The notes beneath the pieces were generated by a model. It saw only the letters and a list, made by a program, of their open reading frames with translations, ran no database searches and was not told the DNA's origin. A stretch of DNA of 64,000 nucleotides from sequence record PZ179883.1. One strand, written 5' to 3'. The position numbers and the translations under genes were made by a program. The DNA is from a phage. Of the stretch, positions 1 to 64,000 are shown piece by piece. Numbering within the stretch: position 1 is the stretch's first letter; the number at the start of each line of letters is the position of its first letter.

Positions 1-1835
<1,835 letters not shown>

Positions 1836-1864
1836 ATATTAAAGCATATTAAAGAGGATTAAAA

Positions 1865-3844
1865 ATGACTTTATTATCTCCGGGCATTGAGCTCAAAGAA
1901 ACTACGGTTCAAAGCACCGTGGTTAATAACTCTACTGGTACAGCAGCTTTGGCCGGTAAATTCCAGTGGGGTCCTGCTTTTCAGATCAAACAGGTTACAA
2001 ATGAAGTAGATTTAGTTAATACTTTTGGTCAACCTACAGCTGAAACTGCTGATTATTTTATGTCTGCAATGAATTTCTTACAATATGGAAATGATTTGCG
2101 AGTTGTGCGTGCTGTCGATAGAGATACCGCTAAAAACTCATCTCCGATTGCTGGTAATATTGAATACACTATTTCTACCCCAGGTAGTAACTACGCGGTT
2201 GGAGATAAAATCACAGTTAAGTATGTTTCAGAAGACATTGAAACGGAAGGTAAAATTACCGAAGTAGATGCTGATGGAAAAATTAAGAAAATTAATATTC
2301 CTACCGCAAAAATTATCGCTAAAGCGAAAGAAGTCGGTGAATATCCAGCATTAGGTTCTAACTGGACCGCGGAAATTTCTTCGTCTTCATCTGGTTTAGC
2401 TGCAGTAATAACTCTTGGAAAAATTATTACTGATTCCGGTATTTTATTAGCTGAGATTGAAAATGCTGAAGCTGCTATGACAGCGGTTGACTTTCAGGCA
2501 AATCTCGAAAAATATGGAATTCCAGGAGTAGTAGCTCTTTATCCAGGCGAGTTGGGCGATAAAATCGAAATTGAAATCGTATCTAAAGCTGACTACGCAA
2601 AAGGTGCTTCTGCATTACTCCCAATTTATCCAGGTGGCGGAACACGCGCATCTACTGCTAAGGCAGTGTTTGGATATGGACCGCAAACTGATTCACAATA
2701 CGCTATTATAGTTCGCCGTAATGATGCTATTGTTCAAAGTATTGTTCTTTCAACAAAGCGTGGTGAAAAAGACATTTATGATAGTAACATCTATATTGAT
2801 GACTTTTTCGCAAAAGGCGGTTCAGAATATATTTTTGCAACTGCACAAAACTGGCCAGAAGGCTTCTCTGGAATTTTAACTCTGTCTGGTGGATTATCAT
2901 CAAATTCTGAGGTCACAGCAGGAGATTTGATGGAAGCTTGGGACTTCTTTGCTGACCGTGAATCTGTTGATGTTCAGTTGTTTATTGCTGGTTCTTGCGC
3001 CGGTGAATCTTTAGAAACAGCATCTACTGTCCAAAAACACGTCGTTTCAATTGGGGATGCACGCCAAGATTGCTTAGTATTGTGCTCACCACCGCGTGAA
3101 ACTGTAGTTGGAATTCCTGTAACTCGTGCTGTTGATAACTTAGTCAATTGGAGAACCGCAGCAGGTTCATACACTGATAATAACTTTAATATCAGTTCAA
3201 CCTATGCAGCAATTGATGGTAACTACAAATATCAGTATGACAAATATAATGATGTGAATCGTTGGGTTCCATTAGCAGCTGATATTGCTGGTTTATGTGC
3301 AAGAACTGATAACGTATCTCAGACTTGGATGTCACCAGCTGGTTATAATCGTGGCCAAATTTTGAACGTTATTAAACTGGCTATTGAAACTCGCCAGGCT
3401 CAGCGCGACCGTTTATACCAAGAAGCTATCAACCCGGTAACCGGTACAGGTGGTGATGGTTACGTATTGTATGGTGATAAAACAGCTACTTCTGTTCCTT
3501 CTCCATTTGATCGTATTAACGTTCGTCGTCTGTTTAATATGTTGAAAACGAATATCGGACGTAGTTCAAAATATCGTTTGTTCGAATTAAACAACGCGTT
3601 TACTCGTTCATCATTCCGCACAGAAACTGCCCAGTACTTACAGGGAATTAAAGCTCTCGGTGGAATTTATGAATATCGTGTAGTTTGCGATACAACAAAT
3701 AATACTCCGTCAGTAATTGATAGAAATGAGTTTGTTGCAACATTCTACATCCAACCGGCTCGTAGTATAAATTATATCCAACTTAATTTCGTCGCAACTG
3801 CTACTGGTGCAGATTTCGATGAGTTAACTGGTCTTGCAGGTTAA
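1865..3844 (+). CDS. 18: contractile tail sheath protein
   Basis: 659 aa, same length and sequence as recalled T4 gp18; AAGAGGA RBS. Confidence 0.97.
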   Translation: MTLLSPGIELKETTVQSTVVNNSTGTAALAGKFQWGPAFQIKQVTNEVDLVNTFGQPTAETADYFMSAMNFLQYGNDLRVVRAVDRDTAKNSSPIAGNIEYTISTPGSNYAVGDKITVKYVSEDIETEGKITEVDADGKIKKINIPTAKIIAKAKEVGEYPALGSNWTAEISSSSSGLAAVITLGKIITDSGILLAEIENAEAAMTAVDFQANLEKYGIPGVVALYPGELGDKIEIEIVSKADYAKGASALLPIYPGGGTRASTAKAVFGYGPQTDSQYAIIVRRNDAIVQSIVLSTKRGEKDIYDSNIYIDDFFAKGGSEYIFATAQNWPEGFSGILTLSGGLSSNSEVTAGDLMEAWDFFADRESVDVQLFIAGSCAGESLETASTVQKHVVSIGDARQDCLVLCSPPRETVVGIPVTRAVDNLVNWRTAAGSYTDNNFNISSTYAAIDGNYKYQYDKYNDVNRWVPLAADIAGLCARTDNVSQTWMSPAGYNRGQILNVIKLAIETRQAQRDRLYQEAINPVTGTGGDGYVLYGDKTATSVPSPFDRINVRRLFNMLKTNIGRSSKYRLFELNNAFTRSSFRTETAQYLQGIKALGGIYEYRVVCDTTNNTPSVIDRNEFVATFYIQPARSINYIQLNFVATATGADFDELTGLAG

Positions 3845-3852
3845 TTGATTGT

Positions 3853-3866
3853 GGGGCTTCGGCCCC
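3853..3866 (+). terminator. GGGGCUUCGGCCCC hairpin (UUCG tetraloop) just after gene 18
   Basis: Perfect 5-bp GC stem with UUCG loop; no strong U-run, so may be a stability or processing element rather than a terminator. Confidence 0.4.
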
Positions 3867-3883
3867 TATTCTCGAGGAAACAA

Positions 3884-4489
3884 GTGATTATTTCTAAGTT
3901 TGTTACAATAAAACCAAGAAATCATTCAAAAATGTGGTCGACAATTCTGGGATATAAAGTATCATATCATGATACAATATCTGTTCCAATAGAATTAATG
4001 CCAAAGAATAGTAATAAAATAGTTGACGCTAAATGTGATTTGTGTGGTATTAAATTTAGTAGAAGCATTCAGCTTTTAAATAGAACACCCACACATGCAT
4101 GTAGAAAATGTAGCATTAAACAAGTTGCTATTAAAAATTCGGAAGTTCAATCTGGAATAAGCAGACCATGGCAAAGAGGCGATAAACATCCTCGATGGAC
4201 TGGTAAAAGAAAAGAGTTTGCATTATATGCTAGTAGAGTTCATTCTATAACTAAGTCAGCTAAAATAAGAAAAATTTGGTCAAAATGGCCGAATGCTGAT
4301 AAAATAGGAGTGTGCGGTGTAGAAGGTGCTTATCAACTCGATCATAAAGTATCTATCAAATATGGATTTGATAATTTAATTCCGCCGGAAATTATAGCAA
4401 GCGTAAAAAATTTAGAAATAATCACTTGGGAATCTAACCGAGAAAAGTCAAAAAGAAATAGCGTAGATCTTTGGGATTTACTAGAATGA
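3884..4489 (+). CDS. putative HNH-family endonuclease (freestanding homing-endonuclease candidate)
   Basis: ORF between genes 18 and 19; start placed at GTG 3884 after GAGGAAA RBS (ORF track opens at TTG 3845; alternative ATG 3932); N-terminal CxxC...CxxC pair; C-terminal D-H...N...N-R-E-K-S-K HNH-like motif. Confidence 0.6.
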   Translation: MIISKFVTIKPRNHSKMWSTILGYKVSYHDTISVPIELMPKNSNKIVDAKCDLCGIKFSRSIQLLNRTPTHACRKCSIKQVAIKNSEVQSGISRPWQRGDKHPRWTGKRKEFALYASRVHSITKSAKIRKIWSKWPNADKIGVCGVEGAYQLDHKVSIKYGFDNLIPPEIIASVKNLEIITWESNREKSKRNSVDLWDLLE

Positions 4490-4496
4490 TTCTAAA

Positions 4497-4514
4497 GGCC
4501 TGTTTCGGCAGGCC
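4497..4514 (+). terminator. hairpin GGCCUG-loop-CAGGCC after the HNH ORF
   Basis: 6-bp inverted repeat seen in sequence; no U-run. Confidence 0.3.
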
Positions 4515-4515
4515 A

Positions 4516-4523
4516 TATAAATA
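4516..4523 (+). promoter_or_regulatory. late promoter motif TATAAATA (distal copy upstream of gene 19)
   Basis: Exact TATAAATA. Confidence 0.5.
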
Positions 4524-4574
4524 CACTATATCCTTAATTCTTTAATTCTATATGCCCTAGGTTAAACATAGGGA

Positions 4575-4582
4575 TATAAATA
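4575..4582 (+). promoter_or_regulatory. late promoter TATAAATA (proximal, gene 19)
   Basis: Exact TATAAATA 15 nt upstream of gene 19 ATG. Confidence 0.7.
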
Positions 4583-4596
4583 CTACAGAGGCTAAT

Positions 4597-5088
4597 ATGT
4601 TTGTAGATGATGTAACACGAGCGTTTGAATCAGGTGATTTTGCGCGACCTAACTTATTCCAAGTAGAAATTTCTTATCTTGGACAAAATTTTACGTTTCA
4701 ATGTAAAGCCACTGCTTTACCAGCTGGTATTGTAGAAAAAATTCCAGTCGGATTTATGAACCGTAAAATTAACGTAGCAGGCGATCGTACATTCGATGAC
4801 TGGACTGTTACAGTAATGAACGATGAAGCTCATGATGCTCGCCAGAAGTTCGTTGATTGGCAAAGCATTGCTGCGGGGCAAGGAAACGAAATTACTGGTG
4901 GAAAACCTGCAGAGTATAAAAAGAGCGCTATCGTTCGTCAATATGCTCGTGACGCTAAGACAGTAACAAAAGAAATTGAAATTAAAGGTCTGTGGCCTAC
5001 TAACGTGGGTGAACTTCAATTGGATTGGGATTCAAACAATGAAATCCAAACATTTGAAGTAACTCTTGCTCTCGATTATTGGGAATAA
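4597..5088 (+). CDS. 19: tail tube protein
   Basis: 163 aa, matches recalled T4 gp19. Confidence 0.97.
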   Translation: MFVDDVTRAFESGDFARPNLFQVEISYLGQNFTFQCKATALPAGIVEKIPVGFMNRKINVAGDRTFDDWTVTVMNDEAHDARQKFVDWQSIAAGQGNEITGGKPAEYKKSAIVRQYARDAKTVTKEIEIKGLWPTNVGELQLDWDSNNEIQTFEVTLALDYWE

Positions 5089-5093
5089 AATGA

Positions 5094-6745
<1,652 letters not shown>

Positions 6746-6746
<1 letters not shown>

Positions 6747-6985
6747 TGGAAGGTTTAATTGAAGCTATTAAATCAAACGACCTCGTAGCCGCTCGTAAAT
6801 TATTTGCTGAAGCCATGGCTGCAAGAACGACTGATTTAATTAAAGAAGAAAAAATCGCTATCGCTCGTAATTTCTTAATCGAAGGTGAAGAACCTGATGA
6901 CGAGGATGATGACGAAGACGAAGATAGTGATGATAAAGACGACAAAAAAGACAAAGACTCTGACGAAGACGAGGATGATGAATAA
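6746..6985 (+). CDS. 67: prohead core protein with acidic C-terminal tail
   Basis: 79 aa; TAATG overlap with gene 20 stop; D/E-rich tail. Confidence 0.93.
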
Positions 6986-7410
6986 TGCTTCTGATCCCTG
7001 AAACTCATGAATTAGTTCTCGAGAATGTCGAAGCACTTATTCCTGAAGCACAGGGTCGCTTTGACGAATTGTCTTCTGCTTTAAATAAAGACGATATAAA
7101 TACAATTGTCGAGAATATGCTTGATGATGAAACTGATTTAGCGGTTGCATTAGCTTCTATTAATGAAAATATGCCGTTAAATGAATTTATCGTTAAACAT
7201 GTTTCTGCCCGTGGTGAAATTACTCGCACTAAAGATCGCAAAACCCGCGAACGTAATGCATTTCAAACTACCGGGTTGTCTAAAGCAAAACGTAGACAAA
7301 TTGCTCGTAAAGCTACCAAAACGAAGATTGCCAATCCAGCAGGTCAATCTCGTGCTCAGCGTAAGCGTAAAAAAGCTCTTAAACGCCGTAAAGCATTAGG
7401 ATTAAGCTAA
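6985..7410 (+). CDS. 68: prohead core protein
   Basis: 141 aa; TAATG overlap with gene 67. Confidence 0.93.
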
Positions 7411-8048
7411 TGAATGAACCCCAATTACTAATTGAAACTTGGGGTCAACCTGGCGAAATTATTGATGGTGTGCCAATGCTTGAATCCCACGATGGAAAAG
7501 ACTTAGGTTTAAAACCTGGTTTATACATCGAAGGAATATTCATGCAAGCAGAAGTCGTCAATAGAAATAAACGTCTTTATCCAAAACGCATATTAGAAAA
7601 AGCGGTAAAAGACTATATTAATGAGCAAGTTTTAACTAAACAAGCTCTCGGAGAATTAAATCATCCTCCACGCGCTAATGTTGACCCGATGCAAGCCGCT
7701 ATCATTATAGAAGATATGTGGTGGAAAGGAAATGACGTATACGGACGAGCTCGTGTTATTGAAGGTGACCATGGTCCTGGAGATAAATTAGCAGCTAATA
7801 TTCGTGCCGGATGGATTCCAGGAGTTTCTTCTCGTGGATTAGGTTCATTGACTGACACAAATAAAGGTTATCGTATCGTAAACGAAGGATTCAAATTAAC
7901 TGTAGGTGTTGATGCAGTATGGGGTCCAAGTGCTCCAGATGCATGGGTAACTCCTAAGGAAATTACCGAATCACAGACGGCGGAAGCCGATACAAGTGCC
8001 GATGACGCCTATATGGCTCTCGCAGAGGCCATGAAAAAAGCGTTATAA
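7410..8048 (+). CDS. 21: prohead core scaffold protein / maturation protease
   Basis: 212 aa, matches recalled T4 gp21. Confidence 0.96.
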   Translation: MNEPQLLIETWGQPGEIIDGVPMLESHDGKDLGLKPGLYIEGIFMQAEVVNRNKRLYPKRILEKAVKDYINEQVLTKQALGELNHPPRANVDPMQAAIIIEDMWWKGNDVYGRARVIEGDHGPGDKLAANIRAGWIPGVSSRGLGSLTDTNKGYRIVNEGFKLTVGVDAVWGPSAPDAWVTPKEITESQTAEADTSADDAYMALAEAMKKAL

Positions 8049-8078
8049 ATATTATTATCTAAACAACAGGACTACAAA

Positions 8079-8888
8079 ATGCTTAAAGAACAACTGATTG
8101 CCGAAGCGCAGAAAATTGATGCTTCCGTTGCTCTTGATAGTATTTTCGAATCAGTTAATATTTCTCCGGAAGCAAAAGAAACTTTCGGCACTGTATTCGA
8201 AGCTACCGTCAAGCAGCACGCCGTTAAATTAGCTGAATCTCATATCGCTAAAATTGCTGAAAAAGCAGAAGAAGAAGTAGAAAAAAATAAAGAAGAAGCA
8301 GAAGAAAAAGCTGAGAAGAAAATCGCTGAGCAAGCTTCTAAATTCCTTGACCATCTTGCAAAAGAATGGCTCACTGAAAATAAATTAGCAGTAGATAAAG
8401 GTATCAAAGCCGAACTGTTTGAATCCATGCTTGGTGGATTGAAAGAGCTCTTCGTTGAACACAACGTTGTTGTTCCAGAAGAATCAGTTGATGTTGTAGC
8501 TGAAATGGAAGAAGAACTGCAAGAACATAAAGAAGAATCAGCTCGTCTGTTCGAAGAACTCAATAAGCGTGACGCATATATCAATTATGTGCAGCGTGAA
8601 GTGGCATTGAGCGAAAGTACTAAAGATCTGACTGAGTCTCAAAAAGAAAAAGTCTCTGCTCTGGTCGAAGGTATGGATTATTCAGATGCATTCTCAAGTA
8701 AATTGAGTGCAATCGTAGAAATGGTGAAGAAATCTAATAAAGATGAAAGCACTATTACTGAGAGTATAAATACTCCTGATACTGAAGCAGCCGGACTGAA
8801 TTTCGTCACTGAAGCTGTAGAAGATAAATCTGCACAAGGTGCAGAAGATATTGTAAGTGTATATGCGAAAGTCGCATCTCGTTTCTAA
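8079..8888 (+). CDS. 22: prohead core scaffolding protein
   Basis: 269 aa, E/K-rich coiled-coil, matches T4 gp22. Confidence 0.96.
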   Translation: MLKEQLIAEAQKIDASVALDSIFESVNISPEAKETFGTVFEATVKQHAVKLAESHIAKIAEKAEEEVEKNKEEAEEKAEKKIAEQASKFLDHLAKEWLTENKLAVDKGIKAELFESMLGGLKELFVEHNVVVPEESVDVVAEMEEELQEHKEESARLFEELNKRDAYINYVQREVALSESTKDLTESQKEKVSALVEGMDYSDAFSSKLSAIVEMVKKSNKDESTITESINTPDTEAAGLNFVTEAVEDKSAQGAEDIVSVYAKVASRF

Positions 8889-8906
8889 TTTTAAAGGTTA
8901 ACACAA

Positions 8907-10472
8907 ATGACTATCAAAACTAAAGCTGAACTTTTGAACAAATGGAAGCCATTACTGGAAGGTGAAGGTTTACCGGAAATTGCTAATAGCAAACAAGCGA
9001 TTATCGCTAAAATCTTTGAAAACCAGGAAAAAGATTTCCAAACAGCTCCGGAATATAAAGACGAAAAAATTGCTCAGGCATTCGGTTCTTTCTTAACAGA
9101 AGCTGAAATCGGTGGTGACCACGGTTACAATGCTACTAACATCGCTGCAGGTCAGACTTCTGGCGCAGTAACTCAGATTGGCCCAGCTGTTATGGGTATG
9201 GTACGTCGTGCTATTCCTAACCTGATTGCTTTCGATATTTGCGGTGTTCAGCCGATGAACAGCCCGACTGGTCAGGTATTCGCACTGCGCGCAGTATATG
9301 GTAAAGACCCAATCGCTGCCGGCGCTAAAGAAGCATTCCACCCAATGTATGGTCCAGATGCAATGTTCTCTGGTCAGGGTGCTGCTAAGAAATTCCCAGC
9401 TCTGGCTGCTAGCACACAAACCACAGTAGGTGATATCTATACTCACTTCTTCCAGGACACTGGTACTGTGTATCTGCAGGCTTCTGCTGTAGTAACAATC
9501 GATGCTGGTGCATCTGACGCAGCTAAATTAGATGCAGAAATTAAGAAACAAATGGAAGCTGGTGTACTGGTAGAAATCGCTGAAGGTATGGCTACTTCTA
9601 TCGCTGAACTTCAGGAAGGTTTCAACGGTTCTACCGATAACCCATGGAATGAAATGGGCTTCCGTATCGATAAACAAGTTATCGAAGCTAAATCTCGTCA
9701 GCTGAAAGCTGCTTACTCTATCGAATTAGCACAAGACCTCCGCGCTGTTCACGGTATGGATGCTGATGCTGAACTGTCTGGTATTCTGGCTACCGAAATC
9801 ATGCTGGAAATCAACCGTGAAGTTGTTGATTGGATTAACTACTCAGCTCAGGTTGGTAAATCTGGTATGACCCTGACTCCAGGTTCTAAAGCTGGTGTAT
9901 TTGACTTCCAGGATCCGATTGATATTCGTGGTGCTCGCTGGGCGGGTGAATCCTTTAAAGCTCTGTTGTTCCAGATTGACAAAGAAGCAGTTGAAATTGC
10001 TCGTCAGACCGGTCGTGGTGAAGGTAACTTCATTATCGCTTCCCGTAACGTAGTTAACGTTCTGGCTTCAGTTGATACTGGCATTTCTTATGCTGCACAG
10101 GGTCTGGCTACCGGCTTTAACACTGATACTACCAAGTCAGTATTTGCTGGTGTTCTGGGTGGTAAATACCGTGTATATATCGACCAGTATGCTAAACAGG
10201 ATTATTTCACTGTAGGTTATAAAGGTCCGAACGAAATGGATGCTGGTATTTACTATGCTCCATATGTAGCTCTGACTCCGCTGCGTGGTTCCGATCCGAA
10301 GAACTTCCAACCAGTAATGGGATTCAAAACTCGTTACGGTATCGGTATCAACCCATTTGCAGAATCCGCTGCTCAGGCTCCGGCTTCTCGCATCCAGAGC
10401 GGTATGCCTTCTATTCTGAATAGCCTTGGTAAAAACGCTTACTTTAGACGTGTATATGTTAAAGGTATCTAA
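8907..10472 (+). CDS. 23: major capsid protein
   Basis: 521 aa, matches T4 gp23. Confidence 0.98.
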   Translation: MTIKTKAELLNKWKPLLEGEGLPEIANSKQAIIAKIFENQEKDFQTAPEYKDEKIAQAFGSFLTEAEIGGDHGYNATNIAAGQTSGAVTQIGPAVMGMVRRAIPNLIAFDICGVQPMNSPTGQVFALRAVYGKDPIAAGAKEAFHPMYGPDAMFSGQGAAKKFPALAASTQTTVGDIYTHFFQDTGTVYLQASAVVTIDAGASDAAKLDAEIKKQMEAGVLVEIAEGMATSIAELQEGFNGSTDNPWNEMGFRIDKQVIEAKSRQLKAAYSIELAQDLRAVHGMDADAELSGILATEIMLEINREVVDWINYSAQVGKSGMTLTPGSKAGVFDFQDPIDIRGARWAGESFKALLFQIDKEAVEIARQTGRGEGNFIIASRNVVNVLASVDTGISYAAQGLATGFNTDTTKSVFAGVLGGKYRVYIDQYAKQDYFTVGYKGPNEMDAGIYYAPYVALTPLRGSDPKNFQPVMGFKTRYGIGINPFAESAAQAPASRIQSGMPSILNSLGKNAYFRRVYVKGI

Positions 10473-10488
10473 TCTTTGACGATAGAAA

Positions 10489-10512
10489 CGCAATTTTAGG
10501 GAACCTTCGGGT
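10489..10512 (+). terminator. rho-independent terminator after gene 23
   Basis: GGGAACC-UUCG-GGUUCCC hairpin followed by TTTTT. Confidence 0.85.
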
Positions 10513-10521
10513 TCCCTTTTT

Positions 10522-11184
10522 CTATTTTATACGATAGCAATCAGGCATATCATCCGCATTTATCCAATTGCGAATAGTTTTAGGACTAACTTTAAAATGC
10601 TCCGCTGCGTAATCAGGATTATCAAATTTGACACCCTTTATACATATTGGAATAAATTTTTTAATACCGCTAAGTTTTTCAGAAATAGCTTTACGATGTG
10701 AAATCGATATAGGTTTATTTTTTCGTGGATGAACATGTGTTTTATAATATTCATTGCGCCCTTTAACTCGCTTCGCGATAGTTTCATCAGATTGCTTAAC
10801 GCCTGTTTTTGCCTTTGATATTTTTCGTTTAGCTTCCACAGTCATTCCTTCTTTTGTTCGTATTGATAACATATTACGATATGAAGGATCTTGCAAATGA
10901 ACTATAACTGGATTTCCTCTACCACCAATAGCAGCATTATAAGTATCAGTTCTCATAACGAATTCCTCATTGACTAGTAAAGCTTCCATTTTATACATCT
11001 CCTCAGATGAGGAGAAAGAATAAAGAATTTCTTTTTTAAAGTTATGAATACCATATTTTTTGATGGATTTTTTGATGTTTACGCCAGAACCCATATAACC
11101 ATCGTTTTCGTCAAGAGTAGCATGAGCTCCGATGTAAATTTTTCCATTGATGATATTAGTAATTTGATATATTAAATATTTCAT
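10522..11184 (-). CDS. segD: GIY-YIG homing endonuclease (segD-like, between genes 23 and 24)
   Basis: YQITN...GKIYIGAH GIY-YIG motif near N-terminus; start chosen at MKYLIYQ after GGAG (ORF track begins 13 codons upstream at 11223). Confidence 0.8.
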   Translation of the reverse strand: MKYLIYQITNIINGKIYIGAHATLDENDGYMGSGVNIKKSIKKYGIHNFKKEILYSFSSSEEMYKMEALLVNEEFVMRTDTYNAAIGGRGNPVIVHLQDPSYRNMLSIRTKEGMTVEAKRKISKAKTGVKQSDETIAKRVKGRNEYYKTHVHPRKNKPISISHRKAISEKLSGIKKFIPICIKGVKFDNPDYAAEHFKVSPKTIRNWINADDMPDCYRIK

Positions 11185-11249
11185 TTTAAACACCACTCCA
11201 TTTGTATATGAATATAATATCATATTACTTTGGTCTTGTAAATAACTTT

Positions 11250-11257
11250 ATAAATAG
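11250..11257 (+). promoter_or_regulatory. late promoter TATAAATA upstream of gene 24
   Basis: Exact TATAAATA 26 nt upstream of ATG. Confidence 0.7.
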
Positions 11258-11283
11258 TATTATATTTCAACAAGGAAAATACA

Positions 11284-12567
11284 ATGGCTAAAATCAACGA
11301 ACTTCTGCGCGAATCAACCACAACGAATAGCAACTCAATCGGTCGCCCAAATCTCGTTGCTTTGACTCGCGCTACCACTAAATTAATATATTCTGACATT
11401 GTAGCAACGCAAAGAACTAATCAACCTGTTGCTGCTTTTTATGGTATCAAATACCTTAATCCAGATAACGAATTTACTTTTAAAACTGGTGCTACTTACG
11501 CTGGCGAAGCTGGATATGTAGACCGAGAACAAATCACAGAATTAACAGAAGAGTCTAAATTAACTCTCAATAAAGGCGATTTATTCAAATATAATAATAT
11601 CGTTTATAAAGTATTAGAAGATACACCATTTGCTACCATTGAAGAAAGCGATTTAGAATTAGCTCTTCAGATTGCAATTGTTCTTTTAAAGGTTCGTCTA
11701 TTTTCTGATGCAGCATCAACAAGCAAATTTGAAAGTTCTGATAGCGAAATTGCGGATGCTAGATTCCAGATTAATAAATGGCAAACCGCAGTTAAATCTC
11801 GTAAACTTAAAACTGGTATCACAGTTGAATTAGCACAAGATTTAGAAGCAAATGGATTCGATGCTCCTAATTTCTTGGAAGATTTGCTTGCAACTGAAAT
11901 GGCGGATGAAATCAATAAAGATATTCTACAGTCTTTGATTACAGTATCAAAACGCTATAAAGTTACAGGAATTACTGATACTGGATTCATTGATTTGAGT
12001 TATGCATCTGCACCTGAAGCTGGTCGTTCATTATACCGAATGGTATGTGAAATGGTTTCGCATATCCAAAAAGAATCAACTTATACAGCAACGTTCTGTG
12101 TTGCTTCAGCTCGTGCCGCTGCGATTCTTGCTGCATCAGGTTGGTTAAAACATAAACCAGAAGATGATAAATATCTTTCACAAAATGCCTACGGGTTCTT
12201 AGCTAATGGTTTACCGCTTTATTGCGATACTAACAGCCCATTAGATTATGTAATCGTCGGTGTGGTAGAAAATATTGGCGAAAAAGAAATTGTTGGATCA
12301 ATTTTCTATGCTCCATATACAGAAGGTCTTGACTTAGATGACCCTGAACATGTAGGTGCATTTAAAGTTGTAGTTGATCCAGAAAGTTTGCAGCCATCTA
12401 TCGGTTTATTAGTTAGATATGCTTTATCTGCAAATCCTTACACTGTAGCAAAAGATGAAAAAGAAGCAAGAATAATTGATGGTGGAGACATGGATAAAAT
12501 GGCGGGTCGTTCAGATTTGTCTGTTTTATTGGGTGTTAAGCTACCAAAAATTATCGTTGATGAATAA
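11284..12567 (+). CDS. 24: capsid vertex protein
   Basis: 427 aa, matches T4 gp24. Confidence 0.97.
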   Translation: MAKINELLRESTTTNSNSIGRPNLVALTRATTKLIYSDIVATQRTNQPVAAFYGIKYLNPDNEFTFKTGATYAGEAGYVDREQITELTEESKLTLNKGDLFKYNNIVYKVLEDTPFATIEESDLELALQIAIVLLKVRLFSDAASTSKFESSDSEIADARFQINKWQTAVKSRKLKTGITVELAQDLEANGFDAPNFLEDLLATEMADEINKDILQSLITVSKRYKVTGITDTGFIDLSYASAPEAGRSLYRMVCEMVSHIQKESTYTATFCVASARAAAILAASGWLKHKPEDDKYLSQNAYGFLANGLPLYCDTNSPLDYVIVGVVENIGEKEIVGSIFYAPYTEGLDLDDPEHVGAFKVVVDPESLQPSIGLLVRYALSANPYTVAKDEKEARIIDGGDMDKMAGRSDLSVLLGVKLPKIIVDE

Positions 12568-12570
12568 AAC

Positions 12571-12597
12571 AAAGGGACCAAAAGGTCCCTTTTTATT
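12571..12597. terminator. bidirectional terminator between convergent genes 24 and rnlB
   Basis: AAAGGGACC-AAAA-GGUCCCUUU palindrome flanked by T-runs on both strands. Confidence 0.8.
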
Positions 12598-13601
12598 TAA
12601 CTTACCAATTCAATCCAAGCCGGACGAAGTACATCTTGTACCATTTTAACTAATTCCTTTTTAACCAAAGAAGGATTATCCGCTTGAGTTAGAGTAATAC
12701 CTTCACGAGAAGTTTCTTCCAAAATATCTTGAACAGTTAGTCCCATCACCTTTCCAAAATCCTTCGGACCAATTTCGCCAATTTTAGAAATAACGTTATT
12801 TACCCGGTTCAGTGTAACGTAACAAGCTAAAATTCCCACCAATTTGTTATCAGCTTCTGACAGTTCAACTTTAGCTTTAATAGGCTTATCAGACTTTTTC
12901 TTTTCGCTAAATTTAGAGTTCTTGCATTTAATAGCTACACGATTGCCATTAGGCATCCAAGAAGGATAACAAGGTTTCAATACATAACCTTCAGCGGTAA
13001 ATACTTCGCCTTTTGCTTCGGCATTCCAAACACATTTATTTGCATCAACTAATCCAGCATGGTCTACTGTAAAATTATAATCTTGAACGACAGAATCTAA
13101 ATCATTTGGCAATTTAATAAGCTCTTCAAATTTACCACGACCTAAAAGTGGAGCCATTTTAAATTTAAATGTATTACAGAATGATTCCATCATATAATCA
13201 TCGACATAAGTCACATCACCGCTTTCGGTAGTAACAATAATGTCAAATACATAAAAATCTTTATCACCATAATCGACATTCTTCTGAATGCCAGGTCCAG
13301 CGAATTCGCCGAAGACTTGATAAGATACAACTGCCGAAGTTTCCATAATATCTTGTACTGCTTTAATGGAATCAGCATAATTCTTTAAAATAATTTCATA
13401 CCCAAAGAAATCTTCAGCAGGAAGAATAGGACCAGTACGTTTAGCACAAGTTGCTTTATCGCGTTCAATAATCAGTGAGAAATTTGTGCCATGAATCTTT
13501 TCACGAGCTACCCATTCGCCGCCAGTCAATCCTAAACTGTAAAGTTTTTCAATGAATTTAGAATTGTAATGATTTTCAAGACTGCTATACTTTTTAAACA
13601 T
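12597..13601 (-). CDS. rnlB: RNA ligase 2
   Basis: 334 aa; KIHGTN nucleotidyltransferase motif; matches T4 Rnl2. Confidence 0.96.
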
Positions 13602-13610
13602 AATTAATCC

Positions 13611-13889
13611 TCAAAATGTAATTTCTAACCAATCACCATCACGCTGATCACTATTGACTTTAAAGCTAAATCCTTCTTTTCTCAGCCAATCACCAATTTC
13701 TTCAGTAATCAATTTATCACGAGCAGTACAATAATAACTAAAATATGTTTTACCTTGTTCAGCTGCTTTATTAGCAAGTTCCGAAAAATCTTTAATAAAA
13801 CACTCTAGTTTAAACTGTTTACTTTTAAGTGCTTTTTCGCGTAATTGATTAGCAAAAGATTCATTTTCATAAAGATCATACTGTTCCAT
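13611..13889 (-). CDS. hypothetical protein (24.2 position)
   Basis: 92-aa ORF, position conserved with T4. Confidence 0.7.
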   Translation of the reverse strand: MEQYDLYENESFANQLREKALKSKQFKLECFIKDFSELANKAAEQGKTYFSYYCTARDKLITEEIGDWLRKEGFSFKVNSDQRDGDWLEITF

Positions 13890-14091
13890 TTTTCACCTTC
13901 TTATTAATATGTCTTTTTCTATAGACGACTTTTTCTCGAGTTTCAAATTTATTTTTAGCAGTCATAGCTCGAGCCCATAATACAGCCACTTCCTTTGCCT
14001 GTAAGTTCAATTCACGAGCAATTTCAATGAATGACTTTCCAGACTCATGGAGTGTAAACACCACAACCTCAGTTCTCATAATCAATCTCAT
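13876..14091 (-). CDS. hypothetical protein (24.3 position)
   Basis: 71-aa ORF overlapping the preceding ORF. Confidence 0.65.
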   Translation of the reverse strand: MRLIMRTEVVVFTLHESGKSFIEIARELNLQAKEVAVLWARAMTAKNKFETREKVVYRKRHINKKVKNGTV

Positions 14092-14144
14092 GTTATCGAG
14101 TTGATGCCATTATATACATCGTTTTCTGATTGTGTTTTGTGTGC

Positions 14145-14173
14145 TTTCAAAATGAAGAAAGGGGCCGAAGCCC
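14145..14173 (-). terminator. terminator after hoc (minus strand)
   Basis: GGGGCUUCGGCCCC hairpin followed by UUUCUUC on the minus strand. Confidence 0.6.
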
Positions 14174-14179
14174 CTGAGA

Positions 14180-15598
14180 TTATGGATAGGTATAGATGAT
14201 ACCAGTTTCTAAAGCAGTTTTATGAATGATGTATCCATTACGCGATTCTTGAACATCAACTTCTGGATAGTCTTTCATCATCTTCTGAAGAGTGTAACGA
14301 TGCAGGTAGTATTTACTGTCTGGATCTTCAGTTTTCCAATCTTTACCTTCTTCAGTCATTTTTTGGATTTCATCCATAACCCACCAACCGCACCAGATAT
14401 AAGCTGAGCTACGATGTGGAAGAGGATGAACATAAGGTAATTCACCTTCTGGTTCCGGAGCAACTTTATCAGTCACTTGAACTTGACCTGTGGCTTTAAC
14501 TGTTTTACTATCATAGTCAGTTGCTGTAACGACAGCAGTAACTTCAATAGTTTGACTTCCAATAGATGAGGTATCAACAGTATATACGTTAGTTGACCCT
14601 TCTACAGGAGAAGAATCTTTCTTCCATGAGTAAGTAATTTGTGCTGCTTCAGGTGCGCCAGTAACATTAGCAGTAAATGTAGCCGAAGCATCTTGCTGAA
14701 CATTAATAGAAGGAGGAGTCAATGTAACCTGTGGATTCATTGTCTTCTTATTAACCGTTAATGATACTTCATTAGAAGTAACTGTTTTTGCGTCGTAATC
14801 CGTTGCTGTTACTTGGGCTATACATTTAATTTTTTTAACTCCAGCCACAGTTGGAGTATAGTTAAATGTAGAGTTAGTTTCTCCACCGACTTGTGAATCA
14901 TCTACATACCACTGATACGTAGCAGACGCTCCATCAGGTTGAGAAGCTAATGCAGCAGTAAATTGAACCGGGTTTCCAATTACTCCAGCAGCAGGACTAG
15001 CAGGAGTTACTGCCAAGGTAGTTGTCTGCGTCTTTTTATTAACCGTTAATGATACTTCATTAGAAGTAACTTCCTTTGCATCATAATCTGTCGCGGTTAC
15101 TTGAGCTACACACTTAATTGTTTTAACTCCGCTTGTGGAAGGAGTGTAATTGAATGTAGCAGAAGTTGCTTCGCTCACAGGAGAACCGTCAACGTACCAT
15201 TGATACGTAGCAGATGCACCTGGTGGCTGTGAAGCTAAGGCAGCGGTAAATTCAATTGGAGTTCCAATCACTCCAGCATCAGGGCTACCAGGAGTTACAG
15301 CTAAGGTAGTTGTCTGTGTCTTATTTTGAACTGTGATAGTTGTACTAATTTCAGCTGTTTCAGCATCAGTATCTGGAACTGTGTTTGTTGCAACTACTTT
15401 AATAGTCTTTTGACCGGCAGGTCCTTTTAGTACATAACTAAAAGTTGCTTCAGCTCCATCTTGTGGAACATCATCTACAGTCCAAGCATAGGTAATAGTT
15501 CCACCTCCAGTTTCACCACTGGGTGTAGCAGTAAACTGCTGAGTCTGATCTATAACTCCAGTAGGTGTTTTAGGAGTTATATCAACTGTAAAAGCCAT
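14180..15598 (-). CDS. hoc: Hoc outer capsid decoration protein with an extra Ig-like domain
   Basis: 472 aa against 376 aa recalled for T4 Hoc; N- and C-termini match T4; internal 96-aa domain present twice in tandem. Confidence 0.93.
   Translation of the reverse strand: MAFTVDITPKTPTGVIDQTQQFTATPSGETGGGTITYAWTVDDVPQDGAEATFSYVLKGPAGQKTIKVVATNTVPDTDAETAEISTTITVQNKTQTTTLAVTPGSPDAGVIGTPIEFTAALASQPPGASATYQWYVDGSPVSEATSATFNYTPSTSGVKTIKCVAQVTATDYDAKEVTSNEVSLTVNKKTQTTTLAVTPASPAAGVIGNPVQFTAALASQPDGASATYQWYVDDSQVGGETNSTFNYTPTVAGVKKIKCIAQVTATDYDAKTVTSNEVSLTVNKKTMNPQVTLTPPSINVQQDASATFTANVTGAPEAAQITYSWKKDSSPVEGSTNVYTVDTSSIGSQTIEVTAVVTATDYDSKTVKATGQVQVTDKVAPEPEGELPYVHPLPHRSSAYIWCGWWVMDEIQKMTEEGKDWKTEDPDSKYYLHRYTLQKMMKDYPEVDVQESRNGYIIHKTALETGIIYTYP
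14747..15322 (-). repeat. tandem direct repeat, 2 x 288 bp, inside hoc
   Basis: Two consecutive highly similar 288-bp units encoding residues 93-188 and 189-284. Confidence 0.85.
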
Positions 15599-15607
15599 AA
15601 GTTATCC

Positions 15608-16288
15608 TTATTTTAATGTTACGAAAGAAGAATTGCGTGTTTCACGAATTAGAACTGATCCGTCACGATTAATGTAGTAAATTAAGCTAAATAAAGTTTG
15701 GTGTGCCGACGCGTGTTCAAAACTAGTTGGGTGAGATTTCCAATCCGGAGTTTCAGCGATCCATTGATAAATCCACCAAGGAACCGTGCAAAATCCTGGA
15801 TTTTTTCCAATCAGCTGAAGATTCGGACTAAAGTTTTCCGGAAGAGTAAATACAGACGGCTTTTCAGATTCAATAATCTCAGCTACAGCCTGTTCGAATT
15901 TTTCTTCAACAAAAGGAGTATCTTCAATCAAAACATTGGTATTTTCAGGAATTTTATCCGTTTCTACTACTTCAATTTTAATGTCAGATTTAACCGGAGA
16001 ATCAATCAGAAGTGCTGCTTCTGGATTGACTTCTTCATCGTCATATTTTAACCCCTCTGCAGCATCAGCAGCATTGATTAAGTCTTTAATAGATAACCCA
16101 TCAGTCTCTGGCATAGGTTCACTAGCGAGCTTCTGGAGGGCTTCTTCAATATCAATAACGATATTATCAAAAGATTTATTCTTTTTGACCTTTATACCAA
16201 ACTGTTCAGCATATTCAGCTAATTTAGCCTTAGCTTCTTTATTATCATCAAGAGCCTTCAGCTCTGCAATATAATCTTTATCTATCAT
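15608..16288 (-). CDS. inh: inhibitor of prohead protease
   Basis: 226 aa, matches T4 Inh. Confidence 0.93.
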   Translation of the reverse strand: MIDKDYIAELKALDDNKEAKAKLAEYAEQFGIKVKKNKSFDNIVIDIEEALQKLASEPMPETDGLSIKDLINAADAAEGLKYDDEEVNPEAALLIDSPVKSDIKIEVVETDKIPENTNVLIEDTPFVEEKFEQAVAEIIESEKPSVFTLPENFSPNLQLIGKNPGFCTVPWWIYQWIAETPDWKSHPTSFEHASAHQTLFSLIYYINRDGSVLIRETRNSSFVTLK

Positions 16289-16301
16289 AATATTTCCTCA
16301 G

Positions 16302-16309
16302 TATAAATA
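16302..16309 (+). promoter_or_regulatory. late promoter TATAAATA upstream of uvsW
   Basis: Exact TATAAATA 29 nt upstream of ATG. Confidence 0.65.
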
Positions 16310-16338
16310 TAGATATATTTATTACATGGTATTTAGAC

Positions 16339-17850
16339 ATGACTGACATTAAAGTACATTTTTATGATTTTAGTCACGTGAGAATTGATTGTGAAGAAAG
16401 TACATTTCATGAACTCCGTGATTTCTTTAGCTTTGAAGCTGACGGGTATCGTTTTAATCCTCGCTTCAGATATGGCAACTGGGATGGACGAATCCGTCTT
16501 TTAGATTATAATCGCCTTCTTCCATTCGGCTTAGTCGGGCAAATTAAAAAGTTCTGTGATAATTTTGGCTATAAAGCCTGGATTGACCCACAAATTAACG
16601 AAAAAGAAGAATTATCAAGAAAAGATTTTGATGAATGGCTTTCTAAATTAGAAATCTATTCAGGAAATAAAAGAATTGAACCACACTGGTATCAAAAAGA
16701 TGCAGTGTTCGAAGGATTAGTTAATCGTCGTAGAATTCTTAATCTTCCAACATCCGCAGGTAAATCTTTAATTCAAGCTTTGCTTGCACGTTATTATTTG
16801 GAAAATTATGAAGGTAAAATTCTTATCATTGTTCCAACAACTGCTCTGACAACTCAGATGGCTGATGACTTTGTTGACTATCGTTTATTCAGTCATGCAA
16901 TGATAAAGAAAATCGGTGGTGGAGCATCAAAAGATGATAAATATAAAAATGATGCACCGGTAATTGTTGGTACATGGCAAACTGTAGTAAAACAACCAAA
17001 AGAATGGTTCTCACAGTTTGGAATGATGATGAATGATGAATGCCATCTTGCCACAGGAAAAAGTATTTCATCTATCATATCAGGTTTAAATAACTGCATG
17101 TTCAAATTTGGTCTATCGGGTTCATTGCGTGATGGCAAAGCTAATATCATGCAGTATGTTGGAATGTTTGGTGAAATATTTAAGCCAGTAACGACTTCTA
17201 AATTAATGGAAGATGGACAAGTAACTGAGTTAAAAATTAATAGTATTTTTCTTCGCTATCCTGATGAGTTCACTACTAAATTAAAGGGAAAAACTTACCA
17301 AGAAGAAATAAAAATTATTACTGGGCTCAGTAAAAGAAATAAATGGATCGCTAAATTAGCTATTAAACTTGCACAAAAAGATGAAAACGCTTTTGTCATG
17401 TTTAAACATGTATCACATGGTAAAGCTATTTTCGATTTAATTAAAAATGAATACGATAAAGTTTATTACGTATCAGGGGAAGTTGATACCGAAACCCGCA
17501 ATATAATGAAAACCTTAGCTGAAAATGGTAAAGGAATAATTATAGTAGCTAGTTATGGTGTATTTTCTACTGGTATTTCAGTTAAAAATCTGCATCACGT
17601 TGTTTTAGCGCACGGTGTTAAATCAAAAATCATTGTATTACAAACAATCGGTCGTGTATTACGTAAGCATGGTTCTAAAACAATCGCAACGGTCTGGGAC
17701 CTCATAGATGACGCGGGCGTAGTTTCTAAATCAAAAACATCTTCTAAAAAATACTCGCATTTAAACTATCTTTTAAAACATGGACTTGATCGTATTCAGC
17801 GTTATGCTGATGAGAAGTTTAATTATGTGATGAAAGAGGTTAAACTTTGA
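16339..17850 (+). CDS. uvsW: UvsW DNA/RNA helicase
   Basis: 503 aa; helicase motifs (GKS Walker A, DECH); matches T4 UvsW. Confidence 0.96.
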   Translation: MTDIKVHFYDFSHVRIDCEESTFHELRDFFSFEADGYRFNPRFRYGNWDGRIRLLDYNRLLPFGLVGQIKKFCDNFGYKAWIDPQINEKEELSRKDFDEWLSKLEIYSGNKRIEPHWYQKDAVFEGLVNRRRILNLPTSAGKSLIQALLARYYLENYEGKILIIVPTTALTTQMADDFVDYRLFSHAMIKKIGGGASKDDKYKNDAPVIVGTWQTVVKQPKEWFSQFGMMMNDECHLATGKSISSIISGLNNCMFKFGLSGSLRDGKANIMQYVGMFGEIFKPVTTSKLMEDGQVTELKINSIFLRYPDEFTTKLKGKTYQEEIKIITGLSKRNKWIAKLAIKLAQKDENAFVMFKHVSHGKAIFDLIKNEYDKVYYVSGEVDTETRNIMKTLAENGKGIIIVASYGVFSTGISVKNLHHVVLAHGVKSKIIVLQTIGRVLRKHGSKTIATVWDLIDDAGVVSKSKTSSKKYSHLNYLLKHGLDRIQRYADEKFNYVMKEVKL

Positions 17851-18539
17851 ATTATAAATTAATATACGATAATTTAATTAATAGAGCCCAGAATCGGGCT
17901 CGCCTTAATGGATACACTGAAACTCATCATATAATTCCTAGATGTATGGGCGGTACAGATGATAAGTGTAATTTGGTAGAACTAACAGCTGAAGAGCATT
18001 TTATAGCTCATAAACTTTTAGCTAAAATTCATCCAAACCATTACGGTATAATTAAAGCCGTTATATGTATGGGGATGAATTCAAAGACTCATGAAAGACA
18101 CGTTAATAAATCTTACGCCTGGGAACGTCGTAAAATGGCAGAACTTCAATCAGGTGAAGGTAATCCATTTTACGGAAAACACCATACGGAAGAACATAAA
18201 CAATATATGTCAAAACTCATGAAAAATCGTCCAATTACGTGGGGAAGTAAAATTAGTAAAACTAAAAGAATGAACCCAACAAAATGGACTGAAGAAGCTA
18301 AAAGATTGCATTCTATCAATCAATCAGGTAAAAATAATGGCATGTATGGAAGGAAACATTCCGCTAAATCTATTCAGAAAATTAAAGATAACATGCCAGA
18401 TAATTCAGGAGCTAATAACCCAGCTGCTAAACCTATAGAAGTAAATGGTGTTAAGTATAAATGCATGAAAGATGCTTCTAAAGCTACTGGATTATCAATG
18501 TACAAACTAAGAATACTTAGAAAAACAGTTAATTTATAA
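17847..18539 (+). CDS. HNH homing endonuclease with NUMOD-like repeats and C-terminal helix-turn-helix
   Basis: TTG start overlapping the uvsW TGA (TTGA) with AAGAGG RBS 7 nt upstream; ETHHIIPR...GG...N...EEHFIAH HNH motif; three GxxNPxxGKxHxxxxK-type repeats; C-terminal HTH-like segment. Confidence 0.8.
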   Translation: MNYKLIYDNLINRAQNRARLNGYTETHHIIPRCMGGTDDKCNLVELTAEEHFIAHKLLAKIHPNHYGIIKAVICMGMNSKTHERHVNKSYAWERRKMAELQSGEGNPFYGKHHTEEHKQYMSKLMKNRPITWGSKISKTKRMNPTKWTEEAKRLHSINQSGKNNGMYGRKHSAKSIQKIKDNMPDNSGANNPAAKPIEVNGVKYKCMKDASKATGLSMYKLRILRKTVNL

Positions 18540-18540
18540 G

Positions 18541-18552
18541 GGCTTCGGCCCT
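18541..18552 (+). terminator. GGGCUUCGGCCC hairpin after the HNH gene
   Basis: UUCG-loop hairpin followed by TTT. Confidence 0.4.
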
Positions 18553-18564
18553 TTGGAGAAAAAG

Positions 18565-18795
18565 ATGTTACTAGAATTTAAACAATTTCTTTATGAAGCT
18601 TCTATTGATGAATTTATGGGTAAAATTGCCTCTTGTCAAACATTAGAAGGTCTAGAAGAACTTGAAGCTTATTATAAGAAAAGAGTTAAAGAAACTGAAT
18701 TAAAAGATACTGATGACATCTCTGTGAGAGATGCTTTGGCAGGAAAAAGAGCTGAATTAGAAGATTCAGACGATGAAGTAGAAGAAAGCTTTTAA
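18565..18795 (+). CDS. uvsW.1: UvsW.1 small acidic protein
   Basis: 76 aa from MLLEFKQF after GGAG RBS; matches T4 UvsW.1. Confidence 0.85.
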   Translation: MLLEFKQFLYEASIDEFMGKIASCQTLEGLEELEAYYKKRVKETELKDTDDISVRDALAGKRAELEDSDDEVEESF

Positions 18796-18850
18796 ATTAA
18801 AAAAGGCCCAACCAAAAAGGAAGGGCCAAAACTATAGACTAAAGGTCACA

Positions 18851-19018
18851 CTATAGCAAAAGTTGCGTTTCATTTAATTGTTCTTCCGAACTTTCTGAAA
18901 CTGGTAGTTCTTTAATGTAATTATAGCAAGGCCCAGGATGTACAGGACCTTTGTCTGTTTCAACAACCAATGCAGAATCGATTGGAGTTTTACAGACAAC
19001 ACAAATCTTATCTGACAT
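18851..19018 (-). CDS. uvsY.-2: UvsY.-2 small cysteine-containing protein
   Basis: 55-aa ORF translated by hand (MSDKICVVCKTPIDS...), GAGGAG RBS; below the ORF-track size cutoff. Confidence 0.75.
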   Translation of the reverse strand: MSDKICVVCKTPIDSALVVETDKGPVHPGPCYNYIKELPVSESSEEQLNETQLLL

Positions 19019-19043
19019 GATTGTCTCCTCTAAATTATATATC

Positions 19044-19051
19044 TATTTATA
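19044..19051 (-). promoter_or_regulatory. late promoter TATAAATA (minus strand) upstream of uvsY.-2
   Basis: Exact TATAAATA on the minus strand. Confidence 0.55.
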
Positions 19052-19271
19052 TAACTCTCATATGCATATCAATGCCCATATCTTTAGAATAAAAATATTC
19101 ATCAAGATATCCAGCAAATTTTCCTTTAATATAAAGTACATCTTCACCGCATGGGTGGTCGGCCAGGATACGAATATCCTGACGCTTGAGATTATACTTT
19201 TTCATTAAGAATTGAATTTCCGTTTCAAATTCTTCTTCATAATTAAAAGCATCATCAATGCTATATTTCAT
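19047..19271 (-). CDS. uvsY.-1: UvsY.-1
   Basis: 74 aa, position conserved. Confidence 0.8.
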   Translation of the reverse strand: MKYSIDDAFNYEEEFETEIQFLMKKYNLKRQDIRILADHPCGEDVLYIKGKFAGYLDEYFYSKDMGIDMHMRVI

Positions 19272-19684
19272 TATTTTCCAGCCTCAAATGCTCGCATGTC
19301 TTGAATATGCTTAATAGCAAATCCACGTGATTTAATAGCATCAAGAGCTCCGCTACAGAAATCCAATAAAATTCCCCAATATTGCAATGAAGTATCAACT
19401 TTTAAAACATCCTTATCAGCTGATAGAACTGTCTTCATTTCTGATTTCTCATAACGGTCCATACTAAATTCATCACCATCTCCTCGTCCCGAGTAGTAGT
19501 CTAATTTAGCTTTAAGAGCAACTTTTTTCTGTGCTTCAATTCTAAGCATTTCCTTTTTAATACTTGAATGCTTATTAAGCCATTTACTATATAACATCAC
19601 ATTATTAGCTGCTTCATACTGTAATTTAGTCGAATCTATAAACACATCTTTCTTCAATTCTTCTTGAAGATCTTCTAATTTCAT
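19271..19684 (-). CDS. uvsY: UvsY recombination mediator
   Basis: 137 aa, matches T4 UvsY. Confidence 0.96.
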   Translation of the reverse strand: MKLEDLQEELKKDVFIDSTKLQYEAANNVMLYSKWLNKHSSIKKEMLRIEAQKKVALKAKLDYYSGRGDGDEFSMDRYEKSEMKTVLSADKDVLKVDTSLQYWGILLDFCSGALDAIKSRGFAIKHIQDMRAFEAGK

Positions 19685-19724
19685 ATTGTTCTCTATTCAA
19701 TTGTTATTGGATGGACTTAGATTC

Positions 19725-19752
19725 ATTATACCACGTTTATACGTGAAGCATT
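19725..19752 (-). promoter_or_regulatory. MotA-dependent middle promoter of uvsY
   Basis: Minus strand AATGCTTCA (MotA box) then 13 nt then TATAAT. Confidence 0.7.
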
Positions 19753-20149
19753 ATACTCTGTTACTGGAAGCCAGTTGTAGTTTTATCTGCTCAATATCAT
19801 CAGGATTATCGATGACCGAAAAGCGTATTTCTACTATCAGAGTATAATCATCATAAACTGGTATTACATTAACTGCTAATTTATCAATACGTGGCTCGTA
19901 GTTTCTTACTGCGCTTTCAATGTTACGCTCAACGGTATCAGCAGTAAGAGGAGTCATATTCTCAAAAAGCTGGTCAGATAAATCACATCCAAATTCCGGG
20001 TCAAATGGTCTCGACCCTTTTCTGGTTGTAATAATTCCCAAAAGGCTATTTTTAATTGACCTTAATCCAAGGGATCTAGAAACATCTTTGTCCCAATCCA
20101 TTTTCATTTCTGGGTCAATGTCAGAATAAAGCTTATTAATATTTGCCAT
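19751..20149 (-). CDS. 25: baseplate wedge protein
   Basis: 132 aa, matches T4 gp25. Confidence 0.96.
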   Translation of the reverse strand: MANINKLYSDIDPEMKMDWDKDVSRSLGLRSIKNSLLGIITTRKGSRPFDPEFGCDLSDQLFENMTPLTADTVERNIESAVRNYEPRIDKLAVNVIPVYDDYTLIVEIRFSVIDNPDDIEQIKLQLASSNRV

Positions 20150-20775
20150 TACAATAGCTCAAAGAATTCTTTGAGTCCTCTTATTACATGAGCGTGAGTT
20201 TTTCCACACTCTGGACATTTAATTGGAACAGCCAAATAAACAGTAGGCTTTAAAAGCATATCTTTTATAGCTACAATATCTGACTCTGTGATGATAGAAT
20301 ATAAATCTTCCAACTCTTTTTCATTTAAGTCTTCAATTGGAATGCTTTCTCCGTTAGCATGAATCGTTTCTATGCATGATACTATCATGTGGGCTATATT
20401 TTTATCATCAAAAATTTTAGGGTAATGGAACTTAATTTTAATGTCACCCAGTGTATACCAGAGGTCTTCTGGTGCATCTATTTGTGTATGTAATAGATTT
20501 ATATGGGTTGGTATTTCAGTTCCACAGGTGCACTTCCAGGAGTTTTCGTGATTAACTTCTCCAAGAGAATGCGCCCATAAATGAATCAGCAGTAGTTCTG
20601 ATTCTTGGCGGTTTAAATCTTTTGCATTTGTACAGTCTTTGATTAGCTTTTTAACGATCTCTTCTACTGAACCGTTCTTTTTAGCAGTAATAAGTTCTAG
20701 ATATTCTTTAAGAGTAAATGCGCGACAGTTGATTATTTTAGAACCAACTCTCACATCAAATTTGTATTCATACAT
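20149..20775 (-). CDS. 26: baseplate hub subunit
   Basis: 208 aa, matches T4 gp26. Confidence 0.95.
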
Positions 20776-20797
20776 ATTTAGCTCCTTTATTTATCAT

Positions 20798-20809
20798 ATT
20801 TATAAATAG
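20798..20809. promoter_or_regulatory. overlapping divergent late promoters (TATTTATAAATA) for gene 26 (minus) and gene 51 (plus)
   Basis: TATAAATA present on both strands within one 12-nt near-palindrome. Confidence 0.6.
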
Positions 20810-20825
20810 AATAAAAGGAGCATCT

Positions 20826-21575
20826 ATGGCAAACATTATTCGTTGTAAATTACCAGATGGTGTTCATCGTTTTAAACCATTTACGGTAGAAGATTATCGA
20901 GATTTTTTGTTAGTTCGAAACGATATAGAACATCGGTCACCACAAGAACAAAAAGAAATAATTGCTGATTTAATTGCCGATTATTTTGGAGACTATCCGA
21001 AGACTTGGCAACCATTTATATTTTTGCAGGTATTTGTAGGGTCAATAGGTAAAACTAAAGTACCGGTCACATTTGTATGTCCAAAATGTAAAAAAGAAAA
21101 GACAGTTCCATTTGAAATATATCAAAAAGAATTAAAGGAACCTGTTTTTGATGTAGCTAATGTTAAAATTAAATTAAAGTTTCCTTCTGAGTTTTATGAA
21201 AATAAAGCAAAGATGATTACTGAAAATATTCATTCTGTTCAAGTAGATGAAACATGGTATGATTGGAAGGAAATTAGCGAATCAAGTCAAATAGAACTTG
21301 TTGATGCCATCGAGATAGAAACATTAGAAAAAATTCTCGATGCAATGAATCCTATTAATTTAACATTGCATATGTCGTGTTGTAATAAGTATGTAAAAAA
21401 ATACACTGATATAGTAGATGTATTTAAGCTATTAGTTAACCCAGATGAAATATTTACTTTTTATCAAATTAATCACACACTCGTAAAAAGTAATTATAGT
21501 TTAAATTCAATAATGAAAATGATTCCTGCCGAGCGCGGATTCGTATTAAAATTGATTGAGAAGGATAAACAATAA
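20826..21575 (+). CDS. 51: baseplate hub assembly catalyst
   Basis: 249 aa, matches T4 gp51. Confidence 0.95.
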
Positions 21576-22750
21576 TGAGTATGTTGCAACGCCCAGGATA
21601 TCCAAATCTCAGCGTTAAATTATTTGATAGCTACGACGCTTGGAGTAATAATAGATTTGTTGAATTAGCTGCTACTATTACCACATTAACTATGCGGGAT
21701 TCTCTTTATGGCCGAAATGAAGGAATGCTGCAGTTTTATGATTCTAAAAATATCCATACAAAAATGGATGGAAATGAAATAATTCAGATTTCTGTAGCTA
21801 ATGCAAACGATATTAATAATGTTAAAACACGAATTTATGGATGTAAGCATTTTTCCGTGTCAGTAGATTCAAAGGGTGATAACATCATTGCTATTGAATT
21901 GGGAACTATTCATTCTATAGAAAATCTTAAATTTGGCAGACCGTTTTTCCCTGATGCAGGTGAATCTATAAAGGAAATGCTTGGCGTCATTTATCAAGAT
22001 CGCACATTATTAACTCCAGCGATAAATGCTATAAATGCTTATGTTCCTGATATTCCGTGGACTAGTACATTTGAAAACTATTTGTCATATGTCAGAGAAG
22101 TTGCTCTAGCTGTAGGAAGTGACAAATTTGTGTTTGTGTGGCAAGACATCATGGGAGTTAACATGATGGACTATGATATGATGATAAATCAAGAACCATA
22201 TCCAATGATTGTCGGTGAGCCATCTTTAATAGGTCAATTCATCCAAGAATTAAAATATCCATTAGCATATGATTTCGTTTGGTTGACTAAATCGAATCCT
22301 CACAAACGTGACCCAATGAAAAATGCTACTATCTATGCACATTCATTTTTGGATTCTTCATTGCCAATGATTACTACAGGAAAGGGTGAAAACTCTATTG
22401 TAGTGTCAAGGTCAGGTGCTTATTCTGAAATGACTTATAGGAATGGATATGAAGAAGCTATTCGTCTTCAAACTATGGCACAATACGATGGCTATGCTAA
22501 ATGTTCTACTGTCGGTAATTTTAACTTGACTCCTGGCGTTAAAATTATTTTTAATGATAGTAAAAACCAATTTAAAACAGAATTTTACGTTGATGAAGTT
22601 ATCCATGAATTATCCAATAATAATTCAGTAACACATCTATATATGTTCACTAATGCAACGAAACTGGAAACAATAGACCCAGTTAAGGTTAAAAATGAAT
22701 TTAAATCTGATACTACCACTGAAGAAAGTAGTTCTTCCAATAAGCAATAA
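21575..22750 (+). CDS. 27: baseplate hub subunit
   Basis: 391 aa, matches T4 gp27. Confidence 0.96.
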
Positions 22751-23228
22751 AGAAGTTTCTATTCCTAAAATGGGTCTTAAACACTATAACATTTTAAAAG
22801 ATGTTAAAGGTCCTGATGAAAATTTAAAACTTCTTATTGATTCTATTTGTCCGAATTTATCACCGGCAGAAGTTGATTTCGTTTCTATTCATTTATTGGA
22901 ATTTAATGGAAAGATTAAATCTCGTAAAGAAATAGATGGTTATACTTATGACATTAATGATGTTTATGTATGCCAAAGATTGGAATTTCAATACCAAGGA
23001 AATACATTTTATTTTAGACCGCCTGGAAAATTTGAACAATTTTTAACTGTGAGCGATATGTTATCCAAATGCTTGCTTAAGGTCAATGATGAAGTTAAAG
23101 AAATTAATTTTCTTGAGATGCCAGCATTCGTTTTAAAATGGGCAAATGATATTTTTACAACTTTAGCAATTCCTGGCCCTAATGGTCCAATAACCGGAAT
23201 TGGCAATATTATTGGATTATTTGAATGA
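22695..23228 (+). CDS. 28: baseplate hub distal subunit
   Basis: 177 aa; overlaps gene 27 by 56 nt. Confidence 0.93.
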
Positions 23229-24997
23229 AAAAGCCACAAGAAATGCAAACGATGCGTAGAAAAGTTATTTCAGATAATAAACCAACACAGGAAGCGGCTA
23301 AATCCGCTTCTAACACTTTATCTGGACTTAACGATATATCTACGAAATTGGATGATGCTCAAGCTGCTTCTGAATTAATTGCTCAAACTGTCGAAGAAAA
23401 ATCGAATGAAATAATTGGAGCAATTGACAACGTAGAAAGCGCAGTGAGTGATACTACTGCCGGTTCTGAGTTAATTGCTGAAACTGTAGAAATTGGCAAC
23501 AATATTAATAAAGAAATCGGTGAATCACTCGGAAGTAAATTAGATAAATTAACGAGTTTACTAGAACAAAAAATTCAAACAGCTGGAATTCAACAGACAG
23601 GAACCAGCTTAGCTGTAGTCGAAAGTGCTATTCCCGTTAAAGTTGTTGAGGATGATACAGCTGAATTTGTTGGTCCATTATTACCAGCTCCTGAAGCAGT
23701 TAATAATGATCCTGACGCTGATTTTTTTCCTGCCCCTCAACCAGTTGAACCTAAGCGAGAGTCACCGGAAGAAAAACAGAAAAAAGAAGCATTTAATTTA
23801 AAATTATCTCAAGCTTTAGATAAATTAACAAAGACTGTTGATTTTGGATTTAAAAAATCCATTTCAATTACTGATAAAATATCAAGCATGCTATTTAAGT
23901 ATACTGTCAGTGCTGCTATTGAAGCTGCTAAAATGGTTGCATTAATAATGGCTGTTGTTATTGGAATAGACCTACTGATGGTTCATTTTAAATATTGGTC
24001 AGATAAATTTTCAAAAGCCTGGGATTTGTTTAGCACTGATTTTAAAACTTTTTCAAGCGAAACCGGAACTTGGGGTCCTTTATTACAGAGCATCTTTGAA
24101 TCTATTGATGAAATTAAAAAGTTCTGGGAAGCGGGAGATTGGGGCGGTTTGACGGTAGCTATTGTAGAAGGGCTTGGAAAGGTTCTTTATAATTTAGGAG
24201 AACTTATTCAGCTTGGAATGGCTAAATTATCAGCAGCAATTCTTCGAGTTATTCCTGGTATGAAAGATACTGCTGACGAAGTAGAAGGAAGAGCACTGGA
24301 AAATTTCCAAAATTCTACTGGAGCATCTCTCAATAAAGAAGACCAGGAAAAAGTTGCGAATTATCAAGATAAACGAATGAATGGAGACCTTGGTCCGATA
24401 GCAGAAGGACTAGACAAAATTGCTAATTGGAAAACTCGTGCATCTAACTGGATTCGTGGGGTTGATAATAAAGAAGCACTAACTACTGACGAAGAACGTG
24501 CAGCAGAAGAAGAAAAATTAAAGCAACTTTCACCTGAAGAAAGAAAAAATGCTTTAATGAAGGCTAATGAAGCCCGTGCCGCAATGATTCGCTTTGAAAA
24601 ATATGCTGATTCAGCTGATATGAGTAAAGACTCAACGGTTAAATCAGTTGAAGCTGCCTATGAAGACCTTAAAAAACGGATGGATGACCCGGATTTAAAT
24701 AATTCACCGGCAGTTAAAAAAGAACTTGCTGCTAGATTTTCTAAAATTGATGCTACATATCAAGAGCTCAAGAAAAATCAGCCTAATGCCAAACCTGAAA
24801 CTTCTGCTAAATCGCCAGAAGCAAAACAAGTCCAGGTAATAGAAAAGAACAAAGCACAGCAAGCTCCTGCTCAACAAGCATCTCCTTCGATCAATAATAC
24901 TAATAATGTTATTAAGAAAAATACTGTCGTTCATAATATGACACCCGTAACGAGCACGACTGCTCCCGGTGTATTTGATGCGACTGGAGTTAATTAA
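23225..24997 (+). CDS. 29: baseplate hub / tail length determinator
   Basis: 590 aa, matches T4 gp29. Confidence 0.96.
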   Translation: MKKPQEMQTMRRKVISDNKPTQEAAKSASNTLSGLNDISTKLDDAQAASELIAQTVEEKSNEIIGAIDNVESAVSDTTAGSELIAETVEIGNNINKEIGESLGSKLDKLTSLLEQKIQTAGIQQTGTSLAVVESAIPVKVVEDDTAEFVGPLLPAPEAVNNDPDADFFPAPQPVEPKRESPEEKQKKEAFNLKLSQALDKLTKTVDFGFKKSISITDKISSMLFKYTVSAAIEAAKMVALIMAVVIGIDLLMVHFKYWSDKFSKAWDLFSTDFKTFSSETGTWGPLLQSIFESIDEIKKFWEAGDWGGLTVAIVEGLGKVLYNLGELIQLGMAKLSAAILRVIPGMKDTADEVEGRALENFQNSTGASLNKEDQEKVANYQDKRMNGDLGPIAEGLDKIANWKTRASNWIRGVDNKEALTTDEERAAEEEKLKQLSPEERKNALMKANEARAAMIRFEKYADSADMSKDSTVKSVEAAYEDLKKRMDDPDLNNSPAVKKELAARFSKIDATYQELKKNQPNAKPETSAKSPEAKQVQVIEKNKAQQAPAQQASPSINNTNNVIKKNTVVHNMTPVTSTTAPGVFDATGVN

Positions 24998-25005
24998 GGA
25001 ATAAT

Positions 25006-26100
25006 ATGGCAATTGTTAAAGAAATAACTGCTGATTTAATTAAAAAGTCCGGTGAGAAAATTTCAGCCGGACAGAGTACTAAATCAGAAGTAGCAACTAA
25101 AACATACACTGCCCAGTTTCCAACTGGGCGTGCTAGTGGTAATGACACTACAGGAGACTTCCAGGTAACAGATCTATATAAGAATGGATTATTATTTACT
25201 GCATACAATATGTCATCTAGGGATTCTGGAAGTCTTAGATCGATGAGATCTAACTACTCTTCTTCATCTTCGAGTATTTTACGTACAGCCAGAAACACTA
25301 TCAGTAATACAGTATCAAAACTGTCAAATGGATTAATATCAGATAATAATTCAGGAACAATAAGTAAAGCTCCTGTCGCAAACATTCTTTTACCGAGATC
25401 TAAATCTGACGTTGATACGTCGTCACATAGATTTAATGATGTTCAAGAAAGTCTTATCAGCAGAGGCGGAGGTACTGCTACTGGTGTGCTAAGTAATATT
25501 GCTTCAACTGCAGTATTTGGGGCACTGGAAAGTATAACACAAGGTATAATGGCTGATAATAATGAACAGATTTATACGACAGCCAGAAGTATGTATGGTG
25601 GTGCTGAGAATAGAACTAAAGTGTTTACATGGGATTTGACTCCACGTTCAACAGAAGATTTAATGGCTATTATTAATATCTATCAATATTTTAACTATTT
25701 TTCTTATGGTGAAACTGGCAAATCTCAATATGCTGCTGAAATAAAGGGGTATTTAGATGATTGGTATCGTTCTACGTTAATTGAACCTTTATCTCCGGAA
25801 GACGCAGCTAAAAATAAAACACTATTTGAGAAAATGACATCGAGTTTAACTAACGTTCTAGTAGTTTCAAACCCGACAATTTGGATGGTGAAAAACTTTG
25901 GTGCAACATCTAAGTTTGATGGAAAAACGGAAATATTTGGCCCATGCCAAATACAAAGCATCAGATTTGATAAAACACCTAATGGTAACTTTAACGGATT
26001 AGCTATTGCTCCAAACCTCCCTAGTACATTTACTCTTGAGATTACTATGAGAGAAATTATCACGTTAAACCGTGCTTCTTTATATGCGGGGACTTTTTAA
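25006..26100 (+). CDS. 48: baseplate tail-tube cap
   Basis: 364 aa, matches T4 gp48. Confidence 0.95.
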   Translation: MAIVKEITADLIKKSGEKISAGQSTKSEVATKTYTAQFPTGRASGNDTTGDFQVTDLYKNGLLFTAYNMSSRDSGSLRSMRSNYSSSSSSILRTARNTISNTVSKLSNGLISDNNSGTISKAPVANILLPRSKSDVDTSSHRFNDVQESLISRGGGTATGVLSNIASTAVFGALESITQGIMADNNEQIYTTARSMYGGAENRTKVFTWDLTPRSTEDLMAIINIYQYFNYFSYGETGKSQYAAEIKGYLDDWYRSTLIEPLSPEDAAKNKTLFEKMTSSLTNVLVVSNPTIWMVKNFGATSKFDGKTEIFGPCQIQSIRFDKTPNGNFNGLAIAPNLPSTFTLEITMREIITLNRASLYAGTF

Positions 26101-27065
26101 TGTATTCTTTAGAGGAATTTAATAATCAAGCAATAAACGCAGATTTCCAACGTAATAATATGTTTAGCTGCGTTTTTGCGACAACTCCATCAACTAAAAG
26201 CTCTTCGTTGATAAGTTCAATTAGCAACTTTTCTTATAATAACTTGGGTCTAAATTCAGATTGGTTAGGATTGACTCAAGGCGATATTAATCAGGGAATT
26301 ACCACGCTAATTACTGCTGGCACACAAAAACTGATAAGAAAATCAGGGGTTAGTAAATATCTTATTGGTGCCATGAGTCAACGTACAGTTCAAAGTTTAT
26401 TAGGCTCATTTACAGTTGGTACATATTTAATTGACTTCTTTAACATGGCATATAACTCATCTGGATTGATGATATACTCTGTAAAAATGCCAGAGAATAG
26501 ATTATCCTATGAAACTGACTGGAACTATAATTCTCCTAATATTCGTATAACTGGGAGAGAATTAGACCCTTTGGTTATTTCATTCAGAATGGATTCAGAA
26601 GCTTGTAACTATCGTGCAATGCAAGACTGGGTTAACGCTGTTCAAGACCCAGTAACTGGATTGCGTGCTTTGCCGCAAGATGTCGAGGCAGATATTCAGG
26701 TTAATCTTCATGCTCGTAATGGATTACCTCATACTGCTGTGATGTTCACCGGATGCATTCCAGTGTCAGTGAGCGCTCCTGAGTTATCATATGATGGAGA
26801 TAATCAAATAACTACATTTGATGTTACTTTTGCGTATAGAGTCATGCAGGCTGGAGCAGTTGATAGACAAGCTGCGCTTGAATGGCTTGAATCTGCTGCT
26901 ATAAATGGCATTCAAAGCGTTCTCGGAAATAGTGGAGGTGTTACTGGACTATCTAATTCGCTTTCACGACTTAGTAGATTAGGAGGAACTGCTGGAAGCA
27001 TTTCAAACATTAATACTATGACGGGAATTGTCAACTCGCAAAGTAAAATATTAGGAGCAATATAA
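26100..27065 (+). CDS. 54: baseplate tail-tube initiator
   Basis: 321 aa, matches T4 gp54. Confidence 0.95.
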   Translation: MYSLEEFNNQAINADFQRNNMFSCVFATTPSTKSSSLISSISNFSYNNLGLNSDWLGLTQGDINQGITTLITAGTQKLIRKSGVSKYLIGAMSQRTVQSLLGSFTVGTYLIDFFNMAYNSSGLMIYSVKMPENRLSYETDWNYNSPNIRITGRELDPLVISFRMDSEACNYRAMQDWVNAVQDPVTGLRALPQDVEADIQVNLHARNGLPHTAVMFTGCIPVSVSAPELSYDGDNQITTFDVTFAYRVMQAGAVDRQAALEWLESAAINGIQSVLGNSGGVTGLSNSLSRLSRLGGTAGSISNINTMTGIVNSQSKILGAI

Positions 27066-27069
27066 CAAT

Positions 27070-27097
27070 GGGGACCTTTCGGTCCCCATGTTTTTAT
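27070..27097 (+). terminator. terminator after gene 54
   Basis: GGGGACC-UUUC-GGUCCCC hairpin followed by a T-rich run. Confidence 0.75.
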
Positions 27098-27384
27098 TTA
27101 CGGAATGAAATAAAAGCAGCAACTGAAGCAACTAAACTGTCTTCAATATAAACTTCAATTTTTACCGGAGCTTCTGACTCAAATTTACCTGTTACTACAC
27201 CTTGGAAAATGCTTTCAGTCTGTTCTGGCTTTGAAAAATTTTCAGAAGGAAAAATTCCGAACTTTTTATCTGTTCCAAAAATTTTAATAAATTCATCGTA
27301 AACTGCTTCATTAAAAGCGTTATCAGCAGGAATAACGCCTTCAACTACAAGTTCTTGACCTAAAAAGCGCAAAGAAGATTTCAT
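27094..27384 (-). CDS. hypothetical protein downstream of the alt pair
   Basis: 96-aa ORF; SD GAGGA 8 nt upstream of ATG. Confidence 0.7.
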   Translation of the reverse strand: MKSSLRFLGQELVVEGVIPADNAFNEAVYDEFIKIFGTDKKFGIFPSENFSKPEQTESIFQGVVTGKFESEAPVKIEVYIEDSLVASVAAFISFRK

Positions 27385-27392
27385 TTTATGTT

Positions 27393-27445
27393 CCTCATGT
27401 TATGTCAGTAAGATTATTATAACACAACACGAGGGACTTGTAAAC
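27393..27445 (-). promoter_or_regulatory. early (sigma70-type) promoter with dyad symmetry, repeat copy 1
   Basis: Minus strand GTTTAC-17/18 nt-TATAAT; inverted repeat CCTCGTGTT/AACATGAGG flanks -10; 50 of 53 nt identical to 43043-43095. Confidence 0.6.
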
Positions 27446-29502
27446 TACATTTTGAACTTTTTAGACATTCCGTTGATATTAACCAAAGAAGCCAAGATTT
27501 GAGAAACTTCGTTTTCCTCTTCTTTTGATTCTTCTACAAGGAATTGGTTAAATCCAGTCATTGGACGAACTTCACCAGTTTCCATTAGATGGTCGCCATC
27601 ATATACCGATTCTTCTAATTGTTCAGAAGGAGGAACGATTGTGCCTTCGATTAGATACTTGTTATAAGCAGTTTCTTTCATCATGTACGTACTCACTTTA
27701 TTAATCTTCAGTAAAATTCCACGTGGTAGAATAACTTCAGCTTCTGACGGAAATCCTGATAAATGACCCGGAACGATAACTTTGATTCGCTCAGCTCCTT
27801 TAATTACCATACCCACGCTAGTTTCAGCATCTTCATTCGCATAAGCAGAGTGACTACCCATATGCATTAAATCTTCAGCATCAACTGAACCTTCTCCTTC
27901 ACCAGAAAATACTGCACCAGAATCATCTAGAGCCATATAGTTTTTACCATACTCACCGAAGATATTTGGTTTAAGCGATGTGGATACGAAGTTCTTGAAA
28001 TAGAACATTTTATTTTCAATATTATGACGTAAAGTTTTAAAGGTAACTTCTTGTCCACGGTAAAGCGTAGTTCCTGGAGGAAGAACTGATCCTTTGGCAA
28101 AGGCAGAATCCATTGTCTCGATGTGTTTAATAGCTCGTTCCATGTATTCTTCACGAGTAGAATCTGGTTTACCTAAAAGGAACGAGTTCATTTCAACATA
28201 TGAATCTGCGCAATAATCTTCAATTACATCAGACTCAGCCCGAGTTAATCCTTTTGGGGGTACTTCAGTACTTGCATATTCATACGCTTGAGAAGCAGAC
28301 TCATTAATCAATTTATACACGCCATTCATGACAAATTGAACAATAGCTACCTTTTCATCTGGCGTGGCTTTAGAACCTTTAACTAAATCATTGATAATTT
28401 TCTTAATAACATCAAAGCTATTAGAAATATTAATGTCAGCAAGATCGCTTAAAATTTTATCAGTTTTATAATCAAAAAATTCTTTATTCTTTAAATATTC
28501 TTGAGAACCTTGATATGTTATATCGCTCTGTAACTTGATAGATGGATCACGTAAACGTGCATGAGCCAATGCAATATGATTTCGGAAGCTTTCTAGTTCA
28601 TAATCGCTAGATTTAAAACGAGAAGCGCTTCTCATACCACCGATAGCTCCTTTGCTGAAGTTTGAACCAACCTGAATAACGCCAGAGTTCATTGGTCCTT
28701 CTGCTTTATATACCGGAACTTTAGATTCAAACTCTTGATATTTCTTAGCAGCGAAGCTATCACCCTGAAGTGAAGCATCGACAGTAGAATATTGAGCTTG
28801 TGCTGCTAATCGACGACTAATTTTAGTTTTCTGAATAACAGCTTGGTCCGTGCGCTTATCATTTTCTAAAGCAATAGAAGCAGCAACAGCAACAGCTTTA
28901 GGAACAGCATTACCTGTTTTAACATCTACATAAACATCACCAACCTTTGATTCAACTTTTGTGAATAACTCAGTTGAAATAGGAGGTACACCTGGAATGT
29001 CTTCTAAATTGGCATTTTTACGATAAACCATAATATATGCGTACTTTTTATCATAATCCCAGATTTCCTTTAAAAGAACATATCGACCTGCTCCTTTAGT
29101 ACGTACTAAACGGTCAGCAATAACTTGCATTTGACGAGCAGCGCCATTTGTTTTACTCTTTAGTACGCGGAATAAGCATGCATCAATTTTATACTGTTTC
29201 ATTGTTTGAAGAGCAGTATCAAAAACAGCGTTAATGACGCCAATTGGATTTCCACCCAAGTTTCTAAGTTTAACCAGTGATAATTTCTCGTTGACACCTA
29301 TCATTACGATATGCATCATTTTATCGCCCGGCTTAACGTTTTTATTTGTATCACCTCCAGAGGTGTATGTACAAAATCTAAATCCAGGAAGCACGCTTTC
29401 TTCGCCGGCTTGAATAGCAAAAATTTGAGGTATTTTATGCTTAGGATTTAAGTTAACAACCGGCGCCGAAGCGCCGTCAAATAATTCTGTAATAAGTTCC
29501 AT
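27445..29502 (-). CDS. Alt-like ADP-ribosyltransferase (second tandem paralog)
   Basis: 685 aa; N-terminus MELITELFD shared with Alt; conserved TLYRGQ, FVSTSL and EAEVILPRG motifs; central region divergent. Confidence 0.85.
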   Translation of the reverse strand: MELITELFDGASAPVVNLNPKHKIPQIFAIQAGEESVLPGFRFCTYTSGGDTNKNVKPGDKMMHIVMIGVNEKLSLVKLRNLGGNPIGVINAVFDTALQTMKQYKIDACLFRVLKSKTNGAARQMQVIADRLVRTKGAGRYVLLKEIWDYDKKYAYIMVYRKNANLEDIPGVPPISTELFTKVESKVGDVYVDVKTGNAVPKAVAVAASIALENDKRTDQAVIQKTKISRRLAAQAQYSTVDASLQGDSFAAKKYQEFESKVPVYKAEGPMNSGVIQVGSNFSKGAIGGMRSASRFKSSDYELESFRNHIALAHARLRDPSIKLQSDITYQGSQEYLKNKEFFDYKTDKILSDLADINISNSFDVIKKIINDLVKGSKATPDEKVAIVQFVMNGVYKLINESASQAYEYASTEVPPKGLTRAESDVIEDYCADSYVEMNSFLLGKPDSTREEYMERAIKHIETMDSAFAKGSVLPPGTTLYRGQEVTFKTLRHNIENKMFYFKNFVSTSLKPNIFGEYGKNYMALDDSGAVFSGEGEGSVDAEDLMHMGSHSAYANEDAETSVGMVIKGAERIKVIVPGHLSGFPSEAEVILPRGILLKINKVSTYMMKETAYNKYLIEGTIVPPSEQLEESVYDGDHLMETGEVRPMTGFNQFLVEESKEEENEVSQILASLVNINGMSKKFKM

Positions 29503-29505
29503 GAT

Positions 29506-31554
29506 TTATCCTTGAACGAACTTGTAAGGCATGTTTGTAATATCTATGCAAGACGCAATAATTCCAAGAGATGATTCTACTTTCTGTTTAACATTTGATG
29601 AAACAAATGATGCAAAGTCAACTCTATCTTCTATATCACCTGTCATTGTAACTACTTCGCCGGTTTCCATTAAACGGTCACCGTCATAAATTACTGATTC
29701 GGTGAGTTCTTCGGTGGTCATAACTTCAGCTTGAATAAGCTTGTTGTTAGTTTTGACTGTTCCATCATTGTAAGATGCATCAGTTATTTTATTAACTTTG
29801 ACCATTAATCCACGTGGCAAAATGACTTCCATTTCATTTGAAGGCGCTAAACTTCCACCGGGTAAAACAACATTGACTTTATCAGCCCCAGTAATAACCC
29901 ATCCAATTCCGACTAAATTATCGCTAGAATTAACAAGCCCTTCATCATTTTTATCGATAGAAATGTTTAGACGCTTTTCATCTGGTAAAACACCAACAGC
30001 TGAATCAGTCATCCAAGTACCAAAAATGTTTGGATATAATGATGTTGATACAAAATTTCTAAAATAAAAAACTCGATTTTTTACCATTGCTTCGTATATT
30101 GAAGGTAACATTCGTTGTGAACGATACAAAGTAATACCTTTTGGTAATCGTTCACCATTTTTAAAGGCTGAATCTAAATTATCAATAGCTTTTTCTATGT
30201 CAGATGCTGTCAAAATACTTGTACGCTCATCTGGATTATATAATCCCAAAAGAGCATTATTTATGTCTACATATCCTGAACCTACGTATTCACGAATTCC
30301 GCGTTTTTGTGCTGGTGTGTATTTAGATGAATCTTTATTTTCGACTATAGGATGTAATGACCATCCAGCTGTAAGAGCATATCCACGTAATTCTCTTCGA
30401 ATAATCTTTGTTTTTATTGCATTCCAAGAATTTTGTACTAACTCATTTGCAGCATCTTGGTTTAAATGCGAATGTTTGTTAATATTTCTTTCAAACCAAG
30501 CACCTTTATATTTTTCTAAAGTATCATCGACGATAGAAGCAATAGTTTCTAAAGTTTTTATTGAAGTAATAGATTCTTTTCGTAATTTTTCTAAAGCTTT
30601 ATTTTTTATTTCTGCATTAATAATGGATTCTTTATCTTCAGGAATTATAGAAGCTTCTCTGAATGCCATCCCAGCTGTAACACTGCTAAGAGCATTCTCT
30701 AGTGCAAATCCTGAAGTAGAAATTACCGTTAATTCATTAGAATCAGAAATTAAAGGCGCGTCCGCTGGTTTATTTAATTCTGCCGCTGAAGCCTCAAATT
30801 TTTGAAACATCGGTGTTTCAAATCTAGAAGATTCCAATGACTGACTTTGTGCAATTGCTCTACGGGAAATTTTAACTTTAACGATTACAGCTTGGTCAGA
30901 ACGTTTATCATTTTCTTGTGCAATAGATGCTGCAATTGCCTCATTTTTGGTTACTTGAGCTCCGGTATCTTTATTGATATAAACATCACCGACCTTCGAT
31001 TCAACTTTAGTAAAGAGCTCGGTACTAATTTCCGGAACTCCTGGAATGTCTTCTAGTGATACATTTTTGCGATGTATAAGAATATATGCATACTTTTTAT
31101 CATAATCCCAGAGTTCCTTAAGAAGGACGTATCTGCCACCTGAACGACTACGGATAAGTCTATCAGCAATAAGTTGAATTTGTCGAGCTTGACCAGCAGT
31201 TTTAGACTTAAGAATACGAAGCATGCAGGCATCAATTTTATACTGACGCATCGTCTGCATTGCAACAGTAAAAACTGAATTGATATAATTAATTGGGCTT
31301 GGACCGAGACCTTTCAATTTAGCAATTGAACCTTTAGCAGTTAATGTAAAAGGAACAATGTGCATCATTTTATCGCCCATCTTTAGATCACGGTTAGTAT
31401 CACCTCCAGATGTATAGGTACATAAACGAAAGCCTGGTTGTTCAATTGCGTCATCAACATGAACTGAAAAAATTTGCGGTATTTTCTTCTTTGGATTTAA
31501 GTTTGTAATCGGAAGAGTAGTATCTTCGTCAAATAATTCTGTAATGAGTTCCAT
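29506..31554 (-). CDS. alt: Alt ADP-ribosyltransferase (capsid-packaged)
   Basis: 682 aa from MELITELFD; matches recalled T4 Alt; TLYRSQ, FVSTSL and EMEVILPRG motifs. Confidence 0.93.
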   Translation of the reverse strand: MELITELFDEDTTLPITNLNPKKKIPQIFSVHVDDAIEQPGFRLCTYTSGGDTNRDLKMGDKMMHIVPFTLTAKGSIAKLKGLGPSPINYINSVFTVAMQTMRQYKIDACMLRILKSKTAGQARQIQLIADRLIRSRSGGRYVLLKELWDYDKKYAYILIHRKNVSLEDIPGVPEISTELFTKVESKVGDVYINKDTGAQVTKNEAIAASIAQENDKRSDQAVIVKVKISRRAIAQSQSLESSRFETPMFQKFEASAAELNKPADAPLISDSNELTVISTSGFALENALSSVTAGMAFREASIIPEDKESIINAEIKNKALEKLRKESITSIKTLETIASIVDDTLEKYKGAWFERNINKHSHLNQDAANELVQNSWNAIKTKIIRRELRGYALTAGWSLHPIVENKDSSKYTPAQKRGIREYVGSGYVDINNALLGLYNPDERTSILTASDIEKAIDNLDSAFKNGERLPKGITLYRSQRMLPSIYEAMVKNRVFYFRNFVSTSLYPNIFGTWMTDSAVGVLPDEKRLNISIDKNDEGLVNSSDNLVGIGWVITGADKVNVVLPGGSLAPSNEMEVILPRGLMVKVNKITDASYNDGTVKTNNKLIQAEVMTTEELTESVIYDGDRLMETGEVVTMTGDIEDRVDFASFVSSNVKQKVESSLGIIASCIDITNMPYKFVQG

Positions 31555-31577
31555 CATATCCTCTCTAGTGTTTATTC

Positions 31578-31585
31578 TATTTATA
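31578..31585 (-). promoter_or_regulatory. late promoter TATAAATA (minus strand) upstream of alt
   Basis: Exact TATAAATA on minus strand about 20 nt upstream of alt ATG. Confidence 0.65.
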
Positions 31586-31590
31586 AAATT

Positions 31591-31607
31591 AAAGGCCCGA
31601 AGGCCTT
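31591..31607 (-). terminator. hairpin AAAGGCC-UUCG-GGCCUUU downstream of gene 30 operon
   Basis: UUCG-loop hairpin on the minus strand followed by AAUUUUAU. Confidence 0.5.
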
Positions 31608-31795
31608 TAATAATCTAATGGTAAGAGAGTACGATATATTTCAAACTTTGGCCCTTTTTCATAGGCATCAAATGTTTCTGTAAATTTATTATAAGCATAT
31701 GCATCTACAAATTCGAGAATGACTTGTGATACAGAAGTAGAAACATCTCCACCTTCTTTTTGAGCTATAACAATTGTTTCTAAGTAAGCTTTCAT
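31607..31795 (-). CDS. hypothetical protein between gene 30 and alt
   Basis: 62-aa ORF overlapping gene 30 stop by 4 nt. Confidence 0.6.
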   Translation of the reverse strand: MKAYLETIVIAQKEGGDVSTSVSQVILEFVDAYAYNKFTETFDAYEKGPKFEIYRTLLPLDY

Positions 31796-33252
31796 AGACC
31801 AGTTACCTCATGAAAATCACCAAATACATCCTCGAATGTATTAGCTTTAGTTTTATCTTCACGTAAACGAATCGCAATCGGAAGAAATAATTTAACGTAA
31901 TCAGTGCGGCCATCAGATTTTAACCAACCGTTGCATTCGCACTCTAGAATTTTTCCAATATAATAATTTTGGTTTTCCATAATGCGAGTACGGTCAAGTT
32001 CATGTGATTTTACACCAGCTTTATCTTTTAAACCTGAACCAGCATTTACCTTAATTTTTCCACACTCTGATTCAAGAATAAATCCACCTGCTTTAGTAGG
32101 GTCTTTACGGTGAGGATAAATTCCTACAATTTTTAAATCAACATCAATTACTTCTTTAAATTTATAGAGATTTTTTGAACGAGCATTTTCCCACAATCCA
32201 TCGGTATTTTTGAGAATAATACCTTCAAGACCTCGGTCAATATATTTTTTATAAATTACCTTAGCTTCATCTAGGTTATTTACTACCTGGTTTTCAATTA
32301 AAATTACTTTATCATATCCTGATGTCATTTGTTCTAGTTTAGAAAAACGTACATCATATTTTAAACGAAACGCCGGAAGACCGTATATTTCTACCAACGG
32401 GACATAATCCCAGACCTGAAACTTCATACATTTGGCTTCTTTTTCTGAAATAGTTCCCTTTAAAGATTTATTGGCGATTCCATTAGAAGCAGTACGAGAT
32501 TCAGCTACTTCAGCAAACTCTTTAACTTTACTATTTTCAGGAGAGTCAAAAAGAAAATCTAGGCCTTCTGGCTCCTTTTCAACTTGCTCATGGTATACCA
32601 ATTCGCCATCAATTAACACACCTTCTGGATGAATCTGACGGACTTCAGCAGTCATTTTGATTAACTCTTCCTTAAGAAGATCTAATCCTAGATATTCATT
32701 GCCAGCTCGTGATAAAAGACGAACATCATCTAATTCATCACCTCGGACTTCAGCAAAACACCGAGCTCCATCTGCTTTTAACTGCGCAAAAGCTGGAAAC
32801 TTGATATTCTTACTAATGCCTTTTTCATCATAAGAACTTGCCAGCATTTGAGGTTGTTCAGGAATTAAACCTGGCCAAACTTTGTTTGCAATAGATACTG
32901 AAGCACCACATTCAAGGTCTCGCATCATAACTCGACGCAAAACTTCAACATCATCCTTTTTACCATCGGTGATATACCCGATTAATTCCTCAATTGCTGC
33001 ATTTCCAGTCAATTTCCGAGTAGCTAACGTGAATTCAATGAAGTCAAGCATATCGGTAATAGTCAACATTCCAAAACTCTGGGTAGCAATACCAGGTTTA
33101 GGCCATTTCTTGATATAATACTGTAACCCACGAGAATAAGTCAGACGATATACTCGTTTAAGCAATTCATTATCTTTATTCTTTTCAAGAATTGCTTGCT
33201 TCTGCTTAGTTGATCCAATAGATGCTATTTCATTCAGAATTTTAAGAATCAT
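31792..33252 (-). CDS. 30: ATP-dependent DNA ligase
   Basis: 486 aa; KADGAR adenylation motif; matches T4 ligase. Confidence 0.97.
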   Translation of the reverse strand: MILKILNEIASIGSTKQKQAILEKNKDNELLKRVYRLTYSRGLQYYIKKWPKPGIATQSFGMLTITDMLDFIEFTLATRKLTGNAAIEELIGYITDGKKDDVEVLRRVMMRDLECGASVSIANKVWPGLIPEQPQMLASSYDEKGISKNIKFPAFAQLKADGARCFAEVRGDELDDVRLLSRAGNEYLGLDLLKEELIKMTAEVRQIHPEGVLIDGELVYHEQVEKEPEGLDFLFDSPENSKVKEFAEVAESRTASNGIANKSLKGTISEKEAKCMKFQVWDYVPLVEIYGLPAFRLKYDVRFSKLEQMTSGYDKVILIENQVVNNLDEAKVIYKKYIDRGLEGIILKNTDGLWENARSKNLYKFKEVIDVDLKIVGIYPHRKDPTKAGGFILESECGKIKVNAGSGLKDKAGVKSHELDRTRIMENQNYYIGKILECECNGWLKSDGRTDYVKLFLPIAIRLREDKTKANTFEDVFGDFHEVTGL

Positions 33253-33518
33253 TGCTCATCCTTCAAGGTTTGGTTTACAGCTCTATTATAAATCAATTCA
33301 TCATTAAGCTCAGGCAAAGACCTATGATATGTAGTTCTAACTTTATTTCCTTGCATCCAATGCTTGACATAAATGAAACCTTGTTCTACACATTTTTTAA
33401 AAATTCGTTCGTCTTTTTGAGCACGGAATTCTGGATTGCATCTAAAAAATTGATTTACGTGACCGTAATCACGTGTAGTATTACCTTCATTTTCATAAAT
33501 AGTATGAACAACAAACAT
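33249..33518 (-). CDS. hypothetical protein (30.1 position)
   Basis: 89-aa ORF overlapping neighbours. Confidence 0.7.
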   Translation of the reverse strand: MFVVHTIYENEGNTTRDYGHVNQFFRCNPEFRAQKDERIFKKCVEQGFIYVKHWMQGNKVRTTYHRSLPELNDELIYNRAVNQTLKDEQ

Positions 33519-34357
33519 TAGAATGCTCCTTGGAAAATATTATCACCGCTAGTAGGTCTATTATACAAATACTCTATGCCACCAGGTTTAATGTAGTTCC
33601 ATGTCTGAAACGGATGTGTCTGATATGGATGATATAGATGATTATAAGGATTAAATCCAGGCGTTCTCCAGGTAGTGTTCCAAGGAAAAGAATCGTTTTT
33701 AACCATCTTCTCAATTAAATCTTTTATAGCTTTTTCACTATCAAAACTTTCTTTATTTTCCTTTGGTGAAAAAAGCTTATTTTCTACATCATTCCATGTA
33801 TAAACTCGCTGCGCAGTTTTTGGAATATTGTCACGCTCTCCTCGAGCCATCCAATAAACTGGAACATTTAATATTTCACTCGCATGATCGCAGTGATGGG
33901 CGAGATCGTCAATATAACAAATTACGTTATATTTCTCTTTTGCCTTTTTGAACAGCTCTTCTTTTGAAGAATCATGACCACACATCATTACTTCTGAGAA
34001 GGCACCAGGAAAAAGAGCATTCAAATTAAATTGACGATTCAACAGAGCGTCAATAGAATCACCCAATGCGGTAACAGCTACAAAATTATAATCTTCTTTT
34101 AATTTGTTAATTACACACAGGGCATCTTTATATGGAGACAAGTAACGAATAAAATCCGAACGATTGTATTTTTCAATTAACTTGACGCCAAGTTCTTCGT
34201 CACAATTAAAGAGTTTACCTGGAGAAATAAATTTCTCATCTTGGATCATTTTTAAAATATGTTCTAATGGAAGATTATATTTTTGAGCAAAATAAGGAAG
34301 GCCTGATTGCCAGCTTAAACAAACTCCATCAATATCAGTTAAAATAGTTGGCTTCAT
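33518..34357 (-). CDS. HAD-superfamily-like hydrolase (30.2 position)
   Basis: N-terminal LTDIDGV (DxDG motif I) and a later DD motif; 279 aa. Confidence 0.7.
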   Translation of the reverse strand: MKPTILTDIDGVCLSWQSGLPYFAQKYNLPLEHILKMIQDEKFISPGKLFNCDEELGVKLIEKYNRSDFIRYLSPYKDALCVINKLKEDYNFVAVTALGDSIDALLNRQFNLNALFPGAFSEVMMCGHDSSKEELFKKAKEKYNVICYIDDLAHHCDHASEILNVPVYWMARGERDNIPKTAQRVYTWNDVENKLFSPKENKESFDSEKAIKDLIEKMVKNDSFPWNTTWRTPGFNPYNHLYHPYQTHPFQTWNYIKPGGIEYLYNRPTSGDNIFQGAF

Positions 34358-34818
34358 AGAGAGTCTCTTAATAGGTTTAACACATCAATAAATTCAGCTT
34401 CGGTTAGTATTGTATCATCTTTTGTTAGACCACTAGCCATGCTGTGCTTCAAAACTTTTTCTTTCGAGGCTTGTAATGCATCACGAAAGCCCCTGTTTTG
34501 GATCGCTGCTTCAAAATATGCATTTGTGTATAATTCTTTCCACGCTGGAGAGTATCTTGAAAATGGAACTCCAAGCCAGAACAACGTGCCACGGTCCTGA
34601 GCTCTAGCATAAGATCTTCCAGCTTGTCGGGCGGCAAGCCCGGATAACCCAAATATACGTCTTTGCTGTTCAACATTTTTCACCTTACATCCTTGGAGGA
34701 ATCCTTCGAGACCTCCAAATTGAATACCGTCCATAACAAAAGGCCATTGAGCGAAATTACTTAATGCACATGATGGCCATCTAAAATTGCTTCTTATCTC
34801 TAGCTCAGACATTTTCAA
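34354..34818 (-). CDS. NADAR/YbiA-like (DUF1768-type) protein (30.3 position)
   Basis: LSNF...DG...E...Q...K pattern typical of YbiA/NADAR fold; 154 aa. Confidence 0.65.
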   Translation of the reverse strand: MKMSELEIRSNFRWPSCALSNFAQWPFVMDGIQFGGLEGFLQGCKVKNVEQQRRIFGLSGLAARQAGRSYARAQDRGTLFWLGVPFSRYSPAWKELYTNAYFEAAIQNRGFRDALQASKEKVLKHSMASGLTKDDTILTEAEFIDVLNLLRDSL

Positions 34819-35011
34819 TACTTATAATTTCAACATCAGCCCAATGACCATAGCAAGGAAGACGAAATTCAACTGGCCAGTTAGGGTCCTTTTCTAATAT
34901 AATAGACTCAACTTGTGGTTCTTCATGTTCATCAGTATATGGATTTTTATCTGTTACTTTATATGTGACCTTAATGTACTGAATTCCAAAAATCTTATTA
35001 ATTATATTCAT
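34805..35011 (-). CDS. hypothetical protein (30.x)
   Basis: 68-aa ORF in operon context. Confidence 0.55.
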   Translation of the reverse strand: MNIINKIFGIQYIKVTYKVTDKNPYTDEHEEPQVESIILEKDPNWPVEFRLPCYGHWADVEIISIENV

Positions 35012-35205
35012 ACTAATTCCTTTAATCCGTAAATAGGAGATAATTCATCACCCATACGAAGGTCTTCATTTCCATCTAACCAGGAAACAATATAAGCCTC
35101 TTTTATTTGAATACCACTCCATTTAAATGGAGGTAGAACCTTAGAAATTAATCCAGGTATACCAACTCCCTTTAATTCAACAGTTTGACCTAAAAAGAAT
35201 TTCAT
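35008..35205 (-). CDS. hypothetical protein (30.x)
   Basis: 65-aa ORF, ATGA overlaps on both sides. Confidence 0.55.
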   Translation of the reverse strand: MKFFLGQTVELKGVGIPGLISKVLPPFKWSGIQIKEAYIVSWLDGNEDLRMGDELSPIYGLKELV

Positions 35206-35492
35206 TAGAACCTCATCTGAAAGCCGTGCGATTTAACATTACCGCCGCCAATATCAGAAATATTAATTTCACGCGCAATTGAAGGGTCAATGTCAATTTC
35301 ACGATTAAGTTTAGTGATAGCTAAAGTATCACGCCCATTTACAGTACGGAACTCTAAAGGGCAGACTACATTAACATAGTTTTTAATCGATTCACTAGTA
35401 GGCTGCAAATGAGCAGGAAGGTCTTTAGGCGCCTTAGAGAAAACCACTTCACAGAAATTTTTGCGGGTATCAAAATAAGTAGTCATAAACAT
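35205..35492 (-). CDS. hypothetical protein (30.x)
   Basis: 95-aa ORF. Confidence 0.6.
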   Translation of the reverse strand: MFMTTYFDTRKNFCEVVFSKAPKDLPAHLQPTSESIKNYVNVVCPLEFRTVNGRDTLAITKLNREIDIDPSIAREINISDIGGGNVKSHGFQMRF

Positions 35493-35518
35493 AGTATTTT
35501 CCTCAGTAAGGGGCCGAA

Positions 35519-35532
35519 GCCCCTCATTTTAT
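35519..35532 (-). terminator. GGGGCUUCGGCCCC hairpin immediately after the upstream ORF stop
   Basis: UUCG-loop hairpin, no U-run; stability or processing element likely. Confidence 0.4.
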
Positions 35533-35533
35533 T

Positions 35534-35899
35534 TTAAATATCAAATTCGTTAAGAACTACATCAAAGATTGCTTCAAGATGCTCAGGTTTAGCTCTGTTA
35601 CTCAGAATATGACGAATCCAAGTTTTAACCAGAAGCTTGCGATTAACACCATTCCAGCAAGGATGAGTCCCTAAATCGCGTTGACGAAAATCATCATCTA
35701 AAGCGATTTTGAAGTTGGAACCTTCCATTGTGATTGAAACCGTGATGCCATTTTCAAATCGTATATAAACGTAGTTAGGAGTCATATACTGTTCAATTTC
35801 GCATACTGATCCATTTTGATGTTTCCAAAGGCAGATAGTATCAATAGAACCTGCAATACCGTTAGAAACATATTTACGTTCAAAGTTGATGTAGTTCAT
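35534..35899 (-). CDS. hypothetical protein (30.x)
   Basis: 121-aa ORF with GGAG RBS. Confidence 0.65.
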   Translation of the reverse strand: MNYINFERKYVSNGIAGSIDTICLWKHQNGSVCEIEQYMTPNYVYIRFENGITVSITMEGSNFKIALDDDFRQRDLGTHPCWNGVNRKLLVKTWIRHILSNRAKPEHLEAIFDVVLNEFDI

Positions 35900-35925
35900 T
35901 TTTATTCTCCGAGATGTTTAATTGC

Positions 35926-35965
35926 GGTACAGGTATATAATATCATATCCTGTACCAAAGTAAAC
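35926..35965 (-). promoter_or_regulatory. early promoter with dyad symmetry (family B, copy 1)
   Basis: Minus strand GTTTAC-17 nt-TATTAT; 8-bp inverted repeat GGTACAGG/CCTGTACC encloses -10. Confidence 0.55.
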
Positions 35966-35967
35966 AA

Positions 35968-36300
35968 TTATTTTACTACTTTCCAGTGCTGCATGTCAAG
36001 TTTGCCAACTTTTTTCATCTTCTCAATTAAGCGTTCTGCACGTTGGCGAGCTGTAACATAATACCATTCACCTAATTCATTTTGTTCAATTTTTCCAACG
36101 ATTACTGTATTCAATTCATAAATCCAACCAGTAAAGAAATTATGAACTTGAATTGTAAAGGTGAAATCTGTTCCCATACCTTCTGTTGTTTCTACTTCAA
36201 TAATATCACCTTCAACTGCCATTAAGAACCACATAGTTTCATCATATTTACCATTGAAACATTTAGTTTTAATTGTAGCGTTCAGATTAATCGTTTTCAT
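35968..36300 (-). CDS. hypothetical protein (30.x)
   Basis: 110-aa ORF. Confidence 0.65.
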   Translation of the reverse strand: MKTINLNATIKTKCFNGKYDETMWFLMAVEGDIIEVETTEGMGTDFTFTIQVHNFFTGWIYELNTVIVGKIEQNELGEWYYVTARQRAERLIEKMKKVGKLDMQHWKVVK

Positions 36301-36373
36301 TTTATTCTCCTTTGTTTGTGTAAGATAATACTATCACAAAGGAACCACACTGTAAACAACTTTGTGCAATCTT

Positions 36374-36405
36374 TGGAAAATAAAAAAGGACTCCCGAAGG
36401 AGTCC
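36374..36405 (-). terminator. rho-independent terminator (minus strand)
   Basis: AGGACUCC-UUCG-GGAGUCCU hairpin followed by UUUUUUAUUUU. Confidence 0.8.
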
Positions 36406-36410
36406 TCAAC

Positions 36411-36629
36411 TTATGCTTTCTGCTTACCAAAACGAGAAGCATCATCTCGAAGAACCGCACGTGCTCGGCGCATGATCTTCTCAACAGTTTGATTGATACG
36501 AGAGTTCGACCCACGCTTGTAGCCAGCGCGTTTAGAATCACCAACTTTCTTTTCAACTGCTTTCTTTGCTTTAGCTTGTTTTGCCATTATAAATTCTCTT
36601 TTAAATGAAAATGCAGGACTTATTGGCAT
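36411..36629 (-). CDS. small basic protein (30.9 position); start uncertain
   Basis: 72-aa ORF, Lys/Arg-rich; alternative start MAKQAK at 36587. Confidence 0.55.
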   Translation of the reverse strand: MPISPAFSFKREFIMAKQAKAKKAVEKKVGDSKRAGYKRGSNSRINQTVEKIMRRARAVLRDDASRFGKQKA

Positions 36630-36707
36630 TGCCTGCGCAAGCCCTCAAGGGGAACATAGGTTTTTGAATATTTAACGACCAGGATAACCATAAACCCGTC
36701 ATCATAC

Positions 36708-36956
36708 TTACTTCAGTGTTACCACAAAGTGACGAACTGCTTTTCGTGCGGCAGAAGCCAAAGGCTTAGCATATTTAAGTTCATCTTTTTCCTGAAGCTC
36801 AGCAGCTAATGCAGTTTGAGCAGGATTCAGATGTTTGAAATAACGCAGGATTTCAAGAGCTTCGGCTTCAACATCAATAGATGCGCCATAGTTTTCGTGA
36901 CCATTATTCCATGCGTTTCGTTGCAGTTCAAGAGCGTGTTGTAATTGTTTAATCAT
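36708..36956 (-). CDS. rIII: rIII lysis-inhibition accessory protein
   Basis: 82 aa, matches T4 rIII. Confidence 0.93.
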   Translation of the reverse strand: MIKQLQHALELQRNAWNNGHENYGASIDVEAEALEILRYFKHLNPAQTALAAELQEKDELKYAKPLASAARKAVRHFVVTLK

Positions 36957-37103
36957 TTAAAAATTCTCGTTAGAGATTAAAACTCGGTAGTCACGTTCTT
37001 CTGAATTTCATCTTCTTTCGACAGATCTCTCAGTTGTAGACTACCACGTAGAATTGTTCGGTTAACTTATTATTCCGACACCCAATTCATATTATTATTT
37101 ATA

Positions 37104-37439
37104 TCACTTATAAAGACACGGAATAGCTTTATAGTGACAGGTAACGAATTTTTGTTTAATTTCTTTTGGCTGCTTAAGTCCCAGAGCTACAAAAGGATGC
37201 GGAACGTTTCGAATTTGACCAACTGGAAGAGAAGTCAAATCACCAACTTCGCAGAAACCTTCAGGAACATCAGGACCAACGGAGTGAACTACACACAGTT
37301 CAGGAACTTCACCTTGAACACGTTTACCGATAATAAGTCCTGATTCTGTAACTTCTTCATCACCGGCTTGCGCAGGTTCAGAAACTAAAATAACGTATTC
37401 ACCGACAGCACGAATTGGTAGCTGTTGTACTTCAGACAT
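37104..37439 (-). CDS. 31: gp31 co-chaperonin (GroES analogue)
   Basis: 111 aa, matches T4 gp31. Confidence 0.96.
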
Positions 37440-37454
37440 CGTTTTTCCTTTTTG

Positions 37455-37487
37455 TTAACAGATGAATTAATAATAACAAATAATTCT
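37455..37487 (-). promoter_or_regulatory. MotA-dependent middle promoter of gene 31
   Basis: Minus strand AAATGCTTTA MotA box then about 12 nt then TATTAT. Confidence 0.6.
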
Positions 37488-37495
37488 TAAAGCAT

Positions 37496-37804
37496 TTATT
37501 TACCAATAAATTGAAGCAAATGCTCAACTTTCATACCATTAACGGAAATCAATTTGTCAATAGAAAAACCTCGCCATGCACCAAGCTCAACATCAAATAC
37601 TGGAATCATATCAGTAGATTCTTTCCGAGTAGATTCAGTCAATTTACCGGTTTGCATGGTTGGCATAAAATCGGCATCACGAGTACCTTTCATAGTACGA
37701 ATAGTACCATCAGACTTTTCAAAAACTATGTTTGAAACCCCCATGGACAATTTAGTTTTCAAAATTTCACGAATTGCTACTTTTTGTTCAGTTGTCAGTT
37801 TCAT
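37496..37804 (-). CDS. hypothetical protein (31.1 position)
   Basis: 102-aa ORF. Confidence 0.7.
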   Translation of the reverse strand: MKLTTEQKVAIREILKTKLSMGVSNIVFEKSDGTIRTMKGTRDADFMPTMQTGKLTESTRKESTDMIPVFDVELGAWRGFSIDKLISVNGMKVEHLLQFIGK

Positions 37805-38041
37805 TTATTTACCTATTACAGTTTTAATATGGGTTGTTCCACGTTCTTTAAGAGTGGAAAGCAATTTTTGGCATTTTTCTAAATCAGATTTCCAACTATA
37901 CGGCCTATCAATACTAGTCCAATCAGTTTTATAATACTGTTTCCATTTAGAGAAAAAATACTTCTTATACTCTACAGCAAATGAAATGTTCTCATTAGAA
38001 TAAGAACTAATTGCTGTGAGCTGTACCAAACGAAATTTCAT
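37805..38041 (-). CDS. hypothetical protein (31.2 position)
   Basis: 78-aa ORF. Confidence 0.65.
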   Translation of the reverse strand: MKFRLVQLTAISSYSNENISFAVEYKKYFFSKWKQYYKTDWTSIDRPYSWKSDLEKCQKLLSTLKERGTTHIKTVIGK

Positions 38042-38622
38042 TATTCACCACAGAATTCGTTGATATTTTCCCAGTTTAACTTATTTAAGTTTTTCTTAGG
38101 AACATTAAACACTTCAATACCTGCATTTCGCAGAATATCATCCCAGCCAGGTTTATTTTTATCGTATGTTTCGCAATAAACCAGCTTTTTAATACCAGAT
38201 TGAGCTATCGCTTTTGCACAATCTGGGCAAGGAGAAAGTGTTACATACATAGTAGCACCTTCAATTGAAGAACCGTTTCGTGCAGCAAACAAAATCGCAT
38301 TTAGTTCAGCATGAATTTCATTTTTAGACGACCATTCAGAGTGCGCGCTACGGTGTTCTTTCGCCAAGACAAAACGATCAGTTGAACCAAATGATACACA
38401 TTCAGGCTTATGACCTTGAATGATAGTATGTTTAGGCTTATTCAACAACCAGCCTTGTTCAGCAGCATAATCGCAGCAATTCACACCACCAGCAGGTGAA
38501 CCATTATATCCGGTAGAAATAATGCGTCCGTTCTTTTCAATTACTGCTCCTACCTTCCAGGAGCAACATTTTGATTCTTGTGATACTAAATATGCAATTT
38601 GAAGTACTGTACTCGCTTTCAT
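38041..38622 (-). CDS. cd: dCMP deaminase
   Basis: 193 aa; HAE...PCxxC zinc-deaminase motifs; matches T4 Cd. Confidence 0.96.
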   Translation of the reverse strand: MKASTVLQIAYLVSQESKCCSWKVGAVIEKNGRIISTGYNGSPAGGVNCCDYAAEQGWLLNKPKHTIIQGHKPECVSFGSTDRFVLAKEHRSAHSEWSSKNEIHAELNAILFAARNGSSIEGATMYVTLSPCPDCAKAIAQSGIKKLVYCETYDKNKPGWDDILRNAGIEVFNVPKKNLNKLNWENINEFCGE

Positions 38623-38957
38623 TTCATAATCACCAGATAAGCAGATTTAGCAGTTTCAACACGATAAATTTCGTGACGAAGTTTAGTTATACTTTTAATA
38701 ACAGAACTAATTATATTCTGCCCATCTTTAAAGCGGTTTTTCTTATCAATAAAAATTACGCCAACCATCTTTTTGTGAAGCTCAACTGGATACTTCGTCA
38801 CAATAATAGCATCATACACAGAAGGATGAATACTATTCACTAGAGTGTCATTCATTAAAGTTATTCTAATGAACTGTGCTGTTTCAGAATCAAGCGCTCT
38901 ATGATCGCCAGTATCATTTTCAAGACAATTATCAATTATATCAGTTAAATTCATCAT
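38619..38957 (-). CDS. hypothetical protein (cd.x)
   Basis: 112-aa ORF. Confidence 0.65.
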   Translation of the reverse strand: MMNLTDIIDNCLENDTGDHRALDSETAQFIRITLMNDTLVNSIHPSVYDAIIVTKYPVELHKKMVGVIFIDKKNRFKDGQNIISSVIKSITKLRHEIYRVETAKSAYLVIMK

Positions 38958-39190
38958 AGTACGCCATACACCCTTTGTGCTTCAACTAATCCATCAAAAT
39001 CCAGTTTAAGATGTGTTATTTGGTCACCATCACCTGGATTCACAATTACTAATACTGAACGAGGAGTTTCGGTAATAACACGAACCGACGTTTCAGGAAA
39101 TCGTTCAGAAACCTTATTTACCAATTCTTGAGCAAATAGTTTAACTTTTTCTTGGAATTCTTTAACAGTAATTGGTTTTTCGCTTAGCAT
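38954..39190 (-). CDS. hypothetical protein (cd.x)
   Basis: 78-aa ORF. Confidence 0.6.
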   Translation of the reverse strand: MLSEKPITVKEFQEKVKLFAQELVNKVSERFPETSVRVITETPRSVLVIVNPGDGDQITHLKLDFDGLVEAQRVYGVL

Positions 39191-39711
39191 GTTGATCCTA
39201 GCTCCTTACTTTCAACGTTTTTAACTAATTTGACAGAAACTAATTCAGCATCTTGGGTAATCATTACCGGGCCTTCTTCATACTCTTCAAGATATTCTAG
39301 AGCTTTCTTTTTAGCTTCTTCCTTCGTATCAGTTTGAGCATAGATATAAAACATACAACCAGTAATACCTACTACTTTCCACTTAATTTCTTTATCAGTT
39401 TTAATTTCAAATTTACTGATAGAGTCATCTTTTTGAACTTCTTCGAAAAAATAATATTCTGACATATAAGTAATTGAAAATAGCGGGCTATCTTTATAAG
39501 ATTCGCCCATTACATCAACAGCTTTATACCAGCAATCGTCAATTTCGCGTTTAATGCTAATAACATTTTTCGCAGGATCTATTTTTACTTTAAATGAATT
39601 TTCCCCAATAAACTGAGCAATTCGTTTATTAGCCCCGCAAGTTTCATTAAAAATATCTTTATATCCAGCTTTAAAGCGATAAACCTTATCTTCTTCAAAC
39701 CATTCGCTCAT
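39184..39711 (-). CDS. hypothetical protein (cd.x)
   Basis: 175-aa ORF with GAGG RBS. Confidence 0.7.
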   Translation of the reverse strand: MSEWFEEDKVYRFKAGYKDIFNETCGANKRIAQFIGENSFKVKIDPAKNVISIKREIDDCWYKAVDVMGESYKDSPLFSITYMSEYYFFEEVQKDDSISKFEIKTDKEIKWKVVGITGCMFYIYAQTDTKEEAKKKALEYLEEYEEGPVMITQDAELVSVKLVKNVESKELGSTC

Positions 39712-39735
39712 TTCAATTTCCTCATTTGTTTTGGT

Positions 39736-39774
39736 AGAGCTATAATATCACAACTCTACCGTAAAGTAAACTAT
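39736..39774 (-). promoter_or_regulatory. early promoter with dyad symmetry (family B, copy 2)
   Basis: Minus strand GTTTAC-18 nt-TATTAT; inverted repeat GGTAGAG/CTCTACC encloses -10; loop shares TGATATTATA with copy 1. Confidence 0.55.
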
Positions 39775-40049
39775 TAAATTGCTTTGAATTCTGATGTCTG
39801 TGATTCAAAACGAATATCGCCTTTGATGACTAGCTCAGCATCAAGACCGAATACGACAATGATATGCGCGGAACCTGGATACAGCGTAATGGCGATAGAA
39901 TCAACCTGGTCTGGAAGCAAAGTGTTCAATACATGAGTCACTTGAGCATGAATTCGAAGCTCAGCTGCATTATCAAGCTTTTCAAACATGTTATTAGCGA
40001 TAATTTGACTAAACACTACTTCTACGATTTTAGAATAAGTCGGAAACAT
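39774..40049 (-). CDS. hypothetical protein (cd.x)
   Basis: 91-aa ORF. Confidence 0.6.
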   Translation of the reverse strand: MFPTYSKIVEVVFSQIIANNMFEKLDNAAELRIHAQVTHVLNTLLPDQVDSIAITLYPGSAHIIVVFGLDAELVIKGDIRFESQTSEFKAI

Positions 40050-40051
40050 AT

Positions 40052-40252
40052 TTACCTCACATAATTTTCTTCAAGCCAATCAATAACATCCAACGCATTA
40101 TCAAAAGTTGAACCATCTACTTTGTCTTCTGTTTCATAATCAAGAACATCTAAACCCACTCTTCCATCAACAATAGGCCATAAACAAAATAGATATTTCT
40201 TTTCTTTTTCAATTTTATCACAAAGTCGATAAATCTTTTCTATGTTATTCAT
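40052..40252 (-). CDS. hypothetical protein (cd.x)
   Basis: 66-aa ORF. Confidence 0.55.
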   Translation of the reverse strand: MNNIEKIYRLCDKIEKEKKYLFCLWPIVDGRVGLDVLDYETEDKVDGSTFDNALDVIDWLEENYVR

Positions 40253-40441
40253 AAGTTTTCCATGGTAAAGGCAGTTTAGTTTTCTTTACTGTTAGTTCAA
40301 CATCAGGATTCTTTTCTCTTAATTTAAGACATTCCTCCCAAGCCCTAATTTCACTAGTGAATACACAAAATTGCCCATTACTAGTACCAACTAAACCGCT
40401 ATTTACAATAACAATAGCCCAAGTTTCATGATGCAAAGCCA

Positions 40442-40442
<1 letters not shown>
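40245..40442 (-). CDS. hypothetical protein upstream of pseT
   Basis: 65-aa ORF overlapping neighbours. Confidence 0.55.
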
Positions 40443-41663
<1,221 letters not shown>

Positions 41664-41667
<4 letters not shown>

Positions 41668-41894
41668 TTATTTTTCTCAACCAATGATTGAATATAATCA
41701 TGCAGATCTTTAGATGCTTTACCCCATTTATTTTGGTATTCATTTTTAAGATTAGCCCGAGATTGAGCTAATAAAACATCATTAGTTGGAGGTAAAGATT
41801 CTAATCGTTGAATCTGACGTCCATAAATCATTGCAGCCATCTCTGATTCATAAATCAATCCTTTGAGATGTTCAAATTGATGCCATGAAATCAT
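41664..41894 (-). CDS. hypothetical protein (pseT.x)
   Basis: 76-aa ORF. Confidence 0.6.
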
Positions 41895-42190
41895 TTACAT
41901 TTATCCTCTTTTAGCTCTTGACGATAATAACATATCATAGTTTTTTGGTCATGTACATATCGTTTTACATCATTAAGCCAAATACGAAATTCCTGGGAAT
42001 CTTCAAATGGCATACCGACCCAAGCTTTACCATCAATAACTTTAACTTGCCAAGATAGTTTAGCTTCATCATATGACTTTATTTGCACAGGCCAATTAGG
42101 ATGAACTGTTTCTTTCTTTACTTCTAGAGGCTTTGTCGAACAACCAACTAGAAGACCAATAGATAATATTACTGCTGATAGTTTAATCAT
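41891..42190 (-). CDS. outer-membrane lipoprotein, o-spanin candidate (Rz1 equivalent)
   Basis: Signal peptide with lipobox LLVGC; 99 aa; directly downstream of and overlapping the i-spanin candidate. Confidence 0.7.
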   Translation of the reverse strand: MIKLSAVILSIGLLVGCSTKPLEVKKETVHPNWPVQIKSYDEAKLSWQVKVIDGKAWVGMPFEDSQEFRIWLNDVKRYVHDQKTMICYYRQELKEDKCK

Positions 42191-42540
42191 TTAGAAAGGT
42201 CCTGGATGTCTTCTGCGAACTTGTTGAAGGAGTTATTGATTTGTTTTTCAACCAATCCTGGCTTATGAGCCACCACATCCGCCTTCTTTGCATCTTTGCG
42301 CAGTTTTTCATTTTCACGCTCAATAGCAGCAATTGCCTCACGATTTTTATTATTCATCGCATCAATATAATTATACTGAATTCGCAAATTATCTAATGCT
42401 AAAGCGTTTTCATTGGCCGTTTTTGTAATTTCAGTAACCGATGTTTCTAATCTTTCTACCTTATTTTTTAAAATAATAGATGTTCCGCCAAATGCTATTA
42501 CAAGTAATAGCAATCCAGCTGTAAAATTACTTACATGCAT
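42187..42540 (-). CDS. i-spanin candidate (Rz equivalent): N-terminal TM helix plus coiled-coil
   Basis: Hydrophobic segment AGLLLLVIAFGG near N-terminus then charged helical region; 117 aa. Confidence 0.7.
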   Translation of the reverse strand: MHVSNFTAGLLLLVIAFGGTSIILKNKVERLETSVTEITKTANENALALDNLRIQYNYIDAMNNKNREAIAAIERENEKLRKDAKKADVVAHKPGLVEKQINNSFNKFAEDIQDLSK

Positions 42541-43034
42541 AAAGTTTTAATAACCTCTACAATATCGTCTTGAGAAAGACCGTTAATTAAAATATGATGT
42601 TCAGCTGGAGATTTAGAAATTTTAAAGCATGCCTCAACATCTTCTGCCATATCCGATGCGCTACGATTTGGATTGCTAATTCCAAGACGATGTTTTCCCG
42701 TCAAAGGATTAACGATGATGTAGCATTTACAGCTATTAATGTGAACATTAGGTTGAGTCTGATTAATGAATACTTCGCAATCATATTTCGCAAGCTGATT
42801 TTCTAAAAAGACTTTCATCTCCTCAACCGCATCAGGAAGCATATCACGGGCTTGCTCAAGACGACGATTTCGATATTCTTTAATGGTCGTTTTCCGCTTG
42901 ACTTGCTTAGCTAAATCTTTCTTAAGATCGGTGATATATCCAACTCGACGATTTCCTTTAAATACAGAAATCCCATCTGTAGTATCACCATATGCTTCAA
43001 CGACCATTTCAGTAGTAATAAGCTGTAAATCCAT
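42531..43034 (-). CDS. alc: Alc, inhibitor of host transcription elongation
   Basis: 167 aa from MDLQLITTE; matches T4 Alc. Confidence 0.93.
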   Translation of the reverse strand: MDLQLITTEMVVEAYGDTTDGISVFKGNRRVGYITDLKKDLAKQVKRKTTIKEYRNRRLEQARDMLPDAVEEMKVFLENQLAKYDCEVFINQTQPNVHINSCKCYIIVNPLTGKHRLGISNPNRSASDMAEDVEACFKISKSPAEHHILINGLSQDDIVEVIKTLCM

Positions 43035-43042
43035 CATAAAGC

Positions 43043-43095
43043 CCTCATGTTATGTCAGTAAGTCTACTATAACACAACACGAGGGACTTGTAAAC
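43043..43095 (-). promoter_or_regulatory. early promoter with dyad symmetry, repeat copy 2
   Basis: Minus strand GTTTAC-17/18 nt-TATAGT; same inverted repeat as copy 1; 3' arm contains the alc SD. Confidence 0.6.
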
Positions 43096-43097
43096 AG

Positions 43098-44685
<1,588 letters not shown>

Positions 44686-44693
44686 AATAAAAT

Positions 44694-44707
44694 GGGCCTT
44701 GCGGCCC
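44694..44707 (-). terminator. GGGCC-GCAA-GGCCC hairpin between nrdB and denA
   Basis: GNRA-loop hairpin on minus strand followed by AUUUUAUU. Confidence 0.5.
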
Positions 44708-44712
44708 ACTCC

Positions 44713-45882
44713 TTAAAAGTATTTTTTAAAACTCATCATAACTTTATCATCAACATCATTATCAATCTGTGCAACAAGATAAGATGACAGTTCTACTTCT
44801 TGTGGCGCTGATTGAACATTATCAGAATTAAGATATTCACGAATCCAAGGATATGGATGTTTAACCGGAGCATCGGTAATTGGGCATGGAAGACCGCACT
44901 GTTTCATACGAGATACAGTTAAGTAATCAATAAAGCTCCACATGCTATTTGTATTTAATCCAGGAACATCACCATCTTTAAATAAATGAACCGCCCAGTC
45001 TTTTTCTTGGCGGTTAACTTCCATGAAAATATCAACTGCTTCTTGTTCACACTCTTGAGCAATTTTAACCCATTCATCACCATCAGTGCCAAGTTGAAGT
45101 TGACGAATAATATATTGGGTGCCTTTAAGGTGAAGTTGCTCATCACGAGCAATGAACTTCATAATCTTGGCATTACCTTCCATGATTTCCATGTTCTTAT
45201 GGAAGTTAAAGGTACATGCGAAAGATACATAAAAACGAATAGCTTCCAATGCGTTGATTACGTGCAGGCAGAGGTAAAGAGATTTCATTAGTGCTCGTTT
45301 AGTACATTCAACAACTTTGCCTAACTCTTCTTTACGAAATCCTTCTGATAAAATTCCTTCATAATCTTCAACCGCATTCTGATATTCACGAGTCTTAACT
45401 AGAACGTCATCATAATAACGACCAATAGATTCAGCACGTTTCATGATAGCTTTATCTAATACAATCTCATCAAATACCTTTGATGGATCAGTATAAAGAT
45501 TTCGCATAATATGAGTATATGAACGGCTGTGAATAGTTTCACTAAAAGTCCATGTAGCAACCCATGTATCAAGACTTGGGTCTGAAATTAACGACATAAG
45601 TACAGCAGACGGTGCACGACCCTGAATGCTATCCAAAAGTGATTGATACTTCAGGTTATTAGTAAAAATATCTTGCTGATACTGAGGAAGCTTGTTAAAT
45701 TGTGCAGCATCCATCATCAAGTTTACTTCTTCAGGACGCCAGAAAAATGACAACTGCTTTTCGGTTAAATCTTCAAAAACTTTATGACGTTGAATATCGT
45801 AACGCGCAATACCAAGACCTGAACCGAAGAACATAGGTTCTTTTAAAACATCAACTGGATTTGTATTAAAAACTGTGCTCAT
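44713..45882 (-). CDS. nrdB: ribonucleotide reductase small subunit (uninterrupted, no intron)
   Basis: Continuous 389-aa ORF matching T4 NrdB. Confidence 0.96.
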   Translation of the reverse strand: MSTVFNTNPVDVLKEPMFFGSGLGIARYDIQRHKVFEDLTEKQLSFFWRPEEVNLMMDAAQFNKLPQYQQDIFTNNLKYQSLLDSIQGRAPSAVLMSLISDPSLDTWVATWTFSETIHSRSYTHIMRNLYTDPSKVFDEIVLDKAIMKRAESIGRYYDDVLVKTREYQNAVEDYEGILSEGFRKEELGKVVECTKRALMKSLYLCLHVINALEAIRFYVSFACTFNFHKNMEIMEGNAKIMKFIARDEQLHLKGTQYIIRQLQLGTDGDEWVKIAQECEQEAVDIFMEVNRQEKDWAVHLFKDGDVPGLNTNSMWSFIDYLTVSRMKQCGLPCPITDAPVKHPYPWIREYLNSDNVQSAPQEVELSSYLVAQIDNDVDDKVMMSFKKYF

Positions 45883-45933
45883 AAATTTTCCGCTTAGTTA
45901 ATAGATAGTGACTCGTCCATGAGTCAAATTATA

Positions 45934-48198
45934 TCATAATTTACAGGATGAACAATCTTCAGCTTTTGGAGTTTCTATTTCATAATCATCAGTACCAGAA
46001 CCATCACGGGTATTATGATAATAGAAATTTTTTCCGCCAAAATACCAAAAATACAAAAGGTCATCAATCATTATTGACATTGGAACCTTTCCTTTTGGAA
46101 AAATCTGCGGGTCATAATATGTATTCGCTGAAGCTGATTGACATACCCATTTCAGCATAATAGCTACTTGCGTAAGATAAGGTTTATTACCTTTCTTAGC
46201 TAATTTCCATGTATAATCATAGAGGTCTATGTTATGTTCAATATTGGGCACGACTTGATTAAAGGAACCCTCTTTTGATTCTTTAACCGAGACTGGTCCA
46301 CGTGGAGGCTCGATACCGTTTGTACTGTTAGAAACTTGGGAAGATGACTCACATGGCATAAGTGCTGATAATGTGCTATTACGGATGCCAAAGAGCTTAA
46401 GGTCTTCCCGCAGCGCCGACCAGTCACAAACGTATTTTGGAGCTGCGATTTGGTCAATCTTTTTATTGTACCAGTCGATAGGTAATTCGCCTCGAGACCA
46501 ACGAGTGTCTGAATAATATTCGCAAGGTCCTTTTTCTTTGGCGAGCTTAATGGATGCTTTAATGAGTCCATACTGTAATCTCTCAAATAGTTCATGTGTT
46601 AAATCGTTAGCATCTTCATAAGAAGCAAAGTTACTTGCCAGCCAAGCTGCATAGTTGGTAACACCTACACCAAGATTTCGACGCTTTTTAGCTTTTTCTG
46701 CTTCAGGAACTGGATATCCTTGGTAATCCAAAAGATTATCAAGAGCGCGAACTTGAACTTCTGCTAATTCATTAATTTTATCTTGGTCTTGCCAATCGAA
46801 GTTATCCAACACAAATGCAGATAACGTGCACAATCCAATTTCAGCATCAGGACTATTCACATCATTTGTTGGAATAGCAATTTCACAGCACAAGTTACTC
46901 TGACGAATAGGTGCCTTTTCACGAATAAATGGAGTATAGTTATTCGTATTATCAATGAACTGCACATAAATCCTTGCTGTTCCTGAACGTTCAGTCATGA
47001 GCAATTCAAATAGTTCACGGGCTTTAATACGCTTTTTACGAATATTAGGGTCTTTTTCTGCTGCTTCGTATAATTCACGGAAACGGTCTTGGTCTTTAAA
47101 ATAAGAATAATAAAGTTCGCCACCCATTTCATGCGGACTAAACAAAGTAATGTAATCGTTCTTTCCGAATCGTTCCATCATTAGGTCATTCAGCTGAACA
47201 CCATAATCCATATGACGGATACGGTTTTCTTCTACACCTTTGTTATTTTTCAAAACGAGAAGATTTTCAACTTCCAAATGCCAAATAGGATAATAAGCAG
47301 TAGCAGCGCCGCCACGAATTCCGCCCTGTGAACATGATTTAACAGCAGTCTGAAAATGTTTCCAAAAAGGAATAACACCAGTATGACGCACTTCACCTGT
47401 GCCAATCTTAGAACCTTCGGCACGAATCATACCAACGTTAATGCCGATTCCAGCTCGTTTAGAAATATACTCAACAATTGAAGCAGAAGCCTTATTGATA
47501 GACTTCAGCGAATCACCTGCCTCAATAACAACGCATGAACTAAATTGCCGAGTTGGAGTACGACATCCAGCCATAATAGGAGTTGGCAGTGAAATCTGTC
47601 GAGTAGATACTGCTTCATAAAAACGAATAACATGTTTTAATCTGTCAACAGGTTCATCTTGATGCAATGCCATTCCAATAGTCATAAATGCAAACTGTGG
47701 AGTTTCATAAATTTGACCAGTGGTTTTATCTTTAACGAGATATTTTTCTTTTAATTGCATCGCCCCGGAATAAGTAAATTCCATATCCCGCTCGTGCTTA
47801 ATTTTTGATTCTAAAAATGTAATTTCTTCTGCAGAATATTTTGACAACAATTCAGGGTCGTATTTACCTTCATTTACACAGTAAGAAATATGGTCAATAA
47901 ATGAACGGGGCTCATACTGTCCGTACACATGTTTACGAAGAGCAAACATTAAACAACGTGCAGCTACATATTGGTAATCAGGCTCTTCAACTGAAATAGA
48001 ATTCGCAGCAGCCTTAATTACAATGGTTTGAATGTCATCAGTGGTCATTCCATCACGGAGATATGATTTAATATTTTCATATAATTCATAAGGATCTACA
48101 GATGTTCCTTCAGCTGCCCAAGATAAAACTTTAATAATTTTTTGTGGATCAAAGCTCTGAGAAACACCACTACTTTTGATAACATTAATTAATTGCAT
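45934..48198 (-). CDS. nrdA: ribonucleotide reductase large subunit
   Basis: 754 aa, matches T4 NrdA. Confidence 0.97.
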   Translation of the reverse strand: MQLINVIKSSGVSQSFDPQKIIKVLSWAAEGTSVDPYELYENIKSYLRDGMTTDDIQTIVIKAAANSISVEEPDYQYVAARCLMFALRKHVYGQYEPRSFIDHISYCVNEGKYDPELLSKYSAEEITFLESKIKHERDMEFTYSGAMQLKEKYLVKDKTTGQIYETPQFAFMTIGMALHQDEPVDRLKHVIRFYEAVSTRQISLPTPIMAGCRTPTRQFSSCVVIEAGDSLKSINKASASIVEYISKRAGIGINVGMIRAEGSKIGTGEVRHTGVIPFWKHFQTAVKSCSQGGIRGGAATAYYPIWHLEVENLLVLKNNKGVEENRIRHMDYGVQLNDLMMERFGKNDYITLFSPHEMGGELYYSYFKDQDRFRELYEAAEKDPNIRKKRIKARELFELLMTERSGTARIYVQFIDNTNNYTPFIREKAPIRQSNLCCEIAIPTNDVNSPDAEIGLCTLSAFVLDNFDWQDQDKINELAEVQVRALDNLLDYQGYPVPEAEKAKKRRNLGVGVTNYAAWLASNFASYEDANDLTHELFERLQYGLIKASIKLAKEKGPCEYYSDTRWSRGELPIDWYNKKIDQIAAPKYVCDWSALREDLKLFGIRNSTLSALMPCESSSQVSNSTNGIEPPRGPVSVKESKEGSFNQVVPNIEHNIDLYDYTWKLAKKGNKPYLTQVAIMLKWVCQSASANTYYDPQIFPKGKVPMSIMIDDLLYFWYFGGKNFYYHNTRDGSGTDDYEIETPKAEDCSSCKL

Positions 48199-48515
48199 AA
48201 GTCCTCAACTTGAAAATCGTCTTTAAACAATCGGTTAACTATATGAGCTATTATATCACCATGACACGGCTTTGGTTTACATGTGCATCCTAGCCTCATT
48301 CCACGTAAAGGCTCTAAATGTGCTTTAGTTATTTCTCCGGATTTAATTCGACGTATAAAATCTTTTTTGAATAATTCAATGGCAGCCTCCCGGCTGCCAG
48401 CATCTTTACCGACGTAATTTCCCCAAAATGTACCACGGTGAATATTAACATCAAAGTCGGATTTATATTTATTCACTACTTGGCATAGACGGCCCGCGCG
48501 GTGATAATTCGTCAT
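48189..48515 (-). CDS. hypothetical protein (nrdA.1 position)
   Basis: 108-aa ORF with several Cys/His. Confidence 0.7.
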
Positions 48516-48732
48516 ATTGTTTTTCCGTTAAAACAGTAATATCATAGTAACAATCTGAAGAAGTTTTAACTGTAGAAATTTTATTATCAAAATACTCACG
48601 AGTCATTTTATGAGTATAATATTTTTTGCCATAAATGATAATAGGCTGATTTGGTCCTGGAACTTCTAACTCACTTGGGTTAGGAAGTGTAAAAAGAACT
48701 GCACCAGAAGTATCTTTAAATCGTAAAATCAT
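48469..48732 (-). CDS. hypothetical protein (nrdA.2 position)
   Basis: 87-aa ORF. Confidence 0.65.
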
Positions 48733-48755
48733 ATATCCTCACAGTTAATAATTAA

Positions 48756-49067
48756 TTACACCGCCATTTTTCCTTTAATAGGAGGGTGTGATTCGTAACC
48801 TTTAAGAACGAAATCTTTAGGCCTGAGTTTAAGAACATATTCCAATTGTTCTTTAGTAGAAAGATAGCGGAATTTATAAGGCAATCCGCCTATTACCAGT
48901 TCACAAAGCTCTTTAGGTTCACGACGCAAAATTTCTTTACATTGTTCTACGTGATTCATATAGATATGAGTATTACCGCCAGAAAATATCAAATCTCCTG
49001 GAATAAGATTACACATCTTAGCTACAATATGAACTAATGCAGCATATGATGCAATATTAAATGGAAG
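48756..49067 (-). CDS. td: thymidylate synthase, exon 2
   Basis: Encodes LPFNIASYAALVH... to C-terminus (103 aa); joins exon 1 to give 286 aa. Confidence 0.93.
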   Translation of the reverse strand, partial: LPFNIASYAALVHIVAKMCNLIPGDLIFSGGNTHIYMNHVEQCKEILRREPKELCELVIGGLPYKFRYLSTKEQLEYVLKLRPKDFVLKGYESHPPIKGKMAV

Positions 49068-50083
49068 CATTATGTTCAGATAAGGTCGTTAATCTTACCC
49101 CGGAATTATATCCAGCTGCATGTCACCATACAGATCAGACTATATCTCCATCTTGATGAAGCAAGATGTCTATCGTTTCGAGTCACTTGACCCTACTCCC
49201 CAAAGGGATAGTCGTTAGGCATTTATGTAGAACCAATTCCATTTATCAGATTTTACACGATAAGTAACTAATCCAGACGAAATTTTAAAATGTCTAGCTG
49301 CATCTGCTGCACAATCAAAAATAACCCCATCACATGAAATCTTTTTAATATTACTAGGCTTTTTACCTTTCATCTTTTCTGATATTTTAGATTTAGTTAT
49401 GTCTGAATGCTTATGATTAAAGAATGAATTATTTTCACCTGAACGATTTCTGCATTTACTACAAGTATAAGCAGAAGTTTGTATGCGAACACCGCACTTA
49501 CAAAACTTATGGGTTTCTGGATTCCAACGCCCGTTTTTACTTCCGGGTTTACTGTAAAGAGCTTTCCGACCATCAGGTCCAAGTTTAAGCATCTTAGCTT
49601 TAACAGTTTCAGAACGTTTCTTAATAATTTCTTCTTTTAATGGATGCGTAGAACATGTATCACCAAACGTTGCATCAGCAATATTGTATCCATTAATTTT
49701 AGAATTAAGCTCTTTAATCCAAAAATTTTCTCGTTCAATAATCAAATCTTTCTCATATGGAATTTCTTCCAAAATAGAACATTCAAACACATTACCATGT
49801 TTGTTAAAAGACCTCTGAAGCTTTATAGAAGAATGGCATCCTTTTTCTAAATCTTTAAAATGCCTCTTCCATCTCTTTTCAAAATCTTTAGCACTTCCTA
49901 CATATACTTTATTGTTTAAAGTATTTTTAATCTGATAAATTCCGCTTTTCATAAATACCTCTTTAAATATAGAAGTATTTATTAAAGGGCAGTCCTACAA
50001 TTTAGCACGGGATTGTCTACTAGAGAGGTCCCCCGTTTAGATAGATTACAAGTATAAGTCACCTTATACTCAGGCCTCAATTA
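49068..50083 (-). mobile_element. group I self-splicing intron of td (1016 nt)
   Basis: 5' end UAAUUGAGGCCUGAGUAUAAGGUGACUUAUACUUG... and 3' end ...CUGAACAUAAUG match the recalled T4 td intron; exon 1 ends in U, intron ends in G. Confidence 0.92.
49215..49952 (-). CDS. I-TevI GIY-YIG homing endonuclease (intron-encoded)
   Basis: 245 aa; GIYQIKN...VYVGSA motif; matches I-TevI. Confidence 0.95.
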   Translation of the reverse strand: MKSGIYQIKNTLNNKVYVGSAKDFEKRWKRHFKDLEKGCHSSIKLQRSFNKHGNVFECSILEEIPYEKDLIIERENFWIKELNSKINGYNIADATFGDTCSTHPLKEEIIKKRSETVKAKMLKLGPDGRKALYSKPGSKNGRWNPETHKFCKCGVRIQTSAYTCSKCRNRSGENNSFFNHKHSDITKSKISEKMKGKKPSNIKKISCDGVIFDCAADAARHFKISSGLVTYRVKSDKWNWFYINA

Positions 50084-51219
<1,136 letters not shown>

Positions 51220-51519
51220 TCAAACAGACTTTTTCACAATTTTCCAATCAGCTTTAAACTGTTCAACGTCAGAATGATAAATCCAGAATCCTGCGCTTTC
51301 TCCATCCTCATAAAGAGGGCATCCATCGCATTCATCTTCCCATCCCATATCACGTAAAAGATGTTCGGCTTTTTCAACGAGATCAGAATCTTTACCGATG
51401 ATATTAAAATACCATTTACCTTTAACTTCTGAATCTTTGATGCTCTGACGTTGTAATCTCATTTTATTCTCCTTAGTTGATAAGGCTATAGTATCACTAC
51501 CATAGCCCGTTGTAAACAA
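51220..51519 (-). CDS. hypothetical protein (frd.x)
   Basis: 99-aa ORF. Confidence 0.65.
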   Translation of the reverse strand: MFTTGYGSDTIALSTKENKMRLQRQSIKDSEVKGKWYFNIIGKDSDLVEKAEHLLRDMGWEDECDGCPLYEDGESAGFWIYHSDVEQFKADWKIVKKSV

Positions 51520-51822
51520 TTATTTTTGAATTTTATCGAGCCACTTACCAAGCTTAATCATTTCTTTAGTAGCCTTTTCCATACTTCTGAACTTAACCAA
51601 TAGAGGATAGGTATCGACACCCATAACTAAACTGGTTACAAGACTGTGTTCACCCACAAGCCATAACGAATACGTTTGAATATCGAGTCCGTAATTTCTG
51701 TCTTTATGGACCCGTACACCCATCACTTCAAATTTCTCACTAGCTTTTTCTACCGCATCCAGGAAATCATCTTTAGTCATATTAGGCCTTAAAAGTTTTT
51801 CGCAAAAGTTCAATGATTTCAT
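51520..51822 (-). CDS. hypothetical protein (frd.x)
   Basis: 100-aa ORF. Confidence 0.65.
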   Translation of the reverse strand: MKSLNFCEKLLRPNMTKDDFLDAVEKASEKFEVMGVRVHKDRNYGLDIQTYSLWLVGEHSLVTSLVMGVDTYPLLVKFRSMEKATKEMIKLGKWLDKIQK

Positions 51823-52183
51823 CTACATTGTTTTCGTCTACAATGCAGTGAATTTTTGTTACGCCAGAAACCTTGTCTTCGACTTCATCTTCTTCAGAAG
51901 TCGGTTCTTTATACTCGCGGAAACAATAAAACTCTTCTTCACTAAGTTCAAAATAATCATCACCTATGCCATCATCATTATAGATTTCGCCATTAGCGCA
52001 AATGATTTCGGTTACATAATCAAAGCCATCTAAACTTGATATTGATTTAACTTCAAACCAACCGCCATTTTCTTGAATGATGCTGACCATATTAGCATTT
52101 GATGAACTAATATCAATGAAAGATTTAATACGGTGTGGATTTAACTCATATTTTTGCCGATTTCCATTTTTGATTTTCCTCAT
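51782..52183 (-). CDS. hypothetical protein (frd.x)
   Basis: 133-aa ORF. Confidence 0.65.
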   Translation of the reverse strand: MRKIKNGNRQKYELNPHRIKSFIDISSSNANMVSIIQENGGWFEVKSISSLDGFDYVTEIICANGEIYNDDGIGDDYFELSEEEFYCFREYKEPTSEEDEVEDKVSGVTKIHCIVDENNVDEIIELLRKTFKA

Positions 52184-52213
52184 TTTGATAGGGGCTTGAC
52201 AGCCCCTTGATAA

Positions 52214-52462
52214 TTATTGTTCGATCAGTCCCATGTAAAATTCTGCGTCTTCAGCATCCATACCATCACAATATTCATTAGCCATAAAGCGGGTGAGGTC
52301 TTCAAGAGGACCTTCAATAACGATTTGAATGCTCCAAAACTTAGAATCTTGTACGCTTGTGATACTAAGTTCAGGATAACGATTACGAATAATTTCTTCA
52401 ATATATTCAAAATCAACGATGTCAATATCAACTTTAGCCATATTATTTTCCTCTTTAATCAT
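52214..52462 (-). CDS. hypothetical acidic protein upstream of frd cluster
   Basis: 82-aa ORF. Confidence 0.55.
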
Positions 52463-52532
52463 CAGCAGTATTGCCGATAGTTGTATAGTACCATAGAAGA
52501 ACAGAGATGTAAACAGTTTTGTGAAAAATTTT

Positions 52533-52563
52533 TGAAATAAAAAAGGGGACCTCTAGGGTCCCC
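52533..52563 (-). terminator. rho-independent terminator downstream of gene 32
   Basis: GGGGACC-CUAGAG-GUCCCC hairpin on minus strand followed by UUUUUAUUU. Confidence 0.85.
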
Positions 52564-52585
52564 AATTAATTAGTAATATAATCTA

Positions 52586-53494
52586 TTAAAGGTCATTCAA
52601 AAGGTCATCCAGGTCCGTGTCATCAGCACTAGATGAACTGCCAGAGCTTGAGCTCATAAAATCATCTTCAGTTTTTGTTTTGAAGTCATCAACATTGAAT
52701 GCATCCAAATCATCAGCAACTTTATCGGCTTTCTTAGCGGCAGTTGCTGCGGCACCGCCCATAGCAGCAGTTCCCATAACTTGACTGAACTTAGTGCTCA
52801 GTTCTTCAAACGATTTGAATTTATCTTTAGAAGTCATTTCAGAAAGGTCAACCATTTGTTCGAACAGTTCTTTCTGGAAAGATTCATCATCAATGTTTGG
52901 AATCGCAGATTGATTCAGGAATTTAGATTCGTCGTAGTTACTAAAACCAGAAACTTGTTTAACTTTCAGTACAAAGTTAGCACCTTCCCACGGACAAGTT
53001 ACATCAACCGGAGTTTCACCCATTTCAACATCAACTGCAATCATTGCATTGATTTTATCCCAAATTTTCTTACCGAAACGGTATTTAAATACTTTACCTT
53101 CATTTTCTGGAGCAGCTGGGTCTTTTACTACAAGAATGTTAGCCCAGTAAGAAGTTTTACGTTTAACAAGACCATACTCTTTATTGTCAGTGTTATACAA
53201 ATCATTTTTACTGATGTACTGACATACTGGACAAGAATCGTAATCACCGTAGGTAGATGAGCATGTTTCGATATACCATTTACCATTTTTCTTGAAACCG
53301 TGATTTACAAGAAGTGCGAATGGTGCTTGTTCATCATTTTTAGACGGAAGAAAACGAATTACTGCTTGGCCGTTACCCGCATTGTCGAGTTTCAGTTTCC
53401 ACTCGCCTTTATCTTCAGAAGAAAAACCACCTTTATTTCCAGCCAGTTTAGCCATTTGTGCAGCGAGTTCAGCAGTAGATTTACGTTTAAACAT
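52586..53494 (-). CDS. 32: single-stranded DNA-binding protein
   Basis: 302 aa; Zn-binding H/C residues; acidic Ser-rich C-terminus; matches T4 gp32. Confidence 0.97.
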
Positions 53495-53560
53495 TTTTAT
53501 TTTCCTTTTTAATTTAATTAACAGTTGGTGCTATGACGATGTATGACCTCATAGCTGGTC
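53495..53560 (-). promoter_or_regulatory. gene 32 mRNA leader / autogenous translational operator
   Basis: AU-rich leader UUAAUUAAAUUAAAAAGGAAAAUAAAAAUG with repeated UUAAA elements, as known for the T4 gene 32 operator. Confidence 0.6.
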
Positions 53561-53578
53561 AGTGAGATAATTATAATC

Positions 53579-53586
53579 TATTTATA
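53579..53586 (-). promoter_or_regulatory. late promoter TATAAATA (minus strand) upstream of gene 32
   Basis: Exact TATAAATA on minus strand. Confidence 0.6.
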
Positions 53587-53594
53587 ATAAGCAA

Positions 53595-54248
53595 TTAATA
53601 CTTACAAGATTTCACAGTTTCAATGAAAACACTTTTGGCTTTCTGTGAATCAATATTTAAAATTTTTCTATAAGCCTTTAACTTTATAGAATAATTATTC
53701 CAGACTAAATTATCAGTCTGTTCATCATGTTTATCAATTATATTTAAAAACGAATCAAGCAAGATAAACGTCTCAAACGAAATTATATTCGATTGAAGTA
53801 GTTTAAAAATATAACTTGATTGAACTTTTGGATTATATTCAAAAATTTCTTTAAAAGCAGAAACTTCAACTTTTTTACTAAAATAATAAATGTTGCGAAT
53901 ATCTTCTTCAAACTTAAATTTAATTTGCTTTAAGCGTCCGATATATTCACGATAAAACACAAGTGCATCAGCGTCAGAGATGTCACCAATCCAAGCATCC
54001 TGGTTAGCAACAAGATTGCTTATAAAGATTAAAGCAAGTTCCTTTAATTTATATTTTTCTGATAACTTCTGGAAAAAATACTTATCCCTTCGCTTTTGAT
54101 AAGCGGCATCAGACACCCGCATGCACCAATTATACTTAATTACATCATACTTTCCATTCATATGTTGTTTTATCATTAAGTATAATTTATAAACTGATTT
54201 ACCATCAATGTATCTTTCACCACCAGCAGGCATGCGGAGTTTAATCAT
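53595..54248 (-). CDS. 59: helicase loader
   Basis: 217 aa, matches T4 gp59. Confidence 0.96.
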   Translation of the reverse strand: MIKLRMPAGGERYIDGKSVYKLYLMIKQHMNGKYDVIKYNWCMRVSDAAYQKRRDKYFFQKLSEKYKLKELALIFISNLVANQDAWIGDISDADALVFYREYIGRLKQIKFKFEEDIRNIYYFSKKVEVSAFKEIFEYNPKVQSSYIFKLLQSNIISFETFILLDSFLNIIDKHDEQTDNLVWNNYSIKLKAYRKILNIDSQKAKSVFIETVKSCKY

Positions 54249-54592
54249 AGTAGAAAATCTAATGTATTAGTTTTTTCACAACGAACAACAGAAGGACGTA
54301 AAAGATTTTCGTCAATGGCTTCTGACTGAATTTTTTCAATTATACCCGAAGGAATAAATTTAGCAAATTGAGTTTCAGGAATAGAGTTTTCTTCTAAGAA
54401 TGCTGTTGTAGCTTCAAGATAACTCATTCCAAACTCTTCTACCATTTTTTCAATAATAAATCCATTTTCTTGACGATCAAGAAGCTTTGCTATTTCATCC
54501 TTTTCTTTCTTGATTGAAAGTTCTTTTTCTGAAAGACCGGTCTCATCGACCGGACGAATATCATTTAGAGAAAACTGTGTCATAAAGTTCAA
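54245..54592 (-). CDS. 33: late transcription co-activator
   Basis: 115 aa, matches T4 gp33. Confidence 0.93.
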   Translation of the reverse strand: MNFMTQFSLNDIRPVDETGLSEKELSIKKEKDEIAKLLDRQENGFIIEKMVEEFGMSYLEATTAFLEENSIPETQFAKFIPSGIIEKIQSEAIDENLLRPSVVRCEKTNTLDFLL

Positions 54593-54830
54593 CTACCTCT
54601 TCAGTTTCAGCTTCAAACACATCACGGTTATCTTTATGATACAAAGCTAAAAGACGATTAAACATCTTACCATCAACGCCAAGTTCATCTTTGGCGCGAA
54701 TTCGAATATCTTTAATCAATTCATTATAACCAGAAATTTTCAGTTTATGGTCAGATGCTTCTTTGATAAATTTAGCTAAGTCTTCGCCGTGGATAGCTTC
54801 ATCAAATTCAACCATTTCTTTTTTAGCCAT
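54561..54830 (-). CDS. dsbA: double-stranded DNA-binding protein
   Basis: 89 aa, matches T4 DsbA. Confidence 0.9.
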   Translation of the reverse strand: MAKKEMVEFDEAIHGEDLAKFIKEASDHKLKISGYNELIKDIRIRAKDELGVDGKMFNRLLALYHKDNRDVFEAETEEVVELYDTVFSK

Positions 54831-54838
54831 TATTCACC

Positions 54839-55756
54839 TCAAAATTCATTAATGCTATTAGTTAATTTAGAAAGACCCGCTTTTACAAAATATGAATAAA
54901 TTTTGCCACGCGGTGGTAATTTATATGAATTATAGTAATTCACAATGTTTGAAGCAATATTATCAGGAATATAATCAAAATCAATTAGAACTAAATTTTC
55001 TTTATATCGATTATATTCAGATTCAGTGAGAAGCACCTTAGCTTGCTCACGGTCATTAGCAATAGCTTCAACAACAGATGTTTTCATTGAAGGAGTTCGT
55101 TCACCTTCAACTCTGGTAAACCAAAAGTCAGATCGTACTTTAACTGAAGCAACGTTATCCTTTTTATCACCTTTAAGGATTTTAGTCATACAGTCAATTT
55201 CAGCAGAACCGCTTTTAATTTTAACCCATTTCTTATGCATCGGTGACCATTGCTTAACATTTGGATATTTGTGAAGCTGTGTAAAGTCACCATCCGATGA
55301 AATGATTAAAATCTTATGTCCTTCTAAAGAGAACTTTTTAACAAGAACAGCAATGTGGTCATCTGCTTCATACTTATCAATATCCATAACAATGTATGGC
55401 ATATAAGCTTTCAATTCATCTATAACTTTATGGCTGGATTCAAAATAACCTTCCCAGTCCCAAGTAGATTCTTCTCGTGCTTTTCCGCGGTTTTTCTTAT
55501 AATAATAAGCAAAATCACGACGCCAGTATCCGGATTTTGCGTTATCGATACACAGTACAATTTTAGTGTATCCAAGAGTTTTTGCTTTTTTGACATTAAA
55601 CTTAATTGAGTTCAATATCAAATGACGAACCATTGATAAGTTAATTTTTTCTTTATCTGGAAAGTTTACTAGAGCAGTTGAAAGCGCAATTTGACTAAAG
55701 TCAATCAAGCAAATTCCTTCTTTGTAATCTTCATCCAGCATCATTTCTAAATCCAT
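54839..55756 (-). CDS. rnh: RNase H (5'-3' exonuclease / flap endonuclease)
   Basis: 305 aa from MDLEMMLDE; matches T4 RNase H. Confidence 0.95.
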   Translation of the reverse strand: MDLEMMLDEDYKEGICLIDFSQIALSTALVNFPDKEKINLSMVRHLILNSIKFNVKKAKTLGYTKIVLCIDNAKSGYWRRDFAYYYKKNRGKAREESTWDWEGYFESSHKVIDELKAYMPYIVMDIDKYEADDHIAVLVKKFSLEGHKILIISSDGDFTQLHKYPNVKQWSPMHKKWVKIKSGSAEIDCMTKILKGDKKDNVASVKVRSDFWFTRVEGERTPSMKTSVVEAIANDREQAKVLLTESEYNRYKENLVLIDFDYIPDNIASNIVNYYNSYKLPPRGKIYSYFVKAGLSKLTNSINEF

Positions 55757-55784
55757 ATGAACCTCGTTCAATTAGTGAGATTTC

Positions 55785-55819
55785 TATTATATACTATCTA
55801 AATCTTAAAGTAAACAGGT
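55785..55819 (-). promoter_or_regulatory. early promoter upstream of rnh
   Basis: Minus strand GTTTAC-16/18 nt-TATATAAT. Confidence 0.5.
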
Positions 55820-55822
55820 ATA

Positions 55823-55830
55823 AATACTTA
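55823..55830 (+). promoter_or_regulatory. late promoter TATAAATA upstream of gene 34
   Basis: Exact TATAAATA 30 nt upstream of ATG. Confidence 0.7.
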
Positions 55831-55860
55831 TTATTGAAAACACAATAGGAGCCCGGGAGA

Positions 55861-58800
55861 ATGGCCGAGATTAAAAGAAAGTTCAGAGCAGAAGATGGTC
55901 TGGACGCAGGTGGCGATAAAATAATCAACGTAGCTTTAGCTGATCGTACCGTAGGAACTGACGGTGTTAACGTTGATTACTTAATTCAAGAAAACACAGT
56001 TCAGCAATATGATCCAACTCGTGGATATTTAAAAGATTTTGTAATCATTTATAATAATCGTTTTTGGGCAGCAACGGATAATATTCCAAAACCTGCTGGA
56101 AATTTTAATAGAATTCGTTGGAAAGCATTACGTACTGATGCCGTATATACAACTGTATCATCTGGACCATATCAATTAAAATCCGGAGAAGCAATTTCAG
56201 TAGATACATCAGTTGGCAATGACATTGAGTTTACTTTACCACCTTCTCCGCTTGATGGAGAAACCGTAATAATTCAAGATATCGGTGGAAAACCTGGCAT
56301 AAATCAGGTTAAAATAAATTCTTCAAATCAGAGTATTGTCAATTTTAGAGGTGAACAGGTACGTTCAGTTTTAATGACTCATCCAAAGTCACAGATGGTA
56401 TTCATTTTTAATAATCGTTTGTGGCAAATGTATATTGCTGATTATAGCAGAGAAGCTGCGATTGTTACTCCATCGACTGCATATCAAGCACAATCTAATG
56501 ATTTTATCGTGCGTAGATTTACTTCCGCTGCGCCGATTAATATTAAACTTCCGAGATTTGCTAATCATGGCGATATTATTAATTTCGTTGATTTAGATAA
56601 ATTAAATCCACTTTATCATACAATTGTCACGACATATGATGAAACAACTTCAGTACAAGAAGTTGGAACTCATTCTATTGAAGGCCGTACATCGATTGAC
56701 GGTTTCTTGATGTTTGACGATAATGAGAAATTGTGGAGATTGTTTGACGGGGATAGTAAAGCACGTTTACGCATTATAACAACTAATTCAAATATTCGTC
56801 CAAATGAAGAAGTCATGGTATTTGGCGCGAATAATGGAACAACCCAAACAATTGAACTTCAGCTTCCGACTGATATTTCTGTTGGTGATACTGTTAAAAT
56901 TTCCATGAATTACATGAGAAAAGGACAAACAGTTAAAATCAAAGCTGCTGGTGAAGATAAAATTGCTTCTTCAGTTCAATTGCTGCAATTCCCAAAACGC
57001 TCAGAATATCCACCTGAAGCTGAATGGGTGACTGTCCAAGAATTAGTTTTCAATGGTGAAACTAATTATGTTCCGGTTTTACAACTTGCTTATATAGAAG
57101 ATTCTGACGGAAAATACTGGGTTGTACAACAAAACGTTCCAACGGTTGAAAGAGTCGATTCTTTAAATAATTCTACTAGAGCAAGATTAGGCGTAATAGC
57201 TTTAGCTACACAAGCTCAAGCTAACGTCGATTTAGAAAATTCTCCGCAAAAAGAATTAGCAATTACACCAGAAACATTAGCTAACCGTACTGCTACAGAA
57301 ACTCGTAGAGGTATCGCAAGAATAGCAACTACTGCTCAAGTGAATCAGAACACCACATTCTCTTTTGCTGATGACCTTATCATCACTCCTAAAAAGCTGA
57401 ATGAAAGAACTGCTACAGAAACTCGTAGAGGTGTAGCTGAAATTGCTACGCAGCAGGAAACTAATACAGGTACTGATGATACTACAATCATCACTCCTAA
57501 AAAGCTTCAAGCTCGTCAAGGTTCTGAATCATTATCTGGTATTGTAACCTTTGTATCTACTGCAGGAGCTACTCCAGCTTCTAGTCGTGAATTAAATGGT
57601 ACAAATGTTTATAATAAAAACACTAATAATTTAGTTGTTTCGCCTAAAGCTTTGGATCAGTATAAAGCTACTCCAACGCAACAAGGTGCAGTAATTTTAG
57701 CAGTTGAAAGTGAAGTAATTGCTGGACAAAGCCAAGAAGGATGGGCAAATGCGGTTGTAACGCCAGAAACGTTACATAAAAAGACATCAACTGATGGAAG
57801 AATTGGTTTAATTGAAATTGCTACGCAAAGCGAAGTTAATACAGGAACTGATTATACTCGTGCAGTCACTCCTAAAACTTTAAATGGCCGTAAAGCAACT
57901 GAAAGTTTAACTGGTATAGCTGAAATTGCTACGCAAGTTGAATTCGACGCAGGCGTCGACGATACTCGTATCTCTACACCATTAAAAATTAAAACCAGAT
58001 TTAATAGTACTGATCGTACTTCTGTTGTTGCTCTATCTGGATTAGTTGAATCAGGAACTCTCTGGGACCATTATACCCTTAATATTCTTGAAGCAAATGA
58101 GACACAGCGTGGTACACTTCGTGTAGCTACACAAGTTGAAGCTGCTGCAGGAACATTGGATAATGTTCTAATAACTCCTAAAAAGCTTTTAGGTACTAAA
58201 TCTACTGAAGCGCAGGAAGGTGTTATTAAAGTTGCAACTCGGTCTGAAACTGTAGCTGGAACGTCAGCAAATACTGCTGTATCTCCAAAAAATTTAAAAT
58301 GGATTGTGCAGAGTGAACCTACTTGGGCAGCTACTACTGCGATAAGAGGTTTTGTTAAAACCTCATCTGGTTCAATTACGTTCGTTGGTAATGATACAGC
58401 GGGTTCTACGCAGGACTTAGAACTATATGAGAAAAATAACTATGCAGTATCACCATATGAATTAAACCGCGTATTAGCAAATTATTTGCCGTTAAAAGCA
58501 AAAGCTGTAGATAGTAATTTATTAGATGGTTTAGATTCACTCCAGTTCATTCGTAGGGATATTGCGCAGACGGTTAATGGTTCACTAACCTTAACACAGC
58601 AAACAAATCTGAGTGCCCCTCTTGTATCATCTAGTACTGCTACATTTGGTGGATCAGTTTCAGCAAATAGTACATTAACTATTTCTAATACTGGAACGGC
58701 AACTCGTCTGATTTTTGAGAAAGGACCTCAAACTGGAACAAACCCGGCTCAAACGATGACAGTCAGAGTGTGGGGAAATCAATTTAGTGGGGAGTCAGAC

Positions 58801-59730
58801 ACAACACGTTCTACTGTATTTGAAGTTAGTGATGAAACTTCTAGTCATTTTTATTCTCAGCGTAATAAAGCTGGTAATATAACATTTAATATCAACGGTA
58901 CAGTAACACCGATAAATGTGAATGCTTCAGGAACATTGAATGCGAATGGCGTTGCAACATTTGGTAATTCAGTCACTGCAACTGGTGAAATTATTTCTCG
59001 AAGCGCAAATGCTTTCCGTGCTATTAATGGAAATTACGGTTTCATTATTCGTAATGACGGGTCAGTAACGAATTTTATGCTTACTGCATCAGGCAATCAA
59101 ACTGGTGGATTTAATGGATTGCGTCCATTGTCCATTAATAATCAATCTGGGCAGGTCACAATTGGTGAAAGCTTGATCATTGCTAAAGGTGCTACTATAA
59201 ATTCAGGTGGTTTAACTGTTAACTCGAGAATTCGTTCTCAAGGTGTTAAAACATCTGATTTATATACCCGCGCTCCGACATCTGATACCGTAGGATTCTG
59301 GTCAATCGATATTAATGATTCAGCCACTTATAACCAGTTCCCGGGTTATTTTAAAATGGTTGAAAAAACTAATGAAGTTACTGGACTTCCATACTTAGAA
59401 CGTGGCGAAGAAGTTAAATCTCCTGGTACATTGACTCAGTTTGGTAACACACTTGATTCACTTTACCAAGATTGGATTACTTATCCAACGACTCCAGAAG
59501 CACGTACCACTCGCTGGACACGTACATGGCAAAAAACTAAAAACTCTTGGTCAAGTTTTGTTCAGGTATTTGACGGAGGTAACCCTCCTCAACCTTCAGA
59601 TATAGGAGCGATCCCATCTGATAATGGAATAATAGGTAATCTTACTATTCGTGATTTCTTACGAATTGGTAATGTTCGCATTATTCCTGACCCAGTGAAT
59701 AAAACTGTTAAATTTGAATGGGTTGAATAA
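55861..59730 (+). CDS. 34: long tail fibre proximal subunit
   Basis: 1289 aa, matches T4 gp34. Confidence 0.97.
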   Translation: MAEIKRKFRAEDGLDAGGDKIINVALADRTVGTDGVNVDYLIQENTVQQYDPTRGYLKDFVIIYNNRFWAATDNIPKPAGNFNRIRWKALRTDAVYTTVSSGPYQLKSGEAISVDTSVGNDIEFTLPPSPLDGETVIIQDIGGKPGINQVKINSSNQSIVNFRGEQVRSVLMTHPKSQMVFIFNNRLWQMYIADYSREAAIVTPSTAYQAQSNDFIVRRFTSAAPINIKLPRFANHGDIINFVDLDKLNPLYHTIVTTYDETTSVQEVGTHSIEGRTSIDGFLMFDDNEKLWRLFDGDSKARLRIITTNSNIRPNEEVMVFGANNGTTQTIELQLPTDISVGDTVKISMNYMRKGQTVKIKAAGEDKIASSVQLLQFPKRSEYPPEAEWVTVQELVFNGETNYVPVLQLAYIEDSDGKYWVVQQNVPTVERVDSLNNSTRARLGVIALATQAQANVDLENSPQKELAITPETLANRTATETRRGIARIATTAQVNQNTTFSFADDLIITPKKLNERTATETRRGVAEIATQQETNTGTDDTTIITPKKLQARQGSESLSGIVTFVSTAGATPASSRELNGTNVYNKNTNNLVVSPKALDQYKATPTQQGAVILAVESEVIAGQSQEGWANAVVTPETLHKKTSTDGRIGLIEIATQSEVNTGTDYTRAVTPKTLNGRKATESLTGIAEIATQVEFDAGVDDTRISTPLKIKTRFNSTDRTSVVALSGLVESGTLWDHYTLNILEANETQRGTLRVATQVEAAAGTLDNVLITPKKLLGTKSTEAQEGVIKVATRSETVAGTSANTAVSPKNLKWIVQSEPTWAATTAIRGFVKTSSGSITFVGNDTAGSTQDLELYEKNNYAVSPYELNRVLANYLPLKAKAVDSNLLDGLDSLQFIRRDIAQTVNGSLTLTQQTNLSAPLVSSSTATFGGSVSANSTLTISNTGTATRLIFEKGPQTGTNPAQTMTVRVWGNQFSGESDTTRSTVFEVSDETSSHFYSQRNKAGNITFNINGTVTPINVNASGTLNANGVATFGNSVTATGEIISRSANAFRAINGNYGFIIRNDGSVTNFMLTASGNQTGGFNGLRPLSINNQSGQVTIGESLIIAKGATINSGGLTVNSRIRSQGVKTSDLYTRAPTSDTVGFWSIDINDSATYNQFPGYFKMVEKTNEVTGLPYLERGEEVKSPGTLTQFGNTLDSLYQDWITYPTTPEARTTRWTRTWQKTKNSWSSFVQVFDGGNPPQPSDIGAIPSDNGIIGNLTIRDFLRIGNVRIIPDPVNKTVKFEWVE

Positions 59731-59738
59731 GAGGTATT

Positions 59739-60854
59739 ATGGAAAAATTTATGGCAGAGTTTGGACAAGGATATGTCCAAACGCCATTTTTATCGGAAAG
59801 CAATTCAGTAAGATATAAAATAAGCATAGCGGGCTCTTGCCCGCTTTCTACTGCAGGGCCATATGTTAAATTTCAGGATAATCCCGTTGGAAATCAAACA
59901 TTTAGTGCAGGTCTTCATTTAAGAGTTTTTGACCCTTCTACGGGAGCATTAGTTGATAGTAAGTCATATGCTTTTTCTGCTTCAAACAATACAACATCTG
60001 CCGCTTTTGTCAGTTTTATGAATTCTTTGTCAAACAATAGACTTGTTGCTATATTAACTAGCGGAAAGGTTAATTTTCCTCCTGAAGTGGTATCTTGGTT
60101 AAGGGGAGCAGGAACTTCAGTTTTTCCATCAGATTCAGTATTGTCAAGATTTGACGTATCATATGCTGCTTTTTATACTTCTTCTAAAAGAGCTATTGCA
60201 TTAGAGCATGTTAAACTAAGTAATAGAAAAAGCACAGATGATTATCAAACTATTTTAGATGTTGTATTTGATAGTTTAGAAGACGTCGGAGCTACGGGAT
60301 TTCCTAAAAGAACATATGAAAGTGTCGAGCAATTTATGTCAGCGGTTGGTGGAACTAATAACGAAATTGCGCGATTGCCAACTTCAGCTGCTATAAGTAA
60401 ACTTTCTGACTATAATTTAATTCCTGGTGATGTTCTTTATCTTAAAGCACAGTTATATGCTGATGCTGATTTACTTGATCTTGGAACTACAAACATATCC
60501 ATTCGTTTTTATGATGCATCAAATGGATATATTTCCTCTACCCAAGCTGAGTTTACTGGGCAAGCTGGGTCTTGGGAATTAAAGGAAGATTATGTAGTTG
60601 TTCCTGAAAATGCAGTCGGATTTACTATATATGCGCAGAGAACTGCTCAAGCTGGTCAAGGCGGAATGAGGAATTTAAGCTTTTCTGAAGTATCAAGAAA
60701 TGGCGGCATTTCAAAACCTGCCGAATTTGGCGTCAATGGTATTCGTGTTAATTATGTCTGTGAATCGGCTTCACCTCCAGATATAATGGTACTTCCTACA
60801 CAAGCCTCTTCTAAAACTGGCAAAGTGTTTGGGCAAGAATTTAGAGAAGTTTAA
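59739..60854 (+). CDS. 35: long tail fibre hinge connector
   Basis: 371 aa, matches T4 gp35. Confidence 0.95.
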   Translation: MEKFMAEFGQGYVQTPFLSESNSVRYKISIAGSCPLSTAGPYVKFQDNPVGNQTFSAGLHLRVFDPSTGALVDSKSYAFSASNNTTSAAFVSFMNSLSNNRLVAILTSGKVNFPPEVVSWLRGAGTSVFPSDSVLSRFDVSYAAFYTSSKRAIALEHVKLSNRKSTDDYQTILDVVFDSLEDVGATGFPKRTYESVEQFMSAVGGTNNEIARLPTSAAISKLSDYNLIPGDVLYLKAQLYADADLLDLGTTNISIRFYDASNGYISSTQAEFTGQAGSWELKEDYVVVPENAVGFTIYAQRTAQAGQGGMRNLSFSEVSRNGGISKPAEFGVNGIRVNYVCESASPPDIMVLPTQASSKTGKVFGQEFREV

Positions 60855-60860
60855 ACTGAG

Positions 60861-60883
60861 GGAGCCTTCGGGTTCCCTTTTTC
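60861..60883 (+). terminator. rho-independent terminator after gene 35
   Basis: GGGAGCC-UUCG-GGUUCCC hairpin followed by TTTTT. Confidence 0.8.
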
Positions 60884-60885
60884 TT

Positions 60886-60893
60886 TATAAATA
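60886..60893 (+). promoter_or_regulatory. late promoter TATAAATA upstream of gene 36
   Basis: Exact TATAAATA 23 nt upstream of ATG. Confidence 0.7.
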
Positions 60894-60916
60894 ATATTAA
60901 AATAAAGGGGCATATA

Positions 60917-61567
60917 ATGGCTGATTTAAAAGTAGGTTCAACTGTGGGTGGATCTGTCATTTGGCATCAAGGAAATTTTCCATTGAATTCAGCCGGTGAC
61001 GATGTACTCTACAAATCATTTAAAATATATTCAGAATATAATAAACCGCAGGCAGCTGATAACGATTTCGTTTCTAAAGCTAATGGTGGTACTTACACCG
61101 GTCCAATTACTATTAATTACGGGGTAAATAGTTATCTTCAATTAAGTAATAATGAAACCCCTATCCGAATTCGTTCTGGTGGCGGCACCGGTAATACTCT
61201 TGTAATTGGTGGATCTTCTGGTGGTATTAGTTTTAGACCTGCAGGTAGTGAAATCACTACTGGACAAATTACTATTACGCCAGAAGGTTTGACAACATTC
61301 ACCAAAGCTGTAAAGGCTCCATCTGTAACTGTTACATCTAATCCTTCCGCAGCATCAGATGCTACTCGTAAAGATTATGTTGATGGAGCAATAAATACTG
61401 TTACAGCAAATGCAAACTCTAGAGTGTTACGATCTGGTGACACCATGACAGGAAATTTAACTGCGCCAAACCTTTTTTCACAGAATCCTGCATCTCAACC
61501 TTCACACGTTCCACGATTTGACCAAATCGTAATTAAGGATTCTGTTCAAGATTTCGGCTATTATTAA
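60917..61567 (+). CDS. 36: long tail fibre distal connector
   Basis: 216 aa, matches T4 gp36. Confidence 0.95.
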
Positions 61568-61575
61568 GAGGACTT

Positions 61576-64000
61576 ATGGCTACTTTAAAACAAATACAAT
61601 TTAAAAGAAGCAAAACCGCAGGTCAACTTCCTGCTGCTTCAGTATTAGCCGAAGGTGAATTGGCTATTAATTTAAAAGATAAAACAATTTTCACAAAAGA
61701 TGACTCAGGCAATGTTATAGAATTAGGTTTAAAATATGGAGGAACAATTGATGGTTCTTTAACTGTTAATGGAAATATAATTGGAAATTTAACAGGTAAC
61801 GCTGCAACTGCAACGAAATTAAAAACAGCACGAAAAATTAATGGTATATCATTTGATGGGTCAAAAGATATCACGCTAACTCCATCTGACATAAATGTCA
61901 ATAGCACAACGTTTATAAAAAATAACGGCGAATTACCGGTTGATGCTAATTTAGATGAGTATGGGCCCATTGAAGAATATCTTGGTGTTTGGTCGAAATC
62001 TACTTCAACAAATGCGCAACCGGCAAATAAATTCCCAGAAGAAAATGCCGTAGGTGTACTAGAAGTATTTGTGGCCGGTCAATTTGCTGGTACTCAGAGA
62101 TATACTGTAAGATCTGGTAACGTATATGTTCGATCTTTGTCTGCTAAATGGAACGGTGTTAACGGTCCGTGGGGAGTTTGGCGTAATGTTCAAGCGTCAA
62201 CTCGTCCACTTTCACAAACGATTGACCTTGATAGCTTGGGAGAATTAGAACATTGTGGCTTATGGCGAAACAGTTCAAGCGCAATCGCATCATTTGATCG
62301 CCATTATCCAGAAGAAGGATCAGCCGCACAAGGATTTTTAGAAATATTTGAAGGTGGTTTATACGCGAGAACTCAGCGTTATACAACTAGATCTGGTGTT
62401 GTTTATACTCGCTGTCTTGCTGCTGCATGGGATGCTTCTGCGCCTAAATGGGGACCGTGGCAACAAGTCGGTAATGTCACACCGGCGACTTTCTATGACG
62501 GAGACCTGAATGATTTTAAAGCTCCTGGGTTATATAACATTTTAGGCACTGACGCAGTTACTAACCGTCCAGTTGCAGAAGGCGTTCCGGTTGAGATGAC
62601 CGGATTGCTTGAGGTTAAACAGCGTGCTTCCGGTGGCGCTATTTTCCAACGTTTCACTACCGCAGGAACGGGTGCAACTACGCGATCTCGCGTGTTTGAA
62701 CGTGCAATGACAAATAATATCTGGGGAAATTGGTACGAAGTATATACGTCCTATTCTATGCCAATTACTTTGGGTATGGGTGGTATTAAAACTCAATTAG
62801 CGGAGCTAGATTGGCAAACATTTGATTTTGTTCCTGGTAGTATGTTTAGCGTTCCTTTGAACAAAATAAAGAACATGCCAGCTAATATGGATTGGGGTAC
62901 GATTGACGGAAACTTAATTATGTTTTCTGTTGGTCCTAGCGAGCACACCAGCACAGGACGTACTGTTCAGGTTTGGCGTGGTACTGTATCCCAGACAAAC
63001 TACCGTTATTTTGTCGTTCGTGTATTCGGTAATTCAGGAAATAGAACTTGCACAGTTCGACGCGTTGTTCTTGAAGATGGTCGCCACAAATGGACAGCGC
63101 AACAAGATTTTAATGGTGCAGTTAACTTCGGTGCTCCTACCAATTTTAACTCTACTGTTAACCTTAATAACACTACCACATTTAAAACAGAAGTTAAATT
63201 CCGCTCATCTAATGCATTCCGTATGTATGGCGGAAAATTTGGTACAATTTTCCGTAATGATGGAGAGAGTCTTTATATTCTTTCTACCGACGAAGATGAC
63301 CAAGATGGAAACTTTAATACAAATAGACCTTTCCGTTATGAATTAAGAACTGGCGATGTTACTTTAGGTGGTGCTAGTGGTGCTAACGTTTTAAAATTAG
63401 AACGTAGTTCGCTTGCTGCCACCTTTGGTGGTGATGTTAACTTAAATAAAGGTACACTGACGTTTGAAGCTGGTCGCTTAAACTCCCGCGATTATTTTAA
63501 ATTTAACCATTGGGGTGATAGTAATAATGCTCGTGATAACATCATCCAGTTAGAAGATAGTCAAGGCGCCCATTTTTCCACTGAACGTACTTTAGCGACA
63601 GGTGCAATTAAAACTCGTTTCTTTGGCGAAACATTCACTGATGGTACATTATACCTAAATCAGATGAATAATAGCTCTGAACGATTCTCTATTAATAATT
63701 GGGGAAATTCAGAAGTTGGTCGCGCGGCAGTGATGGAAGTCAGTGATTCCAAAGGTTATCACTTCTATACGGAACGCAGGACAGATAACAGTTTGAATTT
63801 TGATGTTGCTGGCAATTTTACTGCGCATGGACCTTCCGGAATAACCATCAAAAACTCAACTGGTGCACGACATATCTGGTTTAGAGATGATAGCGATGCA
63901 GAAAAGGCTGCTATCTGGGCTACAGATGAGGGTATTTTACATATTCGCAATAATCATGGGGGTTCATTTAGTCATCACTTCCAGGGTGCAATGATTCTAG
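61576..64000 (+). CDS. 37: long tail fibre distal subunit, 5' part only (runs off window end)
   Basis: ATG 61576 after AAGAGGA RBS; open frame to the window end (808 codons); N-terminus [33 protein letters not shown] matches T4 gp37. Confidence 0.93.

Follow-up and report, generated by a model that had tools for sequence, protein, structure and literature searches.

Hoc binds the mature capsid as a single molecule in the middle of each gp23* hexamer and is dispensable for infectivity. The Hoc fibre of T4 (NP_049793, 376 aa; PDB 5vf3, 8t1x and 8t9r) is about 180 Å long and is built from four domains (PMC10385173), and in about 650 Hoc homologues strings of Ig-like domains are kept, with 1–10 domains in the cases cited (PMC10385173). 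The Hoc of Serratia phage Muldoon, with 10 Ig-like domains (PMC10385173), combines the Hoc anchor with more than three such domains, while the Hoc of phage PNJ-9 is without one domain (PMC11853027). Taken together, these counts and the PNJ-9 variant mean that a variable number of Ig-like domains in Hoc has already been published. Here we describe the hoc gene found in a 64,000-nt stretch of phage DNA (sequence record PZ179883.1), referred to below as the window, whose product, like that of Muldoon, has the anchor and more than three Ig-like domains.

The ORF at positions 14180–15598 of the minus strand encodes 472 aa (calculated mass 50.4 kDa) followed by a stop codon, and a phmmer search against the PDB sequences matched its product to T4 Hoc (5vf3_Z, 376 aa, E = 1.7e-220). 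T4 hoc (1131 bp in NC_000866) is located between 24.3 and inh, and the gene order rnlB, 24.2, 24.3, hoc, inh, uvsW is common to the window, T4 and the Tequatrovirus OES_C-2, whose genome is the closest of those deposited; the site of hoc between inh and 24.3/24.2/rnlB was retained when the window was compared with T4, OES_C-2 and L003. Judged by its sequence and surroundings, the gene is hoc, coding for the highly immunogenic outer capsid protein of the Tevenvirinae. The lengths given in the preliminary description, 472 aa for this protein and 376 aa for T4 Hoc, were both right according to the ORF, 5vf3_Z and NC_000866. In the alignment, residues 1–106 of the window protein corresponded to T4 residues 1–106 and residues 189–472 to T4 residues 93–376, so that the difference in length is exactly one in-frame 96-aa unit. 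This additional unit is of the domain 2 (D2) type, and the two proteins therefore differ in their domain count.

A GC hairpin with a trailing T-run, resembling a terminator and recognized by consensus match only, lies at 14160–14175 on the minus strand, 5 nt beyond the hoc stop codon; DalCa has an annotated rho-independent terminator at the corresponding place, and NBG2 has a terminator feature under its match. The exact T4 late-promoter motif TATAAATA was absent just upstream of hoc or inh on the minus strand, the copy nearest to these genes on that strand being at 19044–19051. Across the whole window the motif occurred 18 times, compared with 8.6 occurrences expected from shuffles.

Some differences were also observed among the neighbouring genes. 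The gap between inh (15608–16288) and uvsW is only 50 bp (16289–16338), as it is in OES_C-2 and L003; in T4 the GIY-YIG homing endonuclease gene segE sits between these two genes, and the 50-bp gap indicates that the window phage is without segE at this site. UvsW (16339–17850, plus strand) has 503 aa in both the window and L003, where it is followed by a separate 76-aa UvsW.1. The uvsW gene of the T4 RefSeq record is annotated as 1764 bp, with a note on sequence discrepancies, and the difference in length looks like a legacy issue of the T4 annotation and not a difference in the window. The predicted product of the gene 24.3 homologue (DUF2774; 13876–14091, minus strand) varies in length, with 71 aa in the window, 67 aa in L003 and 56 aa (171 bp) in T4.

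Like its gene position, the outer parts of the protein are shared with T4 Hoc. Ig-like domain 1 (D1; aa 1–94, 15317–15598, minus strand) is 84% identical in amino acid sequence to D1 of T4, and the capsid-binding domain at the C terminus (aa 377–472, 14183–14470, minus strand) is 97.9% identical to residues 281–376 of T4 Hoc, in agreement with the earlier statement that the N- and C-terminal parts resemble the T4 protein. Ig-like domain 3 (D3; aa 287–376, 14471–14740, minus strand), of the I-set/Ig_3 type by its Pfam match, is 88% identical to T4 D3. Between D1 and D3 are two Ig/PKD-like repeat units: unit 1, of type A, with the loop YVDGSPVSEATSATF (aa 95–190, 15029–15316, minus strand), and unit 2, of type B, with the loop YVDDSQVGGETNSTF (aa 191–286, 14741–15028, minus strand). 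In the Pfam search PKD scored 42.4 bits (cut-off 23.5), with its best stretch at aa 197–253, and Ig_3 and I-set were above threshold at aa 289–374. AlphaFold2, run on a 31-sequence alignment, predicted four beta-sandwich domains (aa 1–94, 95–190, 191–286 and 287–376) with block pLDDT values of 85–96 (85–94 in D1, 90–96 in unit A and 91–96 in unit B), and a C-terminal domain of low confidence (pLDDT 34–59). When the model was compared with the PDB using Foldseek, the best matches were themselves four-Ig strings (Dscam1 Ig1-4, ICAM-5 D1–D4 and Sidekick; probability 1.00), and their low TM-scores are due to differing inter-domain angles. The structure of RB49 Hoc (3SHS) was absent from the Foldseek top 50, the ranking being dominated by long multi-Ig chains.

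Pfam, AlphaFold2 and Foldseek thus agree on a linear N-terminal string of Ig-like domains, and the claim that this Hoc has one such domain more than that of T4 was borne out by the T4 alignment, the count obtained with an HMM of the unit and the AlphaFold2 model. At the other end of the protein, the C-terminal domain is homologous to T4 281–376 and has its ESRNG loop, along with the aromatic residues that contact gp23. Fokine et al. 2023 (PMC10385173) list 16 gp23-contact or structural residues, namely Y293, H295, H299, R300, Y304, W306, W309, W310, D313, Q354 and E355–Y360 in T4 numbering; all of them are kept at +96, so that every gp23-contact residue is shared with T4 Hoc. We consider it highly probable that the window encodes a normal, intact four-Ig head-decoration fibre, composed of D1, A, B, D3 and the capsid-binding domain, in which the repeated units are old cassettes.

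Tandem Repeats Finder reported one array at 14742–15322, with a period of 288, 2.0 copies, 78% matches and a score of 724, and a repeat search returned two direct-repeat families, each with a spacing of 288 nt. Together with a codon-phase comparison, this upheld the two consecutive 288-bp units, of 96 aa each, that had been described inside hoc; the array placed at 14747–15322 was real, although its boundaries were 6 nt off the codon phase. The description of the units as near-identical was overstated, their identity being 80% in protein (77 of 96 residues) and 78% in DNA (224 of 288 nucleotides). The longest exact in-register run is one of 36 nt, located at the 3′ end of each unit (15036–15071 in unit A and 14748–14783 in unit B, both minus strand), in the GTTACTTCTAATGAAGTATCATTAACGGTTAATAA region encoding ..VTSNEVSLTVNK.., and conservation between A and B at the unit ends covers these 36 nt on the 3′ side and roughly 14 nt on the 5′ side. 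The 64 nucleotide differences are split 11/13/40 across codon positions 1, 2 and 3, and the codons that differ comprise 32 synonymous and 19 non-synonymous changes.

Tandem repeats are a known cause of assembly errors, and the preliminary description had raised the possibility that the assembler had expanded the repeat spuriously. However, the copies differ at 64 of 288 positions, their differences follow a selection-like pattern over the three codon positions, the frame is open, and the 1419-bp architecture recurs in many independently sequenced genomes. The divergence of A from B and the number of independent genomes exclude an assembly artefact, to which we assign practically no probability.

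To determine the relationship of the two units to the single D2 of T4, we compared them at synonymous and non-synonymous sites. Unit B and T4 D2 are 90% identical in nucleotides and 92% in amino acids (dN 0.056, dS 0.29), and this dS resembles that of the flanking domains of the window gene compared with T4 (0.18–0.35, with 86–96% nucleotide identity and dN 0.009–0.095). Unit A and T4 D2 are 81% identical in nucleotides (dN 0.118, dS 0.64). T4 D2 is thus the orthologue of unit B, and the domain that is extra with respect to T4 is unit A: T4 Hoc has one D2-type unit, B, whereas the window has a type A unit added upstream of it (376 compared with 472 aa). Between A and B themselves, dN was 0.127 and dS 0.94, indicating, with a dN/dS of about 0.13, that the units are old paralogues under purifying selection and not the product of a recent duplication. 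The dS between A and B is roughly three times the divergence of the window hoc from T4 hoc, and by this synonymous measure A and B parted about three times as long ago as the two genes did.

The two 288-nt copies follow each other in an exact tandem and in frame, as might be expected if domain 2 had been duplicated recently in the window phage or its immediate ancestors. However, the copies are not nearly identical in nucleotides once synonymous sites are included (78%, with a dS of about 0.94, compared with 0.18–0.35 for hoc against T4), and each unit is closer to its orthologues in other phages than to its partner. For unit B the identity to unit 2 of two cluster representatives (P0009 and P0010) is 99%, and for unit A the identity to the units of many single-copy genes is 93%. 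Moreover, the mean identity of units within a gene (0.79) is not above that between genes (0.80), and none of the 31 two-copy genes examined had units more than 86% identical, so a fresh duplication was not observed in this sample. A recent duplication is accordingly very improbable, and the units are best regarded as old paralogues.

Two further possibilities concerning the units were considered and rejected. Gene conversion or concerted evolution between the units of one gene was rejected on the within-gene and between-gene identities (0.79 and 0.80, respectively). The other was that T4 D2 is an A/B chimera, representing the footprint of an unequal crossover. When T4 D2 was painted at the sites that distinguish A from B in the window, an A-like patch appeared near its 3′ quarter; this patch coincides with changes private to unit B of the window (TVAG and KKIKCI, compared with TTSG and KRIKCV in the B consensus) and gives no evidence of chimerism in T4 D2.

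To place these units among those of other Hoc proteins, we typed 170 units from the 120 best cluster representatives heuristically, cutting an average-linkage clustering at 0.16 distance. Three types were obtained, told apart mainly by one loop, which reads YVDGSPVSEATSATF in type A, YVDDSQVGGETNSTF in type B and YVDGSLVDGETTTTF in type C; only this central loop is strongly diagnostic of type, the unit ends being mosaic. The window falls in the A-B class together with 22 other cluster representatives, its first unit having an A loop (GSPVSEATSATF) and its second a B loop (DSQVGGETNSTF). T4 D2 has the B loop, the exact T4 unit being absent from the 120 representatives. Proteins with one unit were of type A (68), B (9) or C (4); those with two units were A-B (23, window included), A-A (3), A-C (3) or B-C (1); those with three were A-B-C (3), A-B-A (2), A-A-C (2) or A-B-B (1); and two were left unclassified. 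Since the 120 proteins come from the top of the score ranking, where longer forms are over-represented, these counts are not population frequencies. Among them, A-B is the commonest two-copy arrangement. The lengths in this set were 376 (80 proteins), 377, 468, 472 (29), 567, 568 (7) and 570 aa, and the unit HMM found exactly one, two and three copies in the 376-, 472- and 568-aa classes, respectively. In the literature searched we found no explicit account of the 376/472/568 polymorphism or of a system of A, B and C cassettes, although a mention in the classic Hoc papers is possible.

In most arrays type A precedes B and type B precedes C, and among the 39 multi-copy proteins none started B-A, C-A or C-B. 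A tree built from the non-repeated flanks required at least 24 changes in copy number, compared with about 36 when the labels were shuffled, a parsimony count in which a new deletion and a recombinational exchange of D2 between alleles are indistinguishable. In addition, proteins with 100% identical flanks showed the architectures B-C, A-C and A-B-B, and such differences in copy number between identical flanks support a recombinational change of domain number. The flanks of the window protein are nearest to those of single-A genes (97.9% in amino acids), and in one of these genes, that of L003, the flanking DNA is 96.8–97.8% identical in nucleotides.

Based on these comparisons, the D2 region of Tequatrovirus phages is most probably an array that varies between one and three old cassettes (A, B and C), each kept functional by purifying selection, and its alleles differ in that whole cassettes have been lost or exchanged. 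T4 has B only, most 376-aa relatives have A only and the window phage has A-B. The likeliest route would be homologous recombination during mixed infections, unequal but in register, at the conserved ends of the units, with the identical 36-nt runs as the most probable crossing-over site. The preliminary idea that the repeat is a substrate for recombinational expansion or contraction was upheld in part: it has comparative support in the occurrence of one, two or three units in exact 96-aa steps, sometimes between identical flanks, but from the sequences recombination plausibly acts mainly as the loss or exchange of old cassettes, and at 78% identity with identical runs of at most 36 nt, recombination within the gene may be inefficient. 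Extending this, we tentatively suggest, as a possibility somewhat short of an even chance, that D2 is an ancient ordered A-B-C array whose loop types are held distinct by selection (no concerted evolution, dN/dS about 0.13), that phage populations pass between one, two and three cassettes through such recombination at the unit ends, and that this standing polymorphism tunes the fibre.

The A-B arrangement might instead have been built by unequal recombination between a single-copy A allele and a T4-like B allele in a mixed infection, and not have descended from an ancestral array. Tequatrovirus genomes show a high degree of mosaicism, each of A, B and C occurs as a single-copy allele, and the flanks of the window gene are closest to those of single-A genes (97.9%); its unit B is closest to the B units of other A-B genes and is 92% identical to that of T4. 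However, such joining would be expected to give both orders, yet no array beginning B-A, C-A or C-B occurs among the 39 multi-copy proteins, and two D2-like units are already present in the divergent DalCa. Had the arrangement been founded once and then spread, the order would likewise be fixed, and to this extent the explanation overlaps with an ordered ancestral array. We regard the joining of alleles as unlikely, and prefer the loss or exchange of cassettes from a pre-existing array.

To evaluate how common hoc genes with more than one unit are, we searched the public records with the window gene. The preliminary description had implied that the duplication was special to this phage, which the comparison of hoc lengths contradicted. 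Megablast returned 679 phage records, of which the top 31 rows listed were single-piece 1419-bp matches with 92–96% identity, and the full-length matches include PP01, NBG2, G28, IME340 and BF15. In a tblastn search, an evenly spaced sample of 60 rows across 1374 records was taken, in which rows 1–9 were intact 472-aa proteins, row 10 was a split two-copy gene and rows 11–26 were mostly of 376 aa. From these rows, 190–230 records with at least two units are estimated among the approximately 600 close relatives, or about one third, a figure derived from the evenly spaced sample and not an exact census of phage records. The four-Ig Hoc proteins of OES_C-2, BF15, 4E10, PP01, vB_EcoM_NBG2, vB_EcoM-G28 and IME340 are equal in length to that of the window, have the A-B arrangement and are encoded by genes with 92–96% nucleotide identity to it. 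Only point differences separate the window hoc from other 472-aa A-B genes; no record of the exact protein was found in the public assemblies, and the nearest is 96% identical. The A-B Hoc of the window is a common, ordinary and already-catalogued variant.

In several independent two-copy hoc genes, which span 1415–1417 bp, the annotation gives two overlapping ORFs ('Hoc part 1 / part 2'), as in those of Escherichia phage FriedrichMiescher/Bas39 (L005 501–1920), SfPhi01, vB_EcoM-PM107/PM108, NHEP10, UPWr_E2 and vB_EcoM-101117BS1. The two overlapping ORFs point to a frameshift inside the repeat region, which could be due to pseudogenization, a shared sequencing error or recoding.

Longer and shorter forms were observed around the same flanks. 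A three-copy query recovered a hoc of 1704 or 1701 bp in at least 20 deposited phages, among them ESh26, T4_ev151, YUEEL01, UGKSEcP1/2 and slur03/14. The five-Ig, 568-aa Hoc proteins of Shigella phage ESh26 and Escherichia phages YUEEL01, UGKSEcP1/2 and T4_ev151 have flanks and D2-type cassettes like those of the window, but three cassettes (A-B-C, A-B-A, A-A-C or A-B-B) in place of two. Despite the T4-derived name of Escherichia phage T4_ev151, its hoc (LR597660.1, 107091–108794) has three cassettes and encodes 568 aa, whereas T4 itself has one, which suggests either that recombination brought in the hoc region or that the phage is loosely named. At the other extreme, the Hoc proteins of PNJ-9 (283 aa, PMC11853027) and KIT06 (283 aa) share D1, a D2-type unit and the C-terminal domain with the window but, unlike it, are without D3 and have a single D2 unit. 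In KIT06 (L008 601–1452) D3 is cleanly deleted, with the junction ...SNEVSLTV/TDKVAPEP..., like the 'variant Hoc' of PNJ-9.

More distant Hoc proteins also exceed three Ig-like domains. The 471-aa Hoc of DalCa has two D2-like units that are far more diverged. The Hoc of the Klebsiella Jiaodavirus JIPh_Kp122 (468 aa, only approximately 51% identical to the window protein) has, like that of the window, the C-terminal anchor and more than three Ig-like domains, but its fourth Ig-like domain comes from an independent duplication of the D3 type, whereas that of the window is of the D2 type. The JIPh_Kp122 gene (L007 301–1707) encodes two tandem and highly similar D3-type domains (KKTMSGVSVTLTP...TVTKTG.VTITK).

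With respect to T4 Hoc, the additional domain is expected to make the window fibre longer by roughly one Ig domain (about 45 Å), and a change in reach and adhesion, as had been proposed, is plausible. Residues E29 and G33 of the PNJ-6 Hoc have been reported to bind MUC2 (PMC11150434), and both are present in D1 of the window protein. In the PNJ-9 Hoc, S183-L184-T185 has been reported to bind MUC2 (PMC11853027); in the window Hoc SLT occurs at 183–185 and again at 279–281, and the segment VSLTVNKKT, of which it is part, would be displayed twice. T4 D246, also among the residues reported for mucin binding, has its equivalent in D342. A longer fibre displaying the SLT segment twice could have an altered adherence to mucus.

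For the window itself the arrangement is of little consequence, as it is a standard hoc allele. If true, the cassette polymorphism would tune the length of the fibre, the number of SLT copies and possibly glycan specificity or antigenicity in a protein that T4 vaccines and vectors use as their display platform and that is behind the model of phage adherence to mucus. Natural Hoc proteins with one, two or three interchangeable D2 cassettes offer a ready isogenic series in which mucus adherence, aggregation and immunogenicity can be related to valency and to the length of the fibre, and the three-Ig Hoc of T4 should not be taken as the sole reference architecture when therapeutic T4-like phages are annotated or engineered.

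Follow-up and report, generated by a model that had tools for sequence, protein, structure and literature searches.

A probable Mob-type HNH homing endonuclease gene inserted at the 3′ end of uvsW and linked to a diverged uvsW block

We analyzed the uvsW region of a 64,000-nucleotide stretch of phage DNA (sequence record PZ179883.1; hereafter, the window), where all features described lie on the plus strand. The region contains uvsW, encoding an SF2 helicase of 503 amino acids (16339–17850; UvsW_N, 7e-43), and uvsW.1, encoding 76 amino acids from an ATG start (18565–18795; Pfam UvsW-1, 1.5e-30), with an HNH open reading frame (ORF) of 230 amino acids between them (17847–18539). Upstream, the inh–uvsW spacer is 50 nt long (16289–16338) and lacks segE, which occupies this site in T4, PST, T6, and NBG2; the empty site had been pointed out in a preliminary description of the locus and was confirmed. 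A T4-type late promoter consensus (TATAAATA, 16302–16309) precedes the uvsW ATG by 30 nt. This is the sole exact plus-strand match from the beginning of the inh–uvsW spacer (16289) to the end of uvsW.1 (18795), and we infer that it drives both uvsW and the HNH ORF. In the insert-free phages RB32, PD112, and NBG2, uvsW adjoins uvsW.1 across a 25-nt spacer; in insert-free phages, the two genes are kept apart by a stop codon followed by a hairpin and a ribosome-binding site. The tetraloop hairpin of this native spacer (GGGC-UUCG-GCCC; GGGCTTCGGCCC, 18540–18551) is retained in the window, as is the GGAG Shine–Dalgarno sequence of uvsW.1 (18555–18558).

Compared with insert-free alleles, the window carries a 689-nt insert (17836–18524), the length of which is 2 mod 3; a shared AAA makes its boundaries ambiguous by ~3 nt. 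The ORF had been described as separating uvsW from uvsW.1, and it does lie between them, but the insert starts five codons inside uvsW. Its first 15 nt supply a re-coded uvsW tail, KEVKL* in place of KTVNL*; the last four codons and the stop of uvsW (EVKL*) are thus insert-derived, and the gene ends with ...ATG AAA GAG GTT AAA CTT TGA. The original tail (AAA ACA GTT AAT TTA TAA, KTVNL*) is now at 18522–18539, where it keeps its codon phase and provides the last codons and the stop of the HNH ORF. The re-coded tail also yields the start signals of that ORF: the change of ACA to GAG (Thr to Glu) creates the Shine–Dalgarno sequence AAGAGG (17834–17839), 7 nt before the TTG, and the TTG (17847–17849) overlaps the uvsW TGA (17848–17850) as TTGA. 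Both signals had been read correctly in the preliminary description. The insertion has altered neither the uvsW.1 coding sequence nor its ribosome-binding site and hairpin, and the right-hand junction of carriers is identical to insert-free junctions.

Tequatrovirus (KTVNL*) and Gaprivervirus (IKQVEI*, with a perfect direct repeat of 19 nt) show a clear duplication of the uvsW tail, and Jiaodavirus a minimal one (NL*). We rejected the idea that the duplication is universal, as it is missing or uncertain in Rgz1 as well as in L097–L099, whose endonuclease ORFs end in ...KLRKL(L/R)* or similar. An RNA hairpin hiding the ribosome-binding site, as in Aeh1 mobE, was likewise rejected, because the seven-lineage consensus reached only –1.6 kcal/mol with no meaningful covariation; the window RNA folds at the start into a weak AU stem with the Shine–Dalgarno sequence in the loop.

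The domain search supported the assignment of the product to Mob-type HNH enzymes with NUMOD3 modules. The N-terminal part (residues 1–75; 17847–18071) is an HNH (beta-beta-alpha-metal) nuclease domain with the catalytic-type residues H27, H28, N42, H51, and H55, putative strands at residues 25–28 and 43–46, and a putative helix at 48–61. Among 42 homologues, H28, N42, H51, and H55 are invariant and H27 is at least 90% conserved, and the motif region aligns with the HNH domains of McrA and group II intron maturases. The Pfam HNH model (PF01844) gave 16.8 bits against a gathering score of 21.4 (E 0.0079), and orthologues scored 13.8–20.5 bits; since the score is below the cut-off, the HNH core claimed earlier stands on the conserved residues and on homology to T4 MobE (52% identity over residues 1–106, E 5e-33) rather than on Pfam. 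MobC is 45% identical (E 2e-20), and the product matches PHROG 655 “homing endonuclease” (1.6e-61). NUMOD3 scored well above its Pfam cut-off (51.8 bits against 20.4; 7.7e-14) in two stretches, residues 94–122 (18126–18212, containing SGEGNPFYGKHHTEEHK) and about 152–180 (18300–18386, containing SGKNNGMYGRKHSAKSI). Three repeats had been proposed, and this count was not upheld: the remaining “GANNPAAKP” is a fragment leading into the helix-turn-helix. The C-terminal helix-turn-helix-like module, in turn, was borne out as a strand-strand-helix-turn-helix (18423–18530) resembling the DNA-binding domain of I-TevI (1i3j; profile match E 6.3e-6; Foldseek probability 0.99; a further match to 1i3j at 0.006).

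Comparison of the window with T6/PST revealed 19 synonymous and 5 non-synonymous changes in the ORF (dN/dS 0.06), and the ratio between TH40 and SP18 was the same (0.06); by these substitution patterns, the ORF is under strong purifying selection. The family is known, and near-identical copies in T6 and PST are already annotated “homing endonuclease,” while a literature search retrieved no papers on this uvsW-junction element. With the architecture, the homology, and the selection pattern in agreement, it is very probable that the ORF is a free-standing homing endonuclease gene of the Mob-type HNH class, functional and translated from the TTG.

The uvsW/uvsW.1 junctions of related phages, a comparison suggested in the preliminary description, showed that this exact site is polymorphic for the presence or absence of the insert. 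It is found in 49 of ~501 Tequatrovirus records and in about 9 of about 33 Gaprivervirus records, and a further 23 records contain a copy at 60–80% identity; the two of these examined, pzk-kv6-1 and Metamorpho, are Jiaodavirus carriers with the copy at the same junction. In total, orthologues at the uvsW/uvsW.1 junction represent at least seven lineages, comprising four named genera and three metagenomic contigs. A scan of IMG/VR for more orthologues contributed just two close copies, from isolates ZN18 and G8, the other matches being distant paralogues at other sites. Across the seven lineages, endonuclease pairwise identity tracks UvsW identity (Spearman 0.63), which suggests a long association of the endonuclease with the host lineage. 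T6 and PST carry both segE and the HNH gene, while the window carries the HNH gene only; since the three differ elsewhere in uvsW as well as in segE content, the cassette is present on different genetic backgrounds.

The insert is linked to a strongly diverged block at the 3′ end of uvsW (17721–17835). The block is ~110 nt long and ~27% diverged, with 30 fixed differences between insert-bearing and insert-free Tequatroviruses spanning positions –114 to –6. Within it, we counted 25–32 differences per 100 nt, compared with 0–8 in the remaining uvsW (excluding the segE-linked first ~150 nt of the gene) and 0–2 in the right flank of the insert. At a threshold of at least 95% identity, the block occurs in exactly 49 records, equal to the insert count, and the range of 90–95% is empty; the block is linked to the insert in all 49 carriers and is found in none of the insert-free Tequatrovirus records. 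Gaprivervirus is independently one-sided, with 16–17 differences per 100 nt within the 180 nt on the left and 0–9 elsewhere in uvsW. A search for the donor of the block in other genera gave no match above about 79–85%. Given this linkage, we lean toward placing the homing target within the ~110-nt block, which is probably a cleavage-resistant version of the target region that would protect the carrier from its own enzyme. The block could also be passenger donor DNA and not the determinant of immunity. A Lys codon situated 27 nt to the left of the junction reads AAA in six of six insert-free alleles (four genera) and AAG, CGT, or CAG at the same site in eight insert-bearing alleles (four genera); we rejected it as a single-nucleotide marker of the target site because three more lineages with the insert, L097–L099, have AAA.

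The endonuclease gene could be a resident that is no longer mobile, spread by ordinary recombination and descent, with its protein kept for a benefit to the phage (for example, competitor exclusion or DNA processing) or simply undecayed. The co-divergence with UvsW in seven lineages is what vertical descent would produce and is also the pattern of a long-resident, rarely moving element, and the insert frequency in Tequatrovirus is only about 10%. Decay is, however, difficult to reconcile with a dN/dS of 0.06, and immobility with the sharp presence/absence polymorphism in three genera and with the cassette appearing on the different backgrounds of T6, PST, and the window. All 49 carriers have the flank that is diverged on one side only, which is the hallmark of co-conversion and target-site immunity, and linkage of such strictness would not result from a passive gene. 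We therefore consider loss of mobility quite unlikely and the gene at the uvsW 3′ end to be, with high probability, a homing endonuclease gene that is active now or was until recently.

Translation from the TTG bears on whether an active nuclease is made at all. TTG is a weak start codon, and the RefSeq ORF of SP18 is annotated from an internal ATG as a product of 199 amino acids. The only in-frame ATG downstream of the TTG is codon 34 (the M of ...PRCMGG), and initiation there would remove the His–His of the HNH motif, leaving a shorter product without nuclease activity. Against this, the 33 upstream codons are conserved as protein in all orthologues and hold the invariant Y23, E25, H28, P31, and C33 and the nearly invariant H27. 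Orthologues at the junction encode MNY.. from the same position, starting exactly there with ATG (Jiaodavirus, Gualtarvirus, and L098), GTG (L097), or TTG (Gaprivervirus and L099), and the start codon overlaps the uvsW TGA as NTGA in every case. All three TTG-start copies have a strong Shine–Dalgarno sequence (AAGAGG or AGGTGG) at 4–7 nt. It is thus very improbable that the TTG is unused.

An intron-encoded endonuclease within a single uvsW, with uvsW-A and uvsW-B as its exons, would match several annotations, namely the joined helicase CDS across the insert in Klebsiella phage Metamorpho, the label “group I intron endonuclease” in G2540-3 and G28, the names uvsW-A and uvsW-B for the flanks in PST, and the single 587-aa uvsW in T4 RefSeq, but it has next to no probability: the fused 587-aa T4 protein, still shown in the RefSeq record, results from a recognized sequencing error, the two genes being separate ORFs in T4 and five other genomes (PMC1524935), the ORFs of insert-free phages are separated by the stop, hairpin, and ribosome-binding site described above, a ribosome-binding site followed by a start codon that overlaps the uvsW stop stands at the beginning of the insert, and all 75 UvsW.1 homologues, identified by a word-seeded search of limited reach, stand alone at 52–96 amino acids. 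Nor did the Rfam group I and group II intron models match anything in 17400–19000, even at E ≤ 10, and with two independent ORFs as flanks, we rejected a group I intron.

In the scenario that we favor, a mobile endonuclease gene, the HNH ORF would have no promoter of its own and be read from the uvsW late transcript, and ribosomes ending uvsW at the TGA would restart at the overlapping TTG, aided by the AAGAGG. By homology, the product has a MobE-like nuclease domain at its N terminus and, after it, two NUMOD3 minor-groove modules that, together with an I-TevI-like helix-turn-helix, read a long stretch of DNA. Single-strand nicking and over-inheritance in mixed infections are documented for MobE and MobA (PMC2988022). 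By analogy to these two and to I-HmuI, the enzyme may, in a mixed infection, nick or cut the uvsW 3′ region of an insert-free phage, and recombinational repair off the insert-bearing genome would then copy in the cassette, which, as comparison of alleles shows, consists of ~110 nt of diverged uvsW 3′ sequence and the 689-nt insert.

The closest known counterpart is T4 MobE, located between nrdA and nrdB. The HNH domains are 52% identical over 106 residues, both genes are free-standing, promoterless, and co-oriented with their flanking genes, and MobE has its target in a neighboring conserved DNA-metabolism gene (PMC2988022), as is putatively the case here. T4 MobE differs in being 141 amino acids long, without the NUMOD3 and I-TevI-like helix-turn-helix modules, and in its insertion site and target gene; moreover, its activity is experimentally established, whereas that of the HNH ORF product is predicted. 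Aeh1 MobE (nrdA) and T4 MobA (gene 39/60) are likewise HNH genes inside an essential or conserved replication gene, the function of which is kept. They split the host gene into two functional pieces, however, while the present insert displaces only the last five uvsW codons and re-supplies them from the cassette, and the division between uvsW and uvsW.1 is pre-existing and universal. I-TevI (1i3j/1t2t) resembles residues about 150–228, sharing a NUMOD3-type helix and a helix-turn-helix, but its catalytic domain is of the GIY-YIG type, it contains a zinc finger, and it is intron-encoded. The SPO1 nickase I-HmuI (1u3e) has the same order of N-terminal HNH, NUMOD-type modules, and C-terminal helix-turn-helix but is encoded in a group I intron; a sequence match to 1u3e was not found at E ≤ 1. 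By analogy to I-HmuI, the product of the HNH ORF is presumably a nickase.

A more far-reaching reading takes the uvsW/uvsW.1 junction for an ancient dedicated landing site, with a co-evolved HNH lineage wired into a chain of coupled genes, which we regard as unlikely. If true, the lineage would have co-evolved with the junction across many Straboviridae genera, the coupling would run from uvsW stop and endonuclease start to endonuclease stop and uvsW.1 start, native uvsW/uvsW.1 overlap would make uvsW.1 expression dependent on endonuclease translation, and the cassette would bring a re-coded spare tail for the host gene. In a bolder version, an ancestral insertion of the element itself may have created the universal separation of UvsW and UvsW.1. 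A fused ancestor split by the element was rejected; none of the 75 UvsW.1 homologues of the limited search is fused to a helicase, which is weak negative evidence.

The element is of an ordinary type but an unusually clean example. In T-even phages, far less is understood about free-standing HNH homing endonucleases than about the Seg enzymes of the GIY-YIG family, and the route of the HNH enzymes from nick to homing and their recognition features are open questions (PMC2988022). The locus amounts to a natural experiment, with hundreds of sequenced alleles that are putatively sensitive or resistant, a sharply bounded candidate resistance block of about 110 nt, and independent replicates across several genera that each have an enzyme variant of their own. 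The biology is of a known kind, and the practical value is mainly in annotation and as a test system: the element accounts for the conflicting labels “uvsW-A/uvsW-B” and “intron endonuclease,” the joined helicase CDS, and the truncations to internal ATGs, which arise from the uncorrected T4 reference sequence and missed TTG/GTG starts.

The same helicase gene is putatively attacked from both ends by two unrelated nuclease families. T4 SegE, encoded between inh and uvsW, cuts uvsW, putatively also the target here, and is similarly associated with a diverged block in the adjacent end of the gene, with 28 differences in the first 100 nt between alleles with and without segE. SegE differs in belonging to the GIY-YIG family, in lying at the opposite end of uvsW, and in being missing from the window, and the SegE and HNH elements occur independently of each other.

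The ORF of 230 codons between uvsW (16339-17850) and uvsW.1 (18565-18795), at 17847-18539 and on the plus strand like both of its neighbors, had been read in the preliminary description as an HNH homing endonuclease, and homology searches supported this reading. Its product matched PHROG 655 "homing endonuclease" (1.6e-61), and residues 1-106 shared 52% identity with T4 MobE (E 5e-33) and 45% with MobC. Among 42 aligned homologues, Y23, E25, H28, P31, C33, N42, H51 and H55 were invariant and H27 nearly so. An AlphaFold model (pLDDT 84.8) contained strands 25-28 and 43-46 and helix 48-61, consistent with the beta-beta-alpha arrangement expected around an HNH motif. The C-terminal third resembled the DNA-binding domain of I-TevI (phmmer 0.006, profile 6.3e-6, Foldseek probability 0.99). 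The Pfam HNH match reached 16.8 bits, under the gathering score of 21.4 bits, and the putative nuclease assignment is based on sequence homology rather than on fold. On these grounds, the protein is predicted to combine a Mob-type HNH domain with two NUMOD3 repeats and an I-TevI-like HTH; the HNH and HTH modules proposed at first were retained, while the three NUMOD3 stretches were reduced to two by Pfam.

The window comes from a Tequatrovirus (T4-like) genome; its region 17000-19300 is 98-99% identical to phages W143, ZN18, T6 and PST, and near-identical copies of the ORF are annotated "homing endonuclease" or "mobD" in T6, PST, HY03 and others. Compared with its T6/PST counterparts, the window ORF shows 19 synonymous and 5 nonsynonymous changes (dN/dS 0.06), and dN/dS is likewise 0.06 between the TH40 and SP18 endonucleases. 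A review of T4 mobile elements has no endonuclease at uvsW/uvsW.1 among its entries and gives uvsW as the SegE target (PMC2988022), and a full-text literature search found no paper on the element. The element is probably a new, uncharacterised free-standing HNH homing endonuclease of the Mob type.

Comparison of the uvsW/uvsW.1 junction across relatives revealed the anatomy of the insertion. Insert-free Tequatroviruses (PD112, RB32, NBG2) read ...AAT TAC GTA ATG AAA ACA GTT AAT TTA TAA GGGCTTCGGCCC TTTGGAGAAAAAG ATG, the last codon being the start of uvsW.1. The carriers (window, T6, PST) read ...AAT TAT GTG ATG AAA GAG GTT AAA CTT TGA ATT ATA ... at the left end and ... CTT AGA AAA ACA GTT AAT TTA TAA GGGCTTCGGCCC ... 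at the right end. The insert is 689 nt long (17836-18524; 2 mod 3) and starts five codons 5' of the uvsW stop: the HNH gene does separate uvsW from uvsW.1, but the insert is not purely intergenic and begins within uvsW. The insert opens with 15 nt of re-coded uvsW tail (KTVNL* to KEVKL*), in which the change of ACA to GAG creates a Shine-Dalgarno sequence and the changes of TTA TAA to CTT TGA create the TTG/TGA overlap. The HNH ORF is now ended by the original uvsW tail and stop (...LRILRKTVNL*) in its original codon phase, and the UUCG hairpin, GGAG and uvsW.1 are unaltered in carriers. This anatomy is tidy, and it is well replicated. In the metagenomic contig L099 (1439-1504), the native uvsW tail is ...AMKEVII* and contains ATG AAA GAG GTT (AAGAGG), as does the re-coded window tail ...VMKEVKL* (17785-17850), so that the Tequatrovirus cassette may derive from a lineage whose uvsW tail was of the KEV type. 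The endonuclease of L099 is only about 56% identical to that of the window.

We aligned three carriers with four non-carriers after deleting the insert. To the left of the junction, at -114 to -6 nt, 30 fixed differences separate the two groups, a density of 25-32 per 100 nt. The right flank showed 0-2 differences per 100 nt and the remaining uvsW 0-8, excluding the segE-linked first ~150 nt. A 135-nt query of the diverged block matched exactly 49 phage records at ≥95% identity and none at 90-95%, and the insert is likewise held by 49 records; no insert-free genome with the block was found among 50,697 records, and the best match in other genera was about 79-85%. Through the block, the UvsW segment GVKPKSxNxKKKYV, conserved in six other lineages, is converted to GVVSKSKTSSKKYS. 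In Gaprivervirus, comparison of the carriers TH40 and SP18 with the insert-free VR20 gave 16-17 differences per 100 nt over the 180 nt to the left of the junction, 0-9 in the rest of uvsW and 1-4 in the right flank, a one-sided pattern independent of the Tequatrovirus case. A resident, non-mobile gene is less probable and fits such a linked one-sided block poorly; a block of this kind usually marks a free-standing homing endonuclease that targets a neighboring gene, and the putative target would lie inside the equivalent of 17721-17835 in sensitive alleles.

At the 5' end of uvsW (16339-16490; spacer 16289-16338), phages with segE (T4, NBG2, PST, T6) and phages without it (window, PD112, RB32) are separated by 28 differences per 100 nt over the first ~150 nt, and uvsW outside the 5' segE-linked and 3' HNH-linked blocks differs by 0-8 per 100 nt. 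uvsW therefore has a nuclease-linked diverged block at both ends. As first described, the segE site of the window is empty: the inh-uvsW spacer is 50 nt, and segE lies at the equivalent spot in T4, PST, T6 and NBG2. The 5' end of the window uvsW is of the segE-free and presumably SegE-sensitive type. The two elements assort independently, because T6 and PST have both.

Full-length orthologues with 48-75% mutual identity, all between uvsW and uvsW.1, were present in Jiaodavirus (pzk-kv6-1, Metamorpho), Gaprivervirus (TH40, SP18), Gualtarvirus (Morganella phage Rgz1) and three metagenomic contigs (L097-L099). The endonuclease start overlaps the uvsW TGA in all these lineages, using ATG in pzk, Rgz1 and L098, GTG in L097 and TTG in the window, TH40/SP18 and L099; in this set of only seven lineages, Shine-Dalgarno sequences are strong (AAGAGG or AGGTGG) in the three copies that start with TTG and weak in the ATG/GTG copies. 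In lineages with a native overlap of uvsW and uvsW.1 (ATGA or TAATG), the stop of the endonuclease overlaps the uvsW.1 ATG too, which points to an element embedded in a series of translationally coupled genes. The Gaprivervirus insert has a perfect direct repeat of 19 nt, TAATTAAACAGGTGGAAAT, on either side; the repeat includes the Shine-Dalgarno sequence that uvsW.1 uses in insert-free phages, and IKQVEI* terminates UvsW and endonuclease alike. Pairwise identities of the endonuclease track those of UvsW (Spearman 0.63), which suggests long association with each lineage as opposed to recent jumps between genera.

The start context described for the window is present in the sequence: TTG (17847-17849) overlaps the uvsW TGA (17848-17850), and AAGAGG lies inside the uvsW end, ...ATG AAA GAG GTT AAA CTT TGA, at 17834-17839, 7 nt before TTG. 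SP18 (L012 2378-2977) is annotated from an internal ATG, giving 199 aa, but the start codons of the orthologues and their conserved N-terminus contradict such a start. MNY.. begins every homologue at the TTG column, and the 33 codons that precede the internal ATG show protein-level conservation and contain half of the catalytic motif. From the inh-uvsW spacer to the uvsW.1 end, the only exact plus-strand match to the late-promoter consensus is at 16302-16309, 30 nt 5' of uvsW, and the HNH ORF would therefore most likely be a cassette lacking its own promoter and carried on the uvsW late transcript. Just 3' of the TTG, TATAAATT (17853-17860) has one mismatch to the consensus TATAAATA; it forms the N-Y-K codons, and the resemblance is probably coincidental because it is unconserved in other lineages. 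No conserved hairpin over the ribosome-binding site was found. A perfect GC-rich hairpin of 6-7 bp (GAGCCC AGAATC GGGCTC, 17884-17901), predicted to be terminator-like on the minus strand, lies within codons 13-18 of the HNH ORF; it is shared with T6 and PST and not obvious in orthologues of other genera.

An intron-encoded endonuclease, as given in some GenBank records, is excluded by the lack of any intron model match, by uvsW and uvsW.1 being separate genes everywhere and by UvsW.1 standing alone in 75 of 75 homologues. Annotation errors run through several related records (T4, Metamorpho, SP18 and T6). In Metamorpho (L016 1699-4120), uvsW is joined across the insert as though an intron, and the HNH gene is labeled "GIY-YIG". 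The T4 RefSeq (NC_000866.4, L002 4170-4200) reads ...TTAATAAGCTTCGGCCC at the junction, a misreading of the GGGCTTCGGCCC hairpin that fuses both ORFs into a 587-aa uvsW, a known sequencing error (PMC1524935; PMC6486255). In T6 (AP018814), the label "tail tape measure protein" stands on segE, and uvsY is labeled "ribonucleotide reductase large subunit".

Downstream of uvsW.1 follow uvsY.-2, uvsY.-1 and uvsY (minus strand) and then genes 25, 26 and 51. NBG2 (L008 2695-2817), SH7, HY03, SYGD1 and FL44 have ~98 additional nt between uvsY.-2 and uvsY.-1 that are missing from the window (equivalent spot 19019-19046). Upstream of uvsW lie hoc (14180-15598) and inh (15608-16288), both on the minus strand. 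The hoc product is 472 aa long, compared with 376 aa in the T4 RefSeq, and the gene contains a 288-nt unit in 2.0 tandem copies of 78% identity (14742-15322, minus strand), corresponding to one additional Ig-like domain.

Follow-up and report, generated by a model that had tools for sequence, protein, structure and literature searches.

The window analyzed here, a 64,000-nucleotide stretch of phage DNA (PZ179883.1), carries two genes for Alt-family ADP-ribosyltransferases (ARTs) in tandem on the minus strand. T4 has one full-length alt, the upstream gene of the pair is its counterpart, and the downstream gene (Alt2) is the additional one. The first-pass annotation had raised the question of a full-length upstream paralog in T4; relative to T4, the extra gene is the downstream one. 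Taken together, both genes probably yield working mono-ADP-ribosyltransferases of the T4 Alt type, made late and packaged in the capsid, a reading drawn from sequence and from analogy with T4 Alt. The tandem arrangement is real but already known, and it is the usual layout of T2, T6 and their relatives.

Layout and expression signals of the alt locus

Open reading frame and sequence analysis of the window identified an upstream frame of 683 aa (29506..31557, minus strand) which opens ATGATG, with the earlier ATG at 31557. The second ATG is the likely start because T4 alt encodes 682 aa and begins MELITE; the resulting gene, alt (29506..31554, minus strand; 682 aa, product Alt1), is 98.4% identical to T4 Alt in protein sequence and by this measure is the T4 alt ortholog. 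Three nucleotides (atc) separate its TAA from the ATG of Alt2 (27445..29502, minus strand; 685 aa, full length), and an AAGGA ribosome-binding site for Alt2 lies within the 3' end of the upstream gene. The frames of 683 and 685 aa, 3 nt apart, were thus recovered at the same coordinates as before, with the upstream protein likely 682 aa long. Chance is not an issue for this pair because both are 2-kb coding frames with strong family matches.

A T4-type late promoter, TATAAATA (31578..31585, minus strand), matches the consensus exactly and lies upstream of both genes. It is the sole exact minus-strand copy between 20804 and 37096, in agreement with the earlier proposal of a single late promoter for the pair. 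One-mismatch copies occur at the frequency expected by chance, none was found within 300 nt upstream of Alt2, and a pattern scan called no terminator between the two genes. Since Alt2 has no promoter of its own, its expression would require read-through together with the ribosome-binding site that precedes it. In T4, alt is a late gene (PMC9697503).

The flanks of the pair are also marked. A terminator-like hairpin, AAAGGCCTTCGGGCCTTT (31591..31608, minus strand), was read from the sequence; it overlaps the stop codon of alt.1 and directly precedes the alt late promoter. The pattern scan missed it because its T-run is not continuous. For the region upstream of alt, a conserved terminator is on record (PMC1524935). 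On the other side, an early-type promoter (GTTTACA-17-TATAAT with TG; 27416..27444, minus strand; 11/12 consensus matches) is placed between the Alt2 stop codon and alt.-3, and by its position marks alt.-3 as a separate transcription unit. The alt.-3 gene (27094..27384, minus strand) is a DUF5498 neighbor (Pfam PF17602, E = 1e-64) and not an ART. The gp21 prohead protease (7410..8048, plus strand; Pfam Peptidase_S77, E = 1.5e-111) is encoded in the same window, where gp22 scaffold, gp23 and portal adjoin it.

Family membership and architecture of the two proteins

Both products belong to the expected family. The Pfam profile PF03496 (ADPrib_exo_Tox; curated cut-off 23.4 bits) matched the upstream protein with 125 bits (E = 3e-36) and the downstream protein with 71.6 bits (E = 7e-20). 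The phrog_802 profile matched end to end, over residues 1-681 of Alt1 and 1-685 of Alt2 (E = 3e-254 for Alt2), and by this coverage the full Alt architecture with the Tevenvirinae N-terminal domain is kept in both. Thus, the earlier description of two full-length Alt-family genes in tandem stands. PF26846 (Tevenvirinae_ADPRT) is recorded on Alt2 homologs, one of them 98% identical; the Pfam profile search did not report it on the window proteins themselves.

The catalytic motifs are LYRSQ, FVSTSL and EMEVIL in Alt1 (R478, S503-T504-S505, E574/E576) and LYRGQ, FVSTSL and EAEVIL in Alt2 (R482, S507-T508-S509, E587/E589). In an alignment of 20 homologs of both lineages, the Arg, both Ser and both Glu were invariant and the Thr nearly so. 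This agrees with the R / STS / ExE pattern noted previously for both proteins, and the downstream copy does keep its catalytic Arg and Glu. In addition, the LYR and ExE motifs of Alt1 align with the same motifs of the solved toxin CDTa. On these residues, both proteins are R-S-E ADP-ribosyltransferases of the Alt/VIP2 clade. An E-x-E motif, rather than Q-x-E, is the mark of an arginine-type ART, which suggests arginine specificity for both. T4 Alt ADP-ribosylates Arg265 of RNA polymerase alpha, and by analogy modification of the same residue by its 98.4%-identical ortholog is plausible.

An AlphaFold2 (AF2) model of Alt2 alone predicts the ART fold, with a pLDDT of about 75-88 in the ART core. 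The model matched Vis (E = 6e-7, TMt 0.64) as well as C3, CDTa, iota, VIP2, C2-I and Certhrax. These R-S-E toxins (C3, iota Ia, CDTa, C2-I, VIP2, Vis, Certhrax) share the ART fold, the Arg, the S-T-S and the E-x-E, but at only 14-20% sequence identity; they are without the Alt N-domain and propeptides, and are delivered by secretion or a binary pore, not by a phage capsid. The phage ARTs ModA and ModB of T4 fall with Alt in the Alt/VIP2 R-S-E clade. However, they are about 200 aa long, have no N-terminal domain or propeptides, are encoded elsewhere and, unlike Alt, are not injected from the head (PMC5512222).

Each protein can be divided into four parts. The first is the N-terminal propeptide MELITE with the gp21 site ITE-6, located at 31537..31554 (minus strand) in Alt1, where it is the same as in T4, and at 29485..29502 (minus strand) in Alt2, where the site is predicted and the sequence is identical to Alt1 and T4. 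Both proteins open MELITELFD, and E6 is invariant in the 20 homologs; the I-T-E site of the gp21 type noted in the first-pass annotation is kept in both. The second part is a basic N-terminal domain spanning aa 7-238 in both proteins (Alt1: 30841..31536, minus strand, pI 9.5; Alt2: 28789..29484, minus strand, pI 9.7, AF2 pLDDT 84.6). In Alt1 it is a genus-specific constant module; its proposed function is to target the protein into the capsid.

The third part is the effector. In Alt1 the central region and ART domain form one cassette (aa 239-619; 29698..30840, minus strand). In Alt2 the central region (aa 239-425; 28228..28788, minus strand) is specific to the Alt2 lineage, is all-helical by prediction, gave no matches in the representative library, and is proposed to serve in target recognition. 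The Alt2 ART domain follows (aa 426-631; 27610..28227, minus strand), with R482 at 28059-28057 and E587/E589 at 27744-27736. The loop before the ExE differs between the lineages: the third residue ahead of E-x-E is F or Y in the Alt2 lineage (F584 in Alt2) and P, Q, I, H or M in the Alt1 lineage (proline in Alt1). The acidic insert between STS and ExE is also longer in Alt2 than in T4 Alt.

The fourth part is an acidic C-terminal propeptide. In Alt1 (aa 620-682; 29509..29697, minus strand) it follows the gp21 site LTE-619, where the ELTE|S motif is conserved, and the computed mass of mature Alt1, 68.2 kDa, is the same as the published value. In Alt2 the predicted propeptide (aa 632-685; 27448..27609, minus strand) follows L629-E630-E631, a site aligned with LTE-619 of T4 Alt. 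E631 and the following S-x-YDGD..ETGE were invariant or nearly so in the 20 homologs; model confidence is low across this propeptide. The second L-x-E site, kept in both proteins, went beyond what the first-pass annotation had claimed.

T4 Alt is cleaved at ITE-6 and LTE-619, as determined by mass spectrometry (PMC5694885), and Alt2 would presumably be cleaved at both corresponding sites. Because [LI]-x-E motifs are frequent (7-8 per protein), the motif alone is no proof of cleavage. A short propeptide alone is enough to target T4 internal proteins to the capsid (PMC9026906); this is a counterpoint to the proposed packaging role of the N-domain.

From these features we infer the following course of events. 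The late promoter at 31578-31585 would transcribe both genes, and translation of Alt2 would begin 3 nt past the stop codon of the first, using a separate ribosome-binding site. Each protein would open with a propeptide of six residues, the last three being I-T-E, followed by a basic N-terminal domain of about 230 aa that is conserved across the genus. Next would come a variable effector, in which a helical region is joined to an R-S-E ART domain carrying the arginine-type E-x-E, and, past an L-x-E site, an acidic C-terminal propeptide. On the model of T4 Alt, Alt1 and Alt2 would enter the prohead core, be trimmed at both ends by the gp21 protease, be injected with the DNA and then ADP-ribosylate host proteins.

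Two effector lineages, module exchange and loss of Alt2

Overall, Alt1 and Alt2 are 42-45% identical (E = 9e-157, pairwise alignment). Identity is 68% over residues 1-238 (dN/dS 0.20, dS 1.4), 7-25% in the center, where it varies with the alignment, and 35-41% in the ART domain. This fits the profile reported earlier, of a similar N-terminus, a diverged center and a moderately diverged ART. With dS above 1 throughout, the paralogs are old. Compared with T4 Alt, the 682-aa head-packaged NAD:arginine ADP-ribosyltransferase, Alt2 shares MELITE, the N-domain (68%), the R/STS/ExE ART, the C-terminal L-x-E site with its propeptide, the late operon and a location flanked by ligase/alt.1 and alt.-3/gp54, and differs in the central region (7-25%) and ART domain (35-41%).

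The effector parts do not follow the N-domains. The N-domains cluster by genus, and the central and ART parts form two old lineages. For example, Dhakavirus (IME341 / JS10) has a full-length Alt tandem pair at the same genomic position, with genus-specific N-domains only 42-47% identical to the Tequatrovirus ones. Its downstream copy is the closest Alt2 relative outside the genus (ART 57-58%, center 45-46% identity), and the Alt2 ART groups with this copy and not with Alt1 (35%). The ART of the Dhakavirus upstream protein shares 94% identity with the T6-type cassette, a sign that modules have been exchanged between genera. Similarly, the Alt1 N-domain is 100% identical in the T6, F25 and sutha upstream alleles despite different effector parts (dS 0.12 relative to T6), and nucleotide identity of Alt1 to T6 is 42-80% between about 30860 and 29670 and at least 90% on either side. 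Among phage records, 175 carry the T4-type cassette and 331 the T6-type. In T2, T6 and RB51 the upstream slot holds the other allele, of 697 aa, which is 33-37% identical to T4-type Alt in the center and 65-66% in the ART domain. The earlier proposal of duplication followed by divergence is thus too simple, since the central and ART parts of the two lineages are exchanged as modules. A point added here is a view of the locus as two slots, each open to interchangeable effector modules: as judged from these alignments, the genus-specific N-terminal domain and the C-terminal propeptide stay constant, and what is swapped, also across genus boundaries, is the central and ART portion.

Of the 498 phage records that match Alt2, 402 (about 80%) have it at full length, among them T2, T6 and RB51, and its usual annotation is a second Alt-like enzyme. 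The second Alt-like genes of T2 (BBC14817), T6 (YP_010067344) and RB51 (RB51ORF198) are Alt2 orthologs with 94-95.5% nucleotide and about 98% amino-acid identity to the window gene; they occupy the same position, likewise 3 nt after the upstream gene. The pairing found in the window, of a T4-type Alt with Alt2, occurs in about 141 records. The arrangement is standard: T2, T6, RB51 and hundreds of genomes have it annotated, and a second Alt gene was remarked on in 2006 and 2026 papers (PMC1524935, PMC13600099), but no functional study or characterization of Alt2 was found in the literature. Among the T2, T6 and RB51 orthologs Alt2 has a dN/dS of 0.04-0.07 (0.01-0.03 in the N-domain, 0.07-0.15 in the central region and 0.04-0.06 in the ART domain), and on these ratios it is functional and under purifying selection.

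In T4 the same gene survives only in part, as alt.-1 and alt.-2. Over its first ~348 nt, Alt2 shares about 93-94% identity with the T4 remnant, and phrog_23015 and phrog_15247 fit Alt2 better than Alt1. In T4 the loss of 1 nt from a run of A has broken the frame into two small ORFs, and a ~1.69-kb internal deletion between short CTAAAnAGT repeats joins what are window positions ~29155 and ~27464. The frameshift and the deletion together identify alt.-1/alt.-2 as remnants of a full-length Alt2; their annotated origin, an old duplication of the 5' part of alt, was rejected on these deletions and on the ~93-94% match. About one in six among the Alt2 matches listed, T4 included, aligns only over the first 348 nt, and sutha retains only the last ~120 nt. 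By these two kinds of remnant, T4-type at the 5' end and sutha-type at the 3' end, Alt2 has been lost independently at least twice.

Alternative roles for Alt2

Other roles for Alt2 were weighed against that of a second packaged effector of the T4 Alt type. First, Alt2 may be packaged and injected with counter-defense, or a target other than RNA polymerase, as its main job, candidates being a strain-specific defense protein, a toxin or a nucleic acid. Patchy presence and cassettes exchanged between genera are typical of arms-race genes, the recognition loop and central region of Alt2 are unlike those of Alt1, T4 Alt already targets the toxin MazF (Alawneh 2016, as cited in PMC9697503), and other capsid-injected T-even proteins are anti-restriction factors (PMC12373910). 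However, E-x-E points to a protein arginine, as in Alt1, and does not indicate which protein, and this reading overlaps the main explanation, differing solely in the class of target. As a separate account it is unlikely.

Secondly, Alt2 could be an active late ART that is not packaged and acts in the producing cell on host or phage proteins, as ModA and ModB do. The packaging of Alt2 is deduced from motifs, and short ART-only paralogs without an N-domain lie beside alt elsewhere (RB49 p183, 274 aa; a 294-aa Aeromonas phage gene), so unpackaged ARTs do occur at this locus. Such a role is nevertheless rather improbable for Alt2, which retains a MELITE identical to that of Alt1, the complete packaging-type architecture, a strongly constrained N-domain (dN/dS 0.01-0.03 among orthologs) and, at the C-terminus, the L-x-E site followed by the conserved S-x-YDGD..ETGE; it is hard to see why an enzyme confined to the producing cell would have preserved them.

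Lastly, that Alt2 is a redundant or decaying duplicate without its own role, persisting only through the alt late transcript, is very improbable: T4 grows well without it and the T4-type and sutha-type remnants record repeated loss or truncation at no obvious cost, but selection on the orthologs is strongly purifying in all domains (dN/dS 0.04-0.07), the frame is intact in 402 records, the catalytic and cleavage residues are invariant, and the Dhakavirus homolog in the same slot (57-58% ART identity) indicates that the lineage was kept since before the split of the two genera.

The preferred explanation is thus a pair of packaged enzymes. Because Alt2 represents an old, separate effector lineage with a different recognition loop and center, its set of host targets is most likely different from that of Alt1. 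Its repeated loss indicates that it is dispensable on some hosts, and a role in counter-defense, if true, would explain why its presence varies between phages.

Organization of the alt region

The source phage of the window is T4-like, a Tequatrovirus, and the gene order of its alt region is the same as on the T4 map. The baseplate genes gp48 (25006-26100) and gp54 (26100-27065), both on the plus strand, lie on one side and the DNA ligase gene gp30 (31792-33252, minus strand) lies on the other. The first-pass annotation had described two minus-strand ORFs of 683 and 685 aa separated by 3 nt, and both were read at these positions: Alt1, the upstream gene (29506..31557, starting MMELITE), and Alt2, the downstream gene (27445..29502, starting MELITE). 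The start of Alt1 is probably the second ATG, at 31554, because T4 alt is 682 aa long and starts MELITE. The TAA of Alt1 is followed by 3 nt (atc) and the ATG of Alt2, and the AAGGA ribosome-binding site for Alt2 sits within the last codons of Alt1. An antisense 202-aa ORF inside Alt1 (30197-30805, plus strand) shows no sign of being a gene and is probably a by-product of sequence composition.

A hairpin (31591-31608, minus strand) overlaps the stop codon of alt.1 and is followed by a late promoter, an exact match to the T4 consensus TATAAATA at 31578-31585 (minus strand). The annotation had placed both alt genes behind this single promoter, which is indeed the sole exact minus-strand copy within 20804-37096. 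A second late promoter for Alt2 was not found, as sites with one mismatch to TATAAATA occur at chance level (194 observed against 186 expected) and none lies close upstream. A terminator pattern scan called no terminator between Alt1 and Alt2. In the whole window there are 18 exact copies of TATAAATA against 8.6 expected, a number reached in no shuffle; most of them share the strand of the late structural genes next to them, which is normal for a T4 late-gene region. No tRNA genes were found in the whole window.

Alt2 is followed on the minus strand by a near-consensus early-type promoter (GTTTACA-17-TATAAT, 27444-27416), by alt.-3 (DUF5498; 27094-27384, minus strand) and by a bidirectional terminator (27068-27089). 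Since alt.-3 has its own early-type promoter, the two together occupying 27094-27444, it would belong to a different temporal class from both alt genes. T4 is reported to escape the CmdTAC defence system via C-terminal extension mutations in alt.-3 (preprint, 10.1101/2024.02.24.581662).

Catalytic residues, processing and the N-domain

It is likely that Alt1 and Alt2 are two late-expressed, gp21-processed, capsid-injected arginine ADP-ribosyltransferases, probably with different targets. Alt1 is the ortholog of T4 Alt, given their 98.4% identity. The profile search proposed at first pass put both proteins above the cut-off of the Pfam family ADPrib_exo_Tox (125 bits for Alt1 and 71.6 bits for Alt2, cut-off 23.4), and both align over their full length with the PHROG of Alt-like ADP-ribosyltransferases. 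NCBIfam returned no family for either protein. The R / STS / ExE pattern that had been noted in both sequences corresponds to R478, S503-T504-S505 and E574/E576 in Alt1 and to R482, S507-T508-S509 and E587/E589 in Alt2. When 20 sequences from several genera, with both lineages represented, are aligned, no substitution occurs at the Arg, at either Ser or at either Glu, and the Thr is almost fully conserved. The E-x-E form is the arginine-specific type within the R-S-E class of enzymes.

Sequence searches against solved structures identified none for Alt2 and only CDTa, marginally, for Alt1; the LYR and ExE motifs of Alt1 line up with the same motifs in this toxin. The AlphaFold model of Alt2 (mean pLDDT 72, ART core about 75-88) matches the solved R-S-E ADP-ribosyltransferases Vis, C3, CDTa, iota Ia, VIP2, C2-I and Certhrax (lowest E-value 6e-7, TM on the target about 0.6).

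Alt1 and Alt2 are 42-45% identical overall. By region the identity is 68% in residues 1-238, 7-25% in the central part and 35-41% in the ART domain, which agrees with the similar N-terminus, diverged centre and moderately diverged ART domain recognized earlier. An exhaustive search with the central region of Alt2 gave 0 matches among 1.84 billion representatives, a result of little weight, since the sequences chosen to represent the clusters may be of other Alt types. As aligned, the two lineages also differ in the loop before E-x-E: the residue three positions before the first Glu is F or Y in Alt2-type sequences and P, Q, I, H or M in Alt1-type sequences. In C3-like toxins this position probably corresponds to the aromatic one in the ARTT loop, which serves substrate recognition.

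T4 Alt is trimmed by the gp21 prohead protease at ITE-6 and LTE-619, as determined by mass spectrometry (PMC5694885; also PMC9026906), and the cut at LTE-619 takes off 63 C-terminal residues to give a mature protein of 68.2 kDa (PMC5694885). Both sites are kept in Alt1, and the mass computed for its mature form (residues 7-619), 68.2 kDa, equals the published figure. The first-pass annotation had pointed to an ITE site in both proteins, and the MELITE start of Alt2 is identical to that of Alt1. The Alt2 counterpart of LTE-619 is L629-E630-E631, with S-V-YDGD..ETGE after it. None of the 20 homologs departs from E6 or E631, the context after the E631 site is conserved, and the predicted mature Alt2 would comprise residues 7-631 (69.1 kDa, computed). 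The tail after the L-x-E site is acidic (pI 4.2-4.6) with low model confidence, and the N-domain, at pI 9.5-9.7, is basic. The window also contains the genes for the gp21 protease, gp22 scaffold, gp23 and portal, and T4 alt is late at the RNA and protein level (PMC9697503). From the kept gp21 sites, the head genes in the window and the late expression of T4 alt we infer, on good grounds, that Alt2 would be packaged, cleaved and injected.

The model of the Alt2 N-domain (m743ec7e96307, covering window 28789-29484) was compared with a library of predicted viral structures, where Alt proteins from many genera matched it. Weaker matches (TM 0.4-0.55, E 1e-4 to 1e-10) came from unrelated myoviruses: large proteins, uncharacterised so far, that in some cases bear zeta-toxin, deaminase or ParB/Srx domains. 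Among solved structures the N-domain has no close relative, only weak GNAT-like similarity (Z <=6.8). The weaker matches hint that the N-domain is a portable capsid-delivery module, and because similar predicted folds occur in unrelated myovirus proteins it may be a general adaptor for such delivery. Short ART-only paralogs stand beside a full-length alt in RB49 (L005, 5052-5876, 274 aa) and in Aeromonas phage avDM14 (L007, 1131-2015, 294 aa); these are presumably not capsid-targeted, since they are without the N-terminal domain.

Distribution, loss and constraint of the second gene

The first-pass reading is correct. The tandem arrangement that it describes is standard in T-even phages and already known, being annotated in RefSeq and mentioned in the literature. 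Comparison with the loci of T4, T2 and T6, as proposed at first pass, found a full-length second gene in T2 and T6 and a remnant in T4. Megablast with the Alt2 gene matched 498 phage records, 402 of which contain at least 80% of the gene, including T2, T6, RB10, RB51 and AR1. In T2, T6 and RB51 the second gene is at the same place as Alt2, 3 nt past the first. The pair is commonly annotated as 'Alt-like RNA polymerase ADP-ribosyltransferase (x2)'. In Nolan et al. 2006 the paralogous duplications of alt comprise T4 alt.-1/alt.-2, an RB49 ORF and 44RR ORFs, and one of them is full-length (PMC1524935). A 2026 paper described a Tequatrovirus with a pair of paralogous Alt-like proteins (43% identity) and speculated on divergent targets (PMC13600099). 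No functional or proteomic study of the second Alt copy was found in the literature: the fPS paper offers nothing on these genes, and the paper on injected proteins leaves Alt aside.

Among the matches listed, about one sixth of the records, T4 included, align over the first 348 nt of Alt2 only. Comparison of T4 (L001, 5066-5451) with window 27464-29520 identified two lesions in alt.-1/alt.-2: a frame-splitting loss of 1 nt from an A-run, and a deletion of ~1.69 kb whose ends, window positions ~29155 and ~27464, meet at a short CTAAAnAGT repeat (microhomology). On this comparison alt.-1/alt.-2 is evidently a damaged full-length second gene, though the annotation treats it as the first part of alt duplicated. 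Phage sutha retains only the last ~120 nt of Alt2. Since the T4-type and sutha remnants differ, Alt2 was lost independently at least twice.

Where it is retained, Alt2 is highly constrained. Against the T6, T2 and RB51 orthologs dS is 0.18-0.27 and dN is 0.009-0.015 (dN/dS 0.04-0.07), with regional dN/dS values of 0.01-0.03 in the N-domain, 0.07-0.15 in the central region and 0.04-0.06 in the ART domain. Judged by these ratios, the constraint on every region is the signature of a working protein.

Modular exchange at the alt locus

Synonymous sites between Alt1 and Alt2 are saturated in all regions (dS 1.1-1.6). Recent gene conversion of the N-terminal 238 residues was considered and rejected, as dS is 1.41 there, no less saturated than in the other regions, and the copies share no identical run longer than 22 nt. 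The likeness of these residues is therefore due to constraint (dN/dS 0.20).

Trees of the separate domains conflict. The N-domains cluster by genus, with 68% identity between Alt1 and Alt2, 67% between the two Dhakavirus copies and 42-47% across genera. The central and ART parts form two lineages: those of Alt2 cluster with the Dhakavirus downstream copy (ART 57-58% and centre 45-46% identity), and those of Alt1 cluster with Dhakavirus, Mosigvirus and Karamvirus copies that are either upstream or single.

The upstream gene varies within the T-evens. T2, T6, RB51 and F25 have in the upstream position an allele encoding 695-697 aa. It hardly differs from the allele in the window in the N-domain and C-propeptide (dS 0.06-0.15) and has diverged strongly over residues ~239-625 (dS about 1 or more, dN 0.26-0.65). 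In nucleotides, the window matches T6 at 94% identity or more down to ~30860, at 42-80% between ~30860 and ~29670, and at 90-100% past ~29670 through the whole of Alt2. The upstream slot is polymorphic: an internal cassette alone distinguishes its two common alleles. The T4-type cassette occurs in 175 records and the T6-type in 331, and the combination in the window, a T4-type Alt with Alt2, occurs in about 141. The T6-type ART domain is 94% identical to that of the Dhakavirus upstream copy and the N-domains are only 47% identical, which indicates that effector modules move between genera onto resident N-domains.

Some metagenome contigs contain, in place of the pair, one gene in which an Alt1-type N-terminus changes cleanly to Alt2 (L010, 5001-7055; L011, 5001-7061; L012, 5001-7061). 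The three breakpoints are at codons ~47-52, ~181-185 or ~218-222, and the gene is flanked by alt.1 and alt.-3 in both contigs that reach far enough. Collapse of the two copies during assembly is unlikely: the identical stretch at each switch is 11-14 nt, over which an assembly graph with k=31 or k=99 could not join them. This argues for unequal crossover between tandem copies, by which the chimeras probably arose; their layout is absent from the best isolate genomes and so is unconfirmed.

We tentatively propose, as a reading somewhat less likely than not, that the T-even alt locus is a two-slot polymorphic system of injected effectors, in which central/ART modules, flanked by a constant, genus-specific N-domain and a constant C-propeptide, are swapped, also across genera. 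The two flanking parts would serve delivery and double as recombination arms. Alt2 would then represent a second lineage with its own host targets, possibly defence-related, and the N-domain fold might be a general delivery adaptor.

Tandem Alt genes are ordinary as a finding, being the normal state in Tequatrovirus. The exception is T4, the model phage, which retained only the wreck of the second gene, and it is largely owing to this loss that what Alt2 modifies has gone unasked. Conservation of Alt2 is strong across T2, T6 and hundreds of therapeutic-candidate phages, and since T2 and T6 are easily manipulated genetically, the question of its target is directly testable. If the two-slot reading is true, the loss of Alt2 from T4 would mean that decades of work on Alt have addressed only part of the system. 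The modular exchange of cassettes in itself provides a rationale for viewing Alt proteins as determinants of host range or counter-defence.

Follow-up and report, generated by a model that had tools for sequence, protein, structure and literature searches.

T4 is the reference system for timed phage gene expression, and a recent study pairing transcriptomics with proteomics reports T4 mRNAs and proteins whose timing is uncoupled by mechanisms that are largely unassigned (PMC9697503). Two sets of elements described in T4-type phages come closest to the locus analyzed here. The first are the PeSLs, or promoter-early stem-loop cassettes (Arbiol et al., 2010, PMC2839356; Comeau et al., 2014, PMC4122927). 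These intergenic modules combine a strong early promoter of the sigma-70 type with a stem-loop and with the Shine-Dalgarno sequence and ATG of the next gene, and copies of them are repeated within a genome. Five positions have been described for the stem-loop (PMC2839356): within the AT-rich region farther upstream, over the -35, in the spacer from the -35 to the -10, over the -10, and just before +1. In RB49 and phi1 the third and fourth of these predominate, and the authors put the stem-loops of PST/T4 just upstream of the promoter. The role proposed for PeSLs is termination or attenuation of transcription; they have also been proposed as portable units for modular shuffling, or recombination substrates (PMC2839356). 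Recombination among copies, giving indels and mini-circles, and clustering in hyperplastic regions are further traits of the class. The words translation, ribosome and sequester are absent from Arbiol et al. (2010).

The second set comprises the T4 genes e, soc, 49, and I-TevI, each of which has a hairpin that occludes the ribosome-binding site and carries an internal late promoter (Uzan & Miller, 2010, PMC3014915). On long transcripts the Shine-Dalgarno sequence of these genes is held in a helix, and RNAs from the internal promoter lack the 5' strand of that helix and are translated. The promoter is a late gp55 promoter (TATAAATA), and translation is delayed to late times. The element that we describe below is best filed as a variant joining both themes, the PeSL cassette and the promoter-in-hairpin translational gate; it follows a known logic and is not a new kind of element.

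Results

A 53-nt cassette is repeated upstream of alt.-3 and alc

We analyzed a stretch of phage DNA of 64,000 nucleotides (sequence record PZ179883.1), called the window hereafter. It was assigned to Tequatrovirus: about 500 Tequatrovirus (T4-like) genomes have 90-100% identity to the regions flanking the element on both sides, and those of the Shigella phages SF2-1 and CT01 come closest. An earlier inspection of the sequence had predicted a 53-nt repeat with 50 of 53 positions identical and all differences within five central positions, and this was confirmed. Copy 1 (27393-27445, minus strand) and copy 2 (43043-43095, minus strand) lie 15.6 kb apart, are identical at 50 of 53 positions and differ at repeat positions 29, 32, and 33 (27417, 27414, and 27413 in copy 1; 43067, 43064, and 43063 in copy 2). 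All three differences fall in the loop of the hairpin described below, and one of them turns TATAAT into TATAGT. The edges of the repeat are sharp, extending from the G of GTTTAC to GAGG, and the sequences flanking the two copies are unrelated. A search for further copies left the two as the sole pair in the window at up to three mismatches, with none expected from shuffled sequences.

Each copy covers the region from the -35 through the Shine-Dalgarno sequence of the next gene. Downstream of copy 1 lies the homologue of alt.-3 (27094-27384, minus strand; 96 aa, Pfam DUF5498), and downstream of copy 2 lies alc, the inhibitor of host transcription (42531-43037, minus strand; Pfam ALC). T4 carries the same cassette at its alt.-3 and alc loci (NC_000866, 123041-123093 and 136284-136336), where the two copies differ at a single base. 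The gene upstream of copy 1 is a full-length Alt-like ADP-ribosyltransferase paralogue of 685 aa (27445-29502, minus strand) and the gene upstream of copy 2 is rnlA, encoding RNA ligase 1 (43098-44258, minus strand), whose stop codon ends 2 nt before the -35. We presume that these two genes are the sources of read-through RNA.

The terminator scan found no terminator-like site between the upstream genes and the cassettes. As the stop codon of the upstream gene overlaps the -35 in one copy and precedes it by 2 nt in the other, with no terminator in between, rnlA and alt-gene transcripts should enter the cassettes. The likely source of late read-through into copy 1 is a late promoter motif (TATAAATA) located just upstream of alt (31578-31585, minus strand), and alt has been reported to be a late gene in T4 (PMC9697503). 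The upstream stop codon is 11-12 nt before the stem of the hairpin, and terminating ribosomes might partly melt the stem.

Each copy has the anatomy of a strong early promoter

Read along the minus strand, the -35 of both copies is GTTTAC. It is followed after 18 nt (or 17 nt, when TTTACA is counted as the -35) by the -10, which is TATAAT in copy 1 and TATAGT in copy 2 and is TG-extended in both. The combination TTTACA-17-TATAAT agrees with the consensus at 11 of 12 positions and TTTACA-17-TATAGT at 10 of 12, and both cassettes ranked among the best sigma-70 matches when we scanned 18 kb of the window (26.5-44.5 kb). The sequence upstream of both promoters is A-rich. In copy 1, the first G of the -35 (GTTTAC, 27440-27445, minus strand) is the last base of the TAG stop codon of the Alt-like gene (27445-27447), and the -10 (27416-27421, minus strand) occupies the stem top and loop. 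The -10 of copy 2 is at 43066-43071 (minus strand). From sigma-70 promoter geometry we infer that transcription starts at the A of CTTAC, which is 27409 in copy 1 (7 nt after the -10, in the loop and 2 nt before the 3' arm of the hairpin) and 43059 in copy 2, both on the minus strand; CTTAC at the predicted start is also kept in other cassettes. The promoter scan thus bore out the anatomy that had been claimed, a sigma70-type early promoter directly upstream of the 96-aa ORF, alt.-3, and of alc.

T-even early promoters commonly share GTTTAC, a GT-rich stretch before the -10, TAnnnT, CTTAC at +1, and (A)UGAGGA (PMC1524935). The cassettes have GTTTAC, the GT-rich or TG-extended -10, TAnnnT, and the CTTAC A start in common with the T4 early 'uber' promoters of the UP/-35/TGn/-10 type (Hinton, 2010, PMC2988021; Nolan et al., 2006, PMC1524935). 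However, the early-promoter consensus leaves the spacer and the leader unspecified, and both the identity of 50 of 53 positions and the complementarity between spacer and leader exceed it. The late promoter motif TATAAATA is absent from both cassettes, and no promoter features are annotated in the T4 sequence records.

The promoter spacer pairs with the leader and the Shine-Dalgarno sequence

Folding of the sense-strand RNA gave a contiguous stem of 15 pairs in copy 1 (CCUCGUGUUGUGUUA/UGACAUAACAUGAGG) and 16 pairs in copy 2 (CCCUCGUGUUGUGUUA/UGACAUAACAUGAGGG), including three G.U pairs. The pairing CCUCGUGUU/AACAUGAGG that had been noticed earlier does exist, but it is only the outer part of this stem, which has 15-16 contiguous pairs with three G.U pairs and not nine pairs. 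The 5' arm fills the promoter spacer plus the first two bases of the -10; in copy 1 (27420-27434, minus strand) it holds the anti-Shine-Dalgarno sequence, and in copy 2 it lies at 43070-43085 (minus strand). A loop of 12 nt contains the rest of the -10 and the predicted +1, and the 3' arm begins two bases past the predicted +1 A. The fold also upheld, for both copies, the claim that the 3' arm includes the GAGG ribosome-binding site of the downstream gene: the last four bases of the copy 1 arm (27393-27407, minus strand) are the GAGG of alt.-3 (27393-27396), and the copy 2 arm (43042-43057, minus strand) includes the GAGG of alc (43043-43046).

The minimum-energy folds in context have 20-22 pairs and free energies of -21.4 kcal/mol (copy 1) and -26.5 kcal/mol (copy 2), the extra pairs being located in the loop and at the stem base. 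In contexts of 101 nt the energies were -22.3 and -35.1 kcal/mol (z = -3.7 and -5.4) and none of 200 shuffled sequences folded as well, whereas the promoter-proximal 44-mers reached about -3 kcal/mol with z about 0. The antisense strand folds 5-9 kcal/mol less stably than the sense strand because of the three G.U pairs, which turn into C.A mismatches there, and this difference points to an RNA structure of the coding strand and not a DNA palindrome. No Rfam family matched at or above the gathering threshold anywhere in the window.

The ribosome-binding site is costly to open on read-through RNA

We calculated the free energy needed to hold open the AUG together with the 14 nt that precede it. 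Read-through RNA was modelled with 60 nt upstream of the cassette, and proximal RNA was started at the predicted +1. Opening cost 20.0 kcal/mol on read-through RNA against 3.8 kcal/mol on proximal RNA for alc, and 14.5 against 2.2 kcal/mol for alt.-3, a gap of 12-16 kcal/mol. Among the 39 minus-strand gene starts with a Shine-Dalgarno sequence and ATG in the window, alc and alt.-3 rank first and second in read-through cost. I-TevI is third (start at 49952, 14.4 kcal/mol), encoding a protein 100% identical to that of T4. As I-TevI has an experimentally established sequestered site (PMC3014915), the metric recovers a known positive, and the cost at the two cassettes matches or exceeds that of this known system in the same window.

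In read-through RNA the probability that the Shine-Dalgarno sequence is unpaired is 0.00. In the proximal RNA of copy 1 this sequence is mostly paired as well (unpaired probability 0.10), but in a weak alternative fold that is opened at the cost of only 2.2 kcal/mol. The site is hence costly to open on read-through transcripts and cheap to open on promoter-proximal ones, as the original prediction had anticipated. Its further statement that a transcript from the cassette's own promoter lacks the 5' arm agrees with the predicted +1, a loop position two bases ahead of the 3' arm. The claim that the hairpin hides GAGG on read-through RNA is supported by the folding and by the comparison of genera described below, from which an effect on translation would follow.

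Eight other lineages have different arms but the same pairing plan upstream of alc

We compared the region upstream of alc in 13 other genomes, located by tblastn with Alc. The same rnlA-alc layout with different arms was present in Gelderlandvirus, Karamvirus, Klebsiella phage Roth80, Dhakavirus, Roskildevirus, Bragavirus, Winklervirus, and Kanagawavirus CIP9. In these lineages an rnlA-alc spacer of about 60 nt follows a shared plan, with GTTTACA, a 5' arm in the promoter spacer, the -10 in the loop, and a 3' arm that has GGAG, GAGG, or GGGG at its end. Between lineages, the arm pairs themselves vary (UCUCCGUUUAGUU/AACUAAACGGAGA, UCCUCAUUUCGUU/AACGAAAUGAGGA, and AACCUCUCAUUUUUA/UGAAAAUGAGAGGUU), and they include in-register double changes, as between UCUCCUCAU/AUGAGGAGA in Dhakavirus and UCUCCUCAG/CUGAGGAGA in Roskildevirus.

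We then calculated duplex energies for all combinations of spacer and leader. The mean was -19.4 kcal/mol for self and -10.4 kcal/mol for non-self combinations, and the own spacer was the best partner in 9 of 10 cases. Permuting the spacers among nine lineages 100,000 times never gave a sum as low as the observed one (-172.8 kcal/mol, against -101.0 +/- 11.6 kcal/mol for the permutations). Because self pairing beats non-self pairing in both comparisons, the complementarity is lineage-specific and more than a shared anti-Shine-Dalgarno sequence. The arm pairing claimed for this locus thus gains weight, as lineage-specific complementary arms in eight other lineages indicate that pairing is selected upstream of alc. 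The CCUC/GAGG part of the complementarity is imposed by the Shine-Dalgarno sequence in any design of this kind. Alignment of ten cassettes with MAFFT followed by RNAalifold gave no consensus structure, because the arms are out of alignment register.

The remaining genomes depart from this plan. In Mosigvirus, Tegunavirus, and Kanagawavirus PEi20 the hairpin of the alc promoter lies in the spacer or over the -10 and leaves the Shine-Dalgarno sequence free; Gaprivervirus has an additional ORF between rnlA and alc, and the gene order differs in Acinetobacter phage Ac42. At the alt.-3 promoter, six genera (Dhaka-, Gapriver-, Mosig-, Marfa-, Karam-, and Gelderlandvirus) have a small spacer hairpin such as CCACAUGGAUGUGG and a free Shine-Dalgarno sequence. 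Since these six genera lack an occluding hairpin at alt.-3, the long cassette at this locus is specific to Tequatrovirus. The arrangement occluding the Shine-Dalgarno sequence is ancestral at alc, and the alc module, from the -35 to the Shine-Dalgarno sequence, was probably copied to the front of alt.-3 in the ancestor of Tequatrovirus. We infer this direction from the architecture; sequence identity is uninformative in this respect, as outgroup cassettes from alc and from alt.-3 both have about 62-72% identity with that of T4.

Two copies are kept in nearly all Tequatrovirus records

A blastn search with the 53-mer found 999 places in 500 phage records, with two copies in all but one record. 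All places were at least 90% identical and all were inside Tequatrovirus. T4 and about 500 relatives thus have two copies, upstream of alt.-3 and alc, and the loci were unchanged in every genome that we read. The original prediction had also named the copies as potential recombination substrates. This received no support from the same data, which show two copies in all but one record and, in the genomes read, at the same loci.

Across viral and metagenome contigs and T4 we collected nine stem variants, at eight positions. Eight of the nine keep or create a pair: changes of C to U and A to G give G.U pairs, G to A gives an A-U pair, and one C to U change makes a new U-A pair at the stem base. 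The ninth, a change of C to A, breaks the outermost pair. Stem variants within the genus are therefore few but mostly pair-preserving, and they point the same way as selection for pairing. The alleles look locus-specific and are not homogenized within genomes, for example in this window and in one pair of contigs (L019 and L022). This comparison covered about 12 genomes with paired or assignable copies, so that occasional conversion lies below its resolution.

Hairpins at other early promoters in the window

Two other early promoters in the window have a spacer that pairs with the Shine-Dalgarno sequence. Opening cost 9.2 kcal/mol on read-through RNA against 0.5 kcal/mol on proximal RNA at gene 30.8, and 5.8 against 1.8 kcal/mol at frd.3. 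At frd.1, 30.7, and the ORF at 39184-39711 there are hairpins over the -10 that leave the Shine-Dalgarno sequence free. This ORF, of 175 aa, is absent from the corresponding region of T4. Promoter-embedded hairpins that do not occlude a ribosome-binding site therefore exist, and they may have another primary role. As such hairpins occur without occlusion, there is room for a role as terminator, insulator, or stability element, and this is the main caveat to a translational reading of the cassettes.

Discussion

We lean towards the view that each cassette is an "immediate-early-only" translational gate inside a PeSL-type cassette. As DNA, the element would act as a strong T4-type early promoter with GTTTAC, an 18-nt spacer, and a TG-extended -10. 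RNA entering from the upstream gene would carry both arms and form the hairpin of 15-16 contiguous pairs, so that GAGG would be buried by the pairing of the 3' arm. A transcript from the cassette promoter would start within the loop, lack the 5' arm, and present an open ribosome-binding site. The anti-Shine-Dalgarno sequence appears to be written into the promoter spacer, the one promoter element with few sequence constraints, and this position would guarantee that the 5' arm lies upstream of +1. Alc and Alt.-3 would then be made mainly from transcripts of the immediate-early burst and would be left untranslated on later long transcripts from rnlA or the late-transcribed alt genes. Alc is an immediate-early product (PMC2988021). 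A wider version of this proposal, which we put forward only tentatively, is that an anti-Shine-Dalgarno sequence in the early-promoter spacer might be a conserved general device of T4-like phages. It would have been retained at alc in at least nine genus-level lineages despite turnover of the arm sequences, would also serve 30.8 and frd.3, and in Tequatrovirus would have been moved as a complete module to alt.-3, a gene downstream of late-transcribed genes.

Several features of PeSLs are found in the cassettes, which have an early promoter with AT-rich sequence upstream, a stable stem-loop, and a place between a stop codon and the Shine-Dalgarno sequence and ATG of the next gene, and which are repeated within the genome. 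The differences lie in geometry and predicted role. The cassette stem spans the spacer, the -10, and +1 up to the Shine-Dalgarno sequence, which is none of the five positions in PMC2839356 and differs from the place given to the stem-loops of PST/T4; the role that we predict is a translational gate and not termination or attenuation; and the near-identical copies number only two, lie in a conserved region at a distance of 15.6 kb, and show no trace of shuffling with each other. The original prediction did not mention the PeSL class and instead compared the locus to e, soc, and I-TevI. The occlusion logic of that analogy holds, as in both cases the Shine-Dalgarno sequence is in a helix on long transcripts and RNAs from the internal promoter lack its 5' strand. 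In time, however, the cassette would be the mirror image of these genes: it has an early sigma-70 promoter whose spacer carries the 5' strand of the hairpin, which would make it an early-only gate, whereas their promoter is a late one.

Of the other explanations, a PeSL-type insulator deserves most attention. Here the stem-loop would attenuate or terminate incoming transcription, the promoter would restart it, and pairing with the Shine-Dalgarno sequence would be incidental. The cassette fits the PeSL description (PMC2839356), with its early promoter, stem-loop, 3'-terminal Shine-Dalgarno sequence, and location after a stop codon and ahead of the following ATG. Many early promoters in the window carry a hairpin with its 5' arm in the spacer, with or without involvement of the Shine-Dalgarno sequence, and in RB49 one stem-loop lowered the expression of a downstream lacZ to the same extent as the rrnB T1 terminator (PMC2839356). 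Like an intrinsic (Rho-independent) terminator, the cassette has a stable hairpin at a gene end, but no U-run follows the stem: the tails are AACAUAAAAUG in copy 1 and CUUUAUGAUG in copy 2, and in most lineages of the other genera the tail is A-rich. The terminator scan called neither cassette, although it called a true bidirectional terminator between gene 54 and alt.-3 (27068-27089). We rejected an identity as intrinsic terminators on these two grounds, the missing scan call and the lack of U-runs. Termination would also leave unexplained why the 3' arm tracks the Shine-Dalgarno sequence in nine lineages, and we consider the insulator unlikely. Still less probable is an element for RNA processing or stability, be it an RNase III-like cleavage site, a 3'-protective hairpin, or a shield of the AU-rich promoter sequence from RNase E. 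The stem is long, specific to the sense RNA, and located exactly at gene boundaries, and extensive processing of T4 mRNA is known (PMC3014915). Yet 15-16 pairs are short for RNase III, neither an Rfam family nor a reported RNase III site gives this reading specific support at the cassettes, and it does not account for a predicted +1 just before the 3' arm or for the end of that arm at the Shine-Dalgarno sequence.

An element acting in DNA, such as a protein operator, a cruciform, or a recombination hotspot, with the copies kept alike by gene conversion and used in modular shuffling, is in our view very improbable. In its favour, the boundaries of the cassette are sharp, the alt.-3 copy looks transplanted, recombination between PeSLs has been demonstrated in RB49/phi1 (PMC2839356), and 53 nt is about the length of homology that T4 recombination can use, according to Singer (1982) as cited in PMC2839356. 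The weaker antisense fold and the locus-specific alleles speak against it, as do the constant presence of two copies in all but one of 500 records and the lack of any rearrangement between the copies in the genomes read. Genes 30 and 31 lie in the interval, which holds essential genes, and would be lost in a deletion between the copies; a duplication of 15.6 kb would exceed the headful capacity. Recombination between the copies is plausible but unsupported, and occasional gene conversion is the only form of it that still seems plausible. Finally, the similarity could be supposed to reflect the generic T4 early-promoter consensus with a common Shine-Dalgarno sequence, or chance, since GTTTAC, TAnnnT, CTTAC, and (A)UGAGGA are common to many T-even early promoters (PMC1524935). 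Among eight GTTTAC-type promoters on the minus strand, however, the other pairs share 15-35 of 53 positions (mean 24.6) against 50 of 53 for the cassette pair, whose identity extends over the non-consensus spacer and leader, and shuffled sequences gave no matches. This rules out the generic consensus as the source of the repeat, and leaves an explanation by consensus or chance with practically no probability.

If the cassettes are indeed early-only translational gates, they would represent a portable means of confining a protein to the first minutes of infection despite continued transcription of its gene in longer RNAs. The stem-loops of PeSLs would gain a translational role beside the proposed terminator role, and a part of about 55 nt that couples the promoter of origin to translation would become available for synthetic biology. 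The presence of the cassettes in T4 makes the proposal directly testable with mutagenesis tools and public dRNA-seq data (GSE255091). Our literature search, which had partial coverage, found no start-site, structure-probing, or translation data at alc or alt.-3. In one preprint, qPCR primers for alc are among those used for validating candidate NAD-capped transcripts (bioRxiv 10.1101/2024.04.04.588121), which is at most a hint of a primary 5' end with +1A near alc.

Further early promoters with spacer hairpins

The pairing of promoter spacer with downstream Shine-Dalgarno recurs on the minus strand in the early-promoter cassettes before gene 30.8 (36300-36357) and frd.3 (52441-52514). The cost of opening the ribosome site was 9.2 kcal/mol in read-through RNA versus 0.5 kcal/mol in RNA begun at the gene's own promoter for 30.8, and 5.8 versus 1.8 kcal/mol for frd.3. 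Both cassettes appear to be weaker forms of the design found in copy 1 (before alt.-3) and copy 2 (between rnlA and alc).

Strong hairpins also accompany the minus-strand early promoters of frd.1 (51462-51517), 30.7 (35899-35965) and a 175-aa ORF (39711-39771). At these three promoters the spacer holds the 5' arm and the 3' arm overlaps the -10 element, leaving the Shine-Dalgarno free, a layout like that of the classic promoter-early stem-loop (PeSL) of T4-type phages. The 175-aa ORF itself (39184-39711, minus strand) lies immediately downstream of the cd.3 homologue and gave no tblastn match to the 105-150 kb region of T4, whose record carries an annotated early promoter at the corresponding site, between cd.2 and cd.3. 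The ORF looks like a cassette-flanked insertion.

The I-TevI ORF (about 49952, minus strand) matches its T4 counterpart at 100% protein identity, and a td intron was therefore expected in the window; an Rfam scan of the 64 kb at the gathering threshold returned no group I intron, nor any other family.

Surroundings of the two copies

Upstream of copy 1 lies a full-length gene for a second Alt-like ADP-ribosyltransferase (27445-29502, minus strand; 685 aa; Pfam ADPrib_exo_Tox), whereas at this place T4 retains just alt.-1 and alt.-2, the decayed leftovers of a duplicated alt. Genes 54 and alt.-3 converge on a GC-rich hairpin of 9 perfect base pairs (27068-27089, both strands), which has T-runs on either side and looks like a bidirectional intrinsic terminator.

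At copy 2 a possible outer helix (43094-43100 with 43018-43026, minus strand), in which AGCUGU of the rnlA stop region pairs with ACAGCU of alc codons 4-6, would enclose the alc start codon. The T4 version reads AGUUGU/ACAACU, a double change from C-G to U-A relative to the window, and two contigs (L020 from IMG/VR and the metagenomic L035) have a C.A mismatch at this pair.

The alt.-3 and alc regions in other genera

In six other genera (L011-L016) the alt.-3 early promoter carries a small conserved palindromic hairpin within its spacer, at a distance of about 30-60 nt before alt.-3 (about 240-300 in locus coordinates); examples are CCACAUGGAUGUGG and GCACAUGGAAGUGUGU. In the Gaprivervirus VR25 locus (L006, 89-160), alc is without its own promoter, and an additional 77-aa ORF between rnlA and alc is preceded by a GGGG...CCCC stem and then a T-rich run, which together resemble an RB49-type PeSL or a terminator.

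What the first reader, a model, noticed from the sequence alone, without database searches (positions are those of the whole stretch)
33518..34818. Adjacent HAD-like hydrolase and NADAR/YbiA-like genes downstream of DNA ligase
The 279-aa ORF starts with a DxDG(V) HAD motif I (ILTDIDGV), suggesting a phosphatase or nucleotidase. The overlapping 154-aa ORF has the LSNF...DG...E...Q...K signature of the YbiA/NADAR fold. NADAR proteins have been reported to remove ADP-ribose from guanine bases in DNA, so in a phage that itself injects ADP-ribosyltransferases and must survive host ADP-ribosylating defences, this gene is a candidate counter-defence or self-protection factor. The pairing with a putative phosphatase is suggestive of nucleotide or ADP-ribose processing but the function is unproven.
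Basis: inference. Interest (0 to 1): 0.45.

Follow-up and report, generated by a model that had tools for sequence, protein, structure and literature searches.

The report
T4 AdfN anti-DarT gene plus HAD phosphatase
These are genes 30.3 and 30.2 of a T4-like phage: 30.3 is the published NADAR enzyme AdfN, which strips ADP-ribose off phage DNA to defeat the bacterial DarTG1 defence, and 30.2 is an uncharacterised HAD-family phosphatase that is not needed for that job, so the finding is correct but mostly known.

Summary
The window is a Tequatrovirus (T4-like) genome segment. The two ORFs exist as described, on the minus strand, and overlap by ATGA.

**The 154-aa ORF.** Its likely true start is the ATG at 34812, giving 152 aa. 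It is T4 gp30.3: Pfam PF08010 at 8e-70 and 147/152 residues identical to the T4 protein. Its AlphaFold model (pLDDT 95) finds only the three solved NADAR structures. E36, K43 and the subfamily-specific H123 are present, and so is the C-terminal helix that RB69 lacks. This protein is already published as AdfN. It is a DNA ADP-ribosylglycohydrolase, necessary and sufficient for T-even resistance to DarTG1 (Nat Commun 2025; Toxins 2024).

**The suggested functional pairing is not supported.**
- Only 22 of 80 gp30.3 loci have gp30.2 within 8 kb.
- gp30.2 stays with the DNA ligase gene instead (68 of 79 loci).
- In a published T4 transposon screen, 30.2 insertions were neutral on DarTG1 (log2FC −0.12), while 30.3 insertions were lost (−7.25).

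Verdict: correct, ordinary and already known.

The parts
34354..34812 (-). Gene 30.3 / adfN: 152-aa NADAR-fold DNA ADP-ribosylglycohydrolase. The mechanical ORF extends to a TTG at 34818, giving 154 aa.
   Evidence: PF08010 at E=8e-70. 147/152 identical to T4 gp30.3. AF2 pLDDT 95, pTM 0.90. Foldseek top three hits are all NADAR structures. Function shown for the T4 orthologue in PMC11825919 and PMC11125620.
34705..34707 (-). Codon GAA = Glu36 of AdfN (E38 in the 154-aa numbering), a catalytic residue.
   Evidence: Read directly from the sequence. Invariant in 110 homologues. E36A impairs AdfN-T4 (PMC11825919).
34684..34686 (-). Codon AAG = Lys43 of AdfN (K45 in the 154-aa numbering), a catalytic residue.
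   Evidence: Sequence. Conserved in at least 90% of homologues. K43A impairs AdfN-T4.
34444..34446 (-). Codon CAC = His123 of AdfN (H125 in the 154-aa numbering). This last-strand His defines the gp30.3 subfamily and replaces the Glu of YbiA and the Asp of DarG1-type NADARs.
   Evidence: Sequence. Invariant in 110 homologues. Subfamily definition quoted from PMC11125620.
34354..34401 (-). C-terminal helix of AdfN (residues about 138-152) and stop codon. This helix is intact here and is lost in the DarTG1-sensitive phage RB69.
   Evidence: DSSP helix 140-153 in the 154-aa numbering. RB69 30.3 is annotated at 137 aa. Truncation reduces activity.
34354..34357 (-). ATGA overlap: the stop codon of 30.3 overlaps the start codon of 30.2 (translational coupling inferred).
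   Evidence: Sequence ...tctctATGAagcca....
33767..34357 (-). Gene 30.2, HAD phosphatase core (residues 1-197). Motif I is D8-x-D10, followed by a C1 helical cap (about residues 16-86), motif II T96, motif III K132 and motif IV D150-D151.
33518..33766 (-). Gene 30.2 C-terminal tail (residues 198-279 plus stop). It is aromatic- and Pro-rich, modelled with low confidence, and variable among homologues.
   Evidence: pLDDT 39-62 in nearly all 10-residue blocks after residue 200, apart from a predicted helix at 202-220. Column occupancy and identity are low and family lengths range from 176 to 347 aa.
34805..35011 (-). Gene 30.4 (68 aa, no Pfam match), immediately upstream. Its stop overlaps the adfN ATG region by 8 nt.
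   Evidence: phrog_2042. It is the only other significant gene in the published T4 DarTG1 transposon screen.
33249..33518 (-). Gene 30.1 (DUF3045, 89 aa). Its start overlaps the 30.2 stop by 1 nt (TAATG).
   Evidence: PF11243 at E=1.6e-63. Sequence.
31792..33252 (-). Gene 30, ATP-dependent DNA ligase. This is the conserved neighbour of 30.2.
   Evidence: PF01068 at E=2.4e-31. The ligase gene lies within 8 kb of gp30.2 in 68 of 79 viral loci.
29506..31557 (-). alt, the packaged ADP-ribosyltransferase (context only).
   Evidence: PF03496 at E=3.1e-36.
35970..35999 (-). Best sigma-70-like promoter match upstream of 30.7. It is the possible start of the 30.7-30 early transcription unit. No terminator-like site was found on the minus strand between it and the ligase gene.
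   Evidence: Consensus scan, 11/12 match. The number of matches in the region is no higher than in shuffles, so this is only an inference.

Best explanation
The region carries two independent accessory early genes of a T4-like phage, which happen to be adjacent and translationally coupled in this lineage.

(1) Gene 30.3 is adfN, a stand-alone NADAR-fold glycohydrolase. When a host DarT1 toxin ADP-ribosylates guanines in replicating phage DNA, AdfN hydrolyses the ADP-ribose-guanine bond using E36, K43 and the subfamily-specific H123. This restores a replicable template and lets the phage plaque on DarTG1 hosts. That mechanism is shown experimentally for the T4 protein. It is inferred for this allele, which is 97% identical, full length and has intact catalytic residues.

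(2) Gene 30.2 is a Mg2+-dependent HAD phosphomonoesterase. It has a DxD nucleophile/general-acid pair and a C1 helical cap, which points to a small-molecule substrate. The fold and motifs are shown here. A nucleotide monophosphate substrate is inferred from its nearest relatives, the NT5C 5'(3')-deoxyribonucleotidases. The gene is dispensable in the laboratory and is not part of the anti-DarTG1 mechanism.
For: Identity of the window: megablast gives about 97% identity to many Tequatrovirus genomes.

AdfN:
- PF08010 at 8e-70.
- 147/152 identical to T4 gp30.3.
- AF2 pLDDT 95.
- The Foldseek top three hits are the only NADAR structures, 2b3w, 8bat and 8bau, with probabilities 0.99-1.00; the next hit has E above 4.
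- The family profile hits YbiA as its best PDB match, E=0.009.
- 43 of 110 family members also match PF08719, best E 2.8e-7.
- E38 and H125 are invariant and K45 nearly so.

Published experiments on AdfN:
- adfN deletion makes T4 and T2 unable to plaque on DarTG1 hosts. Ectopic AdfN-T4 rescues RB69. Purified protein removes ADP-ribose from DNA. E36A and K43A are impaired (PMC11825919).
- Independent in vitro activity on guanine-ADP-ribose but not thymidine-ADP-ribose (PMC11125620).
- An independent transposon screen gives 30.3 a log2FC of −7.25 on DarTG1.

gp30.2:
- All four HAD motifs are conserved.
- AF2 core pLDDT is above 90.
- Foldseek E of about 2e-8 to YfnB and cdN. The deoxyribonucleotidase entries give the highest target-normalised TM-scores (0.63-0.71) and the lowest rmsd.
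- The family profile's best PDB hit is cdN 2jao, aligning DGVxxxW-SGL with DGVLADFESGL.
- NT5C is the commonest specific Pfam hit among close relatives (23/98) and distant relatives (19/54, best 4.2e-10).

Independence of the two genes: and the transposon data.
Against: - The window's own AdfN sequence does not reach Pfam NADAR at E≤1. The link is by fold and through intermediate sequences.
- AdfN-T4 does not neutralise DarT1 in uninfected E. coli and only partly rescues T5 and Bas25. An unidentified T-even factor may therefore be needed, and the mechanism is not fully closed.
- The transposon comparison used one library per condition (header).
Confidence: 0.85

Rival explanations
1. Functional pair: gp30.2 works with AdfN in one pathway. 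It might dephosphorylate an ADP-ribose-derived product, or it might be the unidentified T-even factor that AdfN-T4 needs for full activity.
For: - The two genes overlap by ATGA and are probably co-transcribed.
- They are adjacent in Tequatrovirus, Mosigvirus and some Acinetobacter and other T4-like phages (22 of 80 loci).
- PMC11825919 states that an unknown T-even-encoded factor is needed.
- RB69, in which ectopic AdfN-T4 works, carries 30.2.
- The two genes occur in similar numbers of phage records, 1511 and 1440, with similar host distributions.
Against: - T4 insertions in 30.2 (71 sites) are not depleted on DarTG1: log2FC −0.12, p=0.61. Insertions in 30.3 are lost.
- Only 22 of 80 gp30.3 loci and 31 of 79 gp30.2 loci have the partner within 8 kb.
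- At least 8 genomes carry both genes more than 50 kb apart, for example Aeromonas 44RR2.8t and Serratia CBH8.
- No weak HAD hit appears near distant gp30.3 genes even at E≤1, and they have no recurrent neighbour.
- Co-occurrence is expected from shared descent within Straboviridae.
Confidence: 0.04
2. gp30.2 is a DNA end-healing 3'-phosphatase that prepares nicks for the neighbouring DNA ligase, like the HAD-type phosphatase domain of T4 Pnkp.
For: - The ligase gene lies within 8 kb of gp30.2 in 68 of 79 viral loci, almost always immediately downstream.
- There is a weak PHROG hit to polynucleotide kinase, phrog_415, E=0.002 over residues 74-177.
Against: - The model has a C1 helical cap between motifs I and II, with helices at about residues 16-86. 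From established knowledge of the HAD superfamily, this is typical of small-molecule HAD phosphatases; enzymes that act on macromolecules are usually capless.
- The nearest specific relatives are NT5C nucleotidases, not Pnkp.
- T4-like genomes are broadly syntenic, so linkage to the ligase gene may be historical.
Confidence: 0.1
3. The main role of AdfN is not DNA repair against DarT1. Instead it degrades soluble ADP-ribose-derived immune signals, or it reverses modifications made by the phage's own ADP-ribosyltransferases (Alt, ModA, ModB).
For: - Iyer et al. proposed on contextual grounds that phage NADARs mainly target low-molecular-weight ADP-ribose derivatives, and noted early co-expression with ADP-ribosyltransferases in T4-like phages (PMC9503650).
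- alt lies about 3 kb away in this window.
Against: - Direct experiments show DNA de-ADP-ribosylation and a DarTG1-specific requirement.
- alt insertions are neutral on DarTG1.
- gp30.3 genes in distant phages are not linked to alt.
- An additional role is not excluded.
Confidence: 0.08

Closest known systems
AdfN-T4 (T4 gp30.3), anti-DarT factor NADAR (Johannesman et al., Nat Commun 2025, PMC11825919)
   Same: 147/152 identical. Same length, same position between 30.4 and 30.2, same catalytic E36 and K43, the same subfamily His, and an intact C-terminal helix.
   Different: Five differences from the one T4 sequence compared (a mutant T4 clone): four substitutions, none at a reported catalytic position, and a one-residue gap at window R52. 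The activity of this allele has not been tested.
DarG1-type NADAR antitoxins (e.g. Geobacter lovleyi NADAR, PDB 8bat)
   Same: Same fold (Foldseek probability 0.99) and the same chemistry, removal of ADP-ribose from guanine in DNA.
   Different: - No adjacent DarT toxin, so it is an orphan.
- It lacks the N-terminal extension.
- It has His in place of the last-strand Asp.
- It does not protect uninfected E. coli from DarT1.
E. coli YbiA (PDB 2b3w), housekeeping NADAR
   Same: It is the best structural and sequence-profile match: Foldseek E=2.4e-5 with TM 0.68, and profile E=0.009. It shares the SNF...DG...E..Q..K motif.
   Different: 19% identity. YbiA has Glu where gp30.3 has His. YbiA is linked to riboflavin-intermediate N-glycosidase activity and sits in a LexA-controlled operon.
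NT5C family 5'(3')-deoxyribonucleotidases (cdN/mdN, PDB 2jao, 2i7d, 1q92; S. epidermidis 3bwv)
   Same: HAD core with a four-helix C1 cap and a DxD motif followed by an aromatic residue and SGL. These entries give the highest TM-scores normalised to the target, and family members hit PF06941.
   Different: The window protein does not reach any Pfam threshold and is 14-21% identical. It carries an extra, poorly structured tail of about 80 aa. The substrate is unknown.
T4 Pnkp phosphatase domain (HAD-type polynucleotide 3'-phosphatase)
   Same: Phage-encoded DxD HAD phosphatase. There is a weak PHROG similarity.
   Different: gp30.2 has a cap domain and no kinase domain, and the similarity is marginal.

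Membership tests
NADAR superfamily | [quoted passage not shown] | tested here: met
   AF2 model with pLDDT 95 and alternating short strands and helices. The Foldseek top three hits are the three NADAR structures, TMq 0.58-0.68, and there are no other hits below E=4.
NADAR superfamily | Conserved catalytic Glu and Lys of the E..Q..K motif (E36 and K43 in AdfN-T4). | tested here: met
   Both are present. E is invariant and K is conserved in at least 90% of 110 homologues. Mutational evidence comes from PMC11825919.
NADAR superfamily | Significant match to the Pfam NADAR model PF08719. | tested here: inconclusive
   The window protein matches only PF08010 at E≤1. However, 43 of 110 family members match PF08719 (best 2.8e-7) and the family profile hits YbiA at E=0.009.
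gp30.3 / AdfN-T4 subfamily of NADAR | Histidine in the last strand in place of the Glu (YbiA) or Asp (DarG1-type). | tested here: met
   H123 (CAC at 34444-34446) is invariant in 110 homologues. The definition is taken from PMC11125620.
gp30.3 / AdfN-T4 subfamily of NADAR | Full-length protein with the C-terminal helix, not the RB69-type frameshift. | tested here: met
   152 aa, with a helix at residues 140-153 of the 154-aa numbering. RB69 30.3 is 137 aa.
gp30.3 / AdfN-T4 subfamily of NADAR | Guanine-specific DNA ADP-ribosylglycohydrolase activity and DarTG1 counter-defence. | not testable with these tools
   Shown for the T4 protein, which is 97% identical. Inferred for this allele.
DarT-NADAR (DarTG1) toxin-antitoxin system | An adjacent DarT ADP-ribosyltransferase toxin gene. 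| tested here: not met
   The neighbours are 30.4 (68 aa, no Pfam match) and the HAD protein 30.2. The nearest ADP-ribosyltransferase is Alt (PF03496), about 3 kb away and not a DarT. AdfN is an orphan antitoxin-like gene.
HAD superfamily phosphatases | Motif I DxDx(T/V), with the second Asp that marks phosphotransferases. | tested here: met
   T-D8-I-D10-G-V. D8 and D10 are invariant in 98 close and 54 distant relatives.
HAD superfamily phosphatases | Motif II Ser/Thr, motif III Lys and motif IV acidic pair. | tested here: met
   T96 (94/98), K132 (98/98), D150 and D151 (97/98 each).
HAD superfamily phosphatases | Rossmannoid HAD core fold with a cap insertion (C1 type). | tested here: met
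NT5C 5'(3')-deoxyribonucleotidase family (PF06941) | Match to the family model above the Pfam threshold. | tested here: not met
   No Pfam hit for the window protein at E≤1. Only some relatives match: 23/98, best 1.2e-4, and 19/54, best 4.2e-10. It is therefore filed as NT5C-like, not as a member.
NT5C 5'(3')-deoxyribonucleotidase family (PF06941) | dNMP phosphatase activity. | not testable with these tools
   No biochemical data were found.

The most novel reading that the evidence does not exclude
gp30.2, the conserved NT5C-like HAD phosphatase of T4-like phages, is a conditional counter-defence or pool-editing enzyme. Its phenotype would appear only against a host system not yet tested, for example one that uses a nucleotide-derived signal or toxic nucleotide, or another guanine-ADP-ribosylating toxin.

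Alternatively, the unidentified T-even factor that potentiates AdfN-T4 is encoded in this same cluster. The translationally coupled 68-aa gp30.4 is the only other significant gene in the DarTG1 transposon screen.
Probability: 0.1. Interest if true: 0.5.

Novelty: already known. Interest (0 to 1): 0.12.

Why it matters
It has been published and verified genetically and biochemically for the near-identical T4 gene, so this window adds one more intact adfN allele and nothing conceptually new.

Two points are left over. First, gp30.2 is a widely conserved, confidently folded HAD phosphatase with no known substrate or phenotype. It has about 1,440 phage records and at least 1,259 representative relatives. 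Second, the literature still lacks the T-even factor that AdfN-T4 needs outside infection. The evidence gathered here argues that gp30.2 is not that factor.

Tried and rejected
- **Direct sequence searches.** Pfam, NCBIfam and PDB searches with gp30.2 alone gave nothing significant. Alignment profiles and structure prediction were needed.
- **Conserved operon.** I tested whether 30.2 and 30.3 form one by anchoring on each gene in IMG/VR loci. This was rejected: 22/80 and 31/79. Relaxing the HAD search to E≤1 added nothing.
- **Recurrent neighbours.** Distant gp30.3 genes have none; the most common neighbour is shared by 5 of 58 loci.
- **Domain fusions.** Fusions of gp30.2-like and gp30.3-like proteins carried no informative extra Pfam domains.
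- **gp30.2 as the missing AdfN potentiating factor.** Rejected on the published T4 transposon data.
- **Literature on gp30.2.** Two searches found nothing.
- **Other screen conditions.** I fetched one more part of the HIDEN-SEQ table to look for a 30.2 phenotype in another condition. It was a DarTG2 page without the 30.2 row, and I did not pursue it.
- **Promoter and terminator scan.** The number of sites was no higher than in shuffles, so transcription-unit statements remain inference.
Full report
**What the window is.** Megablast of 33200-35100 finds 680 phage records, the best about 97% identical. Nearly all are Escherichia, Shigella or Yersinia T4-like phages. The local gene order on the minus strand is the T4 order:
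- alt (29506-31557, PF03496)
- alt.1
- gene 30 DNA ligase (31792-33252, PF01068)
- 30.1 (DUF3045)
- 30.2 (33518-34357)
- 30.3 (34354-34818)
- 30.4 to 30.9, then rIII and gene 31.

**Observation check.** Both ORFs exist as stated, and both quoted motifs are in the sequence. The ORFs overlap by ATGA. 30.2 overlaps the 30.1 start by one base (TAATG).

The mechanical 154-aa ORF starts at a TTG. The ATG two codons later (34812) is the start used in the T4, T2 and RB69 annotations and by the closest homologues. It overlaps the 30.4 stop by 8 nt, so the protein is most likely 152 aa. In the direction of transcription both genes lie upstream of the ligase gene, not downstream.

**The 154/152-aa protein.**
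- It matches Pfam PF08010 (Phage_30_3) at 8e-70.
- It is 147/152 identical to T4 gp30.3.
- Alone, it gives only a marginal hit to E. coli YbiA (E=1.3). A profile of 110 homologues hits YbiA as its best PDB match (E=0.009). Of those homologues, 43 also match Pfam NADAR PF08719 (best 2.8e-7).
- The AlphaFold2 model is confident (pLDDT 95, pTM 0.90).
- In the PDB, Foldseek finds YbiA (2b3w, E=2.4e-5, TM 0.68), Geobacter lovleyi NADAR (8bat) and Phytophthora NADAR with ADP-ribose (8bau). Nothing else scores below E=4.
- E38 and H125 are invariant and K45 nearly so across 110 homologues, in ORF numbering. These are E36, K43 and H123 of the 152-aa protein.

**This is already known.**
- PMC11125620 (Toxins 2024) states that phage NADARs are 'also termed gp30.3 proteins' and carry His where YbiA has Glu and DarT-linked NADARs have Asp. 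It shows that a phage-encoded NADAR from an E. coli phage (later cited by PMC11825919 as AdfN-T4/gp30.3) removes ADP-ribose from guanine but not thymidine in DNA in vitro, without rescuing DarT1 toxicity in cells.
- PMC11825919 (Nat Commun 2025) renamed 30.3 adfN. Deleting it makes T4 and T2 unable to plaque on DarTG1 hosts. Ectopic AdfN-T4 restores RB69. E36A and K43A are impaired. The RB69 allele is frameshifted and lacks the C-terminal helix. The purified enzyme de-ADP-ribosylates DNA.
- An independent T4 transposon screen (bioRxiv 10.1101/2025.11.20.689424) finds 30.3 insertions lost on DarTG1. Its Data S6 sheet gives log2FC −7.25 and adjusted p of 0.
- The window allele is full length, with the C-terminal helix modelled. 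RB69's is 137 aa.

**The 279-aa protein.**
- No Pfam, NCBIfam or PDB sequence hit is significant for the protein alone. It belongs to phrog_420, function unknown.
- Across 98 homologues, D8, D10 and K132 are invariant. T96, D150 and D151 are nearly so. These are the four HAD motifs, with the second Asp that marks phosphotransferases.
- The AlphaFold2 model has pLDDT above 90 for residues 1-197, with a helical cap between motifs I and II. The last 80 or so residues are poorly predicted and poorly conserved.
- Foldseek gives 116 PDB hits at E≤0.001; the 50 listed are all HAD-fold proteins. The 5'(3')-deoxyribonucleotidase entries (2jao, 2i7d, 4yih, 1q92, 3bwv) have the highest target-normalised TM-scores and the lowest rmsd.
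- The family profile's best PDB hit is cdN 2jao (E=0.1), aligning DGVxxxW-SGL with DGVLADFESGL.
- NT5C (PF06941) is the commonest specific Pfam hit among close relatives (23/98). It is also the commonest among distant relatives recovered from 1.84 billion representatives (19/54, best 4.2e-10).

I therefore call it an NT5C-like HAD phosphatase. I do not file it as an NT5C member, because the window protein fails the family threshold. No literature on gp30.2 was found.

**Is the pairing functional?**
- Among 80 IMG/VR loci anchored on a gp30.3 homologue with ±8 kb, only 22 contain a gp30.2 homologue. All 22 are T4-like loci: 21 also carry the ligase gene and the remaining one (L005, a short contig) carries the 30.4-gene 31 neighbours. 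L031 carries only a weak upstream HAD hit and no other T4 marker.
- Relaxing the HAD search to E≤1 adds none.
- Among 79 loci anchored on gp30.2, gp30.3 is nearby in 31 and the ligase gene in 68, almost always immediately downstream.
- At least eight genomes carry both genes more than 50 kb apart. In Aeromonas phage 44RR2.8t, 30.3 sits inside the tRNA cluster next to vs.6.
- Distant gp30.3 genes have no recurrent neighbour at all. This fits the description of phage NADARs as stand-alone proteins (PMC9503650).
- In the T4 screen, 30.2 is non-essential on K-12, with 72 of 72 sites hit. It is neutral on DarTG1: 71 sites, log2FC −0.12, p=0.61.

The adjacency is therefore lineage-specific synteny, and gp30.2 is not required for AdfN's known function.

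**An open point.** Both experimental papers report that AdfN-T4 works fully only during T-even infection, and PMC11825919 invokes an unknown T-even factor. gp30.2 would be the obvious positional candidate, but the transposon data argue against it.

The only other significant gene in that screen is 30.4 (log2FC −1.79, adjusted p=0.014). This is the 68-aa gene whose stop overlaps the adfN start. A polar or translational-coupling effect on adfN is the simplest reading. A cofactor role is not excluded. RB69 carries both 30.2 and 30.4, so it does not discriminate between them.

**Verdict.** The fold assignments and the counter-defence idea are correct but already published and experimentally established. 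The suggested functional link between the two genes is not supported. Novelty: already known. Interest is low. The residual value lies in gp30.2 being a widespread phage phosphatase with no known substrate.

Noticed in passing
window 34805-35011 (-): Gene 30.4 (68 aa, no Pfam match) overlaps the adfN start by 8 nt. In the published T4 DarTG1 transposon screen it is the only significant gene besides 30.3 (log2FC −1.79, adjusted p=0.014). It is either a polar or coupling effect on adfN, or a candidate for the unknown T-even factor that AdfN-T4 needs.
   Followed up: partly
window 34449-34676 (-): A 75-aa ORF in an alternative frame lies entirely inside adfN. It corresponds to the 30.3' gene annotated in phage T2. 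There is no evidence here that it is expressed.
   Followed up: no
window 33521-33766 (-): The C-terminal tail of gp30.2, about 80 aa, is rich in aromatic residues and Pro (e.g. FPWNTTWRTPGFNPYNHLYHPYQTHPFQTWNY). It is mostly modelled with low confidence. It is variable or absent in homologues, whose lengths range from 176 to 347 aa.
   Followed up: partly
L160 (Aeromonas phage 44RR2.8t) 4001-4450: In this T4-like phage the 30.3 homologue lies inside the tRNA gene cluster, between vs.6 and tRNA-Arg. That is about 60 kb from its 30.2-ligase block, so gp30.3 is the mobile member of the pair.
   Followed up: yes
proteins P0037, P0059, P0102 (gp30.3 homologues of about 290 aa): These longer homologues show two stretches of PF08010. 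This suggests tandem or partially duplicated NADAR domains. phrog_652, with a 296-position profile, matches the window protein only at positions 126-272.
   Followed up: partly
alignment A2 (gp30.3 family): 34 of 110 family members also match Pfam PF22075 (DUF6939; best E=1.6e-4). That uncharacterised family may be another NADAR relative.
   Followed up: no
protein P0033 and the hit list: The gp30.3 family is large: 4088 proteins at E≤0.01 among only 8000 scored candidates. It includes copies on long bacterial contigs, for example a Bacteroides MAG contig of 995 kb. It is therefore not confined to T4-like phages.
   Followed up: no
L162 (phage RB69) 8268-8681: RB69 30.3 is annotated at 137 aa. 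Its stop lies 42 nt before the 30.2 start, so the frameshift that inactivates AdfN in RB69 also removes the ATGA overlap with 30.2.
   Followed up: partly
window 36386-36407 (-) and 35970-35999 (-): There is a strong terminator-like hairpin (9 pairs followed by a T-run) downstream of the 30.9-like ORF. There is also an 11/12 sigma-70-like promoter match just upstream of 30.7. Together they may delimit the early transcription unit that includes 30.3 and 30.2.
   Followed up: no
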